A stretch of DNA of 64,000 bases from Isurus oxyrinchus (lineage: Eukaryota). The stretch spans positions 10,788,001-10,852,000 of the forward strand of contig JANJGN010000016.1 in assembly GCA_026770705.1 (NCBI GenBank), in the 5' to 3' direction. This document shows, one piece after another, positions 1 through 64,000 of this stretch. The notes under the pieces were generated by a model. The model made no database searches. It saw nothing but the letters and a program-made list of their open reading frames with translations, and was not told the DNA's origin. The translations under genes were made by a program, and so were the position numbers. Each line of letters begins with the position of its first letter. Within the stretch, counting starts at the first letter, position 1.

Positions 1-190
1 TTGCCCAATCTGGCCTATACGTGACTCCATTCCCGCACCAACATGGTCAACTTAACCACTCTCTCTTCTTTCAAACCACTGCTTGCGGTCCAAAGAATTG
101 GCCCACCACCACCTTCTGAGAGATGGACAATAAGTGGCGCTCTTGCCAGTGAGGTCCACACCTCGCGAGTACGTTCTATTTAAAAAAAAC
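1..190 (+). mobile_element. 3' part of tRNA-derived SINE sharing its tail with the CR1/L2-group LINE
   Basis: ggcctatacgtgactcc...gatggacaataagt...gccagtgaggtccacac followed by an A-run matches the fuller copies at 47388-47760 and 62080-62470. Confidence 0.65.
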
Positions 191-1244
191 ATACTCACAT
201 CGATCTTTAGAGATTTGTTTTTCACAGTCACTGTCTAGATTTCGGTTGTGTTCACTGTGTTGAGCTGAGGTGTGGAGAGCATTTCAAAATAAAGGAGGAA
301 TGTACTCTGTTGATGTAAAGCTGCAGGTAAAACAACCGGGGACAGTCCCAATTAACACAAAAGGCTCGGTCTAACTATGGTGAACCTTGCGGAAATAAAT
401 GATGCTGTGGGACAATATTCACTTGGGATGAAGCTGCAAGCAACAACATCTCATTTCATTTGGTGACCCTTGACTGCCATCAGTGCAAGATTACTCCTGC
501 TCTATTGTCTGAGCTTGAATCAAATTCTAGCCCCAAGAGGCTAAAGCAATACCACATACTCTGATCGCTCCTAAGCCTTCTGGGACAATAACAAGTTCTA
601 AAAAAAGGCTGGCAGCCTATACTCGAAACTAACTTTACTGAAGTTGATAGTGATTTTTGGTATCATTTAGATCCATACCAGTGGCTCAAGAGACCACAAG
701 CAAGAGGAGGTCACTGGGAAATGGTTTGGCCTGAGCGGACTTGAATCTACCACTACCAAAGTCAGTAACATCACCAGAGTAGAGGCCTCCGCCCGGAGCT
801 GAGGGCTACTGCAGCCTTTAATATTCCAACACCTAAACCTGCCATCTAATATCCTCCGTCTCCAACAATTAACACTAACTGTTCCCCTTCAATCTTGTGT
901 CACATGGTGCTTGCTGGTTCCGTTGCTAATCTGAGGTGCAGGAAGAACTCCTCACCTGGCTCACGATCCCAAGGATCTTTGTGACTGGTGGTTCAGGTCA
1001 CCCTGACAGAGGCTTCTAATCCCCTCTCAGTGACTCTTCCAGAATCTGTAGGACTCACGCTCTCAGACTTAGCTCAGAGGCAATATCTAATACCTTAATT
1101 GCGCCCCCTACTACTGTTACTGAGGCTGCTGTTCCCTTCTGGAGAAAGGTTCTGAATACCTTTCCTCAGAAAAACAGACCTCAGTGACCAAAATTGGATG
1201 TGGTTGGAGCCTACTTAGATTGATAACTGCTTAAGGTCAAACAA

Positions 1245-1666
1245 CAACTGGCATTTGTTATGCAGCTTTATTCTCTGGAGTTTATAAGAATGAGAGGCAA
1301 TCACTTTGAAACATACAACATTCCGAAGGGTCTTCGTAAGGTAGATGCTGAGAGATTACTTCTGCTGTTTGGGGACTCTAATATGCACAGTTTTGAGATA
1401 AGGGGCCGATCATTTTGGACTGAGGTGAGGAGAAACTACTTCCTTTAAAGGGTTGTGATTCTTTGGGATTCTCTATCCCAGAAGGTTGTGGATGCTCCAC
1501 TATTGACTACATTGAAGGCTGGGATGGACAGGTTTTTGGTCTGTCAGGGAATCAAGAGATATGCGGAGCTAGTGGGAAAGGAGAGTTGAAGCCCAAGATC
1601 AGCCATGATCGTATAGAATGGTGTAGCAGGCTTGATGGGCTGAATGGTCTACTCCTGCTCCTATTT
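1245..1666 (+). mobile_element. CR1 (HER1-like) LINE 3' fragment
   Basis: ORF LYSLEFIRMRGNHFETYNI...GLRKVDAERL...EVRRNYF; 3' tail gatcagccatgatc...gatgggctgaatggtctactcctgctcct. Confidence 0.9.
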
Positions 1667-3505
1667 CACAGAATCACAAAATCTTAATGGTAAAGAAGGA
1701 GGCCATGCAGCTTAGCATGTCTGCTCTGGCTCTCCAAATGAGCATTATGACTCAGTGCCATCGCCCAGCCTTTTCCCCGTACCCTTGCACATTGTTTCTA
1801 TTCAAATAATCATCTAATGCCCTCTTGGATGCCATTGATTGAACTTGCCTCCACTACACTTCCAGGCAGCGCATTCCAGACCCGAGCCACTCGTTGTGTG
1901 AAAAAGTTTTTTCTCATGTCACATTTGCTTATTTTGCAAGTCAGTTTAAATCTGTCCCCTCTTGTTCTTGATCCTTTTACAAGTGGTATCAGCTTCTCCC
2001 TATCTGTCCAGCCCCCTCATGATTTTGAATATCTCTATCAAATCTCCTCTCAGCCTTCTCCTCTCCAAGGAGAATGGTATCAACCTCTCCAATCTATCCT
2101 CATAGCTGGAGTTCCTCATCCCTGGGACCACTCCTGTAAACCTCTTCTGCGCTCTCTCTCCAATGTGTTCACATCCTTCCTATAATATGGTGCCCAGAAC
2201 TGTACACAGCATTCCAGCTGAGGTCAAACATTCCAGCTGAGATCAAACAAGAGTCTTATATAAATTCAGTATAACCTCCTTTCTCTTGTACTCTATGAGC
2301 CTATTAATAAAACCCAGGATACTATATGCTTTATTAACGGCTCTCTCCACCTGTCCTGCCACCTTCAATGATCTATGCACATATGCACCCAGGTCTCTCT
2401 GCTCCTGCACCCCCTTCAAAATTTCACCCTTTACTTTATATTGTCTGTCCATGTTTTACCTACCAAAATGCATCACCTCACATTTCTCCACATTGAACTT
2501 CATCTGCCACCTATCTGCCCACTCCACCAACTTCTCTATGCCCTCTTGAAGTTCCACACCATCCTCCTTGCAGTTCAACACTCTCAAGCTCCTATCATCC
2601 ACAAACTTTGAAACTGTCCCCTGCACACCAAGATCTAGATCCTTAATATATATCAGGAAAAGCAAGGGGTCCAATACCGACCCCTGGGGAACTCCACTAC
2701 AAACCTTCCTCCAACCCGAAAAATATCCATTGACCATTACTCTCAGCTTCCTATTTTTCAGCTTATTTTGTATCCACGTTACTCCTGCCCCTTTTATTCC
2801 AGGAGTAATAACTTTTCTCATGAGTTGGTTGTGTGGTACTATGTCAAATAACTTTTGAAAGTCCATGTACACCACATCAACAGTATTACCCTTATTGACC
2901 TTTTCTGTTACCTCTTCAAAAAACACCAGCAAGTTAGTTAAACACAATTTCCCCTTTAGAAATCCATACTGGCTCTTCCTTATCAACCCATATTTTTCCA
3001 CATGACTACTAATTCTATCCTGAATGATTGATTCTAGAATCCTGCCCACCACTGATGTTAAACTAACTGGTCTGTAATTGCTGGGCTTATCCTCATGATC
3101 TTTTTTGAACAAAGGTGTAATATTTGCAATTCTCCAGCCCTCTGGCACCACCCTGAGTCTAGTAAAGACTTAAAGATTATGGCCAGTGCTGCTGCAATTT
3201 CTGCTCTCACTTCCTTCAATATCTTTGGGTGTGTCTCATCTGGTCCCAGTGCCTTGTCAACTTTAAATACCGACAGTCTATTCAGCACTTCCTCCTTATC
3301 AATTTTGAACCCTTCCTCGTCTGTCACCATGGCCTGGGTAGCATCTACCTCCTTGGTAAAGACAGATGCAAAGTACTCATTTAATACCTCAACCATGGCC
3401 CCTGCGTCCATGTATAAATTCCCTTTTAGGTCCCTAATTAGCTCTACTCCTCCTTTTACCAGCCTTTTACTATTTATATGCCTGTAGAAGACTTTGGGAT
3501 TCCCC
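1667..3505 (-). mobile_element. CR1 LINE, decayed ORF2 reverse transcriptase region and 3' tail
   Basis: Minus ORFs 3058-3597, 2456-3151 ([43 protein letters not shown]) and 2243-2452 (LYKTLV), frameshifted. Confidence 0.95.
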
Positions 3506-3539
3506 TTTCTTGTGCTATTGGCTTTAGCATAGTAAAACA

Positions 3540-4020
3540 TTGCAACATGCGTCACAGGAATATAAAGAGGCTTTGAGACATTAGGGCAAGTAACCAAAAG
3601 TTTAGTTAAAGAAGGATCTTTGGTTGAAGGGGCATCTTAAAGGAGGAGAGAGTGTGATGGACTAGAAAAGTGGTTTGGCATGGAGGAAATGAAAGAGCCT
3701 ACAGCCTAGATGGTTGAAGACATGGCTGCCGATGGTGAGGTAAAGGAAGTGAGGAATGCACAGGAGGGCAGAGTTGGGCGAGCACAGAATTTGTGACGGG
3801 TTGCATGGCTGCATGAGGTTACAGAGATGAGGGGAGGGAACGAGGCCATAGGGAGATTGGAACATGAGGATGGGAATTTATAAATCGATGTGTTGCTGGA
3901 TTTGGAGACTGTGCAGGCCAGCAAGCAGAGAGGTGATCGGTGAAGGAGACTTGGTACGAGTTAGGATATGGGCCGCAGGATTTTGGACGAGATCAAGTTC
4001 ATGCAAGATGGAATATAGGA
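3540..4020 (-). mobile_element. L2 LINE 3' fragment
   Basis: Purine-rich reverse L2 3' sequence (ggagggaacgaggccatagggagattggaacatgagg...); similar fragments at 16290-16640, 54445-54840, 61740-62070. Confidence 0.6.
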
Positions 4021-4464
4021 GATTATTCCACTCTGCCCAACCACTCACCTAGGCTCAACCATCTTCAACTGCTTCGTCAATGAACTTCCTTCCACCATAA
4101 GTTCAGAAGTGGTGATGTTCGCTGATGATTGCACAATGTTCAACACCATTCGTGACTCCTCAGATACTGAAACATCCATGTCCAAACGCAGCAAGACCTG
4201 GACAATATCCAGGCTTTTGGCTGACAAGTGGCAAGTAACATTCATGCCACACAAGTGCTAGGCAATGACCATCTCCAAAAAGAGAGAATCTAATCATCAC
4301 CCCTTGACTTCAATAGCATTACCATCACTGAATCCCCCACTATCAACATCCTGGGGGTTACAGAGATAAAAACAAAGAAAACTGCGGATGCTGGAAATCC
4401 AAAACAAAAACAGAATTACCTGGAAAAACTCAGCAGGTCTGGCAGAATCGGCGGAGAAGAAAAG

Positions 4465-4503
4465 AGTTGACGTTTCGAGTCCTCATGACCCTTCGACAGA
4501 ACT
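4465..4503 (-). ncRNA. Minimal type-I hammerhead ribozyme motif (variant core CUGUCGA)
   Basis: Reverse complement reads agtt-CTGTCGA-a-gggtc-atgag-gactc-GAAA-cg-TC-aact; stem I agtt/aact, stem II gggtc/gactc. Confidence 0.75.
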
Positions 4504-4542
4504 AGTTCTGTTGAAGGGTCATGAGGACTCGAAACGTCAACT
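4504..4542 (+). ncRNA. Minimal type-I hammerhead ribozyme motif (core CUGUUGA)
   Basis: agtt-CTGTTGA-a-gggtc-atgag-gactc-GAAA-cg-TC-aact. Confidence 0.75.
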
Positions 4543-6087
4543 CTTTTCTTCTCCGCCGATGCTGCCAGACCTGCTGAGTTTTTCCAGGTAATTCTGTTTT
4601 TGTCCTGGGGGTTACAGTTGACCAGAAACTAAAGTGAACCAGCCACATAAATACTGTAGCTACAAGAGCAGGTCAGAGGCTAGGAATCATGCAGCGAGTA
4701 ACTAGCCACCTGACTACCGAAACCTCGTCCATTATCTACAAGGCACAGGTCAGGAGTGTGATAGAATATTCCCCACTTGCCTGGACAAGTTCAGCTCCAA
4801 CAATGCTGAGGAAGATTGACAACATCCAGGACAAAGCAGCATGCTTGACTGGCACCACATCCACAAACATTCATTCCCTCCACCACTGACACAAAGTAGC
4901 AGCAGTGTGTACCATCTACAAGACGAATTGCAGGAATTCACCAAGCCTCCTTAGACAGCACCTCCCAAACCCAGGACTGCTACCATCTAGAAGGACAAGG
5001 GCAGCAGCTAGGTGGGAACACCAACACCTGGAAGTTCCCCTCCAAGCCACTCACCATCCTGACTTGGAAATATATCACCGTCGCTGGCTCAAAATCCTGG
5101 AACTCCCTCCCTAACAGCACTGTGGGTGTACCTACATCACATGGACTCCAGCGGTTCAAGAAAGCAGCTCACCAACCACCTTCCCAAGACAATTAGGAAT
5201 GGGCAGTAAAGGCTGGCCTAGCCAGCGATACCAACATCCATGAATGAATTAAAAAAAGACTGTTCCCCACCACCCATGAAAAGGATGGAATCTCTCCGGA
5301 ATCATAGTGAGATCTGGCTCTGGAATTATTTATTGTTACGGACAGGAGGTGGTTTAATTTTAACAGCCTTGATTTCTCCCCTCACCACCTGCCCATAAAC
5401 ATAAAGGTGTTTTGATTTTGATGTCCCCCTTTATAAGCGGTGGCGTATTTCCCTACCCCTGAGTTTTAGCGTGATCTAATTTTTATTAACAATCCCACAG
5501 CAGACTTGAGATAAAGTCAGAGTGTTAGTTTATTCACATACACTCGAAATATGGGGGGCAGCGGCAGGGGAGGTGGTTGTCTCTACGCAGCCCCCTGTGC
5601 ATTTATACAATAAAGGGGAGATAGAGGGAGAAAGATTTATAGAGCAAAGCCCAGAGAGGAAAGAATTATTTTTTCACATGAGTCCAGAATCCAGAACCTA
5701 AGGCCAACAGTATATTCCTTTACAGAGGTTGGCAGGTTGAAAACTGATGCTGAATATTTTACTTTTCCAGTTGAGATGATTTCCACAATGAGATAGGCAC
5801 ACAGGGATGTGTTAGTCTTATGGGCGATGGTATAGAAGTTCTGAAGTCCCAGTAGAAACAATGTATATAGGGGCCAGGCATTCAAACCTGAACAGAACCC
5901 ATTTTCTGAGCTGCTGCTAGATGGAAATAATAGGCTGGGTTTTGCAGCTCCAGAAGGCAATATTACAGGTTCTTCCAGCTGGGTGGGTTGGGGGTGGGGG
6001 GTGGTGGGGGGTTGCAGGTAGGGATCATTTCACATGACTACCATCTCTCCACTTTGACAAAGGGTGTAAAAGGGTCTATATATTTTT

Positions 6088-6535
6088 TAAATTCATTCAC
6101 AGGATGTGAGCTTCGCTGGCTGGGCCAGCATTTGTTGTCCATCCCTAATTGCACTTGAGAAGGTGGAGGTGAGCTTCCTTCTTGAACCGCTGCAGTCCAT
6201 GTGGTGTAGGTACATCCACAGTGCTGTTAGGGAGTTCAGTGCATCAGTGGTGGGGGGAGTGAATGTTTGTGGATGTGGTGCCAATCAAGTGGGCTGCTTT
6301 GTCCTGGATGGTGTCAAGCTTCTTGAGTGTTGTGGGAGCTGCACTCATCCAGGCAAGTGGAGAGTATTCCATCACACTCATGACTTGCGCTTTGTAGATG
6401 GTGGACAGGCTTTGGGGAGTCAGGAGGTGAGTTACTTGGCGCACTATTTCTAGCCTCTGACCTGCTCTTGTAGCCACAGTATTTATATGGTTAGTCCAGT
6501 TCCTTTTCTGGTCAATGATAACCCCCGGGATGTTG
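6088..6535 (-). mobile_element. CR1/L2-group LINE 3' fragment
   Basis: Minus ORF YKAQVMSVMEYSPLAWMSAAPTTLKKLDTIQDKAAHLIG plus the shared tail. Confidence 0.9.
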
Positions 6536-6861
6536 ACTCCTTTAGATTCCTTAGATTGTTATTGTTCCAACCATTAATAATTACAAAGGAAGGTTGCAGG
6601 GCTCTTTGTTCTTGCAGACTAATAGACTCCAGTGGCCAGGCCTGGCTTATGAGATGCAGATGGCTTTTTTTATAATTCCTTTTAAATTTGATCTCTGCCA
6701 TCCACAGGGTCTTTAAAGCCTCTGCAGAGGGAGTGAGGTGCAAATTTCTTTGATAGCGCTATATTAGCTCTTATTGTTTAAAGGTCACAGCCAGACATGG
6801 TTTCAGTCATTTTTAAATGGTTATTGTCCAGTTTGAAAATTTTAGAAAGTGGCCATCATGA

Positions 6862-6866
6862 TATAT

Positions 6867-6907
<41 letters not shown>
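6862..6907. repeat. (TA)n microsatellite
   Basis: Direct reading; a similar tract lies at 18408-18442. Confidence 0.95.
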
Positions 6908-7729
6908 GTTTTATAAAAATATAGTGAGCAGTCTTAGCTCCATTACACTATTACCATCAAATGTTTCAAGACCTGCCTTGCAGTGCCACACAGCTCAACC
7001 TAGGCACTGTCACTTGCTCTTTGGATCTCCTGTGAACTTTATAACTCACTGCATGGAGATGTTTCAATTCTTAAAAAGGAAACTATTTTAAGGGAGCAGT
7101 TGCTTCGGCCCACTCTCTCAAAGCAGTAACAGTTTCGGAACGCTGTGATGCTTCAAGAGAAACCTCGGAATCCCACACTCAACATCCTTAAAGACAATTG
7201 TTGAAGGACAATTTGAAGAGCACAGCTGAGACAGTGATTCCAAGTCGTAACACAACCTGGACATGGGAAGCTGATGTGAGCTTTAATCTGGCTGCGGGGG
7301 TGTTGATAATTCATACGGGAAGAAAAAGCTACTAAATAGCCATCAGCTGTGACTATCAGCATTCTTGTGTCGAATGCTTTCTGCAGTAGTCCTTCATAGC
7401 TTGCTTCATCTGCCCTGTGGCATCAACTGATGAGCATGTGTTTTTTTTAAAAAAAAAAATAATTCTCCCTATTTCACTTCTCTAATTAAGGCTCCCATTT
7501 CTTGCACTTGCCTTTCCATGGTTTCATCCTTTTTAACTGTATTTTAACACATGCCTTATTAAAATGCTCACCGCATTCTGCACTCACCTCCAACCATCTG
7601 GTCCGAGGTGGCAAGTTCATTGTGTTGAAGCTGTTCCTTAAAATTACAAGAATGTGCACCAGAAAGGACAGAGGAAAGCCTTTGCATTCCTAAAGTGTCC
7701 TTCACACCCTCAGCATTTGACAAATGTGC

Positions 7730-8045
7730 TTTAAAGCCTAGGAAATACTTTCTGAAGTGTAATGGAAAAATGTTAGCGCCTAAGTCCATGAGCAGCACTT
7801 CAATAGATGGCCAGGGATGGAAGGATGATTATTGCCCATGACACTGGGCAAAAGCCTCCTGCTCTCCTCTGAAATAATGCTTTGGGGTCCTCTACGTCCA
7901 TGCAAAAGGGCACATGAAGCCTGAGTTTAACATCTCATTCAAAAGACAGTACATCTGACAGGACAGCACTCCCTCTGCACTGGGGTGTCGGCTGACAAAA
8001 TCGGCTCAATTCGCTGGGGCGGTACATTTCTGAGTCAGAGATGAG
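7730..8045 (-). mobile_element. Deu-domain tRNA-SINE (SacSINE1/AmnSINE-like)
   Basis: gtttaacatctcattcaaaagacagtacatctgacaggacagcactccct is the reverse of the Deu core. Confidence 0.7.
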
Positions 8046-8870
8046 TGCTTTTTATTCCTTCATGGGAGTTGGGTATCAGTGGGTAAATCAGCATTTATTG
8101 CCCATCCCTAATTGCCCTCAAGAATGTGGGAAGCCGCTTTCTCGAACCGCTGCCGTCCGTCTGCTGCAGGGACACCCAGAGGGCAGAATCATCCCAGGTT
8201 TGCACTAAGCACGGTGGTGGCATGAGAAAAGTCATTTTACCCGCTGGCCGCAATGGGAGATTTTTGGTGCTGTACCGTCTCCTTCCCGGCACCTCCTGTT
8301 TCATTATTATCGTATTCACGGGTAACATGCCAGATCGCTGGAGGATGGGCTCGGATTCGCCCACCAAGCTATGACCTCAGTGCTTCCTCGCTCCAGGCGC
8401 CATATTTAAAGCGCACCAGAGCACAGCCTACTTCATGTCCTCAGGCCAGGACTGCTCCTGGCGCCAGGCGGCCCCGAAAGCAAAGAAGGCGGCAGCCCCC
8501 AAATTTAGTGACACCTCGCTGGGGCGTCTGCCGGACGCAGTGGAAGCCGCCGCGAGGTCCTCTGCCCCCACTATGGCCACGGGGGGTCCACCAGAGTCAC
8601 CAAACCAGCCTGGGAAGTGGTTGCCGCGGTGGTCAGTACCACTGGAATACAGAGGAGGTCAGCCATCCAGTGCAGGGAGCGGGTGAATGATCTCATCCGT
8701 TCTGTCAGGGTAAGTCAACCACCTCATCGCTTCGAACTCAAACACCCCCAAACTCATCACACTTCCACAAGGATCTCACACCGCAAGAGACAACACCGCT
8801 AACTCTCAACACACACCCTCACATCTCCATCCGGCTCATAGCCCCTGGAGCCCACGTCCTTATCCTGTCT

Positions 8871-9372
8871 CAGCACAGAAGTCGTTCGGAGAAGGTTTAC
8901 TAGACTGATACCTGGAATGGGTGGGTTTCCTTATGAGGAAAGGTTAGACAGATTAGGCTTGTATCCAGTGGAATTTAGAAGAGTAAGAAACCTTTAAGAT
9001 CCTGGGGGGTCTTGATAGGGTGAATGTGAAGAGATGTTTCCTCTTGTTGAAGAATTTATAACTAGTGGTCACTGTTTAAAAATAAGGGGTCGATCATTTA
9101 AGACAGAGATGAGGAGAAATTTTTCCTCTCAGAGGGTCGTGAGTCTTTGGAACTCTCTTCCTCAAAAGGCGGTGGAAGCAGAGTCTTTGAATATTTTTAA
9201 GGCACAGCTGGATTGATTCTTGATTAACAAGGGGGGTTAAAGGTTATTGGGGTAGGCAGGGATATGGGGGTTGAGGTGACAATCAGATCGTCCATGATCT
9301 TACTGAAAGGCGGAGCAGGCTTGAAGGGCTGAGTGGCCTCCTCCTGCTCCTAATTCTCATGTTTGTATGTAT
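8871..9372 (+). mobile_element. CR1 3' fragment in Harbinger intron 1
   Basis: MFPLVEEFITSGHCLKIRGRSFKTEMRRNFSSQRVVSLWNSLP plus HER1-type tail. Confidence 0.9.
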
Positions 9373-9716
9373 ATCCATGGCTCTGCTCGCCACACAAACA
9401 TTCCACGCAGTGCCATGCATCCTGATCGCACTCTTTCCATCTTTTTTCATGCAGGAGAAGCTGGCTCACATCAGTAGGGAGAGGTCCCAGACCAGGGGTG
9501 GAGTGGCCCACATTAGGCCCCTCACTCACTTTGAGGACCTTGCCATTGCGCTGACTGGTGAGGACATGGGCTGTGCCTGTGGCGACGGTGAAGTTGGCAG
9601 CAAACACCCACATGAGGATCCTGTACCACAGCATCCCTCTCTCAAACGCAAATGTGAGTGCTGTTAGCCCTGCTTTCACGCACTAATGATCTCTACTTTG
9701 GTTCACAGGGAGATCT

Positions 9717-11200
9717 TGTTATGGCACAGCCAATGGTAAATGCCGAGTTGTTCAAATCCCAAAGGGAAACTTGAAACAACTGCTACAACCTGTTTTGCAA
9801 TTTGTATAAATTTCGAGTTGCGTGCCTTGAAATCAAAGGACCACCGAAACTTAAAAAACTAGATTAAACATTTATTAATAAGAGAAATGATTTTAAGCAC
9901 ATACATAGATCTACAAATTATTACTATGATAACTTCTAAATTCCCTACTTAATCTGACTCTCAGTTACACTTCTTTTAAGGCAGCAGTAAGACACCTAGA
10001 TTTTAAAAGACGCAGGGAAAGAAACGTGACACCCTGAACAAGTCGAATTCAAAATGAGTTCTCTTAATTTCAGCTGTTTGAAGACAGTAGCTTGGGGCAT
10101 AGACGCTGAAGGCTTTTCGCACTTGGAGGATCTTAAAATGACTTCCCTTACAAACATCCTTCACTCCTTTATACATATTTTCCCCTTTGAATGCAAATTG
10201 CCATTGTTTCACTATTGGCTGAATTTTCACCTCGACACGCATGAACGTGAAATAGCACACGATGATGTCGGATGAGCATCCTGTCATCGTCACGCACTCA
10301 CGTGATATTTTGGTTGGCAGGTGCCTGAGGGAGTTGACAGCGCAATCACCAACAATTAAGACTGTTAATGGCTATTAAGCCATTAATGATTAATTTAATA
10401 GAATTTTCTCCTGCCCATCCAACCTTACAGATGGCAGGCGGGCAACCTTTCAACTTTTGAGGAACCCTCACGGCCAGGATGTAGTTTCCAATGTTAATTA
10501 ACGATAAAATATAAGTTTTCAGAACTCATTTGCAACATGTATCTGACATAGTTTAATTATTTAAAAAAAAATATTATTAATGTGCAAATCCTTCAGCTGC
10601 CTGAGGCAGCTCTGTTTGTTCGGGGAGTTTTCTGTGAGCACACTCGCGCGCATTGTCTGGCTTCAGCACTCAGGCTCCTCCTGCTCTCCACTGCAGCAGC
10701 ACTGAGCGTTTCAGGGCACAATTCATGCCGGTTGGCCATTAATTGGCCAGCCAGTGTGAAATCCCGGTCAGGGCCCGATCGCGGACGACTGTCCGTTGCG
10801 CGTCTGCTCCCAGGCCTGTCTGCTGCACCCACCAACAAGGGGAAAATCCTTCCCTACATCTTTGGACTTTATCCTCCTGATAATGAAAACCTCTCATAGC
10901 ACTAAGTTTTACCAGTAATCTTTGGGAAGAATAAACATACTGTTTCTAAACTTCCCCTGGCTAGGTGACACATTTCACTCCCTCCTTTGAAAACAATTTA
11001 GTCTGGTTTATTTAAAAATGCAAATGTCCTTTTACACCTTACATTCTAAATTTCCCCCCTGTTTACCATGTTTACATCAAAGCCTTCAGACTAGCTGCCT
11101 TTAATCCAATTAAATCACACACACACACAGAGACCCCACTATTACTCTATTTTACAATAAATTCCAATAGCATTATGGGAATTATTATGTCTTCCTGACA
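9717..11200. mobile_element. Putative solo LTR inserted in Myb exon 3
   Basis: TGTTA...TGACA ends; flanks gatct/gctct (4 of 5 match); AT-rich block whose removal restores the reading frame. Confidence 0.65.
10216..10854. mobile_element. Harbinger-type MITE nested in the LTR
   Basis: Termini ggctgaattttc and ggaaaatccttccc; internal ttaattggccagcc and gtgcctgagg motifs. Confidence 0.65.
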
Positions 11201-14200
11201 GCTCTGCCAAGCGACCAATGCCCTCAGCCAGCCAATCCCTCAGCTCCATCCAGATCCTCACCTCCAGCCAAGAGGGCACCTCCTCCATTGAAGAGCTGGA
11301 CATAAGCAGCCTGGAAGACCCACCATAGTGTTTACCCACACCCTCCACCAGCGCAGAGACACACACCTCGGTGGAACCCAGATCTAGAGCAGGCTCAGGT
11401 TCAAAACCTGGTGGTCACCGCATGGGCACATGTCCGAAGCAGGAAGAGGCAGGTTCAACTGAGCTCCCCGGCACTTGTTGGATAATGGGGGAAGAGGCGG
11501 CTGTGAGGTCCGACTCGGGGGAGAACCTCTGGATTCGGCTTTCCAACTGATCATGCAGAGTCAGCAGAAGGTGAGGGAATATCACCCAGAGCTGTTGGGA
11601 GCCCTCAATAGAGTCAGAGGAGTGCATCTGCCTGCTCTCTGATGAAGTTGTGCACACATCTGTGTGTATGGAGGTCTCCATGAGAAGGATGGCAGGCACC
11701 ATGGAGACCCTGGTCCAGTAGAATGCACATATGCACGCAGACCTTGTGGTAGCCATGGGTGAGTTCCTGCAGTGGTAACATGAGAGGGAAGGGGGCACCT
11801 CGATGCCACTCCAGGGGCTACTTCCCCTGAAGGAGTCAGGCCAGGGTTCCCAGGCACCTGAAGGGAGGTGGAGCAGCAGCTGGACACCCCTAGGTCATCC
11901 ACTCAGGAATCTCAGGGGCTGTTCACTCCCCCTGAGTCCCCTTTGCCTGTGGCCTCCTGAACCTCATCCTCTGTCACTGCTAAGGGAGCAGCTGACCCAT
12001 AGGAGGACAGCCAAAGCAAGCTGGGGCCCTCAAGGCTTTGGGTCTCCAGAGGCAATATGGCCAACCATTGCACAGGTTGTCTCCACCCCTGCTGCGTATG
12101 TCAGGGCAGCACCTAGGAGAAGCGGCTGGCCTAGAAATCATGAGAAATTCTGATTGCAAGTGGTTGCAATGGTGAACACATTTTGTCACTTAATAATCTG
12201 AAAACATACTCACCTTCACCGAATAACATGTAATGTTGTCCTTCAGCCTCATCGACAGGCTTCGTGAGTCCTCCCACTGCAAGTCCCCCCCCTCCCCTCC
12301 CTCACCTCCCCACTAGCAGTTCAGCTGCACATATCCACACTACGAGTGATTCTGGACGAAGAAATGTGTTGTGTGGCAGGACCTGTCGGAGAGACTGGTG
12401 CAAGCATTCTCCCACGCACGCAGAGCCTTCATCCATCACATTCAATGTTCCGAGCATTTCCAATGCTGCCCGCTGGTTATCCATCTGAGCCGACCTGCAT
12501 CTCCGCCCACCTACTGATCACACTCGCATGCAGCGCCTGTTCCTGCCCAACATGAGACACCGCTCACTTTTGATTTTGACAGCCCGGGTCGTGGTCCAAT
12601 ATATCATCAGCTCCCCTCCCCCAGTCACCCATGTTATTTCCCCCATCACTGCTGAACCCCTGGCATCACTTTCCACCTCCCCACTGTCACTTACCAACCC
12701 GTACCCTTGTCTTTCCAGGGTGTCCAGGTGAACGTGCACGTTCCTACCTTCCTGAGAATCCCACCCCCCATCCACGTTGACATCCCCGACTTCCCCTTTC
12801 CCACCCCCAGAGTCTGTGTCTGCCTCAGAGTCCTCACCAATCACCCTCGATGTCACTTCTGCTACTGATGCACCCTTACCCTCCTACCCTAGCGGGTTCC
12901 TCTGCCCCCTCTCACACTCACTGTTGCCTCCTGCTACGCCCACCCTCAGTTTGCCCTCCCCAAGAGGCAGTCATTGACCCCACAGATCCCTCCTTTGTAT
13001 GTTCACCTAGACATCCCCCCCCTTATTCTCATCTCCACCTTTACTCCCTCCTCCACCCTTACTCCCTTCTCCACCCTTATTCCCTTCTCCGCTCTGACTG
13101 CCCTTCCCCCGGACACCTTCCCCCTTCGAAATCCCCCCACCCGGGACACCTTCCTCTTTAGCGCTCCCACTCTTACACACATTCCTTACATCTGCCTCCA
13201 CACTTGCTGCATTCTCACCCGACACACCAGCCTCCGTCCGTACTCCCTCCTCTCTCCCCCTACAACCTCACCCACACCTGAAACCTTTGTCCCCCCATTC
13301 CCAACCTCACTGCCCCCCAACACCATCACCCTCTTCCCAACCTCGCTCCCCCTGTAAACCTTCCTCCCCCAGTCACACTAAGACCTTCACACCACCCTCC
13401 AGATGAATTCGCGTTCCACCATTTCTGCCGCTGCCGCCAGATTTGACCTCCCCCCCCACCCACCATGACACCCGCCGCCAACGGGACTGGATGATTCTGC
13501 CCACAGTGCTTTTCAGAAGGGAGTTTCAGAATTTTAACCCAGCGACAATGAAGGAACTTGTGATATATTTGCAAGTCAGGATGATGTATGACTTGGAGGG
13601 GAACTTGCAGGTGGTGGTGTTCCCCCATGCATCTCCTGCCCTCGTTCTTCAAGGTAGCAGAGATCGCGGGTTTGGAAAGTGCTATTGAAGGAGGTTTGGT
13701 GAGTTGTTGCAGTGCATCTTGTAGATAGTACACATTGCTGCCATGGTGCATGGGTGGTGAGGGGAGTGAATGTTTAAAGTGGTGGATTTGCTATTCAAGT
13801 GGGCTGCTTTGTTCTGGATGGCGTTGAGCTTCTGGAGAGTTGTTGCCACTGCACACATCCAGACAAATGGAGAGTATTCCATCACAGTTCTGGCTTGTGC
13901 CTTGTAGTTAGTGGACTGGCTTTGGGGGGCGCCAGGGGGTGAGTTACTCATTGCAGTATTCCTACCCTCCAACCTGCTCTTATAGCCAAAGTATTTATAT
14001 GGCTAGTCCGGTTCAGTTTCTGGCCAATAGTAACCCCTGGATGTTGATAGTGGGGGATTCAGTGATGGTAATGCCATTGAATGTGAATTTAGGGGAGATG
14101 GCTAGATCCTGTCTTGGAGGGAATCATCGCCTGGCTCTTGTGTGGTGTAAATATTATTTGCCACTTCTCAGCCTAAGCCTGAATGTTGTCTAAATCTTCT

Positions 14201-14977
14201 TGCATTTGGACACAAACTGCTTCAGTATTTGAGAACTTGAAAATGGTGCTGAACATTGTGCAATCAGCAGTGAACATCCCCATTTCTGTCCTTATGATGA
14301 AGCAACTGAACATGGTTGGGCCTCGGGCACTATACTGAGGAACTCCTGCAGCAATATTCTGGGACTCCAGCCGAGTTGTACCCCTGGAGATACAATCTCC
14401 ATCAACCACAACCATCTTCCTTTGTGCTCAGTATGACTCCAACCAGTGGAGAATTTTCCCCCTGATTCCCATTAACTTCAGTTTTGTTAGTACTCCTCGA
14501 TGCCACACTTGATCAAATGTTGCCTTGATGTCAAAGGCAGTCACTCTCACCTCACCTCTGGAATTCAGATCTTTGTCCATGTTTGGATCAAGGCTGTAAT
14601 GAGATCAGGATCTGAGCGGCCCTCGTAGAACCCAAACTGAGTATCATCAAGCAGATTATTGCTGTGTAACTGCTGCTTGATGGCACTTTCAACAATACCT
14701 TCCATCACTTTGCTGATGATCAAGAGTAGGTTGATTGGGTGGTGATTGGCTAGATCAGATTTGTCCTGCTTTTTGTGGACAGGACATACCTGGGCAATTT
14801 TCCACACTGTCAGATGTCGTGGCTGTACTGCTTGGCTAGGTTGCGGCTACTTCTGGAGCACAAGTCTTCAGTACTACCTCAGGGATGTTGTTAGGTGTGC
14901 TATCACCTGAGACACGACTTTGGTCTGTCTTATATTGCAGTAGAATGATCCAAAAGAAACTTCACAAAGTGAGGAGA

Positions 14978-16196
14978 GGGCTGGGATTTTGAGTGCCCTC
15001 TGGCGTGTTCGGTGGCACGATTGGTTTCATGATAGCGTGAAACCAGTTTGCGATCGTCTGTTCAGCCCGCCAATGGCAGGCCACATTTCCGCTATCGGAG
15101 GGAACCTCATTGTAAAACATCAACATATCATAATAAGGGCAGCCTGTTGGATTCCTACTCCCCTTCCCCCCTACTAAATCGTCCGCCGTCTCCCGCTGAT
15201 GCACTTTACTCAGGACTTCGAGGTTTGTTTGCCTACTTTGCTTCAGTCAGCACTCACAGTCATCAGCGCCAGGCTTCACAGACTGCACCACATCACTTTT
15301 AGGGAGGCTCACGGGTAGGTCTCTACTTACCAGACCAGCCATTTGTGGGTGGCTTTCCAATGGCTGCAGGGCAAGGTCTTGCTTGGGGAAGGGGGAGAAA
15401 TGGCCTCAGGCAAGGGAAAAGGCTGCAGGATGAGAGTTGTACTGGGGAAGGGGGGTATCCCAGGGTGTGTGTGGGGGCAAATGTTGATCGGTACAAGCAG
15501 CCTCAAGATGGTGAGGGCTGAGGAGGCAGTCTCCAGAGGGGATGAGACCAGATGGACATGTGAGGGTGTGTGTGTGAGAATGGGTGGTGATGCCCCTTGA
15601 GCTGGCAGTGAGTAAGATGCCAGTGAATGTGTGATCGGCTTGAATGTGTGAGTTTAGAGTGATAAGATTGTTACCATACCCTGGCTGCACGGATGAGATC
15701 ATCCATCCTCTATCTGCATTGGATGGCCAACCTCTTCTGTGCAGCATTGGCACTGACCACTGCTGCCACTGTCTGCCATGCTGGATTGGTGATGCCGCTG
15801 CCCATTCTGCGGCCAGAGCCGGGGTAGAGGGTATCACAACGGGACTCCATGGCTTCCAAATGGCATTCCAGTGGCGCGTCATTAAACCTGGGGGCTGCAG
15901 TCTTTTTGCCTTTCATGGACATCTTCCCTGCAGGAGTCATGGGCTGGGAGCACTGAGATGTGTGCTCGTGGCTGGATTTTAAATATGGCGCCCGGCTTGA
16001 TGAAACGGCGAGGTGATGGCGTGGTGGATGAATGAGAGCCCACCCACCATGGAAAGGCATGTTTCCTGGCAGTACATACATAATGCAATGGGTTTGGGAC
16101 GATATGGCGTGAAAACCTGTCATCCCAGCCGACAGGTAAAACATTGTTTTACCCACCCGCTACCGCACTTAGCGCAAATCTGGGGCGATTCTGTCC
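14978..16196 (-). mobile_element. Non-autonomous Harbinger derivative retaining Myb exon 1
   Basis: Minus ORF KKTAAPRFNDAPLECHLEAMESRCDTLYPGSG...NPAWQTVAAVVSANAAQKRLAIQCR; terminus matches the 8181 end. Confidence 0.85.
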
Positions 16197-17069
16197 GAGG
16201 AGCAGGCTGGAAAAGTCGCTGGATTGCAATAAATTTGAAATAGTCTTTAAAAATTACATTATTGACTTTGAGACCCTAAATAGGCACACAATCTTTCTTT
16301 GGTGAGGTGGCTGAAATTGGGGGCAGAACAGGGATGTTTGAAGGAAGGCTTTTGAAAGTTGGGAGACTAAGATGGATGGCTGGAAGGGAGAAGGCTAGGA
16401 ATGAGCTGGCTACAGGTGTTGAGGAACAGAGCAGTGCTGCGTAGAGCGTGTGAATAATGGATGGATGCATCAAAAAGGCAGTGTGGAGAGAGATCTTGTC
16501 TGATTCGTGAATGAAGACCAAGAACTTGAAGTCAGTTTAACATGGGGATCATCAGCCAATGGCAGTGAGTGAGAAGCTGTGGGGATAGGTGAGCGAGACC
16601 TGGTGTGGGGTTAGTGATGTGAGGCGCAGCATCTAGAAGCTATGACGATTTTTGCATGCTTGATATTAGCATTGCTTTATCATAAACAATAACAAGATCT
16701 TTACCTATTTTAAATGATTACATTTTCATAGAAGGGTCAATAAGAAAGGTACAATTTTCTCCCCTCTTATTCCAATTCCTTCCCTCTTCCGTTTGCAGGC
16801 ACTAACTCCCAACAGGGGTATCTACAAAGACTCCCTTGAAATCTCAACCACTCATCTATATGTGATGTCAATGAGTGCAGTGAGGGCTTTTCAACCACGG
16901 AAGGCATCATAGTCAAGCCTGATTGAATAGGTGATCTGGCACTCAAGCTAAGTTACAAGAAGGACATGGACTGGAAATACAGAGGCCACATTGTGAAGCA
17001 AAAGCTCTGGCAATCTCTCCTTTCGAGAGCACCTCCTTCTGCCAGTGCTGAAGCACTGTATCTTCCCTA

Positions 17070-17510
17070 CATGTTGTCAGCTTTGGGTCAATTGGGTAAC
17101 ACTCTTGTCTCTACATCAGCCCTGCTCCAGGACTTGAGCACAAAAATCTAGTGCAGTACTAAGGGAGTGCCGCACTGTCAGTGGCACCATCTTTCAGATG
17201 AGCCTTTAACCGAAACCAGATCAACTGCTTTTGTGATGTTGATTGAGGAATAAGTATTGGCTGGGACTAAAGGGATATTTCCCCCCTGCTTTTCCTCTAG
17301 GTAGTGTCATGGGATCATTTGGGTCCACCTGAGAGGGCAAATAGCCTCAGTTTAACATCACATTCAAAGAACAGCACCCATCGGCAGTGCAGCGCTGCCT
17401 GAGTACCGTGCTGGGAGTGTCAGCTTTGATCTTTTCCTCGAGCCTCTGGACTGAGACTGGAACACGTGGCCTTCTGGAGCAGAGGCCATAGTGCTGCCAA
17501 CTGAGCCACA
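17070..17510. mobile_element. Two Deu-SINE fragments in opposite orientation
   Basis: gcagtactaagggagtgccgcactgtcag on plus; gtttaacatcacattcaaagaacagcacc...cagtgcagc on minus. Confidence 0.65.
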
Positions 17511-18408
17511 TGAGTAAGAGTCAACACAGGAAAACAGAATGTTCCTATCAATAAGTCAAAAGGAAAAAGTGGGAGAACTCTCCATCTTCCCACCATAACA
17601 GTTCATGAAACAAGGACTTGTGTAGTACAAATTTAATTGTCTACCCGCTTGATGCACTTTTAAGTTAATCAGCTCAATGTACTGTGATTGTGATTTGATT
17701 ATTGTCTGAGGATCCTAATAAAATAGCAAGAGTGTCCTATTCAGTTCTGGCAACTGCTGTTCCTTGTTCAAGCAGCACTGGGTATGAGTGACACTGTGTG
17801 AAGCAGCACTGTGGTCCACTTGCACTGTGTGATCAGAGATCATTGTTAGAAGCAAGATCCGCAACCCCCTGGTGAAAATCAGATGCCATCCGACGGCTGG
17901 CACCATGAAGTCCAATGCCTCCCACCCCCGCAATGTCTGCCCTCCACTGAAGTCTGAATCTGCCCCCCACACCACCACCGCCCCCCCACCGCCAAACCCC
18001 TCAACCCACACCCCCACCCCCCCTCCCCACACCACCATCCCTTGCAGTATCTGTTCCGCCACCCAGCAATATTTCACACCCCACACTTCCACCAGCTTGC
18101 CTGACATCGACTCCCCGGTTGCTCTCCCACCCGGCAGGTAGGGAGTAGCGGCAAGCTGGCTAGCTGTTGGGCGGGAAGCCTATGGAAAATATTTAATGGA
18201 CATCCTGCCCGGCAGGATTTGTGAGAAGTCCGTACCTCTGGGCTTTCCGTATGGACATCCTGCCCCAGAAACCTACCCAGCTCTGAGCAAATGTTGGGGA
18301 CGAACGTGTCCGTGGAGTGCCTGCTTGTATGAGCTGGTAAACCACGAACACCTCAGCAGCCAAACAGCTGCTCTCTCTCACTCTCTATCGTACACATATG
18401 AATATGAT

Positions 18409-18442
<34 letters not shown>

Positions 18443-19109
18443 CATTTGCTGAGGTAATCAGCAGACTGTGAGTGGGAAGCGGTAGCAAATAAGGAACAGG
18501 CAATAGATTTCAGAATTCTGCTGGTAAATTGTTCCTGCTCTCTTTTAATTTAACCCGTTTACAGTAAAATCTATTGATGTGCTCATTGCTAACATAGTAC
18601 TGCTTGATTTTAACCTGCCTGATTTGTTTCCCTCAGCTCAAGCAAGTGTAATGTTATTTAATTGTTTGTGGCAGAGTCTTTCCAATTTTGGTGAGCCTCC
18701 TGTCATATAGATTTCTTTGCGAGGGAGCTGTTCCATATACATCTGGCTGTGTTCACGGGAGGTTTGGAGAGATGTGGGAGGGAAGCCAACATCATACTAA
18801 AATAAGAAGGTAGTAAAGTCATGGGATGAGGGCATGGGTTCAATGGGCCGATGGGTCTTCTTCCCTGTCACAAGATTCTACCATTCTTAAAACGCTTGGA
18901 TCATCAAGCCTGTTATTTCCACTGACAACTTGATAAAGTTGGAGATGTTGAACAACCCCGCATTTATGTAGTGCCTTTCATGACCTCATGTCTTACCAAA
19001 GTGCTTCACTGCCAATGAAGTGTTTTTGCAATATAGCCACAGTTGTAATGTCGGAAACGTGGAAGTCAATTTGCAGACACCCACAAACAAAATGACCAGA
19101 GCATCCGTG

Positions 19110-19830
19110 AATCAACGAAATTTGCAGCACTGAAGGAGGCCATTTGGTCCATCATGTCCATGCTGACCAACAAGGAGCCACCCTTGAACACAGCCTAATT
19201 CCACTTTCCAGCTTTTGGTCTATATCCTTGTAGGTTACAGCACATGTATTTTTAAAATGTAATGAGAGTCTCTGCCTCTACACTTCAGGCAGTGAGTTTC
19301 AGATCCTCATCACTCTCTGGTTGAAAATATTCTCCTTGAAACCCCTCTAACCCTCCGACCTCTTACACCAAATCTGTGTTCGCTGGGTTACGGACCTCTC
19401 ACACAAGGGGAATAGGTCCTTCCTATTCACTTTATCCCGATCTCTCATATTTTTATACACTCCAATTAGGTACTCCTTAGCCTCCTCTGTTCCAAAGAAA
19501 GCAACCTTATCTTATGCAATCTTTCCTTATAAACTAAAATTCTCCAGTGAAGACAACATAATCATAAACCTCCTCTGTACCCCCTCTAGCACAATCACAT
19601 CTTTCCTTTAGTACGGGGGCAAGAACTGTATGCAGGACTCCAGCTGTGGCCGAACTAATGTTTTATACAGTTCCAGCATTGCCCCCCCCCCCCCCACAGC
19701 TGTAAAATTCTAAGTCTCAGCTAATAACGGCAAATATCCTGCATGCCTTTTTGACCAGCTTATCTAACCTGTCCAGCCAGCTTCAGGGATCTGTGAACAT
19801 TCATTCCAAGATCCCTCTGTTCCTCGGCAC
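19110..19830 (-). mobile_element. Old CR1 3' fragment
   Basis: gaaggaggccatttggtcc tail; cttagcctcctctgttccaaagaaagcaacc; aactgtatgcaggactccagctgtgg (reverse PQLEYC). Confidence 0.75.
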
Positions 19831-20389
19831 TTAGTATCCGACTTTTCATTTGAGTTCATCGAGAGAAAAATGTAAAATTTTTTGGATGGGTTACCAGGGA
19901 TAACTCCCCTGCCCTTCTGAAAAAATAGTGCCATAGAATGTTGACTACCTGAGAGGACAGATAGGACGTTGGTTTCACATCTCACCTCAGCCCTGTACTG
20001 TGAGTTTCAGCCTAAATGATATAATCAGGGTCGCTCCAGAGACTTGAACACACTGGAAAAAGAAGAATCTAGTGCTATTCAAGTGAGTATTTTTAAAACT
20101 GGAAGCATTTTCATTTTTCCATTCATATTTATGCCAATTTGCCATATGCAGGCACTGGGTTGCTGATCTGAGCTGAGCAGCGCATATGTGCGAGTTGCGT
20201 AAGTGTCAATGAGCTGTTGTTTTGTGCTCGTAGGTTGCTTCAGAGAGAAGGAAAGAGTTTTCTTCATTGCTGTGTGCATGAAGCAAAATCTGTCTAGCAT
20301 GGTGTCTGTGTGAGAAAAGGGGAAACTTGGCATCAGCACTAAAATTACTATGAAAAGGAAAAGAGAAATGGGGATGAAGTTATACATAA

Positions 20390-20700
20390 AGAGAGAGAGG
20401 AATTGAGAAAGAAGAGAGGACCAAATTCAGACAGATATAGAAAAAAGATAGAGAGAGAGAAAGAGAGATAAAGAGAGAGAGAGAGAGAGAGAGGCAGTAA
20501 CAGAGACAAAATGAAATGAGAGATAGAACAAGAGAGAAACAGAAAGCTTGAGAAAGACCGATATAGAGACAAATGGTGAGAGCAACATAAGGAAGGAGAG
20601 AGGAAATTTAAGGCAGAGAGACAAACAGGCAAACCGAAAGAGAGAAAGATGGCGAAAGATTAAAGAGAGACAAACAATGAGAGACTTACAGAGGCAGACT
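20390..20700. repeat. GA-rich degenerate microsatellite
   Basis: (GA)n and (GAAA)n runs. Confidence 0.85.
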
Positions 20701-21009
20701 GAAGGTACCTTTCTGAGTCTGCATCATACAAATGATTGAAAGTGACTCAACTCCCAGCAATTTGCTAGATTATTTAATTGATGCAAAACAGGGACAACTT
20801 AATGAAAGACCAAGCTGTGCGAGTGAAAGATTGCAATCATGTTCTTTATTTATTATTCATCTCCTTTTATTTCATGTTCACAATTGTACATGAGCCCCAA
20901 CCAGTCCATTGTGTGCGCAGAAGCGTAATTCAAAGCAAATATGTTGGAGTTGCATGCCTGGACTGGACTGGAGAGCAACCTGGAGATTGGGGCTTAACAG
21001 CACCTGCTA

Positions 21010-21410
21010 CCAAGGATCAGGGACTTCTGTCACGTGGAGAGACTGGAGAAGCTGAAATTGTTCTTTTTGGAACAGGGAATGATAAGAGGAGTTTTGATAG
21101 AAGGGTCAAAAATTGTGAGGGAGGTTTCAGAATGCAAGCAAAGAGAAACTTTCCAGTGTCAGGAGGCTGGATAACCAGGCTTAAGATAATTTGTATAAGA
21201 GGGAAGATGAGAATTTATTTTACACAGCGAATGTGTTGCCTGAAAGGGTGGTGGAGGCAGATTCAATAGTAACATTCTAAAGGGAACTGAATAAATAATT
21301 GAAGGAATAAACATTGCAGAGGATGGGACTAATTAGAAAGTACTTTCAAAGAGCCAAAACAAGTACAATGGGCCAAGTGGCCTCCATCAGTGCTAGAGGG
21401 TTCTATAATG
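21010..21410 (+). mobile_element. Old CR1 3' fragment
   Basis: gagagactggagaagctg...ttttacacagcga...gggccaagtggcctcc tail. Confidence 0.7.
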
Positions 21411-21507
21411 TCAGGATACAATGTTAGAACCCTCTCTACAAGTCACCCAAACGCAATGATTTTATTGGCCAATTATGTACTTAGAGCACTCATAATGGGA
21501 CATTGAT

Positions 21508-21820
21508 GGAGGTCCTGTGGCACAGTGGGTAGCGTCCCTACCTCTGGCTCAGAAGCTCTTGGTTCAAGTCCAGCTTCAGGACTTGATGACCTCGGAAGAG
21601 GTGTTCATAATGTGGCCAAAGAGGGTGATTACCAGCCTGTAACTTCTTCCAATGCACCTGATGCCGGGTGGCAAGAGCAGGAGAGTTACCTGGTCAGCCA
21701 TACTGCAGAAGGCAATGGCAAAACAATGCAGTACTTTGCCAAGCATAATCATGGACCAATCCAATGGAAGTCCATGGTCACCAAGGCCCTCCTAGGGCAT
21801 GGTACCTGAAGGAGGAGGAG
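21508..21820 (+). mobile_element. tRNA-derived SINE with RTE/BovA-like 3' tail
   Basis: A box tggcacagtgg, B box ggttcaagtcc; tail gaaggcaatggcaaaacaatgcagtactttgccaag...catggac; (gag)n end. Confidence 0.7.
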
Positions 21821-22639
21821 TATCTTTGACGGAAACAGCAATGCACAGGCTCAGATGGGACCGAAGGACCTGGCTGGTCTGAAAAGTACCATAATGGGAC
21901 ACTGGGTTGCTGGTAGATAGGAAGCAGACATATGTAATATTGCGTTCTGTGAATAAACCTATTAACAAGGAAAGTATTAGCGTCTCGATTCATACTTTGC
22001 CAATCACCACATACGAGAAAGAAAACATGTATTCTCCTTTCCTTTCCTGAAGACATTGATTCTGCTGGGTCATAGGACCTCCTCCAGGGATTTCAGCACA
22101 AAATGAAGGCTGATACTCCAAAACAGCACATGGGGGAATGCTGCACGATCACTGTGTGATCTTTTGTATAGATGGTAAACAGAAACCCTGAGCTGGCATG
22201 GGTATGCCAATCGGCACACGAAAGCGGTGGGCGGGGGTGGGGTGGGGGGAGTGGAATGCAGGGGTGGGGGTGGGGGGGTCCCCACTCGGCACTCCACGGG
22301 ACCCAGGACCCAAGGCCGCATCTTGTCAGTCCACATCTCAGCGCTGGCAGAAAAAACGACCGTTGCTGGGATTGCACTAAGACGAAGATCATGAAATGCC
22401 CTCACAGGCAGATGAATGGAGTCTGCGGCCAGTCTGGCAGGCTCCAGAGATGGGTGGGGACGTTTGGTGAGGGCAGCTGATGCTGTTACGATGAGTTGTT
22501 ATGCCAATGAGCAGGCCGCCCCCTTGTCTCCCCTCATCATTTTACAGGCCTTCCTGCTTCCAAACTCATCCCCAGAGAGCTGGTAAAATTCAGTCTCTCC
22601 ATCCAGAATTTCTTTTTCTTCTGCTTTTGGATGGGATGT

Positions 22640-22900
22640 TGAACCCAAGGCTCCATCGGCCATTGCAGGTGGATATAAAAGGTCCCATCGCACCATTCTG
22701 AAGAAGAGGAGTTCTCCCCAGTGTTCTCGCTAATATTTTATCCCTCAACCAACATCACTAAGAAACAGGAGATCTGGTTATTATCTGAATGCTGCTTGTG
22801 AGAGCTTGCTGTGCACACATTGGCTGCTGCATTTCCTACATTTCAAACAAGCAAACGCCAAGATTGTGAAAGGCACTGGATAAATGTCCTACCTTTGTTC
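22640..22900 (+). mobile_element. Deu-SINE fragment
   Basis: gaagaggagttctccccagtgttctcgctaatattttatccctcaaccaacatcact...ttggctgctgcatttcctaca. Confidence 0.75.
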
Positions 22901-24019
22901 TTTTCAGGTGGACATTTTACACATGTAAGTCTCGAAAACCTAATTGTTCCTATCCTACCATTTTACCGCTACAGAATCCAGCTCACAATGAATGGTATAG
23001 GTCTACTGGACAAATCCAACCTGCTCCTCATGCAGCATTCCTGATTTCCATCAAGTCTCTGGATAGTGGCCCCAGAAGCAGGTTTCCTGACAGAGGACAT
23101 CTTTTTTTTCCCCCGCGTTTTCACTAACTGGGAGTGCTGAAGTCAATTATTGCATCCCAAAATGTTGTTCTGACTGTGGTCAGATATTCCAGCACAGACT
23201 AGTGAATGAACCTGTGATCTTTCCTGTCTGGACATAGCTTGGTCAGACCTTTTCTCACTAGGCCTCTGAGAGGTAAGCCATGATGGATGTGGTTGCTATG
23301 GTGAAATCGGGTAACGTTCATTATTTGTCTTTAGTGTGTTTATCATTTTTAGTTTCACAGTCTGTAGTGAAATGAGCTGTCAGCGGAATTTATTTATTTT
23401 TGAACACATAGCGCAACCCACAGATAATGAGCTAGTAATTATGGACTGTTTTTTTTTTTAACATAACACAATAATGAAATAAAACACAGCTAATGGAAAA
23501 ATAGCAATTTACTGTGACAGCTGACATGGCTTAATGAATTCAAGATTATCGTTGCGTTCAACGCCTTAATTGTTTTCGAGAAAATACTTTGGATTTGTTT
23601 TTCAAAAGATGGAAAATGGTTATCGCTGAGGAAAATGAAGCTGATTTAATTCAAGTCCTGGCCTTTAGGTGAAAAGAGAAAAGCAGTGAGGAGAATTTTT
23701 TAGCTGCAGTATTTCAGCACAAGGGCAGATTTCAATCCATTCATTTCGAACTATCGCGCGACGTTCTGGGTCGTGTACAGTTCAATCAGGAGGCTGGGTG
23801 GGGTTGAAGTGCTGCTCTGGGGACTTGAGCGCAGAAGCTCAGCCACTGTTTCAGCGTCGTTGGAGACGCCATCTTTCAGGTGCGATGTTAGGCCGAGATC
23901 CTGTCCGATCTATGAAGACCCATCCCCTCGGCGAGGATGCAGTCGCCCATCCGAATCTCCCCTTTGCCTGGCTGAGGGCTCATTTCCTTGCAAAGCACCC
24001 GTGGGACATTGAAGGCACA

Positions 24020-25291
24020 GCGCAGAATTGTCCCAGATTTACACTAAGTGCAGTAGCGGACCGGAAAAAGGACCTTTTTTTTACCCGCTGGCCGCAATGG
24101 CGGGTTTTCACACTTTTCGTCCCAACCCTGCCTCATGAATCATGCACTTCCGGGAAACAGGCTGCTTTGCTGGTGTGGAGCCTCTGATTCACCTGCCAAG
24201 CCGTCGCCCTGTTGCGTTCTGATGTCAGGCGCCATATTTAAAGTGCAGCCGCGTGTACACCTCTCAGTTCTTCCAGCCCAGTGGCTGCTCCAAAGAAGAC
24301 ATGGCCTCGAAAGGCAAGAAGACATCAATGGGGTGCCTTCTGGACACAGTCGGAGCCCACCGCAATGTCCTCTACCCCCGCTCTGGCTGCAGGAGGGGCA
24401 TCAGTGTCACCACTCCGGCTTGGGAGGCGGTGGCAGAGGTGGTCAGTGCCAGTGCTGCACACAGGAGGTCGGCCATCCAGTGCAGAAAGAGGATGAATGA
24501 CTTCATCCATGCCGCCAGAGTAAGGCAACCATCTCATCCCTCTAAACTCACACACTCACAAGGTCATCACACATTCACTGGCATCTCACTCTCTGCCAGT
24601 CCAAGGAACATCACCACTCACTCTCTCACACACACACCCTCACATCTCCACCCGGCCTCATCTCCTCTGGAGACTGCATCCTCAGCCCTCACCCTCTTGA
24701 GGCCACTCGCACAGATCAACATTTGCCCCCAAACACGCCTTAGAATACCTTCCTTCCCAAGTAATGCAGCCTCTTCCCTTGCCTGAGGCCACTTCTCCCC
24801 CCTTCCCCAAGCAAACCCTAGCGCTGCAGCTGTTGAAAAGCCACCCCTCCGCTTTGCCACTGCTGTCATAAGTAGAGACCTGCCCGTGAGCCCCCCTCAA
24901 AGTGATGTGATGCTGTCTGTGAAGCCTGGCGCTGGTGCCTGTGATTGCTACCCAAAGCAAGGTGGGCAAACAAGCCTCAGAGTCCAGAGTGCAGTGCAGC
25001 CCGCCAGGTGCATGTTGTTTATGTCCAGTCGTGAAACGCGTTGGCCTGCAATCACGCTAACATGCCCAGATGATCCAGCGTGGGGGGGATAATTCCGACG
25101 AGCAGGGCTTGTAATGATGTATCGATGTATTAAAATGATGTTCCCGATGTCCAGTGGCGGGAAACACATCCCACCATTGATGGGCGGAGCGGTTTCATGG
25201 CGTCATGAAACTGATTTTTGGCCTTTCTGCCATCTTGTCCGCTCACACCCGCCATGACACTTGACACCAACAGGCACAAGAAATTCTGCCC
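24020..25291 (+). mobile_element. Non-autonomous Harbinger derivative retaining Myb exon 1
   Basis: ORF LLDTVGAHRNVLYPRSG...TPAWEAVAEVVSASAAHRRSAIQCRKRMNDFIHAAR then gtaag; ends gcgcagaattgtcc and gaaattctgccc; colinear with 14978-16196. Confidence 0.85.
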
Positions 25292-26449
25292 ATTGTATAA
25301 CTTGTGGTACCCACTATCCAAATTGACTCATAAGTAAAGTAAAGCCCGAGAGCAGAAAGGTCAGTGAGACATGGTCGAACCCGCACAACCTGTAAGCCTC
25401 TGAGACCCCTGAACTCTTTCTATTCTGGAGTCGAATGCATCTCCGATTCCCGTTGCCCCACCGTTGGCGTCTATTACCGGGCTCTGAGCTCAGGAATTAT
25501 CTCTTCCTTAAGATGTTGCTTAAAAATGACCTCTTTGACCAAGCTTTCACAGCGTTTCACAGAGCGATTGTCAAATGTCATTTGGGAGCAAGCTACACCG
25601 GGGGTGGGTTTTAAGAAGCGTCTGAAAGTGCAGTTCAGGGAGAGAATTCCATTTTCTTCTCACTGGACAATGCACCCCAGCAGAAGCATAATCCTCTCTA
25701 TTCTCGTGTTTACCACATGAGCTATCTCTGTCATATTGCACTGATTTGAATGGAGCCTCTTGGTGTGGGCTGAAATGGTGCTTTTGCATCAACTGCGGTG
25801 TTCTAAATTGACTGCATTCACTTTCTGCCCATTGATGATTGCCTTGCTAGATGATTTTACTGACAAGCGTTGTATGATATATCTCGGATTAATAATAGGG
25901 GACCTTCCCAGAGCACAAAACATTTCTTACATCATGGGCCCAGCACCTTGAAAGTGGTTTTCATGTTCTGAAGTATATAACTCATCATGGCTATAGCACT
26001 GACAATCTATCACTGACTCATTGATTTTCATTTTTTTTTTGCACTTTCAAAATGCACTTAGAGAAATAAAACAAGTGCTCAGGCAATTCAAACTGTCCTC
26101 TTTCCTCCAACATCTGTTTTGACTGTGTCTTCTCGATAATAATTTGTCAAAACCCTTGTGTTTTTAAAACAAATTGAGCTCGATGGCTGTTTGCGGTCAC
26201 TGAGATTTCGACAATGTTAAATTTCACCTGCATTTCTAACGTTTGTTATTAAGCCACTCATTTCACCACAAATGATAACCTTTTAAAACAAAGCTAAATA
26301 AAACCCACTCCGGGGTGTATAATCAAGCATGTCACCTAGGCTGACCTTCCGGAGCAGCACCGAGGGAAAGCTGCACTGTTGAAAGTGCCACTCTTTGAAT
26401 GAAATGCCAAATGAATGCCCATCTCTCCCTGTTTAAATGGTGATTGACT

Positions 26450-27012
26450 CAGTGAATAGAATGGTTACAGGACAGAAGGAGGCCATTTGGCCCATCGTGT
26501 CCATCCCTGCTCTCTGCAAGAACCATTCAGCTAGTCCCGCTCTCCCACCTTTTCCCTGTGAATCCTGTCATTTTTTTTTTCTTTTCAGATGATTATCCAG
26601 TTCCTCTTGAAAACCAAGATTGAATCTGCATCTGCCACACTCTCAGGGAGTGCATTTCAGATCCTAATTACTCACTGCGCAAAGATATTTTTTCTCATGT
26701 CGCCTCTTGGCTCTTTTGCCGTTCACCTTGAATCAGCGTCCTCTGGACATTGACCCTTCCGCCAATGGGAACAATTTCTCCCTATCTACTCAGTCCAGAC
26801 CCCTCATGATTTTGAACACCTCTATCAAATCTCCTCTCAACCTTCTCCTCTCCAGGGAGAACAGCCCGGGCTTCTCCAATCTACCCGTGTAACTGAAGAC
26901 CCTCACCCCTGGAATCATTCTTGTAAATCTTTTCTGCACTGTCTCTAATGCCTTCATATCCTTCCTACAGTGTAGTGCCCATAACTGGGCACAATACTCC
27001 AGCTGAGGCCAA
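26450..27012 (-). mobile_element. CR1 3' fragment (duplicated at 27405-27888)
   Basis: PQLEYCAQLWALHCRKDMKALETVQKRFTRMIPG...GLFSLERRRLRGDLIEVFKIM. Confidence 0.9.
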
Positions 27013-28283
27013 GGCATTAATTGAAGGTCAACAGGCAGGTTTCCTGGCATTCAGACCAACATACATGTGAACAAACATGCAAAATAGAGCTGGAGTTGGC
27101 CATTGATGCACCTTTCCCAACTAGATATCAGCATAAAGAAAGTTTGGCTCATCATACATTTTGTTGAATGAGTGAAATTCATTCATTTCTGATGCAATCG
27201 ACCTGAAATGCTATCTCTCTCCAAGATACCGCCTGATCTGTCGAGTGTTTCCAACTTTGCTGTTTTTATTTTAGTCATTTATTTTGCTGTTGGATCCTTG
27301 CTTCGTACAAAATGCAACTGGCACACATGCCAATTGGAGTCACCACACTTCAAAAAGCAATCCATTACGTGCAAGAGGAGCTGTGATGTTTTCAAGAGGG
27401 GGGTGCTAGTCCCGCTCTCCCACCTTTTCCCTGTGAGTCCTGTCATTTTTTTTTTCTTTTCAGATGATTATCCAGTTCCTCTTGAAAACCATGATTGAAT
27501 CTGCATCTGCCACACTCTCAGGGAGTGCATTTCAGATCCTAATTACTCACTGCGCAAAAGATATTTTTTCTCATGTCGCCTCTTGGCTCTTTTGCCGTTC
27601 ACCTTGAATCAGCGTCCTCTGGACATTGACCCTTCCGCCAATGGGAACAATTTCTCCCTATCTACTCAGTCCAGACCCCTCATGATTTTGAACACCTCTA
27701 TCAAATCTCCTCTCAACCTTCTCCTCTCCAGGGAGAACAGCCCGGGCTTCTCCAATCTACCCATGTAACTGAAGACCCTCACCCCTGGAATCATTCTCGT
27801 AAATCTTTTCTGCACTGTCTCTAATGCCTTCATATCCTTCCTACAGTGTAGTGCCCATAACTCGGCACAATACTCCAGCTGAGGCCAAGACATTAATTGA
27901 AGGTCAACAGGCAGGTTTCCTGGCATTCAGACCAACATACATGTGAACAAACATGCAAAATAGAGCTGGAGTTGGCCATTGATGCACCTTTCCCAACTAG
28001 ATATCAGCATAAAGAAAGTTTGGCTCATCATACATTTTGTTGAATGAGTGAAATTCATTCATTTCTGATGCAATCGACCTGAAATGCTATCTCTCTCCAA
28101 GATACCGCCTGATCTGTCGAGTGTTTCCAACTTTGCTGTTTTTATTTTAGTCATTTATTTTGCTGTTGGATCCTTGCTTCGTACAAAATGCAACTGGCAC
28201 ACATGCCAATTGGAGTCACCACACTTCAAAAAGCAATCCATTACGTGCAAGAGGATCTGCGATGTTTTCAAGAGGGGGGTGCT
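26530..28283 (+). repeat. Tandem duplication, two copies of about 876 bp
   Basis: Copies 26530-27404 and 27405-28283; ORFs recur at +876; roughly 10 differences; gct microhomology at the junction. Confidence 0.95.
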
Positions 28284-29780
28284 TTAGAGATGCAAACCTT
28301 TCCTAAATGCAGAATGTGCCTGGTGTCCTAAAAGTGGCACTGCCTTGCATCGCATGGAATATTCTGTGACGGCATCTCCAAAATCCTGACCTCCGCCAAC
28401 TGGAAGGGCAAGGATAGCAGGTGCAAGGGAGCACCATCCCCTACAGGGGATGCTGCCTGTGGTGTGAACCCAGGAGTTTGATTCTTGAGCATTGACAGGT
28501 TATTCAGCCAGAGGCTTCATGACCTGGGCGACTCTCCCCCACCTCCCCACCCTCTCCCAATCCAAGGGACATCCACTGTCCAGCAGAGTTCCCAGAATAG
28601 TGACTGGCAGCTGAATTTCCTTGGGCAAAACTAAACAGAACAGATCTCTTCAATTAACTCAGTAGAAATCCGGGATTGAAGATAGAATCCTTCTGGTCTG
28701 CATGGACCAGTCCATCAACGGGGCCCCAAATAGAGTGGTTGTGAGGAGAGGGCGGGGGTGGAAGAAGGGTGTAGGTTGTTGGGGAGCGGGGTGGGGGGGG
28801 GGAAGGACTATGGGGCACCTGATTTATGTTGGCACTGAGAAAGGTGCCAACCGAAAAATGGCCAAAGCACATTTTTAACAAGAACAGAGCCGCGGGAGCT
28901 GTATTAAAGAACCTTATTATCTCATTGAAGAGAAAGGGAGAGAGGTTTTAATGAAAGAATTCATCCCCCGCGAACGTCCTTTCAGTACTGCCGAACTACC
29001 TCCAAAAAGTAAAACAAGAAAAAGATTGGCTCCCGTTGCTGCAAGATTTGCGAAAACCAGAAGAAAGAGACGTAAAATTAGTCAGCAACGGATATCATTT
29101 ATCTTGTCACTATGCTATGCCATGAGTAAACGTTTGCTGAAAATGAGCCTTTCAAATCCTTTAGATTCCAGGATTAGGATGATGGGAAGATGTCTCCTGG
29201 GAGACCAGCCTGAAAATACCAAAGATCTGAAACAGTGTCTGCTGATACTCAAGAAGACAAACGGTGGGGGCAGCACCCTATTCACACCCAGCAACTTAAC
29301 GGCGCAGTTTAATCACTGTGCAGTTAATTAATTAATGTTGAGCACCCAGGCAGCCAGCCAGCACAGCAAAGGCAGGGGATGGGGTTGGGGGTGGGGGTGG
29401 GGGGGGGGGGTTACCTCTTTCGAGGGGTTAGGGTTCAAGGGTCGTGGCTAAATTACATTCAGACAATACTTTGACCTTTCAGAAGAAAAGGACTGGAACA
29501 AAAAGTGACACAGAATAGAAACGTCTCTACCAAGTATCAGCCAGCTCTCCTAATTGCCTCTCACATCAGATATTCACAAGCAAAACTGAGCACTCATTAC
29601 TGGAGTATTTAAAGCTGTTCAGCTGCACACTGGTCATTTTTCAAAGCCATGCATTTTCTGCTGCTTGCCCATTAGTGAAAATTGCTGGGAAAATTGTTAC
29701 TATTCAGCTGATATCTAAACGACTGTGAGCGCTGAATAGTGTTTACCCAAACCTACATTTTTTTCCTATTCTTTTGTGGG

Positions 29781-29855
29781 GGGGGGCAGAGGGGTGGGGG
29801 GCAGAGGCGTGGGGGGCAGAGGCGTGGGGGGCAGAGGCGAGGGGGGCAGAGGCGT
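29781..29855 (+). repeat. 15-bp G-rich minisatellite (ggggggcagaggcgt), 5 copies
   Basis: Direct reading. Confidence 0.95.
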
Positions 29856-30002
29856 GGGGGGGGTGGGGAACCGGTCAGAATACGATTGGCTGAGATACAC
29901 TCGAGGCACTTTCACAGAGCACTGCATACTTTTCCCGTGCTGACTGCGTTCTTAAATATAAATAGCCTGGACTTCAGAGAGCGGATGAACTTGTAGATCG
30001 AC

Positions 30003-30392
30003 AGGGGAGGCAGTGGCAAAGCGGTGTGATGACCATTGTCGATTGTTGTAAAAACCCATCTGCTCACTAATGTCCTTTCGGGAAGGAAATCTGCCATCCT
30101 TACCTGGTCTGGCCTACACGTGACTCCAGACCCACAGCAACGCGGTTGACTCTTAAATGCCCTCTGAAATGGCCCAGCAAGCCACTCAGTTTCACCACCA
30201 GCTTCTTAAGGGCAATTAGGGATGGGCAAAAAATGTTGGTCAACAGTGACCACACTTCAAAAAGTATTTCATTGGCTGTAAAGCACTTTGAGACATCCAG
30301 TGATCACGAAAAGTGCTATATAAATGCAAGTCTTTCTTTACTTTCTCCTCTAGGAGTGGGGCTAGCGATGCCCACATCCAATTAATAATAAA
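30003..30392 (+). mobile_element. tRNA-SINE carrying a 118-bp inverted insert
   Basis: ggaaggaaatctgccatccttacctggtctggcctacacgtgactccagacc...; tail interrupted at 30241-30358. Confidence 0.85.
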
Positions 30393-30790
30393 GAGATATA
30401 AAAGAACCTACAGACCTGCTATGGGACTTCATCATCCACATTTCTTATAGTCTGATCATAGGGAGCTGGGCCCTTGACATGGACCTGCAGCTTAAAAGGA
30501 TAGTGGGTGCATGGTAGTATTATAACCTCAAAATCACACACCTTCCCAACTTGAGCATATATCACCCATTCTTTCATCCTTACTGGGTTCAAATTCTGGG
30601 ACTGCCTGTCATGGTGGGATTTGAACTGCTGTTGCCAGAGTATTAGCTCGAGACTCTGAATGATTAGTTCAGTGACAATACAAATGTTCCACCATCTCCC
30701 TAAACTATCCAAGACCATAGACCATGAGTGTTTCAGTGATACTCAATTGCAGCGGGCACCACAGGTGGGCCTGATCCAATCTTAACCTCA

Positions 30791-30997
30791 AAGAAAACTG
30801 CGGATGCTGGAAATCCAAAACAAAAACAGAATTACCTGGAAAAACTCAGCAGGTCTGGCAGCATCGGCGGAGAAGAAAAGAGTTGACGTTTCGAGTCCTT
30901 CTGTCGAAGGGTCATGAGGACTCGAAATGTCAACTCTTTTCTTCTCCGCCGATGCTGCCAGACCTGCTGAGTTTTTCCAGGTAATTCTGTTTTTGTT
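30791..30997. mobile_element. Short palindromic Penelope-derived insertion
   Basis: Inverted arms around a 17-bp spacer (30900-30916); perfect 16-bp TSD tccaatcttaacctca at 30775-30790 and 30998-31013; hammerhead motif at 30899-30935 on plus. Confidence 0.95.
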
Positions 30998-31049
30998 TCC
31001 AATCTTAACCTCACTTGGCTTCCAAACCAGTGCCTCACTCCTAGAGGAG

Positions 31050-31310
31050 AAAGTAAAGAAAGACTTGCATTTATATAGCACTTTTCGTGATCACTGGATG
31101 TCTCAAAGTGCTTTACAGCCAATGAAATACTTTTTGAAGTGTGGTCACTGTTGTAATGTAGGAAACACAGTACCTAATTTGCACACAGCAAGCTCCCACA
31201 GACAACAATGTGATAATGATCAGATAATCTGTTTCTTTTGTGATGTTGATTGAGAGACAAATGTAGGCCTGAACTCCGGGGAAAACTCCCCTGCCCTTCT
31301 TGGGGTATTT
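31050..31310 (-). mobile_element. Deu-SINE 3' half
   Basis: aaagacttgcatttatatagcac...ctttacagccaatgaaatactttttgaagtgtggtcactgttgtaatgtaggaaa. Confidence 0.85.
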
Positions 31311-31349
31311 TATTCCATTGAAGATATTATATAAATGCAGAGGCTAGTT

Positions 31350-31942
31350 CAGACGCTTGGAATCACGCGGTGAGTAACTCACCTCCTGACTCCCCAAAGC
31401 CTCTCCACCATCTACAGGGCACAAGTCAGGTGTGTGACAGAATCCTCTCCGTTTGCCTGGATGAGTGAAGCTCCAACAATATTCAAGAAGCTCGACACAA
31501 AATAGGACAAAGCAGCCCATTCAATTGGCACCCCATCCACACAACATTCACTCCTTCCACCACCGACTAACAGTGGCAGCAGTGTGTGTACCATCTACAA
31601 GATGCACTGCAGGAACTCACCAAGGCTTCTTAGGCAGCACCTTCCAAACCCACGACCACTACCATCTAGAAGGACAAGGGCAGCAGATACATGGGAACAT
31701 CACCACCTAGAAGTTCCTCTCCAAGCCACTCACCATCCTGACTTCAAACTATATTGCCATTTCTTCACTGTCACTCTGTCAAAATCCTGGAACACTCCAT
31801 AACAGTACTGTGCACATACCTACACCACATGGATTGTAATGGTTCAAGAAGGCAGCTCAACACCACTTTCTCAAGGGCAATTAGAGATGGGCAATAATTA
31901 CTAGCCTAGCCAGTGATGCCCACATCTCATAAATGAATAAAA
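31350..31942 (+). mobile_element. CR1/L2-group LINE 3' fragment
   Basis: CTIYKMHCRNSPRLLRQHLPNPRPLPSRRTRAA plus the shared tail. Confidence 0.9.
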
Positions 31943-32080
31943 TATGTTCCTGTTAGCCTACACAGATGAGTGCTGCTCCAAATTCTTCCATCACTCAACA
32001 AAGTGTTGGGAAGTGTCTCTGCTGATGTTTATTAATATTGTAATTTATGTAGTTCTTTTGTCCAAGGTGAGTGACTTCAA

Positions 32081-33453
32081 GGGAAAATGTTAGAGTCTAT
32101 TATAAAGAATGTAATAGCAGAGCATTTAGAAATGCATAATATAATCAAGCAGACTCAGCATGGCTTCATGAAGGGGAAATCGTGCCTGATAAATTTATTA
32201 AAATTCTCTGAGAAGGTAACAAGCAGGGTAGATACAGAGGGACCAGTGGATGTAATATATTTGGATTTTCAAAATGCATTCGATAAGGTGCAGCATATAA
32301 GGCTATTTAATAAGGTAAGAACCCATGGTGTTGGGGGTAGTATATTAGCATGGATAGAGGGTTGGCTAACTAATAGAAGACAGAAAGTTGGGATAAGGGG
32401 GGGCATTTTCAGGATGGCAACCTGTAACTAGTGGAGTGCCACAGGGATCAGTGCTGGGGCCACAATTATTTACAATGTATATTAATGACTTGGATAAAGG
32501 AAGTGAATGTACCATCACCAAATTTGCAGATGACACAAAAATAGGTGGGAAGGCAAGTGGTGAGGATGGCACAAAGAGTCTACAGAGGGATATGGACAGG
32601 TTAAGTAAGGGGCAAAAACTGGGCAGATAGAATATAATAGAGGAAAATGTGAGGTTATGCACTTTGGCAGGGAGAATAGAGGAGCTGAATATATTTAAAT
32701 GGGGAAAGACTGCAGAAAGCTGCAGCACAGAGGGATTTGGGTGTCCTCATGCATGAATCACAAAAGGCTAGCATACAAGTTCAGCAGGTAATAGAGAAGG
32801 CAAATGAAATGTTGGCCTTTATTCCAAAGGGAATGGAGTATAAAAATAGGGAAGTCTTGCTAAAACTATACAAGGCACTAATTAGACCGCACCTAGAATA
32901 CTGTGAACAGTTTTGGTCTCCTTATCTAAGGAAAGATATACTGGCATTAGAGACAGTCCAGAGAAGGTTCACTAGGTTGATCCTGGGTATGGAGGGATTT
33001 CTTATGAGAAGAGCTAGAGTAGGTTGGGCCTGTACTCATTGGTGTTTAGAAGAATGAGAAGGTGACACTAATGAAACATATAAGATTCTTAGGGAGCTTG
33101 ACAGGGTAGATGCTGAGAGGTTGTTTTCCCTTGTGGGAGAGTCTAGGACCAGAGGGCATAATCTCAGAGTAAGGGGGCACCCATTTAAGACAGAAATGAG
33201 GGGGAATTTCTTCACTCAGAGGGTAGTGAATCTGTGGAATTCTTTACCACAGAGGGCTGTAGAGGCTGGGTCATTACGTATATTCGAGGTTGAGATAGAC
33301 AGATTTTTAATCAGTAAGGGAATCAAAGATTATGGGGAAAAGGCAGGAAAGTGAAGTTGAGGATTATCAGATCAGCCATGATCTCATTGAATGGCGGAGC
33401 AGACTCGATGGGCAGGGTAGCCTACTTCTGTTCCTACATCTTATAGTCTTATG
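32081..33453 (+). mobile_element. CR1 (HER1-like) LINE, RT and 3' end
   Basis: [50 protein letters not shown]; tail ...ctacatcttatagtcttatg. Confidence 0.95.
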
Positions 33454-34029
33454 GAGTGGTCTGGAAGCTATGCTTGATGGCATAACAGAAGACTCTGCCA
33501 TCTAGGATACACATAAGGTACACAGATAAAGTGTAAACCAATGCAAATAAAACCCCGATATGTGAGAGCATCTGGTTAGATTTAAAAAGGATGGCATTTG
33601 AAAACATGAAAGCATGGAGACCAGAGGCAGTTAGTTATCTGTCATTTAAAGGACCCTTATATCTACAGACTGTCAAATTGTATATACTGTACTTAGCTTA
33701 AAATATCAGCATTATTTAAACACTCATCTCTTCAAATTCCTTCAAAATCTAATAGGGTGCATTTTTGACTTTAATAACCTGTTAACTCAAATAAGGCATA
33801 TACATTTAGCAGGTGTTGGCTTATGGTCGAATAGGATTTCACATAGGCTGCCAAGTACTATTAATACATAGCTCTGTGTGATGTTCTTTTAATCTGGACG
33901 ACACTTGCCTCCATACCAGAGAAAAGCTGTTGTAAGTATCACCTCCTTGAGATTTATTCTGTTGGTGCAGGGCCAAGACAGGACCATAGTCAGAAAATAA
34001 AATACAAAACAGAAAGCCTTGCCCCATTC

Positions 34030-34400
34030 TCGTCTGAGGATATCCCAAAGCGCGTTACAGTAAGTGAAGTACTCGGTGAAATGTGGTCACTGTTGTAATG
34101 TAGGAAATGCAGCAGACAATAAGCTCGACAAACAGCAATGCGATAACGTTCGGATAATCTATGTTTTTTTTTCAAGTGACTGGCCAGGACTTGGAGAGAA
34201 CTTGCCTGCTCTTTTTCAAAACAGTGTCGTTGGCACCTTTCACATCCACCGCAGAGGGCAGATGGGACCTTTGTCTAACGTCTCATCTGAACGACAGGCC
34301 CTCCAGTGGTGCGGCTGTCCCTCAGCACTGCATTGTGAATGTCACTCTGGATTTTGAACTTGAGCGTTTGGAGTCCTTCACACTCAGAGATCAGAGGGCT
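34030..34400 (-). mobile_element. Deu-SINE
   Basis: cccaaagcgcgttacag...tctaacgtctcatctgaacgacaggccctccagtgg...ctcagcactgca. Confidence 0.8.
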
Positions 34401-34914
34401 AGCAGAAATGTGAATCTTCATTCGCAATTGTTTTCTCACTAGGGTTGAGAGTAATGCAAAAAATCTTTCTGTCAGAATTGCCAGCATTGCAGCTGATCTT
34501 TAAAATGCTTCTGACTCTATTTCTCTTCCCTCCTCCTTCTCTTCCCTGCTCTTTTGGATGTATCAATCTTGAAATTCAGCTGCATCTAAAAATGGGAGAC
34601 GGGTCCCCTCAAGACGTTAAATGAGCTAGCCAATGTACTGTCCTACCACATGAGCATGTCAACCTTATTCTACACGGCAGGCATTGCACATTTCAGCTGG
34701 AAATGCTCGCAATCCTCCCTGCCCATCTTGTTGGAGGCCAAGGAGGCCTTTGAGTGCCCTCAAAAATGGTGAATATTCAGCCTACTTAAATGAGGCAGGC
34801 ATTGCATCCGAGTCACCACGCAGTAGGAAACACATTGATCTTGGATTAAGGCAGCTGGTCCCAAGGAAAACATTCAACCAGAGTTGGCAACCCATATGTA
34901 CAAGCAAGATGGCA

Positions 34915-35250
34915 AGTTGGTGGCGTAGTGGTAATGTTACCAGCCTAGTAATCCTGAGTCCCAGGCTACTGCTCTGGACCATGGCAGCTGGTGGAATTTA
35001 GCTTCAATTAATAAATCGGGAATATAAACCTAATGGTGACCATGACAACTATCATTGACTGTTGTAAAAACCTATCTAGTGGAAGAAATCTGACATCCTT
35101 ACTTGGCCTACATGTGATTCCAGACCCAAAGCAATGCTTCGACTCTTAACTGGCCTCTGAAATGGCTGAGCAAGCCTCTCAGTTCAAGGGGTAATGGACA
35201 ACAAATACTGGCCATGTCAGCAACGCCCACAGCCAGTGAAAGAATTATAA
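34915..35250 (+). mobile_element. tRNA-SINE with LINE-shared tail
   Basis: A box tggcgtagtgg; ggaagaaatctgacatccttac; tail agggtaatggacaacaaatactggcc-like. Confidence 0.8.
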
Positions 35251-36344
35251 AAAATATCATCAGCAGTTTGTTTGCAGTACCCAGTTTTAAACAAAACATT
35301 ACAATATTTGCACTTCTGCTCCTGTTAACCTCTAACTGATGAATAATAATGCCACACTCCTGGCTAGACTCTTCAGGGAGGTAACAATGCAAAAAAAGAA
35401 TCCAACTTATTTTCCTTAAAGTCATTAGAACTCAGAAACAAACTGTTGACTTTGATTTGCGAGACAGCAAACGTTGTCATTCTATTGAACTGCACCTTAG
35501 GGGCAAGTTAAACAACTTTCCATCATTCAGCATTATTATTCCACTTGTGCATATCCTGACTTGATATTGCATTGACTTATACCTCCTCGATGAAAAAAAT
35601 CAAACAAAGCCTTAGCAGTTCGCTCGGTGATGAAGAGTTTCATTGTATTGTGAATTCAAAGTCACATTGCAGGAAATGGACAAAAATCAAACTGTGCTTT
35701 GGGGCATATATGTTATAATACAGACGCATATATTTTATCTAAAGCATCTTGACCCCAACAGGACAAATGGTTTGGAATTAAACAGCGTAAGAAAATGTGA
35801 CCTCAAGGAATGCCTGAAGAGTTCTCATTATTCTAAAGACAGGCAGGTCTTGAATTTTAAATCACTTGACACCTATAGAAACCAAGGCTCATATTTCACA
35901 TTTTGTTTGCTTGTTTCAGTTGACTAAAGCTAGGGTAAATATAGGCGGAAGCTAAAATTCTTGGGGGCAATTTTTAATGGGAGGTCAATTATCAGAGGAG
36001 CTGGGGCAGGAAAATAAAGGGATTTGGGGCCAGGGAGAGCATGTAGGATTGGTAAAATTGTGTGTGTGGAGGATGGACACCTAGCACGGGCTGGATGAGC
36101 AAAATCATTTGTTTCCATATTGTAATTTCTTTGTACTTCCAACTCTCACCCTGATTTTTGTGCACATGATAGCTTAGTTATTTATGCTTTTAATATAGTG
36201 ATTGATGATGGGGCTTTTATTTGAAAAGGTGGTTGAAAATCAAATTGAACAGCATTGTGAAGTGGAAAAGTCTTCAGATGCATTAGAGTACATTATCCGC
36301 TTGATAAAGTGCTATTTTGCATTGCATAATTGTGAAATTCAATT

Positions 36345-36595
36345 TTTTTTATTCATTCATGGGATATGGGGATTGCTCGCTTGGCCAGCATTTATTGCCC
36401 ATTGCTAATTGCCCTTGAGAAGGTGGTGGTGAGCCATCTTCTTGAACCGATGCTGTCCATGTGATATAGGTACACTGACTGTGCTGTTATAAAGGGAGTT
36501 TTAGGATTTTTCCCCAAGTGACAGTGAAGGAATAGCATTACAGTACCAAGTCAGGATGGTGTGTGGCTTGGAGGGGGACTTACAGGTGATTGTGT
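36345..36595 (-). mobile_element. CR1/L2-group LINE 3' end
   Basis: ccagcatttattgcccattgctaattgcccttgagaaggtggtggtgagc. Confidence 0.85.
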
Positions 36596-37844
36596 GAGAT
36601 GTCTTCCATGCTATCATGTTTTCTTGCAGTTCAACTCAACCATCTGTTTGGCTGTTTCAAAGCTTTGACAGATGGCTAAGCTTATTGTTGTCTTCAAAGG
36701 CTTAAATGCATTCAGCTCTTGAAGTTTTGTTGACACAGTCATTCAGTAGAATCTTATTATTAATGCTTGGCTGAGTTCCAAAGCCACTAATGGATTCAGC
36801 TGGGAAGGGGTTGTTAATACAATCATTCAGTGGAACCTCATTATAAATGCTTGGCTGATTTTCAAACCAACTAAAGCATTCTGTGCAGCAGGAGTTTTTT
36901 TATACAGCTGCCAAGGTAATTTTTAAGTGGCTTTTCAGGGATTGTTTGTGTAATTTTACAGATTTATGATTTCCTCAAAGCTTCCCAATGTTATTATAGG
37001 GTTCCTGAAATAATGGATCTGGGTGAATGGGTCTTGAGGAGAATGGGAGGTGAGGGGGTTTGGGAGGATGAGGGGGTTATGGTGGAGTATCGGTAGTGAG
37101 GGGGGGTGAGGGATGTGAAGTAGGTGAGGGGTCAAGTAGGTGGTGATGGGATGAGTAGGTGCTGGGGGTGAAGGGGTAAGAGGATGAGGGTTAGGGTGTG
37201 TCAAACTCAGCTCCAGAACTGGGTCAATGTCCCAGCGAATGGAGGTGGGTCTTTCAAACTGGCCAGCTTGGCAATGGCCTGCCTCTAATTTCACCTGAGG
37301 TCTGCCTTGGGAGGCTGCAAGCCTGGTCCCCACCTTCAGCAGAGGAAAGCAGCATGGGGAGGGCACTGCCTGACAGGAGGCAGGATCATGCCATCAAGAA
37401 ATCCCCAGGCTCCCAATTCTTGCCTCCAAGATGAAAATCCTGCCCAATTTGTCATTTAACGTCCTCTGAAACACTGGCTCAAGAAGAAGGCCCAATATCA
37501 TCATCTTGGGAGAAATTGGGAATAGGCAATAAACGAGGCCTTGCTGGAGTATCCTACATCTCAAGAGCAAATCATCATTGCCATCTAAATGCCATGCTGT
37601 GTGGTGTTGGTAGCCATAGTCTTCCAAACTTTCTGATCATAGCAACAGTGGGTGACCCTGTTGTTGGAGATCTGGTTAAGCCAGCCTTTAATGTCATCTG
37701 GCTGCCTCCTTCACTGTTGGTCTCTTGGTGACCAGGCATTCCAGCCTTTCTGCTTGTTCTCCTGTCCTCATTCAGTATTTCTCCACTATTTCTTTTCTCT
37801 AGCCAGCGCACTCTTAGGGTCCTTCTTCTGGAAGAGACAAAGCA

Positions 37845-38686
37845 GCTTCAAGGGGATTTGGACAGGCTTCGTGAGTGGGCAAGAACATGGCAGATGGAAC
37901 ATAAAGTGGAAAAATGTGAGATTATCCATTTTGGTAGGAGGAACAGATGTGCAGAGTATTTCTTAAATAGTGAGAGATTAGAAAGTATAGATGTACAGAG
38001 AGACCTGGGAGTCCTTGTCAATCAGTCACTGAAAGCTAGCATATAGGTGCAGCAAGCAATTAGGAAGACTAATGATATGTTAGCCTTCATCGCAAGAGGA
38101 TTTGAGTACAGGAATAGTGAAGTCTTGCTTCAATTGTGTAGAACCTTGGTTAGACAGCACCTGGAGTACTGTGTGCAGTTTGGGAAGGATGTTATTGTTA
38201 TAGAGGGAGTGCAGCAAAAGTTCACCAGGCTTGTTCCCAGGATAGCAGGATTGTCCAATGAAGAGAGATTGGGGAAACTGGGCCAGTATTCTCGAGAGTT
38301 TCAAAGAATGAGAGGTGATCTCATTGAAATCTACAAAATACGTAAAGGGATAGACAGGGTAGGTGCAGGTAAGGCGTTTTGCCTGTTTGGGGAGCCTAGA
38401 AGCAGGGAACACAATTTCCAAATAAGGGGAAAGCCACTTCGGACCGAGATGAGAAAAAAATTGCTTTACTCAAAGGGTTGTGAACCTTTGGAATTCTCTA
38501 CCCCAGAGGGCTGGAGAAGCTCAGTCATTGAGTATGTTCAAAGCAGAGATTGACAGATTTCTAAATACTAATGACATAAAGGGATAGTTTGGGAAAAGGC
38601 ATTGAAGTGGATTGTCAGCCATGATCATGTTGAAATGTGGAGCAGGCTCGATGGGCTGAATGGCCTACTCTTGTTCCTATGTTCTT
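37845..38686 (+). mobile_element. CR1 LINE 3' fragment
   Basis: DRLREWARTWQM...KCEIIHFGR; RQHLEYCVQF; HER1-type tail. Confidence 0.92.
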
Positions 38687-39572
38687 AAGCAGCACATTTG
38701 GAAAGTGCTGATTTTCTTTTCTTCTTCTTTCCCGATGTTCCAAGCTTCACATCCATAATTCATTACTGACCAGATGTAATATTTTAGTATACCGATTCTC
38801 ACTTCAAGACTCAAGCTGCATTTCAATTGAGACAATAAAAAGCTCGCACCCTAAGGAAAATTTCATGCAATGATTCATCAAATATCAGTCAGAAACAGGA
38901 AAACTGCTGCCCTCTTTCCCTCAGCCACTGGCTTGTAGGTGCTAAGACCGAACTGGCAAGCTTGGTACCTGGTGATGACGGGTCTCACACAAGCCTGGGC
39001 ACAAATTAATATCCCCAGGAATACGCAACAGCGACAGCAGCAGCAACAGCTTGCTTTATGTAACACTCTGAAAGTCACATTGAGCCAATAAGGAATTCAG
39101 GAGAAAATAGCCCAACCCTGCAGAAAAAAGTGTGACACCCACCACCAGATAGGGTGGTTGAGGTGAATAGCACAGGTGCATTTAAGATGAACTCGGTAAG
39201 CTAAGGAGAAACAAATAGAAGGGTATACTGATAGGGTTAGATGAAGGGGGTTTATGTGCAGGATAAACAGTAGGATGGGCCACTTGGGGCAAATGGCCTG
39301 TTTCTGTGGTATAGATTTGATTTAAGAAATCTGGGAGGTGGCAGATGCCTTCCTATATAACGTCACATTACAACAGGCAGCACATTCATCCACTACACCT
39401 TTAGGGGAGCCAACATTGGGTATGAAGAATGGATTAAAATATACCATAGATTGCAGGGTATAAGTCGACCTTTGAAGCATTGAAGAACCATATACCGAGC
39501 ATAAAATATGAACCAAAACAGAATTACCTGGAAAAACTCAGCAGGTCTGGCAGCATCGGCGGAGAAGAAAAG

Positions 39573-39611
39573 AGTTGACGTTTCGAGTCCTCATGACCCT
39601 TCGACAGAACT
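39573..39611 (-). ncRNA. Type-I hammerhead motif in Penelope pseudo-LTR
   Basis: Reverse complement of 41546-41584. Confidence 0.75.
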
Positions 39612-40006
39612 TGATTTCGAGTCCAAGAAAGAGTTGAAATATAAGCTGGTTTAAGGTGTGTGTGTGTGGGGGGCGGAGAGATAGAGAGAGAGAGAGGTGG
39701 GGGGTGTGGTTGTGTAGACAAACAAGCAGTGATAGAAGCAGATCATCATAAGATGTCAGCGACAATGGTACAGAAGAACACATAGGTGTTAAAGTTAAAG
39801 TTGGTGATATTATCTAAACGAATGTGCTAATTAAGAATGGATGGTAGGGCACTCAAGGTACAGCTCTAGTGGGGGTGGAGGGAGCATAAAAGATTTTAAA
39901 ATATTTAAAAATAATGGAAATAGGTGGGAAAAGAAAAATCTATATAATTTATTGGGAAAAAAAAAGGGAGGGAAAACAGAAAGGGGGTGGGGATGGGGGA
40001 GGGAGC

Positions 40007-40795
40007 TCACGACCTAAAGTTGTTGAATTCAATATTCAGTCCGGAAGGCTGTAAGGTGCCTAGTCGGAAGATGAGGTGTTGTTCCTCCAGTTTGCGTTGG
40101 GCTTCACTGGAACAATGCAGCAAGCCAAGGACAGACATGTGGGCAAGAGAGCAGGGTGGAGTGTTAAAATGGCAAGCGACAGGGAGGTTTGGGTCATTCT
40201 TGCGGACAGACCGCAGATGTTCTGCAAAGCGGTCGCCCAGTTTACGTTTGGTCTCTCCAATGTAGAGGAAACCACATTGGGAGCAACGAATGCAGTAGAC
40301 TAAGTTGGGGGAAATGCAAGTGAAATGCTGCTTCACTTGAAAGGAGTGTTTGGGCCCTTGGACGGTGAGGAGAGAGGAAGTGAAGGGGCAGGTGTTACAT
40401 CTTTTGCGTGGGCATGGGGTGGTGCCATAGGAGGGGGTTGAGGAGTAGGGGGTGATGGAGGAGTGGACCAGGGTGTCCCGGAGGGAGCAATCCCTACGGA
40501 ATGCCGATAAGGGGGGTGAAGGGAAGATGTGTTTGGTGGTGGCATCATGCTGGAGTTGGCGGAAATGGCGGAGGATGATCCTTTGAATGCGGAGGCTGGT
40601 GGGGTGATAAGTGAGGACAAGGGGGACCCTATCATGTTTCTGGGAGGGAGGAGAAGGCATGAGGGCGGATGCGCGGGAGATGGGCCGGACACGGTTGAGG
40701 GCCCTGTCAACGACCGTGGGTGGAAAACCTCGGTTAAGGAAGAAGGAGGACATGTCAGAGGAACCGTTTTTGAAGGTAGCATCATCGGAACAGAT
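40007..40795 (-). CDS. Penelope ORF C-terminus (RT thumb/linker plus GIY-YIG endonuclease), 5'-truncated and uninterrupted
   Basis: PLVLTYHP, AFRR..SLRDTLV, CPRKRCNTC, FTCISPNLVYCIRCSQCGFLYIGETKRKLGDRFAEH, VACHF, EQHLIFRLGTLQPSGLN. Confidence 0.92.
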   Translation of the reverse strand: MCSDDATFKNGSSDMSSFFLNRGFPPTVVDRALNRVRPISRASALMPSPPSQKHDRVPLVLTYHPTSLRIQRIILRHFRQLQHDATTKHIFPSPPLSAFRRDCSLRDTLVHSSITPYSSTPSYGTTPCPRKRCNTCPFTSSLLTVQGPKHSFQVKQHFTCISPNLVYCIRCSQCGFLYIGETKRKLGDRFAEHLRSVRKNDPNLPVACHFNTPPCSLAHMSVLGLLHCSSEAQRKLEEQHLIFRLGTLQPSGLNIEFNNFRS

Positions 40796-40798
40796 CTG

Positions 40799-41153
40799 CC
40801 AAGGGCCCAAACACTCCTTTCAAGTGAAGCAGCATTTCACTTGCATTTCCCCCAACTTAGTCTACTGCATTCGTTGCTCCCAATGTGGCTTCCTCTACAT
40901 TGGAGAGACTAAACGTAAACTGGGCGACCGCTTTGCAGAACACCTGCGGTCTGTCCGCAAGAATGACCCAAACCTCCCTGTCGCTTGCCATTTTAACACT
41001 CCACCCTGCTCTCTTGCCCACATGTCTGTCCTTGGCTTGCTGCATTGTTCCAGTGAAGCCCAACGCAAACTGGAGGAACAACACCTCATCTTCCGACTAG
41101 GCACTTTACAGCCTTCCGGACTGAATATTGAATTCAACAACTTTAGGTCGTGA
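40799..41153 (+). CDS. Second copy of the Penelope GIY-YIG endonuclease domain, 5'-truncated
   Basis: Same peptide as the minus arm from QGPKHSF to FRS*. Confidence 0.9.
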
Positions 41154-41545
41154 GCTCCCTCCCCCATCCCCACCCCTTTTCTGTTTTCCCCCCCTTTTTT
41201 TTCCCAATAAATTATATAGATTTTTCTTTTCCCACCTATTTCCATTATTTTTAAATATTTTAAAATCTTTTATGCTCCCTCCACCCCCACTAGAGCTGTA
41301 CCTTGAGTGCCCTACCATCCATTCTTAATTAGCACATTCATTTAGATAATATCACCAACTTTAACTTTAACACCTATGTGTTCTATTGTACCATTGTCGC
41401 TGACATCTTTTGATGATCTCCTTCTATCACTGCTTGTTTGTCCACACAACCACACCCCCCACCTCTCTCTCTCTCTATCTCTCCGCCCCCCACACACACA
41501 CCTTAAACCAGCTTATATTTCAACTCTTTCTTGGACTCGAAATCA

Positions 41546-41584
41546 AGTTCTGTCGAAGGGTCATGAGGACTCGAAACGTCAACT
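41546..41584 (+). ncRNA. Type-I hammerhead motif in Penelope pseudo-LTR, predicted cut after 41580
   Basis: agtt-CTGTCGA-agggtc-atgag-gactc-GAAA-cg-TC/aact; stem I extendable by gaaa/tttc. Confidence 0.78.
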
Positions 41585-43239
41585 CTTTTCTTCTCCGCCG
41601 ATGCTGCCAGACCTGCTGAGTTTTTCCAGGTAATTCTGTTTTTGTTTTGGATTTCCAGCATCCGCAGTTTTTTTGTTTTTATAAAATATGAACCCCCTGG
41701 TGTTGGTGTAAGTGGTCGCCATTTTGAAATATGAAAAAATTCTGTTTGCTGGTCACCATGCGCAGTCTGCTATGCGTGGATGTGTCTTAAACTCCTGCAC
41801 ATCTTGGAAACATGGTCTGTATCACTTACTCGACCCCCATGTGCCAAATTACATGTCGAGTATAACTCTGAGCATGTATTTCCGAGCGGAAAAAGTGAGG
41901 CTGACTCCAAATGCGAGTATAGCCCTAAACATATATTTATTAGATGGAAACTTGTGTGTTGAGTGATTGTGGTAAAGTGTGGTACCCTGTCCCTTTAAGA
42001 GAATGCATATACTGATCATGTGACTGCACAGTGGGCAACTGGGAACTGTACATTTAGTCCTGGAAGTTTCTGACTGATCACGTATGATCTGGTGCTCTGC
42101 CTTATGTCTCAATATACCATCAATGTTTATTCTTACATCAGTCTCCCCCCATTATTGATTGCAAGCAGCAATTGAGTTAGAGATCAGTTGGCCAATGAAT
42201 TCATTTACCCAAAACATAAAACTTATGCATTGAGTATAGGCTCAAATATGCATTTTGCCATCCAAAAACAGGGGGCGCCTAATCTGCTGGGTCAAATTAT
42301 ACAACACAATCTATGGTAGCTGAGGTAAATTTAAGATCAAATTAGACCAGTTAGGCAGAATGGCCTGATCCTCAGATGCTAATTCTCTGAATGTTTATGT
42401 GTCCAGACTTGTGTGGGAGGTTAAATTTACAAGTGCATTAAGACCAGGGGTCAATCAGGTAGCCGCATGCATGACAATTCCCGATACTCTAGTTGCCATC
42501 AGCTAGCTCAGCCCAGGCCAGGAACCTCGCTAAAGCAGTTTATTCTAGTCATGGATAATATAAAATCTTGCTGGTAATGTTTATTTGAGGTGACAAAGGG
42601 CTTCAATCCCCTCATGTTTGGGTTAGATTAACACAGATTCAATGCCAAAACATCTGAGGGCAACACCAGTGCTGAATGATATAAATGGATTGTATTCCTG
42701 TTTTAAGGTAGAAAGCATACTAATCTTATCTGATTTACTGCCAGCTACACATCGGCATGATCCTCCCGTTAAGGGACTGCTGAAGTGAAAAATGAAGATT
42801 CTTGGCCAGGCCGTGCTGTGTAAGTTGCTGTGCAACAGTTGTTCAAAGCACCCCTTGGCTGAGGGTACTGAAGATGGAATGGGTTGGAATGCTTCACATG
42901 ATCGAATATCCCACTGGTGCTCTGGGCTCACATAAAAGGAATGGCTGTATGGGCAAGATGGCACCAACGCTTATGCCACCTTACCATACCCCTCAACAAA
43001 GAGTCTGTATCTTTATGAAAGAAAGGTGGGTGGGGCAAGTTATAAAGAAAAGAAAATGAAAAATAAGTGTCTGTGTACAACGTGGAGAGGGAATGCTTAT
43101 TCTTCCAAATAGCATTGTAGGTTAAGGTCAGTTTATTGTTAGTGTGTTTGTGGGTATGTGTTGACTGGGTGGAACGAGAGTGATGTCAGATCACTAAGCC
43201 ATGCTATCAATGAGAAATCATAAACTAATCGCTTGAGGG

Positions 43240-43560
43240 AGTGCTACGAGGTGCTAACGTTCGGGTGACATGTTAAATCAAGTCCCTGCCTGCCTCTCAG
43301 CTGGGCATGCTCACTATTTCAAAGAAAAGCTGGGCAGTTCTATTCAGTGTCTTGACCAATATTTATCCCTCAACCAACATGATGAAGATCAGATCATCTA
43401 GTCATTATCTCGTTGCTGTTTGTGAGACCTTCCTTTGCACGGATTGGCTGCTGCATTTCCTACATTACAACAAAGTCTGCAACTTAGAGGACCACATTGG
43501 CTGTAAGGTGCTTTGAAACAACCTGAGGCCATAAAAGGTGCAATACAAATGCAGGTTCTT
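43240..43560 (+). mobile_element. Deu-SINE
   Basis: ccaatatttatccctcaaccaac...ttggctgctgcatttcctacattacaac...aaatgcaggttctt. Confidence 0.8.
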
Positions 43561-44121
43561 CCTCCTTCTTTAGCCGACTGTTTGGAGGCTCCATTGGGCA
43601 ATAAAATCAAGCTTACAAAGGGAAGCAAGAACTGGAAAAGATTCTCCAGAGTATTTACCTGGCCCCAATCTGGGCATCCAAATGTGCAGGATGTCAACTC
43701 ATAATTATGCCAACGTGAAACAGCATTGCCAAGTAATTGGTAAACGTATGGATGTTTACTCAAAGGATGTTGTAAATGTTAAGGTTGAGGGTTCTTCAGC
43801 CGCTTACAGAATCGTTGTCTCTTTTGGGTGGTGTTACTTTCTTTCTGCCAGCACTGAAGCCCTCAGGCTCCTTGCGCCAACCACATTTTATTTTGCTGCC
43901 AGGGTCACTGGGAATCACCATCTGAGCCTGTTGGTGGAGACACCAGATGGACAAAGGGAGAGATGCCAGGCAGCTTATCAGGCTTACTGTCTTCCCAGGA
44001 ACAGGCTTTGAGAGAGGGTCCAGCTGCTATTTGTGGTTTCTTGCTGTGTGAAAATTGGTTGCCTATGTTGCAGCAACAACTACATTTTTTAAACAGTAGT
44101 TGTTTGGTAGTTCAAAATTCG

Positions 44122-44674
44122 AATATTGCTGACAAACGAGATACGCTGTCGAAACTTTTTGTCTTGCGCTCATCAAGACAGATACACAAGAATATCAATT
44201 GCAAAGGTAACAACAATTTATACCACATGCAAAGAAAGAGTGCTGATTGGTTGGCAAGTGGACTCTGACCGATAGCGGTTTTGCCATGGATAATGCACCA
44301 AGGAATAGTTAATTGCCAAGCTTTAGTTCAAATTTAAACCAGGCAGGTTGTATCCGATCGGGCAAGGCATTGCCACTTCAACTAACCAAAAGCTTGGGGA
44401 CAGCCATTCCCTGGTTCATTACCCATGGTAATGCCTTGACCAATCAGAGTTGATCTGCCTGTTTGCATTTAAACAAAATCTGGGTAGTTAACTGTTCCCT
44501 GGTGCATTCTCCATGGCAATGCCTCTCCAATCAACATCCACTTGCCAAACAATCAGCTCGCTCTTCTCATGCAGTATAAATTGCTATTCCCTTTACAATT
44601 GGTATTCTTGCGAATCTGCCCTGATAAGTGCAAGACAAAAATCTTAGACAGGATGTCTCCTTTTCAGCAATGTT
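44122..44674. mobile_element. Older palindromic element with decayed hammerheads on both arms (Penelope pseudo-LTR-like)
   Basis: Imperfect inverted repeat from aatattgctga to tcagcaatgtt; hammerhead remnants at 44146-44181 (minus) and 44616-44651 (plus); interrupts a Deu-SINE. Confidence 0.75.
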
Positions 44675-45184
44675 AAAAAGTACTTCATTGGCTGTGAAGT
44701 ACCTTGGGATATCCTGAGGTTGTGAAAGGCACTATATGAATGCAATTCATTTCATTTTTAACTTTTTAACCATTTAACATACAATTTTCAAACATAGGCT
44801 TTGCAAAAGGTTAGCACTATATCTGACCAGCAATTTGAATGATTGCTAATTCAAAGTTCCAGGGAGCACCAGTAATATTTTACTTGGATATGAAAGAAAA
44901 GAATAAACCAGGTCAAATCAAATGTGAGTTGGAAAATCTCACATAAGGGAAACTTGTTAAATTTCAGAAGGTGATGCCCTGAACGACTGGTGAATGTATT
45001 CATATTTCAAAGTACTTTATGAAGATCAATTTGGTTCTTCAAGTTGAGATATTTTTCTTCTACTCAAATAATTACATAAAAGACTTCCAACTGTTAAGTA
45101 TATAACTGTCATATCACTGTTCGATCACTCGCTTGCTCACTGTTAGTTTAGTAAATTGACATCTTAAATTAAATTTGATGTGAT

Positions 45185-45550
45185 AGAAACATGGAAAATT
45201 TACAGCACATAAGGAGGCCATTCAGCCCATCATGATTGTGGTGTCCAATTTTCTTGTTCATGTATCCATAGCCCTGTTGGTTACAGCACTTTATGCACAT
45301 AATTAAGTATTTTATAGATGTGAAGACAGTCTTTGCCTCCACAGGGCAGTGGGTTTCAGATGCCCATGAATCTATAGCTGAAAAAATTCTCTTCAACTTC
45401 CCTCTAATCCTCCTCCTGATTTCTTTAAATCTGTGCCCCTGGTTACTGACCTTACCCCTAAGGGAAATAGGTCCTTCCTATTCACTGTAGCTAGGCCCCT
45501 CGTAATTTTATACACCTCTGTTAAATGTTCCCTCAGTCTCCTCTGCTTTG
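45185..45550 (-). mobile_element. Old CR1 3' fragment
   Basis: aaggaggccattcagccc tail; ggcccctcgtaattttatacacctct. Confidence 0.75.
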
Positions 45551-45649
45551 CCTCTCTTGAAGATTGAAGTGTGACCTCAATGCAATTGGTCCAAAACTAA
45601 CCATTTAGGGTGTTTCTCTTTGTTCTTTTAGGCACGTTATTAAAATGTT

Positions 45650-45935
45650 AAATACAAACAGAAAATGCTGGAAATACTCAGCAGGTCAGCCAGCAACTGT
45701 GGAGAGAAAAAAAAAACAGAGTTAATGTTTCAGGTTGCTGACCTTTCACCAGGACTGAAGAAAGCTGGAAACATAATAGGTTTTGAACAAGTGAAAGGAG
45801 GGAGGAGTAGGGATAACACAAGGGATGATCTGTGAGAGGACAGGAGAGATTAAATGGCAAAATGGTTCATGACGCAAGAGCCAGAGGGAGTGGTAATGTG
45901 TACTTTTATTGTCTCCACCACATCAAAGACCTTTC
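45650..45935 (-). mobile_element. Older Penelope 3'/pseudo-LTR fragment with degenerate hammerhead
   Basis: aaatgctggaaatactcagcaggtc...agagttaatgtttcaggttgctgacctttcaccagg (reverse: CTGGTGA-aaggt..acct-GAAA-ca-TT-aact). Confidence 0.7.
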
Positions 45936-45972
45936 TCCCCCCTGCCACCTTTGACTTTGGGCCCTAAGCTCT

Positions 45973-46731
45973 GGGCCTGAATTTTGTCGGATGGAGGGGA
46001 TCGCGTCCTGCCATCCGAAATCAGCGGGGAACGCGTCCCTGCTCGCTGACTCGGAGTGCCCCACAGCCATTTCACACTCAAATCAGCGTTGAGTGATGGC
46101 AGGTGAGACATCCGCCCCTCACCTGGGAGAAAGTCCCATCTTAGAGGGCAGTCGGCCAAGCTGGCTGGCTGGCAGCTCTCCAGCCATTACAGCAACCGTG
46201 CTGCAGTGGACTGAAGAACAAATGCAGGAGGACATTGGAGTGTAAGTCCAAGCACCGGAGGTTCGGGTGAGTTCTAGGGGTCCCAAGGTGTGAGGGCAGG
46301 GAAGGTCTAGAGGAACAACGAGGGGAAAATTGGGGTATGGGGGTAGAGTCCTGGTTGGGAGGGGGGAGGCGGATGGAGGTCTGGAGACCTCCAGAACTTA
46401 AGAGGGAGGGGCACCCCCAATCAGTAGGGGCTTCTGATGGAGGTGCCCTCCCCAGCAGCTTCCCGCCTGGAATCGCATTCTATTCTTTTTCATGCTTCCC
46501 TATAGGCGTTCAATCCTCCTGCCAGCTGAAAAATTGAGGCTGGGTGGGGAACAGCCCTTAAGGCCTCAGCTGGATTAAGGGCGGGCTTCCTATCCAAGGC
46601 CTTGCCTCTCAGTGTAAAATCTCTGTGTCATCAGGGCTGGTGGGAACCCGGAGGGAATCCCGTCCCTTCAACCTCACGCTCCCCCCCCGCTGCCTAAAAA
46701 CCCGTCGGTGGGGGAGTGTAAAATTCTGGCA
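45973..46731. mobile_element. Harbinger-type MITE
   Basis: Termini gggcctgaatttt and aaaattctggca; GC-rich interior like the other MITEs here. Confidence 0.6.
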
Positions 46732-46829
46732 CTGAAGGATCGTAGCAGAAGGCAAGTGCTTCAGGAGAGGAGCGCAGAAGGTGTAAAACAAAACACTGAA
46801 GTGTCGAAAGATAAGAGGGTCTGAGTTAG

Positions 46830-49800
46830 AAACAAAGGTACCTTACAGACAGCGTCCCAGACACCACCATCACCATCCCTGGGTATGTCCTGTCCAACAG
46901 GCAGGACAGACCCAGCAGATGTGACGGCACAGTGGTATACAGTCAGGACGGAGTTGCCCTGGGAGTCCTCCACATCGACTCTGGACCCTATGAATTCTCA
47001 TGGCATCAGTTCAAACATGGGCAAGGAAAGCTCCTGCTGATTACCACGTACCACCCTCCCTCAGCTGATGAATCAGTGCTCCTCCATGTTGAACACCATT
47101 TGGAGGAAGCACTGAGGGTGGCAAGGGCGCGGAATGTACTCTGGGTGGGGGACTTCAATGTCCATTATCAAAAGTGGCTCGGTAGCACCACCACAGACCG
47201 AGCTGCCCAAGTCCTAAAGGGCATAGGTGCTAGACTGGGTCTGCAGCAAGTGCTGAGGGTATCAACAAGAACACAAGGGAACGTCTGTGAGAGGACAGGA
47301 GAGATTAAATGATAAAATGGTTCATGATGCAAAAGTCAAATGGAGTGGTAGTGCATACTTTTATTGTCTCCACCAAATCAAAGACTTATGGGGAGGTGGT
47401 GGCATAGTGGTATTGTCACTGGACTAGTACTCCAGGGACCCTGGGTAATTCTCTGGGGAACCTGGGTTCAAATCCCACCATGGCAGATGATAAAATTTGA
47501 AATCAATTAAAAGTCTAATGATGGCCATGAAACTGTTGCCAATTGTCATAAAGTCTCACTTGTTTCACTAATACCCCTTAGGGAAGGAAATCTGCCGTCC
47601 TTACCCCACTTACCCTACATGTGACTTCAAGCCCACAGCAATATGGTTGACTCGTATCTGCCCTCTAAAATGGCCTAGCAAGCCGCTCAGTTCTCAAGGG
47701 CAATTAGGGATAGACAATAAATGCTGGCCCAGCCAGTGACACTCACATCCCATGAACAAATGCCCACTCAACCTCATCCTCACCAACCTGCCTGCTGCAG
47801 ATACATCCGTCCATGATACTATTGGTAGGAATGATCACCGCACAGTCCTTTTGGAGACAAAGGCCTGATTTCACATTGAGCATACCTTTCATCATTTTGT
47901 GTGGCACTACAATCATGCTAAATGGGATAGATTTCGAATAGATCTAGCAACTCAAAACTAGGCATCCACGAGGTGCTTTGGGCCATCAGCAGCAGCTGAA
48001 TTGTACTCAACCACAACCTGCAACCTTGTGGCCCAGCATATCACCCACTACCATTGACAACAAGTCAAGAGATCAACTCTGGTTCAATGAAGGAGTGCAG
48101 GAGGGCATGCCAGGAGCAGCACCAGACATACCTAAAAATGAGGTGTCAACCTGGTGAAGCTGCAACACAGGACTACTTGCATGCCAAACAGCAGCAACAG
48201 CATACAATAGACCATAGATAAGCGATCCCAAAACCAATGGATCAGCTCTAAGCTCTGCAGTCCTGCCATATCCAGTCCTGAATGGTGGTGTACAATTAAA
48301 CAACTAATTAAAGGAGGAGGCTCCACAACTATCCTGATCCTTAATGATGGGAGAGCCTAGCACGTCAGTGCAAAAGACAAGGCTGAGGAATTTGCAACAA
48401 TCTGTAGCTATAAGTGCCAAGTGAATGATCCATCTCAGCCACCACCTGAGGTTCCCAGCATCACAATTGCCAGTTTTCAGCCAATTGGATTCACTCCACG
48501 TGATATCAAGAAACAGCTGAATGCATGGATACTATAAAGCCCCTGGCAACAGTCTGGCAATAGTACTGAAGGCTTGTGATCCAGAATTAGCCACACCCCC
48601 AGCCAAGCTGTTCAAGTACAGCTACAACACTGGCATCTACCAGGCAATGAGGAAAATTGCCCAGGTATGTCCTGTTCACAAAAAGCAGGAAAAATGCAAC
48701 CCAACCAAATACTGCTCCATCAGTCTGATCTCGATCACCAGCAAAATGATGGATAGTGTCATCAACAGTGCTGTCAAGCAGCACTTACTCAGCCATAACT
48801 TGCTCACCAATGCTCAGGTCATGTTCTACCAGGGCCATTCAGCTCCTGACCTCATTGCAGCCTTAGTCCAAACATGGACAAAAGAGCAGATCTCAAGAGG
48901 TGAGGTTAAATTGACTGCACTTGACCAAGTGTGGCATCAAGGAGCCCTAACAAAATTGAAGTCAATGGGAATTGGGGGGGGGGGAAATCTCTCCACTGGT
49001 TGGAGTCATACCTAGCACAAAGGAAGATGGTTGTGATTGTTGGAGGTTAATCATCTCAGCACAAGGACATCGCTGCAGGAGCTCCTCAGGGTAGCATCCT
49101 AGGCCCAACCATCTTTAGCTGCTTCATCAATGACCTTCCCTTCATCATAAGGTCAGAAGTGGGGATGTTCACTGATGATTGCACAATGTTCAGCACCATT
49201 CACGGCTCCTCAGACTGAAGCAGTCTGTGCCCACATGCAGCAAGACCTGGACAACATTCAGGCTTTGGTTGATAATTGGTGAGTAACATTCGTGGCGCAC
49301 AAGTGCCAGGTGATAACCATCTCCAACAAGAGGGAATTGAATCATCTCCTCTTGACGTTCAATGGCATTACCATCACTGAATCCCCCACTATCAACATCC
49401 TGGGGTTACCATTGAGCAGAAACTGAAATGGATCTGCCACATAAATACTGTGGCTACAAGAGCACATCAGACCCAAACGCCTGTCCACTATTTACAAGGC
49501 ACAAGTCAGGAGTGTGATGGAATACTCTCTACTTGCCTGGATGAGTGCAGCTCCAACAACATTCAAGAAGCTCGGCACCATCCAGGATAAATTGATTGGC
49601 ACCCTATCCACTATCTTCAACATTCACTTCCTCTACCACCGACGCACATTAACAGCAGTGTCTACAAGATGCACTGCAGCAACTCACCAAGGCTCCTTAG
49701 ACAGCACCTGCCAAACTTGCAGCCTTTACCATCTAGAAGGACAATGGCAGCAGATGCGTGGGAAGACCACCAACTGCACGTTCCCCACAAAGTCACTCAC

Positions 49801-50015
49801 CATCCTGTCTTGGAAATATATCACCGTTCCTTCACTGTCACTGGGTCAAATTCCTGGAACTCCCTCCCTAACAGCACTGTGGGTGTACCTATACCACATG
49901 GACTGCAGAAGGTTCAAGAAAGTGGCTCACCACCACCTTCTCAGGGCAAATGGGGATGGGCAATAAATGCTGGCCTTGTCCAGGCCACCCACATCCCATG
50001 AATAAATAAAATAAA
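46830..50015 (+). mobile_element. Near-complete decayed ORF2 (APE endonuclease plus RT) of the CR1/L2-group LINE
   Basis: LLITTYHPPS...LWVGDFNVH (APE); KIAQVCPVHKKQ, cctcagggtagcatcctaggccc (PQGS.LGP), FTDD, MEYSLLAW; tail with (aata)n. Confidence 0.93.
47388..47760 (+). mobile_element. Full tRNA-SINE nested in its partner LINE
   Basis: A box tggcatagtgg, B box ggttcaaatcc; 3' tail ctcaagggcaattagggatagacaataaatgctggccc shared with the LINE. Confidence 0.9.
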
Positions 50016-51312
50016 TTTGGTCATACAATCCCTGGTCTCTGCTCCACCATTGTATAAGAATTTGGCTGATCTCTTGCCTTAACTTCACCTTCTTGCCTTA
50101 TCCCCATTATCCTTGCGGAATTTTGTTGCGTTGTTATATTATTCGTAAAGGCTAGGAACTAGTTGTTTTGTGAATATATATCTCGGGTGCCACATCCACA
50201 TCAGTCATGTGGCGTGGAACAATGAATCGATCTGTCAGTCCACCAGCCACAGGGAGAGCAGAAAGCAACATGCTCAACGAAGCTTCAGCATTTTGAGTCT
50301 TAAACTGCAATTATTGGGAACCAGAAGACATAACATTCAGTTCCAGAAAACTATCAATCTCAGTCTTGGAGCTTCATCAAGCACCATACAAGTGAGATAC
50401 TTGTGGGAAGTTGGATCATTAAATGGTGAGAAGTACTAACTCAAATTTCTGAGATTGGCTGTTGAGGGTAAAGGGTTCCAGCCATTCATTGAAAAATATC
50501 TCCTGTATGTTTTCTTCCAATGTTTCCCCCTCTCCACCCTCTCTTGATGGTGCTGGCTACTTTGGAGGATGAATGGAACTAAGCTACAGATAAGCCATGA
50601 TCTAATTGAATGGCGTAGCTAGCTCAAGGGAATGAATGGCTTCCCCTTGGTCCTATGTTCCATTCTTGAGATACAGTTCCATGAGCTCATTTCGCCCTAT
50701 GATAGCTCATCCAAGTAGCCACTATCTCCACATGAACCTTGAAAATGAGCTAACCATGGACCAGGACGGGTAACAGAAGTCACTTGCTGGTGATTGGCTG
50801 CAGCAACCCAGACTGGTTCTACCCTGATCCCTATAAATGCGGAGAAAACATGATGAACTACTGCTAATGCTGCTGCCCTTCATAAATTCAGGTAAGCCCA
50901 TCAGAGACCAGGAATTAAGCCTGGGACTTTCCTGGCTGTTTTGACTCATTTACTTGGCAGATAAACCTTCTGGGAGTTTATGTGCATCCTGTGGGTTTTT
51001 TTTTGGAAATAACATATAGGCAACAAGCCCTTACACGTCTCTGACAGATGCAGCTACTGATTGTTACCATATCTCCGCCCTTTAAGTACTTCAGTTCTTA
51101 ATTCACACACTTCAAGATTGACTGACACTTTCATCCTGCCTTCCCACTAAGTGATGGATACACCAACTGATTAAACAGGTTTCAAAATGTGGTCAGTGTG
51201 GAGCACGTCAAAGCTCATATCATGAGCACATTCAAGGTCATTCCTGAAAGGAAGTCCCTGTTAAGAAACAGGTTTTGCGAATTTGAATTGCATAGTCTCT
51301 ACCTATTGAACA

Positions 51313-51520
51313 GGGAGGCCTTGTGGTGCAGTGAGTAGCATCTCTATCTCTGAGCCAGAAACTCTAAGTTCAAGTCCCACTCCAAAATGACCAAGGAAGG
51401 TGTGTTCATAACGTGATCAAACTGGTTGAGTATCAACCTGTAAATCCTTCTGTGTCAATGGCAGGCGGTAAGGGTGGGAGAGATTCCTGGTCAACTGTAT
51501 GCTAGGAAGAAGGTTGGAGC
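51313..51520 (+). mobile_element. tRNA-SINE, same family as 21508-21820
   Basis: gtggtgcagtgagtagc...ctctgagccagaa...gttcaagtccc...gaaggtgtgttcataac. Confidence 0.7.
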
Positions 51521-53772
51521 TGCTGCATGTAAAAGTGCATGTTGCCACAGCAATTTGGATTCCCTGAAACACATGAGTTACTTAACAGTCCCTTTTTGCG
51601 CTTAACTGAGTCAAAAATTAAATGGCAGAGCTGCTTGGGAAAGTTTCATTTTGGCCAAAACCATTAAGAGAACATTTGCTGTTGTTAGTGTAACATGTAA
51701 ATAATTTTGTTAGGATGTGGAACTCAAAAGAGCCATTAAACCAAAGCAGTTTACAGCACAGAAGGGTTCATATTTGTGCAGGCTTTTTCCTGCAGCAATC
51801 CAAAGTGAATCCTGCTGTCCCATATATCCTTCCCGTATTCCTGTATCTGCTTTGCTTCAAATATTTATCCAAGTTTCCCTGAAAAGATTCAACAGTCTCT
51901 GTCTAAACTATACCTGTGGCAAAGCATTCCTTGCTACAATAATCTACTGCTCAGTCATTATCATATCACATATGTGCTCTACTTGAAGGTAGGTCCTTGG
52001 CTCATTGTCTGCTGATGCTTCACCCTGAGCTGTTTTTTTTGGCAGCTTTTGTCAGTGATGGTTTGCCATTGCCTTCTGCTCTCAGGGGCAGGGCAAGGAG
52101 GCAGGTCCCAAGTCTACCACAACTGGAACAGGAATTGAACCCAGGCTGTTGATGTTGTTCAGAACCACACACTAGACATCTAGCCAACTGAACTAATTGG
52201 CACCCTACTGCTCAGACAGCCAGCAGGTAAATGTGTAGAAATAGGCCCTATGCTCCACACAAACCCTCTCAAACTCTGTTTACACCATCTCAGCCTATCA
52301 ACACTTCCTTCTCTTCCTTTCTCCCTCTTATACCTGCCTAGCTTCCTCTTAAATGCATCACTATTTGCCTCATCACTCCTTGTGGCAGTGAGTTCCACAT
52401 TCTCACCACTCACTGAGTGAAGGAGTTTCTGCTGAATTCTTTGCTGGATTGATTAGTGACTATCCTATATTAATTACTCCTAAGAGCACATGGAAAGAGA
52501 AGCCATTGGAGGAATGGGATGGATGGGAAGGGAAAGGAGGTGAAGACTTCATTGCACGAGGCAAAAATGAGAGACCTGGATGATGTGGGCAACTGTCACA
52601 AAAAGGTGGAGGAGAAGAGGAGGGATAATACACTGTGGTCACGGTCACATAGAATGTCACTCTGCACCTGCCCTCCCACCCAACATCACTTAAAAACCTT
52701 ATTCAAATTAGTTTTAGATATTTAGCTTCATTGTCTCAACAGGTCGAGTGGTCTGCCCCACCACCAGCACTTGATCAGAAAGGTTGCTGCCGGTACCCAG
52801 CTTGGCAAATGTTGGGTGCCTTGCTCACGAATGGAAATTATTATTAGAACAATAAATATGGCAATGCAAAAGTTACACACCTAGACTCACACGTGAAGAA
52901 CCAGCACTTGGGGCAATGTCGGGCCCTGGGGAAACTTGGCTCCAGTGCCTTCAGGAATATGGCTGGGTGAGCAGACTGGCACACAGATTTCAGAGACGTC
53001 TTGAAGAAATTCCCAGAGCATTATCTGGTATTTTATCACCAATAAACGTCCATTGATAATAGTGGACAACAGTAATCAGTGACACAGAAACATCAGGGAA
53101 AGCGCAGTATAAAAGCTTCACTCCAAATTAAAGTGAGTGTTAATAGGACATGACAATGCCTATTATGACAACAGCCATAATATCGTGAAGCGTAGCAAAT
53201 TCTGTTTCACACCAATCAGTCCCCACGGGACAAGCAGCTCAGGACCAAAGTCCAACCTCTGACCTCCCCACACTCATTCTTCTATACACCAATGACTGGT
53301 AAGGCCACTGAGTGTGAATCACAAATTAATGCCAAGCTGCTACACTTCATTCATACAAATCCTTCTTTCACCATAAAATGCAGAGCAGCCTATTGATTTG
53401 CACATCTATGGAGGTTACTTGGCTAATCTCATCAGCTGCTGCATGAGTCTATTTTAAATCCCCGTCTGCTGACAGACAGTGAGCTGAGATGTCAGCCCTA
53501 CCATCTTGGCTGACATCTTTCCCAACCTACTTCATCGCCCATTAGACCCTAGAAAGCCCTTTGTTCCGATACTTTCTCGGAGGGTCTTTGATCATTTCCC
53601 TCAGAGGATAAATTTATTTCCTGTAGATGAAAGAAAAATAAAACCTGGTTTCACTTCCATTGAAACCCACAGGCTTTAATAATAAAAACTCCAGGTTTCT
53701 TCCAGTTTTGGCAGCAGCCTACACTTTCCACTTTATTAAAATTACACCGTTCAAAAAGCAATGGTAACTCAC

Positions 53773-53802
53773 CGCAGAGACTTGTCACTCGGGTCTCCCC
53801 AG
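53773..53802 (-). other. Candidate 30-nt microexon of an unidentified host gene
   Basis: ccttttttgctttgtatcactgtttAG|CTGGGGAGACCCGAGTGACAAGTCTCTGCG|GTgagt; length divisible by 3; open in phases 1 and 2; lies in a repeat-free island. Confidence 0.4.
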
Positions 53803-54907
53803 CTAAACAGTGATACAAAGCAAAAAAGGTGGATGAATGGCCTGAGGGGTGGAGAGGTGGGGGGTCGGCTGTGTTCTGTACTCTATTTTAGCCTTGAGTG
53901 ATTGCTTCAGACGCCCATGGTGCAGCCACACTCTGCCTTCCATTAGCCAATGTCAGCTGTGAAAATCCATTCACAAACAATTATCCCTCCTTCTCACGCT
54001 GTTTTGGGAGCTGAGTGCTTCTAGCGACAGTTTAATCGAGCGCCCAGTTCTTGCAGGAGAATTGGGTTGTGGGGAGTGGTGGGGGGCGGGGGAAACGGGG
54101 GATTGTAGGAGAAGTGGCCCGGATTGGGGGGAAACTGAGCAGAGACCAAAGAGGCAAATGAATCAAAACCAAACCGCCAGCTTCGTTGAAGAGAAATTCA
54201 AAGTGGAGCAACAATGCCAAGTAATCAGGACCTCGTTAAGCATTTCATTTAGAACATAACATTAATCTGAGGCATGATAAATCTCATTCCAATCAATTTT
54301 ACTTGTTATCAAATTTCAAATGCAAATTGAAGCTGAACCAGTGCCAACAAACAACTCCAACACCTTATTGATCTTTACACTGTCTATCATTAACTCCTTG
54401 CCAAATATTTCCAAACCTGAATCCAACACAAGAGCAAATGCCTTGGGCTTGACTATTCCAATGCAATCCTGGCTGGCCTCCTACACTCTGTAAACTAGAG
54501 GTCATCTAAAACTCAGTTGGCTGTGTCTGAACGCTTACCAAGTCCCACTCACCTATCACTCCTGTATTTGCTGACCTGTTTTGGCTTCCGGTCAACCAAT
54601 GCCTCGATTTTAAAATTTGAGTCCGTGTTTTCAAGTTCCCCCATGGCCTCGTCTTTCCCTGTCAGCGTCATCTCCTCCAACCCTCCAAGATACTTGAGGT
54701 CATCTAATTCCGCCCTCTTGCACATCCCCGATTTTAATCACTCCACCATTGGTGCCTGGGCCCTAAGCTCGGAAATTTCCTCTCTAAACCTCTCTGCCCC
54801 TCTATGTTTCTTTCCTCCATTAAGACACTTTTAAGACAGTTCTTCATAAGACCATAAGACATAGGAGCAGAAATTAGGCCATTCGGCCCATCGAGTCTGC
54901 TCCATAC

Positions 54908-55022
54908 AGACTCGAAACGTTAACTCTATTTCTCTCTCCACAGGTGCTGCTAGACCTGTTGAGTTTTTCCAGCATTTTCTATTTTTATTTCAGATTTCCG
55001 ACATCAGTGATATTTTGCTTTT
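54908..55022 (+). mobile_element. Older Penelope 3' tail fragment
   Basis: gactcgaaacgttaactctatttctctctccacaggtgctgctagacctgttgagtttttccagc. Confidence 0.75.
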
Positions 55023-57184
55023 AATCTTACTGAGAACAGTGTGCGTGCCTACAGTTTAGGTATGGCACCTGGAGTGAGGAAACAGTGAGGCAACAGTGTG
55101 GCGGGCGATTCAGAGGCCACCTGCCAGCGGTATGGCGTGTTTCCTGTGCCTGCATAATTAATGAGGCGAGAAGCGGATGATACGGGGCAAAAATCCACCC
55201 TTGCGGCCACCTGCCACCACATTTAGTGCTATTCAGGGAAAATTCCACCTTTAGTCTGCATGAGGGAGCCTTATGAAAGGTAAATCAAAAGGTAATCCTC
55301 ATTCCCCCCCATGGTTTCCCCCCCACTTACCCTCTGTGTCCACTCATACCCATGCCAAGGGATGCCCCCTACCCACACCTCAGACCCCCATTCCAAGCTA
55401 TGGCAATTCCATGCCCATTCACCCACAATACACCATATGGAACGAATGGAACCAATAGTGACAATAGGATGAGTAAAACAAAAGGTTAAAAAAACAGTCA
55501 TTCATTGATAGCTTCTCATTTTCTTAAAAAAAACTCCTTTTTACTGCAGTCAACAGTGGGAGAATGACAAAAATGGATTGGAAGCTCATGGATTTGATAG
55601 CTCTGGGCATGACTATTCCAACACACTCCTGGCTGACCTGGCACACTCTATGCTCTGTAAACTTGAGGTCACCTAAAGCTCCTCTGGCTGTGTCCTAATG
55701 CTTACCAAATCCCAGCCAAGTGTGCATAATGAGGCTTGGCAGAGACCCCAGGCATCCATTAGACTGCTGAAATAGCTGAGCCCCAGGTAAAACATTTTTT
55801 GATTGACAGGTCTGGCGCTCTGACCTCTTCTGTCAATTGCACAATGTTATTTGCATAACATTGCATAAGATAAAGAAGTTATTTGCATAAGATAAAGAAG
55901 TTTCAAGCTCCTGCAGCTTCTGCTATTGATAATTTAAAGGCTCTGGGAGATTGACATTTTTATTGGGCTGTAGCAAAAATGAGCGTTTTTTTTAAAGGAA
56001 TTGGGAAGTTATCATTGAACGATTGTTGTTTTAAGCTTCTTTTACACACCTATTGTCACCATAGGGTTCATTTGTTCTAGTAGGTGATTAGGTATGGAAG
56101 TGCCTTAGCTTTGCATGTGTGGACAGCATGAGGGGTCATGAGGGGTTGGCATGAGATGGCATGGGGGGGGCATGGAGATTGTGTGGGGAGTGAGGGGGTG
56201 TGAGGAGTCAGGGCTAGAGGGCCTTTCTTTCCTTATTAGAATTGGGATGAAGTCCCACAGCACCAAGACGGGCCTTTTAAACAGCCTGCCCTGACTCTCA
56301 GCTGCCCCTGAACCCTTTCCCAGGTCAGCTGGCCCGACTGCAGCTCGCATGGCACCTCCACAGTTAAAATCCCATCTTTCCTGGCACTTTCTCCAGAGGC
56401 GGATGGGCCGAGCCTGGAATCTTCCCAACTCCACTCTCAGCCCGGGGGATGAAAATCCAGGCCAATGTCTCCTTACGTGGCCTGGTGTCTAATTTTGCTT
56501 GATAATACATCTCCGAAGCACCTTGGGGTATTTTATCTTAAAGGCGCCATATAAATATACATCGCTGTTGTTGCTGGCAGGCCCTTGGTGGCAATAATTC
56601 CTCAGGTGGGTAGAAGAGAATGGGCCATCAAGTCAGGCCTTTTAGGGGCAAGGCTGGGGGTGGGGGTGCGTGACAGGGCTGACACTGAAGCTGCGAGAGG
56701 TTCAGGGAATACAAGAACAGACTGAGAATGGGGCACCTGACAATGTCCTCCAAAAAAATTCCCATGCCATTTTTTTTCTAGTGGTGTTTAAGGGATGTTG
56801 GTAAGGTCGCTCAACACATGGCATACTTTTATGTGAAAATGGCATTTGGGGTCTTACAACTGCCATAGGACCCTGCTCTATATATATGAAATGCTCTCTG
56901 TCTGCGTCTGTTTTGGGCAGGAGCATTGGGACATTTAAACACCTGCCCGAAATTGAATAACTTTAGTTGATGCACGTGATCAGATGCATGATCTGAGGAT
57001 GGCATCCATTCTCCGTCCAATAGTGGGCATGATTGAGCTCCCAACCTGGCGGGCCGAGGTATCGCTACGGGGCTTCCATGTGTGACCTCGATGGACACCT
57101 CCAGTGAAGAGTATAGGCAGTAGCGTATTGCACAGTTCCGGTCTCCAAACTACAGAAAGTGCATAGAACATAGGAGGAAGTGTA

Positions 57185-57590
57185 AAAAGAGATTTACAAG
57201 GATGGCATCAGAACTGACAGGTTACAGCTGTCGAGAAAGATTGAACAAGTTGGGACTTGTTTCTTTAGAAGATTGAAGACTTAGAGGAGACCTCACAGTG
57301 GGTTTTAAAATTATACATAGATTGAACCGGTTGGAGGTTGAGAAAATACTTTCACTTGCTACTCAGAGTGTGGTTTGAATGTGGAACTCGCTACCACAGG
57401 AACTCGTTGAGGCAAATTGCATAGATGCCTTCAAAGGGAAGCCAGGCATATACGTAAAAGAAAAGGGAACACGCTGAAAAGCTAACATGAGGAAGATGGA
57501 ATGGGAAGAAATTTGCGTGGAGTGCAAGTACCAGCACAAACTAGCTGGGCCGAATCACCTGTTTCTGTGCTCAATGTTCTATATAATTGT
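57185..57590 (+). mobile_element. Old CR1 3' fragment
   Basis: agatttacaaggatg...gaatgtggaactcgctaccacag...gggccgaatcacctgtttctgtgct. Confidence 0.75.
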
Positions 57591-58629
57591 CTTTTGAAGG
57601 CACCATTCTTCAGCTGAGATATTACTCAAAGACCTTGTCCAGGTGAATGTTAAAAATCCCTCAGCACCACTCAAAAGGCAGTGAGCTCTTCCAGAGTCCT
57701 GACCAACATTCCCCACCCACCTTTACCTTACTGGCATCGCCAAAACAGATTAGCAGGTCATACCTCCATTGCAGTTTGTGGGATCTTGCCACACTTACCA
57801 GTGTACCAACAATCTTTCAAAGTAGTTCACTGAATACAATCAAATGTGCCTCTTCAGTGAGAATATAGTTTATAAACTTAAATTCATCTTCTCGTTGTCT
57901 GTGTCAAGCTAATCTTGCTGTCAGAAAGTAAACGGGGTGAAGATCCTGTATTCCAAATGATCTGTACACCTAATTAAAATCACTTAATGGCAAGTCACAA
58001 TACTCCTTTATTTCATCAATACACCACACATTGTCTAACAGATGGTGGCTTGGGGCAGTGTACGCACAAAGCCACTCATGTTTCTACAAGTCCCAAACCA
58101 GCATGGACACCAAGCACATTTGAAATTCAGCTCTCACCATCTGTTATTTTACAGAGTGTGTACATCACACAGCCTCCTGCCCCCACCACACCCCCACCCC
58201 TCATTCCACGCTTTGGTTATTACCAGCTGCCACAGAGGAGGGGGTTACTTTGAAGGAGAATTGATAGATTTCTGAATGGTCTGGTGGGTAAAGGCATAGA
58301 ATCAGCCATGAAGACTAGAAGGACTCAGGTTTGAACTAACTGAACTCAGCTGTGGCAGCAATTGAATGACTCCAGTCCCTCTACATTAGGAAGGAGGGTA
58401 AAGAAAATAGCCAGAGTTCTTGCTCCTCACTGATACCTGGAAAGAGTCCTTATGGAAACTGGGTTGAAAGCAGGATCGGGATCAGTTGGAATTCACACCT
58501 CAGTTGCACAGCCCGACATTGATTCCCTCAGCACTCAGTGATCCAACTGGGTGCTTTACCAAAGGGTGCTGGGTCTGTATTGGAACTGTACCCAGCAATG
58601 AAAGAGGATATGCTACGGTACCAAAATGT

Positions 58630-58930
58630 CTGTTACAGTTCCATGATTTCCATCACCTGGAAGGACAGGGGCAGCTGGTGCATGGGTGCACCGTCACCCC
58701 AAATTAACACACTATCCCGACTTGGAACCATAACACAGTTGCTGCATTGTTGCTGGATCAAAATCCTGAAATTCCCTTCCTAACCGCACTGTGAGGGTGC
58801 CTTCAGCACAAGGACTGCAATGGTTCAAGCAGAAGGTGGCTCACCACCACCAACTTTTCCAGGGCAACTACTCATGGGCGATGATTGCCAGCCTTTCCAA
58901 TAAGCCCACATCCCAGGAATGAACGAGAAA
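58630..58930 (+). mobile_element. CR1/L2-group LINE 3' end
   Basis: gaaggacaggggcagc...caaaatcctgaaattccctt...ggctcaccaccacc...cccacatcccaggaatga. Confidence 0.75.
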
Positions 58931-59499
58931 AGAACATCACAGTGAACCTTTGATGTCATGCAAAATAAAATTGGCAGAAAATAATTTCGCATCAGAGTGT
59001 GCAATTTACAAGGAGATGATTTTCATGGAATGGAGGGAATATACCAGTGTGAATACATTACAACAGTCCAAGTGTAATCGCAAATTATAGCACTAATTAA
59101 GTTGCCCTCGATACAGGAAATAAAATGGAAATGGAAGTTCACAATTTGCAGTCGGTCATTATATTTTACAGCTTTGTGAGGCAGAGAGGAACTGAAGTGG
59201 AACAAAAGGTTAAACAGTTTTGAAAACTGTTTAATGTGGCTGTAGAAAGTGTCAAATGAAGAGTTTTTTTTAAAGGCTATTCTTCATTGTTCTCGTTGCT
59301 GTGACCTTCTAGACTTGACAAAACCAAGGAATATAAATCCTCCTGCTCATGGGCAGGACTGAAAAGGACTAAAATGCCATAGTTCTTCCGCTCAATATTT
59401 TTTTCAAATCCCATAAAGCATTGTAATTCAAATTTTATTTCTAATCCTCTCCCCTTTTCTCTGCCAGCCCAAATTACTGGCGGGAGAATTTACACACAC

Positions 59500-59875
59500 A
59501 AAGTACATTTCACGTCTTCAGAATTCCCCAAAGCATTTTACAGCCAATTAAGTACTATTGAAGTGTAGTCACTGGCACAGTGTAGGAAACACAGCAGCCA
59601 ATTTTGTGCGCAGCAAGGTTCCATGAATAGCAATGTGATATCTAATCTGATATGGCAATGTTTGTTAAAGGATAAATATTGGCCACAATATCCAAAATAA
59701 CTCACCTGCTCTGTCACAAAAATAGTGCCATGGGGTCTTCTACATCCACCGAGTTCAGCATCTTGCCTCTGACAGTGCAGCATTCCCTCAGCGCTGCTTT
59801 GAGGTATCGGCCCAGCTCGAAGTCTGAACCCACAGCTTTCTGACTCAGAAATGAGAGGGCTACCAGGTGAGTCAT
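59500..59875 (-). mobile_element. Deu-SINE
   Basis: ttacagccaattaagtactattgaagtgtagtcac...ctctgacagtgcagcattccctcagcgctgc. Confidence 0.8.
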
Positions 59876-62079
59876 TGCTGACACTGTACGTTCGTCGCAT
59901 GTTGTGATGAAACCCATGGACATTTTGTGGCACACAAGACAAAAGCCAATCAAAGGTGTCGATCTATCCAACAACTTGAAAGGTGTGACCATCAAATTTG
60001 TTTTTATTTTCCCAGGGTCCACGCCTGCTGTTTCATCCCGACAAGGGAGTTGGAAAATGCAGATAGAGGTCGTTCAGATGTTCATCTAACACGCTGGGAG
60101 ATTTGATGATCCACAGAGAATAATCCAACAATTTAAATTTTCGAACATCGCAGGGTGGGATTAGCCTGGGTGAGCAATAAACTTGCATATTCAGGCCCGG
60201 AGAGATTTTAACTCCCTGGACTCGTTTCGGTACTTAGGCTGGCCATAACTCCTGCCTGAACCTGACAGAAATCACTGTCCAGTCAGCGAGCTCGAGGAGT
60301 ATGGGCCACTGGAGGTCATTGCAGGCTCCCCGAGACAGCCAGGCAAATAGTGAAGGGGCATTTGGGGGATATTCGGGGTGGGTGGGGGGGGTGGGGGGGT
60401 GGGTGTGACAGTGCATGGGGTGTGGTCCAATCAGATGGGGAAGGAAGCAAGTGAAAACTTAACTCCACTGGGCCTCTTCTGGCCCTTGCTGAGTTTGCTT
60501 GCTTGGCTCCCCATGTGCACTGTGGGAACTGGATTAACAGACCCAAAATTCAATTCACTAAGGTACAGCCCCCAAACAGAGGGGACAATTATTCATCCAT
60601 CAGATCTAGTTTTGAGCCCAGTCCTGAAACAAAAGGCCTTTGTCTAACCCAGTGCTCTGAGTTGAGTATATTTTAATTGTAACCCAAACAGACTACAATT
60701 TTAGTTTTAGACAGACCAGGGTCTGGAATGTGCTACCTGACAGCATGTGGAGGCACATTCGATAAAGGTGTGTAAGAGAGGATTGGATAGCTAGATCAAA
60801 AGGGTATAGGGCTATGGGCAGAAGGTGGGGCGCGAGGTAAATTGCTCCCATGGAGAGCTGGCACAGAGACAATGGGCTGAAAGGCCTCCTTCTGTGCTGT
60901 AACCATTCTGTGATTCCTGCACAGACCTTGAGTTAGACTAGCACGTTGTGTTCCATTTATAAGTCATTGAAGCCCGAGCTGTGTTGTTAAAGGGGATCCG
61001 GCAGACTTGGGATGATTTATTGATCTATACAAAATTTAAAATTGGCCGAGACAGATGGGGCACTGCCCGCTGTCCCCGGGTCTCGTTTCTGCCCAAGTCG
61101 GGCAGAAAGTAAAAACCAGGAGAGTTAAAATTAGGGCCTTCTGTTCATGGCCAGCGCTTTACATTCACATGTACTTTCAAGTGATTGTCAGATATGTTTC
61201 ATTAGCCCTTTCGCACTGCACACGGGAAACTTAACTGGGGCAAAAACAGAATGCTCAAATTTCCTGCGTGACTGATACATTTTCAGACCGTATATCATAG
61301 TGTTTATGAGCCTTGGCAACACTGTACGGGCTGTTTCCTACTAACACCCTTCTAAAAATCGCAAACCCTCGTCATTGTCCCGTAATGCACCACCTGCAGA
61401 AAGGTTCAAACATAAACTCTTTCGATAAAGATTCACTAGTTGCCTCTGTATCATTTTCTCATTACTCCTTGGTTTGGTCTAGTTGGCTCCTCCACCATCT
61501 GCTCCCCTACGCCCCCCACCGCCCAGCCTTCCGTCACCTTGCCTTCTCTGGTCCACCACCACCTGCCGGCCTGACCATCACTCACCCGTTGCTGCTCGTT
61601 GTGCTCCTGCTGCCTCGCGGCCTGCCTTTCTCCACACCCGCCCCTCCCCTCCCCGCCGAGTGTCGCTTGCATGCCTCAGTGTTTCAATACTTCAAAGCTT
61701 CAGCATTCAGGCCTTTTAGCCTCTCAGGGCCTGTGACGCTCTTTCCTACAAAACCTTTCTTTCCAATTATTTATCCTCCATTAAACAGCTCAATGGATTC
61801 CCATCGCTGTAACGTCCTCCAGCAATACAATCTTTCGAGAATATCCTCCAATTGGCCTCTTGCACATTCTAGGTTTTCTTTGATCCACCATTTAGCTGCC
61901 TGGGCCCTCAGCTCTGTAATTCTGAGCCTAAAATTCTCCATTTCTCCTTCTTCCTTTAACTGTCCTTAAAATCCATCTCTTTGACCAACCTTTTGCCACC
62001 TGCCCTGTTACCTCCTTAAGTGTTTGTGTTAAATCTTTTGTCTGATTACACTTCCGTGATGCAACTGTATGTGAGTACA

Positions 62080-62470
62080 GGGGAGATGTTATCATTGTGG
62101 TAACATTACTATACTAGTAGGCCAGGATAATGTTCTTGGCCCATGGGTTCAAATCCCACAACAGCAACTGGTGGGATTTAAATTCAACTAATAAGTCTGG
62201 CATATAAAGCTAGTCTCATTAATGATGACCATGAGACTCTCATTGATTCTCACAAAAACCCATCTGGTTCACTGTGATGCCCTTTTGGGAAGGAAATCTG
62301 CCATCCTTACCTGGACTGACCTACATGTGACTCCAGATCTGCAGCAATGTGGTTGACTCTTAAATGCCCTTTGAAATAGCCTAGCAAGCCACTCAGTTCA
62401 AGGGCAATTAGGATGGGCAGAAAACACTGGCCTTGCCAGCGATGCCCAAGTCCCATCAAGGGATAAAGGA
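62080..62470 (+). mobile_element. Full tRNA-SINE with LINE-shared tail
   Basis: B box gggttcaaatccc; ggaaggaaatctgccatccttacctgg; aagggcaattaggatgggc. Confidence 0.88.
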
Positions 62471-63074
62471 AATATCTCTATAAATGCAAGTTGTTGTTGA
62501 TATCCGATGGCAGGAACTAATGCATGTGGTCTATATTGATATAAAGATTTTAAATTTTGTAACGCAAAATGCCTATTGGCCCATTTCAAGTTGTAGGTCA
62601 GCTTCTTGATGTGAGGTGTTGCATCGGAGTACAATTCAATTACTCCTCTGTTCCCTTCTATCCCGATCACTTGTATCAATAAGCAATGTTGCCAGATCAG
62701 TAAGTTGACAATTGTTTTGCCATTGTTTATATGGAGAATTCGTTGAGAAAGAAAATAAATCTCTTTTTTCGCATTAAACCAGCACTGTAAAATCAATAAG
62801 GGGTTGATGGTTGCAGGAATGCTGGAATGCTGAGGTAGAGCTGTTTTCACTAATGACTGTCAAAGAAAGAACTGCTGGAACTCTCTGTGACACAGCAAGG
62901 GAAGCTTAAGTGTTTCAAGCAGCTTCAATCAGTTCCAGTTTGTCTCTGACTGATTTCCATTAAAAGTTCAATCCTTGAAAATCACTGGAAACCTGATCTC
63001 CATAGTGAGAAACTAAGGTTGAGGCTCAAGGCCCATAGAACAGGATGCCATTGGAACCAGGGAGTCTTTTAGTA

Positions 63075-63520
63075 CCTAAGAAGGCCATTCAGCCCATTGC
63101 ACCTGTGACACCTCTTTGAAAGGCCTATTCAATAAGTTCCACTCTTCTGCTTTTGTGTCATAGCTCTACAAATTTCTTCTTTTCAAGTATATATAAAATT
63201 GCCTTTTGAAAGCTAATATTGAATCTGCTTCCATTATGCTTTCAGGCAACAACAGCACACTGTGTAAATAAATATTCCTCATTGACCCCCTGGATTTTAC
63301 ATCCATCATCTGGAATTGTTATCTTCTAGTTACTGACTATCCTGCCAGTGGAAACAATTCCTCCTTCTTTAACTCATCAACATCCCTCATGGTTTTAAAT
63401 AGCACTATTAAATCTTCTCTTAACCTCCTACATTGTAAGGAGTACAATCCCAGCTTGTCTGGTCTCTTCATGTAACTGAAGGCTCTCCTGCCTGATAAGT
63501 CTCCCCTGCATCCTCTCCAG
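63075..63520 (-). mobile_element. Old CR1 3' fragment
   Basis: aaggccattcagccc tail; ccctcatggttttaaatagcactattaaatcttctcttaacct. Confidence 0.7.
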
Positions 63521-64000
63521 GGCTGGTTTTCGTAGATGAGACCAAGCTAACAAAGTGTTTACAAGATCAGTATTGGGGCGGGGGTGGGGCGGGGGGGGGG
63601 GTGGGGGGGTGAAGGCACATGTTCGCAGCGGTTGCCATTTTAACTGCTGGGTTTTGGAACAACATTCGTGCTACCAATCGCAGATGGCAGGAGCCTCAAT
63701 CATATTGAGAATCCAGGGTTTGATATTGTCATTGAGACCCTGACACAATTTTAACTGTCGATCGCAGCAGCGACTCTCAGTGCCAGGCCATGCCCAGAGG
63801 CAGACTAGGTGGGTTTAAACTTTCCTCATTTCATTACCTTAGGCACCAGCTGGCTCCCTTTACTCTCCCTTAACCCAGCAGCTTTGAGTTTCCGTACGGG
63901 CTATTCCAAAACTGTGGGGCCAGAAATAACGGAGAGTCATTAATAGGGAATACAGGAGAAACTTTTTTACCCAGAGTGGTGAGAATGTGGGACTTGCTAC

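Follow-up and report, generated by a model that had tools for sequence, protein, structure and literature searches.

Independent head-to-head insertions of an abundant Penelope-like family in shark DNA, probably primed from both sides of a staggered cut

Introduction

How does a retroelement come to lie head to head with a truncated copy of itself, inside a single target site duplication (TSD) and with a tail at one end only? Three insertions raise this question in a 64,000-nucleotide stretch of Isurus oxyrinchus DNA, hereafter the window. The origin of one-tailed inverted copies has been called undefined (PMC8557442) and is left open in the accessible part of PMC11167929. A preliminary description of the window implied that the palindromic form is rare, which was mistaken: the inverted form is typical of Penelope-like elements or their most frequent form (PMC3846280, PMC8557442, PMC2377424).

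Results

Layout of the three insertions

Insertions A (4364-4602), B (30791-30997) and C (39515-41680) had been placed correctly, and each consists of a minus-strand arm followed by a plus-strand arm with the 5' ends central, as described. The TSDs are indeed perfect, with 15 bp for A (4349/4603), 16 bp for B (30775/30998) and 14 bp for C (39501/41681), in a window where a shared word of at least 14 nt occurs in 1 of 3000 random position pairs.

A, 4349..4363, unstranded: left TSD copy, 15 bp, exact repeat; single copy in two uninterrupted host-repeat paralogues
A, 4364..4503, - strand: left arm, 140 nt; 5' end matches 41546; 43-nt tail at 4364-4406
A, 4504..4602, + strand: right arm, 99 nt; 5' end likewise 41546; tail-less (+2); zero-spacer centre
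A, 4603..4617, unstranded: right TSD copy, exact repeat
B, 30775..30790, unstranded: left TSD copy, 16 bp, exact repeat
B, 30791..30899, - strand: left arm, 109 nt; 5' end matches 41566, within putative hammerhead stem II; 32-nt tail
B, 30900..30997, + strand: right arm, 98 nt; 5' end matches 41549; tail-less (+4)
B, 30998..31013, unstranded: right TSD copy, exact repeat
C, 39501..39514, unstranded: left TSD copy, 14 bp, exact repeat
C, 39515..40795, - strand: left arm, 1281 nt, 5'-truncated, tail-less (+0); family reads diverge past 40795
C, 40796..40798, unstranded: junction filler CTG, 3 nt, in neither arm's family sequence
C, 40799..41680, + strand: right arm, 882 nt, 5'-truncated, tailed; endonuclease frame 40800-41153
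C, 41643..41680, + strand: tail, 38 nt, the bases past the shared terminal sequence
C, 41681..41694, unstranded: right TSD copy, exact repeat

An inverted 5'-truncated copy, a one-sided tail and a TSD, the form expected of EN+ Penelope-like elements with their tail of 30-40 nt, are found in 3/3 insertions. The bases past GGTAATTCTGTTTT in the left and right arms number 43/2 in A, 32/4 in B and 0/38 in C, so the one-sidedness claimed for the tail holds throughout, while its length of 32-43 nt replaces the proposed 25-40 nt. Every insertion pairs one tailed with one tail-less arm, for which p is ~0.11-0.125 if ends are chosen independently (n = 3). Where the arms are unequal, in B and C, it is the 5'-shorter one that bears the tail (2 pairs only). 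Microhomology with the target measures 4, 2 and 2 nt at the tail ends, the 4 nt of A being read with the element continuation taken from family reads, and 1, 1 and 0 nt at the short ends.

The centres differ: A has a zero-spacer joint with no loop and no native inverted repeat, the arms of B share 1 nt (T), and C carries the 3-nt filler. A 2-nt microhomology at the C junction was considered and dropped, since family reads end the left arm at 40795. The arms of A, like those of B, differ by 1-2 changes, whereas the C arms (1281 versus 882 nt) are 98.1% identical, with 12 substitutions and 2 indels, and flank a 437-nt spacer. The proposed palindromic plan is therefore borne out as head-to-head arms in 3/3 insertions, but C is an interrupted inverted repeat and not a perfect palindrome.

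The host of A is an older repeat whose uninterrupted paralogues, 14176-13876 and 49264-49471, hold the target word once; no such paralogue was found in the window for B or C. In the close relative, the flank contigs listed for the C site start at 41701 and do not reach across the insertion site. Near B we observed a 122-nt inverted templated copy, indicating that local repair can make inverted duplicates.

Encoded protein and family placement

The left arm of C encodes the C-terminal part of a protein.

40007..40795, - strand: ORF, 262 aa to the stop, comprising the end of the RT thumb, a CX4CX2C linker and a GIY-YIG endonuclease with CCHH residues

Over its full length, this part is 63% and 60% identical to whale shark and zebra shark proteins (P0001 and P0002); its identity to P0003, which has both RVT_1 and GIY-YIG domains, is 48%. 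The Pfam GIY-YIG model matched with E = 2.4e-4 and 21.8 bits, slightly below its cut-off of 22.6. As in EN+ Penelope-like elements, the VY and YIG boxes enclose cysteines, and the invariant H193 and H209 are present; CX4CX2C at residues 128-136 corresponds to the CX2-5CxxC linker expected ahead of the endonuclease in Neptune. Family reads past 40795 give, when read by hand, the SQFLRLRR thumb motif, which precedes the same position in P0001 and P0002. Of the RT plus GIY-YIG originally named as the coding content of Penelope-like elements, the endonuclease is confirmed, while the RT core lies outside the window, which holds the thumb onwards. The Penelope-like identity itself is correct.

The CX2-5CxxC linker also occurs in Nematis and Naiad (PMC8557442). 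Because vertebrates are reported with Neptune and Poseidon only (10.64898/2026.07.22.740005), the family likely belongs to the Neptune clade, an assignment made by elimination from a window without the RT core. In 23 of the 29 window frames of at least 140 aa, no host-gene domain turned up, the matches being RT/endonuclease remnants and a weak Myb/SANT match.

5' ends and a hammerhead-like motif

41514..41520, + strand: TATA-like TATATTT, 32 nt ahead of hot spot 41546
41546..41546, + strand: 5'-end hot spot and recurring palindrome centre in family reads; both A arms begin here
41546..41584, + strand: putative minimal type-I hammerhead-like motif; mirror copy 39573-39611 (-)

Position 41546 is likely the transcription start of the element RNA, and TATATTT is a candidate promoter element; in sister copies, the loose-end consensus has this word too, 30 nt upstream. 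A sigma-70 promoter scan found nothing, the model being irrelevant to a vertebrate.

The hammerhead-like motif combines a 4-bp stem I, an extra A ahead of a 5-bp stem II and a palindromic ACGT helix III, with a predicted cut after 41580. Of the hammerheads previously assigned to the insertions, the 5' core box is present in 5/6 arms and is non-standard in sequence (CUGUCGA/CUGUUGA); the left arm of B begins inside stem II and lacks the box. The U in the box occupies what we take to be position A6 of the canonical hammerhead. An Rfam search returned no hammerhead family at E ≤ 1, and an unconstrained fold of the motif gave stem II only. The cut site as a source of 5' ends was unsupported: loose 5' ends are listed at 41546 and 41592, not 41581. 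All hammerhead-like copies in the window sit in inverted pairs. Non-LTR retrozymes were accordingly rejected, as their tandem head-to-tail hammerhead repeats do not occur there.

The family in raw reads and contigs

The zero-spacer centre of A recurs in at least 158 raw WGS reads of the close relative (83 + 75, with 28 starts each), and the contigs of both organisms analysed contain it as well. This junction type is thus not an assembly artefact, since raw reads contain it. Loose 5' ends at 41546 amount to 4,020 reads, against the 158 reads in inverted joints listed there. Depth was 24,243 within the tail and 44,762 just before the short end; after edge correction, 55-60% of ends are tailed (tailed to tail-less, about 55:45). 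X17, for which the RNA label is guessed, showed higher terminal depth and was set aside; contig depth is a poor guide to expression levels.

The family comprises roughly 10^4-10^5 ends. Among the joints listed in contigs, head-to-tail joints connect 41648 to 41421 (X1, X12) and 41682 to 41421 (X12), so the partial-tandem pseudo-LTR arrangement is present in family contigs; the window has none. It does hold two older relatives of the element, both single-armed, around which we found neither a TSD of at least 7 nt nor an inverted partner in the window; age may have erased these. With tandem forms and single-armed older relatives in existence, the suggestion that the family routinely integrates as palindromes is unproven. 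A DNA pattern scan for further copies gave 0 and then 3 chance 20-mer matches in the metagenome (GC-rich contigs L001-L003, no similarity beyond), 0 in prokaryote genomes and 0 in viral contigs.

Discussion

Origin of the inverted copies

We consider it probable that A, B and C are independent 5'-truncated insertions of an abundant Penelope-like family in the inverted-plus-tail form known for the class, made by reverse transcription primed at each 3' end of a staggered cut. The GIY-YIG endonuclease would nick the two strands at points offset by 14-16 nt, and the TSD would arise from the resulting pair of 3' overhangs. At an outer start site, the tail end, one overhang would prime by pairing 2-4 nt of target with the RNA; the second overhang would prime 30-40 nt upstream, at an inner start site. 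Each cDNA would halt early or run off the RNA 5' end at 41546, the cDNA 3' ends would be joined head to head (blunt, with a 1-nt overlap or with a 3-nt filler), and each joined cDNA would template the second strand of the other. Priming from both nicks, already put forward for these insertions, fits best with the TSD geometry, the tail on the 5'-shorter arm and the zero-loop centre of A, though for the element family itself it is extrapolated. Almost no primer pairing is seen at the short ends, which might therefore be endonuclease-cut ends. In the accessible part of PMC11167929, a Poseidon protein of the anole cuts the two strands in vitro and extends each of them, is predicted to dimerise and begins at two sites bracketing the tail; this in vitro work, as far as that part goes, does not address inverted products. 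Such biochemical support would carry over by analogy, as Poseidon is another clade.

A self-primed origin is possible but doubtful: one cDNA primed at a single nick, or a self-primed antisense RNA, would snap back and copy the first strand, after which the endonuclease would resolve the hairpin and leave the tail at one end. The micro-palindromes at the junctions of A and C, the latter an 8-bp one completed by the CTG filler, count against two-nick priming, since the published reading of such palindromes is self-priming (PMC3846280), and EN-mediated resolution has been offered as the source of the tail (PMC8557442). Of the 15 family-variable sites listed, the C arms also agree at 10 and differ at 5, where 4 of the differences are alleles rare in reads; near-identity of the arms at insertion fits a DNA copy equally well. 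At 41385, however, the arms hold two alleles, each of them frequent in the family (T in 1,680/5,813 reads), the only such site among the 5 of 12 C-arm substitutions listed. By a hand estimate, the chance that 1 of 12 private changes falls on such a site is 5-10%. Folding back also leaves unexplained the centre of A, which has neither loop nor native inverted repeat. Furthermore, because the tailed arms of B and C are 5'-shorter, they are no plain DNA copies of their tail-less partners; the tail sits on the would-be second arm, and the template must have lost its own later. This argues against simple fold-back and favours two-nick priming.

The remaining explanations carry far less weight. An inverted arm added after insertion, by a second insertion in or beside the first or by a repair-made inversion, is improbable: the anole enzyme cuts its own ORF-pLTR junction according to the available text of PMC11167929, and the templated copy near B is a repair-made inverted duplicate, but a single perfect TSD surrounds both arms in 3/3 cases, no second TSD lies at a centre, and subfamily alleles are common to both arms. 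We regard as very unlikely a few pre-formed palindromic master copies moving as units, MITE-like or as SINE-like non-autonomous elements. A and B are MITE-sized and the 41546 centre recurs in many reads of the close relative, but that position is a general 5'-end hot spot, and centres, arm lengths and tail ends all differ in 3/3, with unequal termini and TSDs of 14-16 bp. A MITE or TIR DNA transposon proper was rejected (termini differing by 28-41 nt, TSDs of 14-16 bp, three unlike centres). Least credible are fold-back chimeras of assembly or library preparation. None of the contigs listed spans the C junction, and the raw reads are the close relative's, not the source organism's; yet the arms are not identical (1-2 changes separate those of A and those of B, and 12 substitutions plus 2 indels those of C), and chimeras could not yield TSDs, one-sided tails and the same centre in the close relative's randomly sheared WGS reads.

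Within two-nick priming, we tentatively propose that a single RNA serves two reverse transcriptases in tandem, a leading one that sets out at the inner site from one nick and a trailing one that sets out at the tail site from the opposite nick and displaces the first cDNA. If so, each insertion would have exactly one tail and the tailed arm would never be 5'-longer, a pattern that 10^4-10^5 ends make countable within one genome. The 200-240-bp stumps would then be strong-stop-like cDNA pairs run off the TATA-driven start at 41546, and the long-unexplained inverted-plus-tail signature of Penelope-like elements would be accounted for.

Being abundant, with long, clean TSDs and 5' ends sharply concentrated at one hot spot, the family is a test bed, in which counts of tails on one or both arms, of the longer arm and of arm haplotypes can separate two-nick priming from fold-back. 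That the insertions could form dsRNA and cruciforms, as predicted, is a trivial consequence of their sequence. Should palindromic copies be numerous, the genome would also contain many hairpin templates of 100 bp to 1 kb. Repeat libraries could then mislabel short palindromic copies as MITEs or microRNA precursors; Rfam miRNA matches on the palindromes are below the gathering score and reflect the hairpin only.

Comparison with known systems

An inverted copy with a one-sided tail and a TSD is the textbook Penelope-like form and is not new. What is new is the zero-spacer centre in raw reads, the ~55:45 ratio of tailed to tail-less ends, the one-base 5'-end pile-up and the tail on the 5'-shorter arm. 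As in Drosophila virilis Penelope and Adineta vaga Pen2a, a 5'-truncated inverted copy lies head to head with the main copy and the TSD surrounds the unit (PMC2377424, PMC3846280, PMC8557442); a 30-40-nt tail at one end, junction palindromes, partial tandems and a terminal-repeat hammerhead, putative here, are likewise common to them. The TSDs are 14-16 bp here versus 8-10 bp in A. vaga. Unlike canonical Penelope-like elements, A and B are reduced to pLTR stumps about 200-240 bp long, and the shark family is orders of magnitude more abundant.

The motif resembles the minimal metazoan PLE hammerheads in its 4-bp helix I, extra nucleotide between 9 and 10.1 and palindromic helix III (PMC4209133), and opposite-strand pairs 100-700 bp apart are reported in the accessible part of that paper; its core, CUGUCGA with U at position 6, is a variant unmentioned there. 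The available portion of PMC12910113 contains nothing on structure. In green anole Poseidon PAc, as in the shark family, 3' ends fall at two points that lie downstream of the hammerhead and are separated by 30-40 nt, and 5' ends lie off the ribozyme cut site, as they do among the loose ends listed here; PAc starts in an AC-rich stem-loop, whereas the shark ends have a U-rich sense strand (PMC11167929, whose accessible part offers no model of how inverted copies arise). Poseidon belongs to another clade and has no linker finger, while the C-terminal GIY-YIG with CCHH and the CX4CX2C linker are like those of Neptune (P0001, P0002), compared without the RT core. In LINE-1 twin priming, two target 3' ends prime cDNAs that are joined midway inside one TSD, giving an inversion without 3'-end duplication and a poly(A) tail. 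Unlike its products, both arms of the shark insertions end in the same terminal sequence.

Structure of the insertions

Re-inspection of the window sequence bore out the positions of the three Penelope-like insertions (A, B, and C) and the plan attributed to them in the preliminary description, in which a minus-strand arm precedes a plus-strand one and the 5' ends face inward. The target site duplications (TSDs) are indeed perfect, since exact direct repeats adjoin all three insertions; as a control for their length, words of at least 14 nt were common to 1/3000 random position pairs within the window. The extra 3' tail on a single arm was also recovered, with 32 to 43 nt counted after GGTAATTCTGTTTT instead of the ∼25 to 40 nt first claimed.

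Copies of the family in the window (extra bases are those beyond GGTAATTCTGTTTT)
4364-4602, - then +: insertion A; TSD of 15 bp (4349/4603, exact direct repeat); extra bases, left 43, right 2
30791-30997, - then +: insertion B; TSD of 16 bp (30775/30998, exact direct repeat); extra bases, left 32, right 4
39515-41680, - (39515-40795) then + (40799-41680): insertion C; TSD of 14 bp (39501/41681, exact direct repeat); extra bases, left 0, right 38
45641-45770, -: older relative 1, single-armed; TATA-like word and hammerhead-like motif kept, the latter also without A6
54909-55023, +: older relative 2, single-armed; tail kept

Insertion A interrupts an older repeat, of which two paralogues in the window (77% and 85% identity) are continuous across this site and hold the target word a single time, confirming target duplication upon insertion; no site-spanning paralogue of B or C was found within the window. 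BLAST of C against the window returned no close copies besides A, B, and C themselves; its other matches were the two older relatives (77-83% identity), for which neither an inverted partner nor a TSD of at least 7 nt was found. The tail (window 41643-41682) resembles a degenerate repeat of the segment before it (TTTCCAG, then a T/G tract), which places each of the two 3' end points in a U-rich tract behind the same motif.

Abundance and end points in sequencing reads

A run search listed 24 runs, with a share of words of ∼0.8 for organism A and ∼0.6 for its close relative, organism B. Four runs were mapped onto 40362-42161: raw whole-genome reads of organism B (X21; 163,896 mapped reads from ∼3% of the run), contigs of organism A (X1) and of organism B (X12), and a set from organism A that may be RNA (X17). 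Joint figures come from 15 of 577 joints and variant figures from 40 of 504 variant rows. In X21, the terminal 100 nt were covered to a depth of ∼39,000 and the coding part to 10,000-20,000, against 0.2-2.8 for three bins of flank, which points to a family with roughly 10^4-10^5 ends in organism B. Reads left the element at 41648 (4,250), 41673 (5,610), and 41682 (9,387), and depth was 44,762 immediately before the short end versus 24,243 in the tail, which puts tailed ends at 55-60% after edge correction. This fraction is compatible with one tailed and one short end per insertion but also with independent use of two sites.

Among the ends listed, the 5' hot spot was 41546, with 4,020 loose ends. 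Both arms of A begin exactly there, and the right arm of B begins at 41549. Opposite-strand joints 41546/41546 and 41546/41547 were supported by 83 and 75 reads, respectively (28 starts each, among the joints listed), and joints of this kind were also present in contigs of both organisms. The A-type centre is thus not an assembly artefact. No listed contig bridges the C junction.

Putative start site and hammerhead-like motif

The word TATATTT lies 32 nt 5' of 41546. The loose-end consensus of sister copies has it 30 nt upstream and finishes in an initiator-like context; the rest of their spacer is different. From these motifs we infer that 41546 is a likely transcription start. Between this TATA-like box and 41546, two words of 10 nt recur in the hammerhead region (41520/41579 and 41533/41567, covering 41520-41542 and 41567-41588); as the sister spacer differs, template switching may have overwritten the spacer of this subfamily. 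A splice-donor-like CAG/GTAATT occurs at 41627-41635, 84 nt past the putative start, and its GT is missing from both older relatives.

Hammerhead ribozymes had been proposed in the arms, and their architecture was found: at 41546-41584, stem I measures 4 bp, stem II (5 bp) is preceded by an additional A, and helix III is palindromic, and the 5' core box of the motif is found in 5/6 arms, with CpG-type decay in two of those. The canonical core was not, as the box reads CUGUCGA, with U in place of A6, a normally invariant core position, and an Rfam search with E up to 1 gave no hammerhead match. We call the motif hammerhead-like. PMC4209133 describes the same architecture for metazoan minimal hammerheads and reports opposite-strand pairs 100-700 bp apart.

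Family identity

In the left arm of C, an open frame of 262 aa runs from 40795 to 40007, and its GIY-YIG match falls slightly below the Pfam cutoff (E 2.4e-4). The best of 17 longer relatives, from whale shark and zebra shark, are 63% and 60% identical over the entire query; other relatives of 800-900 aa have a reverse transcriptase (RT) domain, and one (P0003) additionally has a GIY-YIG match. Within the window, tblastn found no RT core. A CX4CX2C linker and CCHH residues are visible in the alignment. This linker is assigned to Neptune, Nematis, and Naiad, not Penelope/Poseidon, in PMC8557442, and among Penelope-like elements (PLEs) of vertebrates a 2026 preprint (10.64898/2026.07.22.740005) finds Neptune and Poseidon alone. 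By linker and vertebrate clade range, C is thus likely a Neptune element. The insertions represent a real, abundant, new family, probably of Neptune type, with the known inverted-plus-tail signature.

Origin of the palindromes

We lean toward two-nick priming for the palindromic insertions. A 14-16-nt staggered cut would leave two 3' overhangs, each placed to prime an inward-pointing cDNA, and priming from both would give the observed geometry directly. The tail ends have 4, 2, and 2 nt in common with the target (A, B, and C, respectively), the short ends 1, 1, and 0. The junction is blunt in A, has a 1-nt overlap in B, and in C contains 3 nt of filler that complete an 8-bp palindrome, the left arm ending at 40795 according to mapped family reads. 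One tailed and one short arm were seen in 3/3 insertions (chance p ∼0.12). An anole Poseidon protein, a predicted dimer that takes uncleaved RNA, nicks and extends both strands in vitro, with two start sites bracketing the tail (PMC11167929).

Fold-back or self-priming, which we consider rather unlikely, would have one arm templated by the other. In published work, junction palindromes are taken as a sign of self-priming on an antisense template (PMC3846280) and the tail is ascribed to endonuclease resolution (PMC8557442). The arms of C, with 12 substitutions between them over 844 nt (1 at CpG), are alike at 10 of 15 family-variable sites in the common part, and include a rare allele in the right arm at 4 of these 15 (among 40 of 504 variant rows), differences mostly compatible with arms identical at insertion. 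At 41385, each arm has a different allele and both are frequent in the family (T in 1,680/5,813 X21 reads), one hint of two templates. The tail-less arm extends further 5' in B (41549 versus 41566) and C (1281 versus 882 nt), so the tail sits on the 5'-shorter arm, which fold-back would copy from the tail-less longer one, and the loop-less centre of A is beyond what fold-back can give. Together, these features favour two cDNAs.

It had been suggested that the family routinely integrates in this form. Loose ends at 41546 are ∼25-fold in excess over inverted joints (158, among the joints listed), and contigs contain head-to-tail joints from 41648 or 41682 back to 41421, which speaks against "routinely". 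The consensus agreement of the loose ends is 0.51, indicating a mixture of sister subfamilies with diverse flanks, and Illumina reads likely under-represent short hairpins.

Other features of the window

A 122-nt segment 18 nt right of the B TSD (31032-31153) has an inverted copy (121/122 identical) at 30241-30362, ∼430 nt left of B in another old repeat, where it replaces a few bases without a TSD; its sequence suggests a templated repair insertion. A tandem duplication at 26530-28283 (unit ∼876-879 bp, 99% identity) is either recent and local or a product of the assembly. A weak Myb/SANT-like match at 24223-24786 (E 0.0035), with related repeats at ∼8542 and ∼15641, may derive from a Harbinger-type transposon. 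Remnants of LINE-type RT and endonuclease lie at 2456-3169 (-) and 46830-49015 (+), and no host-gene domains were found in 23 scanned window frames.

Comparison with known elements

A literature search, its scope ending short of the 2005-2006 reviews and most subscription titles, found neither an explicit two-nick model for inverted PLE copies nor an inverted PLE structure for sharks. The inverted layout itself is already published as typical for PLEs: in the general plan drawn in PMC8557442, the inverted copy is 5'-truncated and a tail of 30-40 bp is often confined to one end, and PMC2377424 gives the inverted-repeat form as the most frequent in D. virilis. The latter also places an intron 46 nt past the start of D. 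virilis Penelope and describes its promoter as TATA-less; pseudo-LTRs with TATA and Inr-like motifs appear in PMC3846280. In structure, the shark insertions are ordinary for PLEs, and their use lies in testing an unsettled PLE mechanism by counting.

Follow-up and report, generated by a model that had tools for sequence, protein, structure and literature searches.

EN+ Penelope-like elements, in the accounts given by PMC8557442 and PMC3846280, have one open reading frame (ORF) that joins reverse transcriptase (RT) to a C-terminal GIY-YIG domain, and they are arranged in tandem units. An inverted, 5'-truncated copy lies at the 5' end, a target-site duplication is present, and a tail of 30 to 40 nt is often found at one end only; the family analyzed here is the same in each of these features. 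The anatomy is described in qualitative terms in these papers, which suggest either self-priming or resolution by the endonuclease. The origin of inverted Penelope-like insertions is called undefined in PMC8557442, and self-priming is proposed in PMC3846280. As reported in the main text of PMC11167929, a Penelope-like protein cuts and extends both strands in vitro, RT initiates at two neighboring sites on the RNA, which delimit the tail, and the protein is predicted to be a dimer.

Here, we analyzed a 64,000-nt stretch of Isurus oxyrinchus DNA (the window) that contains, at 39515-41680, an insertion of a Penelope-like retrotransposon of the EN+ type. In the 5-Gb genome, we counted 24,109 occurrences of a 43-nt site of this family, which gives at least that many copies. 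Units of the family stand in tandem and form pseudo-LTRs, and truncated copies in inverted orientation, a tail, and target-site duplication are also present. One copy (L136) retains a single 918-aa ORF in which RVT_1 scored above the cut-off (E = 6.9e-8) and GIY-YIG scored weakly, below the cut-off (E = 8.5e-4). Both arms of the window insertion matched Pfam GIY-YIG weakly, the right arm above the cut-off. The endonuclease contains CIRCSQC, with two cysteines between GIY and YIG in a CCHH motif (histidines judged by eye), a feature of EN+ Penelope-like elements (PMC8557442). According to the same source, a CX2-5CxxC linker between RT and endonuclease is present in the clades Neptune and Nematis and missing from Penelope and Poseidon. 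A CX4CxxC linker is present here (CPRKRCNTC at aa 784), which points to placement with Neptune/Nematis rather than Poseidon, as judged from this motif. Membership in the Penelope/Poseidon clade, for which a linker-free junction of RT and endonuclease is expected, is disfavored on the same ground.

A search for a hammerhead ribozyme in the pseudo-LTR gave no Rfam match and no significant fold. What we take to be a hammerhead-like core lies at 41550-41580 (plus strand) and 39577-39607 (minus strand); one base in its conserved stretch is unusual. No relative with a solved structure was found. At two loci (L136 and L141), full-length units with open ORFs form near-identical tandem arrays, which are likely very recent. 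Five others (L149, L192, L210, L221, and L229) are complex, having inverted or switched pieces in their interior that suggest additional template switches.

The window insertion is a single head-to-head insertion composed of two 5'-truncated Penelope-like copies and bounded by a 14-bp target-site duplication. Its features are as follows.

39501 to 39514, plus strand: target-site duplication, left copy, 14 bp (ATAAAATATGAACC)
39515 to 40795, minus strand: left arm without tail, an element truncated at its 5' end and covering unit positions 2039 to about 3320
40007 to 40795, minus strand: left-arm ORF remnant (end of RT region, CX4CxxC linker, GIY-YIG endonuclease)
40362 to 40795, minus strand: part of the left arm missing from the right arm
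40791 to 40798, no strand: head-to-head junction, CAGATCTG mini-palindrome
40796 to 40798: three extra nucleotides at the junction, completing CAGATCTG
40799 to 41153, plus strand: right-arm ORF remnant, GIY-YIG, unit position 2473 to stop
40889 to 40890, plus strand: first arm difference (40889) and rare Leu-to-Phe allele of both arms (40890, equal to 40270 in the left arm)
41154 to 41648, plus strand: right-arm 3' untranslated region (UTR)/pseudo-LTR
41649 to 41680, plus strand: tail, right arm only
41681 to 41694, plus strand: target-site duplication, right copy
40271 (left)/40889 (right): arm difference, GGT/GGC
40250 (left)/40910 (right): arm difference, ACC/ACT
40217 (left)/40943 (right): arm difference, CAT/CAC
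40055 (left)/41105 (right): arm difference, ACC/ACT

Because copies of the 14-bp duplication stand on both sides, the insertion is one event. A preliminary description of this DNA had reported the three extra junction nucleotides and the mini-palindrome, both of which we confirmed; it had overlooked about 490 nt of shared 3' UTR, the duplication, and the restriction of the tail to the right arm. In the arm alignment, the arms overlap by about 850 nt, and the inverted repeat continues through those ~490 nt of 3' UTR, where a further 8 substitutions and 2 small indels separate the arms. At its 5' end, the left arm extends 434 nt beyond the right arm. The duplication, the asymmetry of the arms, and the differences between them argue against an artefact of assembly or of a read folded back on itself. 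Self-priming has been proposed for rotifer Penelope elements (PMC3846280): one cDNA, or an antisense template, would fold back on itself and be copied to make the second arm. The mini-palindrome would fit such a fold-back; however, a fold-back copy must sit within its template, and here the extra 5' sequence belongs to the left arm and the tail to the right. Since each arm has sequence absent from the other, fold-back cannot produce the window insertion.

The arms differ at four positions in 355 nt of shared coding sequence, and all four differences are third-position, silent, and non-CpG, as first described. From this pattern, it had been argued that two different, diverged source elements, both active, supplied the RNAs for the two arms. 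The chance of about 1% attached to four of four silent changes under neutrality was about right (0.7 to 1.1% under the family mutation spectrum). It becomes 5.5% once account is taken of each of the four being a C/T change, and the pattern was picked out only afterward, in a family where such pairs are very numerous. The four silent differences are themselves probably ordinary.

If the arms had separate sources, the alleles of each should mark a distinct subfamily, and no such subfamilies were found among the copies compared. The T alleles at 40910 (right arm; 133 copies) and 40217 (left arm; 240 copies) each make up about 0.5 to 1% of the family, close to the frequency of recurrent C-to-T change, which is 0.56% per arm. 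A third variant allele, the right arm's state at 40889-40890, is rarer still (61 copies). Thirty of these 61 carriers of the right arm's first two alleles were fetched; none had the right arm's haplotype, and most are old relatives with 70 to 80% identity. Neither arm's haplotype occurred at another locus among the 40 best scored of 1,233 and 639 candidates, where the sole 100% match to each arm was the arm itself. The right arm has matches in fifteen other copies over 41060-41185, but these diverge from it elsewhere. Both arms also have the Leu-to-Phe allele, which is missing from their 25 nearest relatives and which about 3% of the family carries, chiefly as old copies; this sharing counts against separate sources but is weak evidence, given that the right arm's two-base state matches that of old relatives and could be a separate event. 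We infer that at least three of the four silent differences arose by mutation after insertion.

Other features of the window pair weigh against a single source. The T at 41105 is a subfamily allele and common (58 of 163 panel copies), so some doubt stays about the rejection of two sources here. Subfamily sites differ between the arms at 3 of 19 positions (5.0 expected for random copies), two linked UTR sites among them; this ratio is the third highest of 42 pairs, and the pair looks young despite it. Other copies are slightly closer to the arms than the arms are to each other (10 to 11 versus 13 differences). The tree of copies is poorly resolved: the arms do not group together, and their common ancestor spans 207 of 216 sequences.

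We extended the comparison to the family by fetching 100 longer loci, 75 of them from 43-nt-site matches (14 pairs and 61 other stretches) and 25 from other searches. Many pairs were picked for being pairs, and none for tail state. Across 33 other pairs, non-CpG differences comprised 105 silent and 179 replacing changes versus 93 and 190 expected (dN/dS of 0.84; P = 0.15); dN/dS was 0.9 with CpG included and 0.43 between random loci. Arm-versus-arm dN/dS is thus near 1, the outcome named beforehand as evidence against two sources. The shared-source test covered 31 of the 44 other pairs found, those with more than about 130 shared coding nt. In these, rare alleles common to both arms numbered 31 versus 0.9 expected, and subfamily sites differed between arms at 15 of 391 positions versus 135 expected (63 of 1,173 versus 408 for all loci; 68 pairs). 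Three young pairs (L112, L125, and L134) had zero coding differences between arms. These data suggest that the arms of a pair come from a common source and that most differences between them are postinsertion mutations, with some perhaps from short gene conversion.

A residue nevertheless runs against this reading. The 15 subfamily-site differences exceed the at most 3.4 expected from recurrent mutation, an excess that would fit two sources; T-to-C changes are elevated at third positions (9.6 versus about 2.8 per 1,000); and subfamily-site differences rise only weakly with age (rho of 0.20 to 0.34). Gene conversion could account for this residue, as could hotspots or the use, now and then, of a second RNA. 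Arms of different lineages were seen at three loci, and inverted insertions made from two transcripts are known, though rare, for L1 (PMC11702581). However, L130 lacks a clear duplication and L197 has none in the flanks examined, whereas L126 is one insertion (13-bp duplication) whose arms differ only in a ~300-nt tract of another lineage (unit positions about 2700 to 2983), which could be conversion, a template switch, or a second RNA. Weighing haplotypes that were not found elsewhere, shared rare alleles, and the near-neutral dN/dS against these points, we regard two diverged sources for the window insertion as unlikely.

The position of the tail proved far more regular than the allelic differences. 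We examined 52 inverted insertions (the 100 loci plus the window), of which 46 were scorable at both ends and 6 were unscorable. A ~35-nt tail was present on exactly one arm in 45 of the 46; one pair had two tails, and none had zero. Lone copies occur both with (20) and without (29) the tail, and independent choice by each arm is strongly disfavored (P about 2 × 10−13). A target-site duplication of at least 10 nt (mode, 14) bounds 41 of the 45 one-tail pairs, and among the first 100 matches listed, neighbors within 8 kb were head to head in 14 cases versus tail to tail in 2. With compound loci included, the arm with the tail was shorter in 25 of the 45, longer in 16, and equal in 4. Where it is shorter, neither arm can be a copy of the other, and fold-back is contradicted in those 25 unless what is missing comes from a second template.

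Junctions between arms varied (1 to 15 nt of overlap in 21 of the 45, blunt in 6, and inserted bases in 18, as placed by BLAST edges), indicating that the window mini-palindrome is one of many end-joining scars. Most junctions are nonpalindromic, against fold-back, although a near-perfect hairpin at L111 and the common source of the arms would suit it. The preliminary description was right to set aside fold-back of one cDNA; the reason is the non-nested arms and not the silent sites. We consider fold-back very improbable for this family.

The one-tail rule could also arise if both arms began with the tail (two RNAs of one locus and a symmetric dimer) and endonuclease resolution removed one of them, which would likewise leave exactly one tail. 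In favor of this, PMC8557442 suggests that the tail results from endonuclease resolution, and the position of the end without a tail shifts within about 10 nt. However, both tail boundaries are RT start sites in the system of PMC11167929. In addition, by a rough and noisy measurement, the tail-less end directly adjoins the duplication, mostly with 0 to 3 nt of microhomology, an arrangement hard to obtain by trimming a primed end. Tail removal is an unlikely explanation in our judgment.

Elsewhere in the window, positions 37840-38690 hold a decayed fragment that we take to resemble the 3' end of a CR1-type LINE. A miniature head-to-head insertion of the same family lies at 30775-31013 (arms of about 110 and 100 nt; 16-nt duplication). 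This insertion (30791-30997, 200 nt) has a tail on its left arm only and follows the same one-tail rule. It is surrounded by a SINE-like inverted repeat of 122 nt and 99% identity (30241-30362 and 31032-31153).

The insertion at 39515-41680 is a single one with a 14-bp duplication, overlapping but non-nested arms, and one tail, a pattern repeated across the family. From the sequences, the probable explanation is that both strands of a staggered cut primed RT on RNA from the same source and that the truncated cDNAs were end-joined head to head. A staggered cut of about 14 nt would leave two 3' ends, each of which would prime RT on sense RNA of one source element. One strand would begin at an outer start site, giving the arm with the tail, and the other about 35 nt further in, giving the arm without it. 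The two cDNAs would stop at unrelated points before being joined. We infer double priming, an RNA template for both arms, and end-joining from the anatomy of the insertions. Two priming events had already been suggested from the silent sites; they appear likely on other grounds. The contrast drawn at that time with twin priming was overstated, since the geometry is a variant of twin priming.

Either one RNA read twice or two sister transcripts could serve as template, and the strict one-tail rule favors a dimer on one RNA with two sites. The anti-correlated tail would have its simplest explanation in two sites on a single RNA, an arrangement for which strand displacement would be required. We tentatively suggest, as a possibility at somewhat less than even odds, that a protein dimer holds one RNA at two U-rich sites flanking the tail, with one subunit per nicked strand, and that the RNA is copied twice, the outer cDNA displacing the inner one. 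If true, this dimer rule would account for the tail and the inverted arm together, and also for lone copies, tailed or tail-less, as cases in which one primer stayed unextended; an occasional second RNA would yield pairs of mixed lineage.

The anatomy itself, an inverted copy with a one-sided tail, was already known, and the strict one-tail rule and its mechanism were not found in the literature searched. No paper stating such a rule or the paired use of start sites was found among the titles, abstracts, and passages of openly available papers that were searched; Figs. S1 and S2 of PMC11167929 may bear on the pairing of strands. Relative to the qualitative accounts of EN+ Penelope-like elements (PMC8557442; PMC3846280), the rule in this family is near-absolute (45/46), the arms are often non-nested, and they have a common source. 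Exactly one tail, non-nested arms, and one source are countable constraints that exclude simple fold-back, and they connect the anatomy seen in the genome with the two RT starts and the extension of both strands observed in vitro (PMC11167929), where the prediction is testable in an existing assay. The protein of that study, PAc (Poseidon of Anolis carolinensis), corresponds to our proposal in cutting and extending both strands, in its two adjacent, tail-bounding RT starts, and in its predicted dimer. The main text of that paper makes no tie to inverted insertions and no pairing of start site with strand. The PAc start sites lie inside the ORF (PMC11167929), whereas the tail in the family here ends about 30 nt before the ATG, and the CX2-5CxxC linker found here is missing from Poseidon. 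As L1 twin priming is described in PMC11702581, RT likewise extends both target ends with the duplication preserved, and head-to-head joining of the cDNAs involves microhomology or untemplated bases. In L1, however, the second primer starts beside the end of the first cDNA, and the pieces barely overlap (PMC11702581). In contrast, both cDNAs in the family here would start at the RNA's 3' end, about 35 nt apart, and overlaps of hundreds to thousands of nucleotides are routine.
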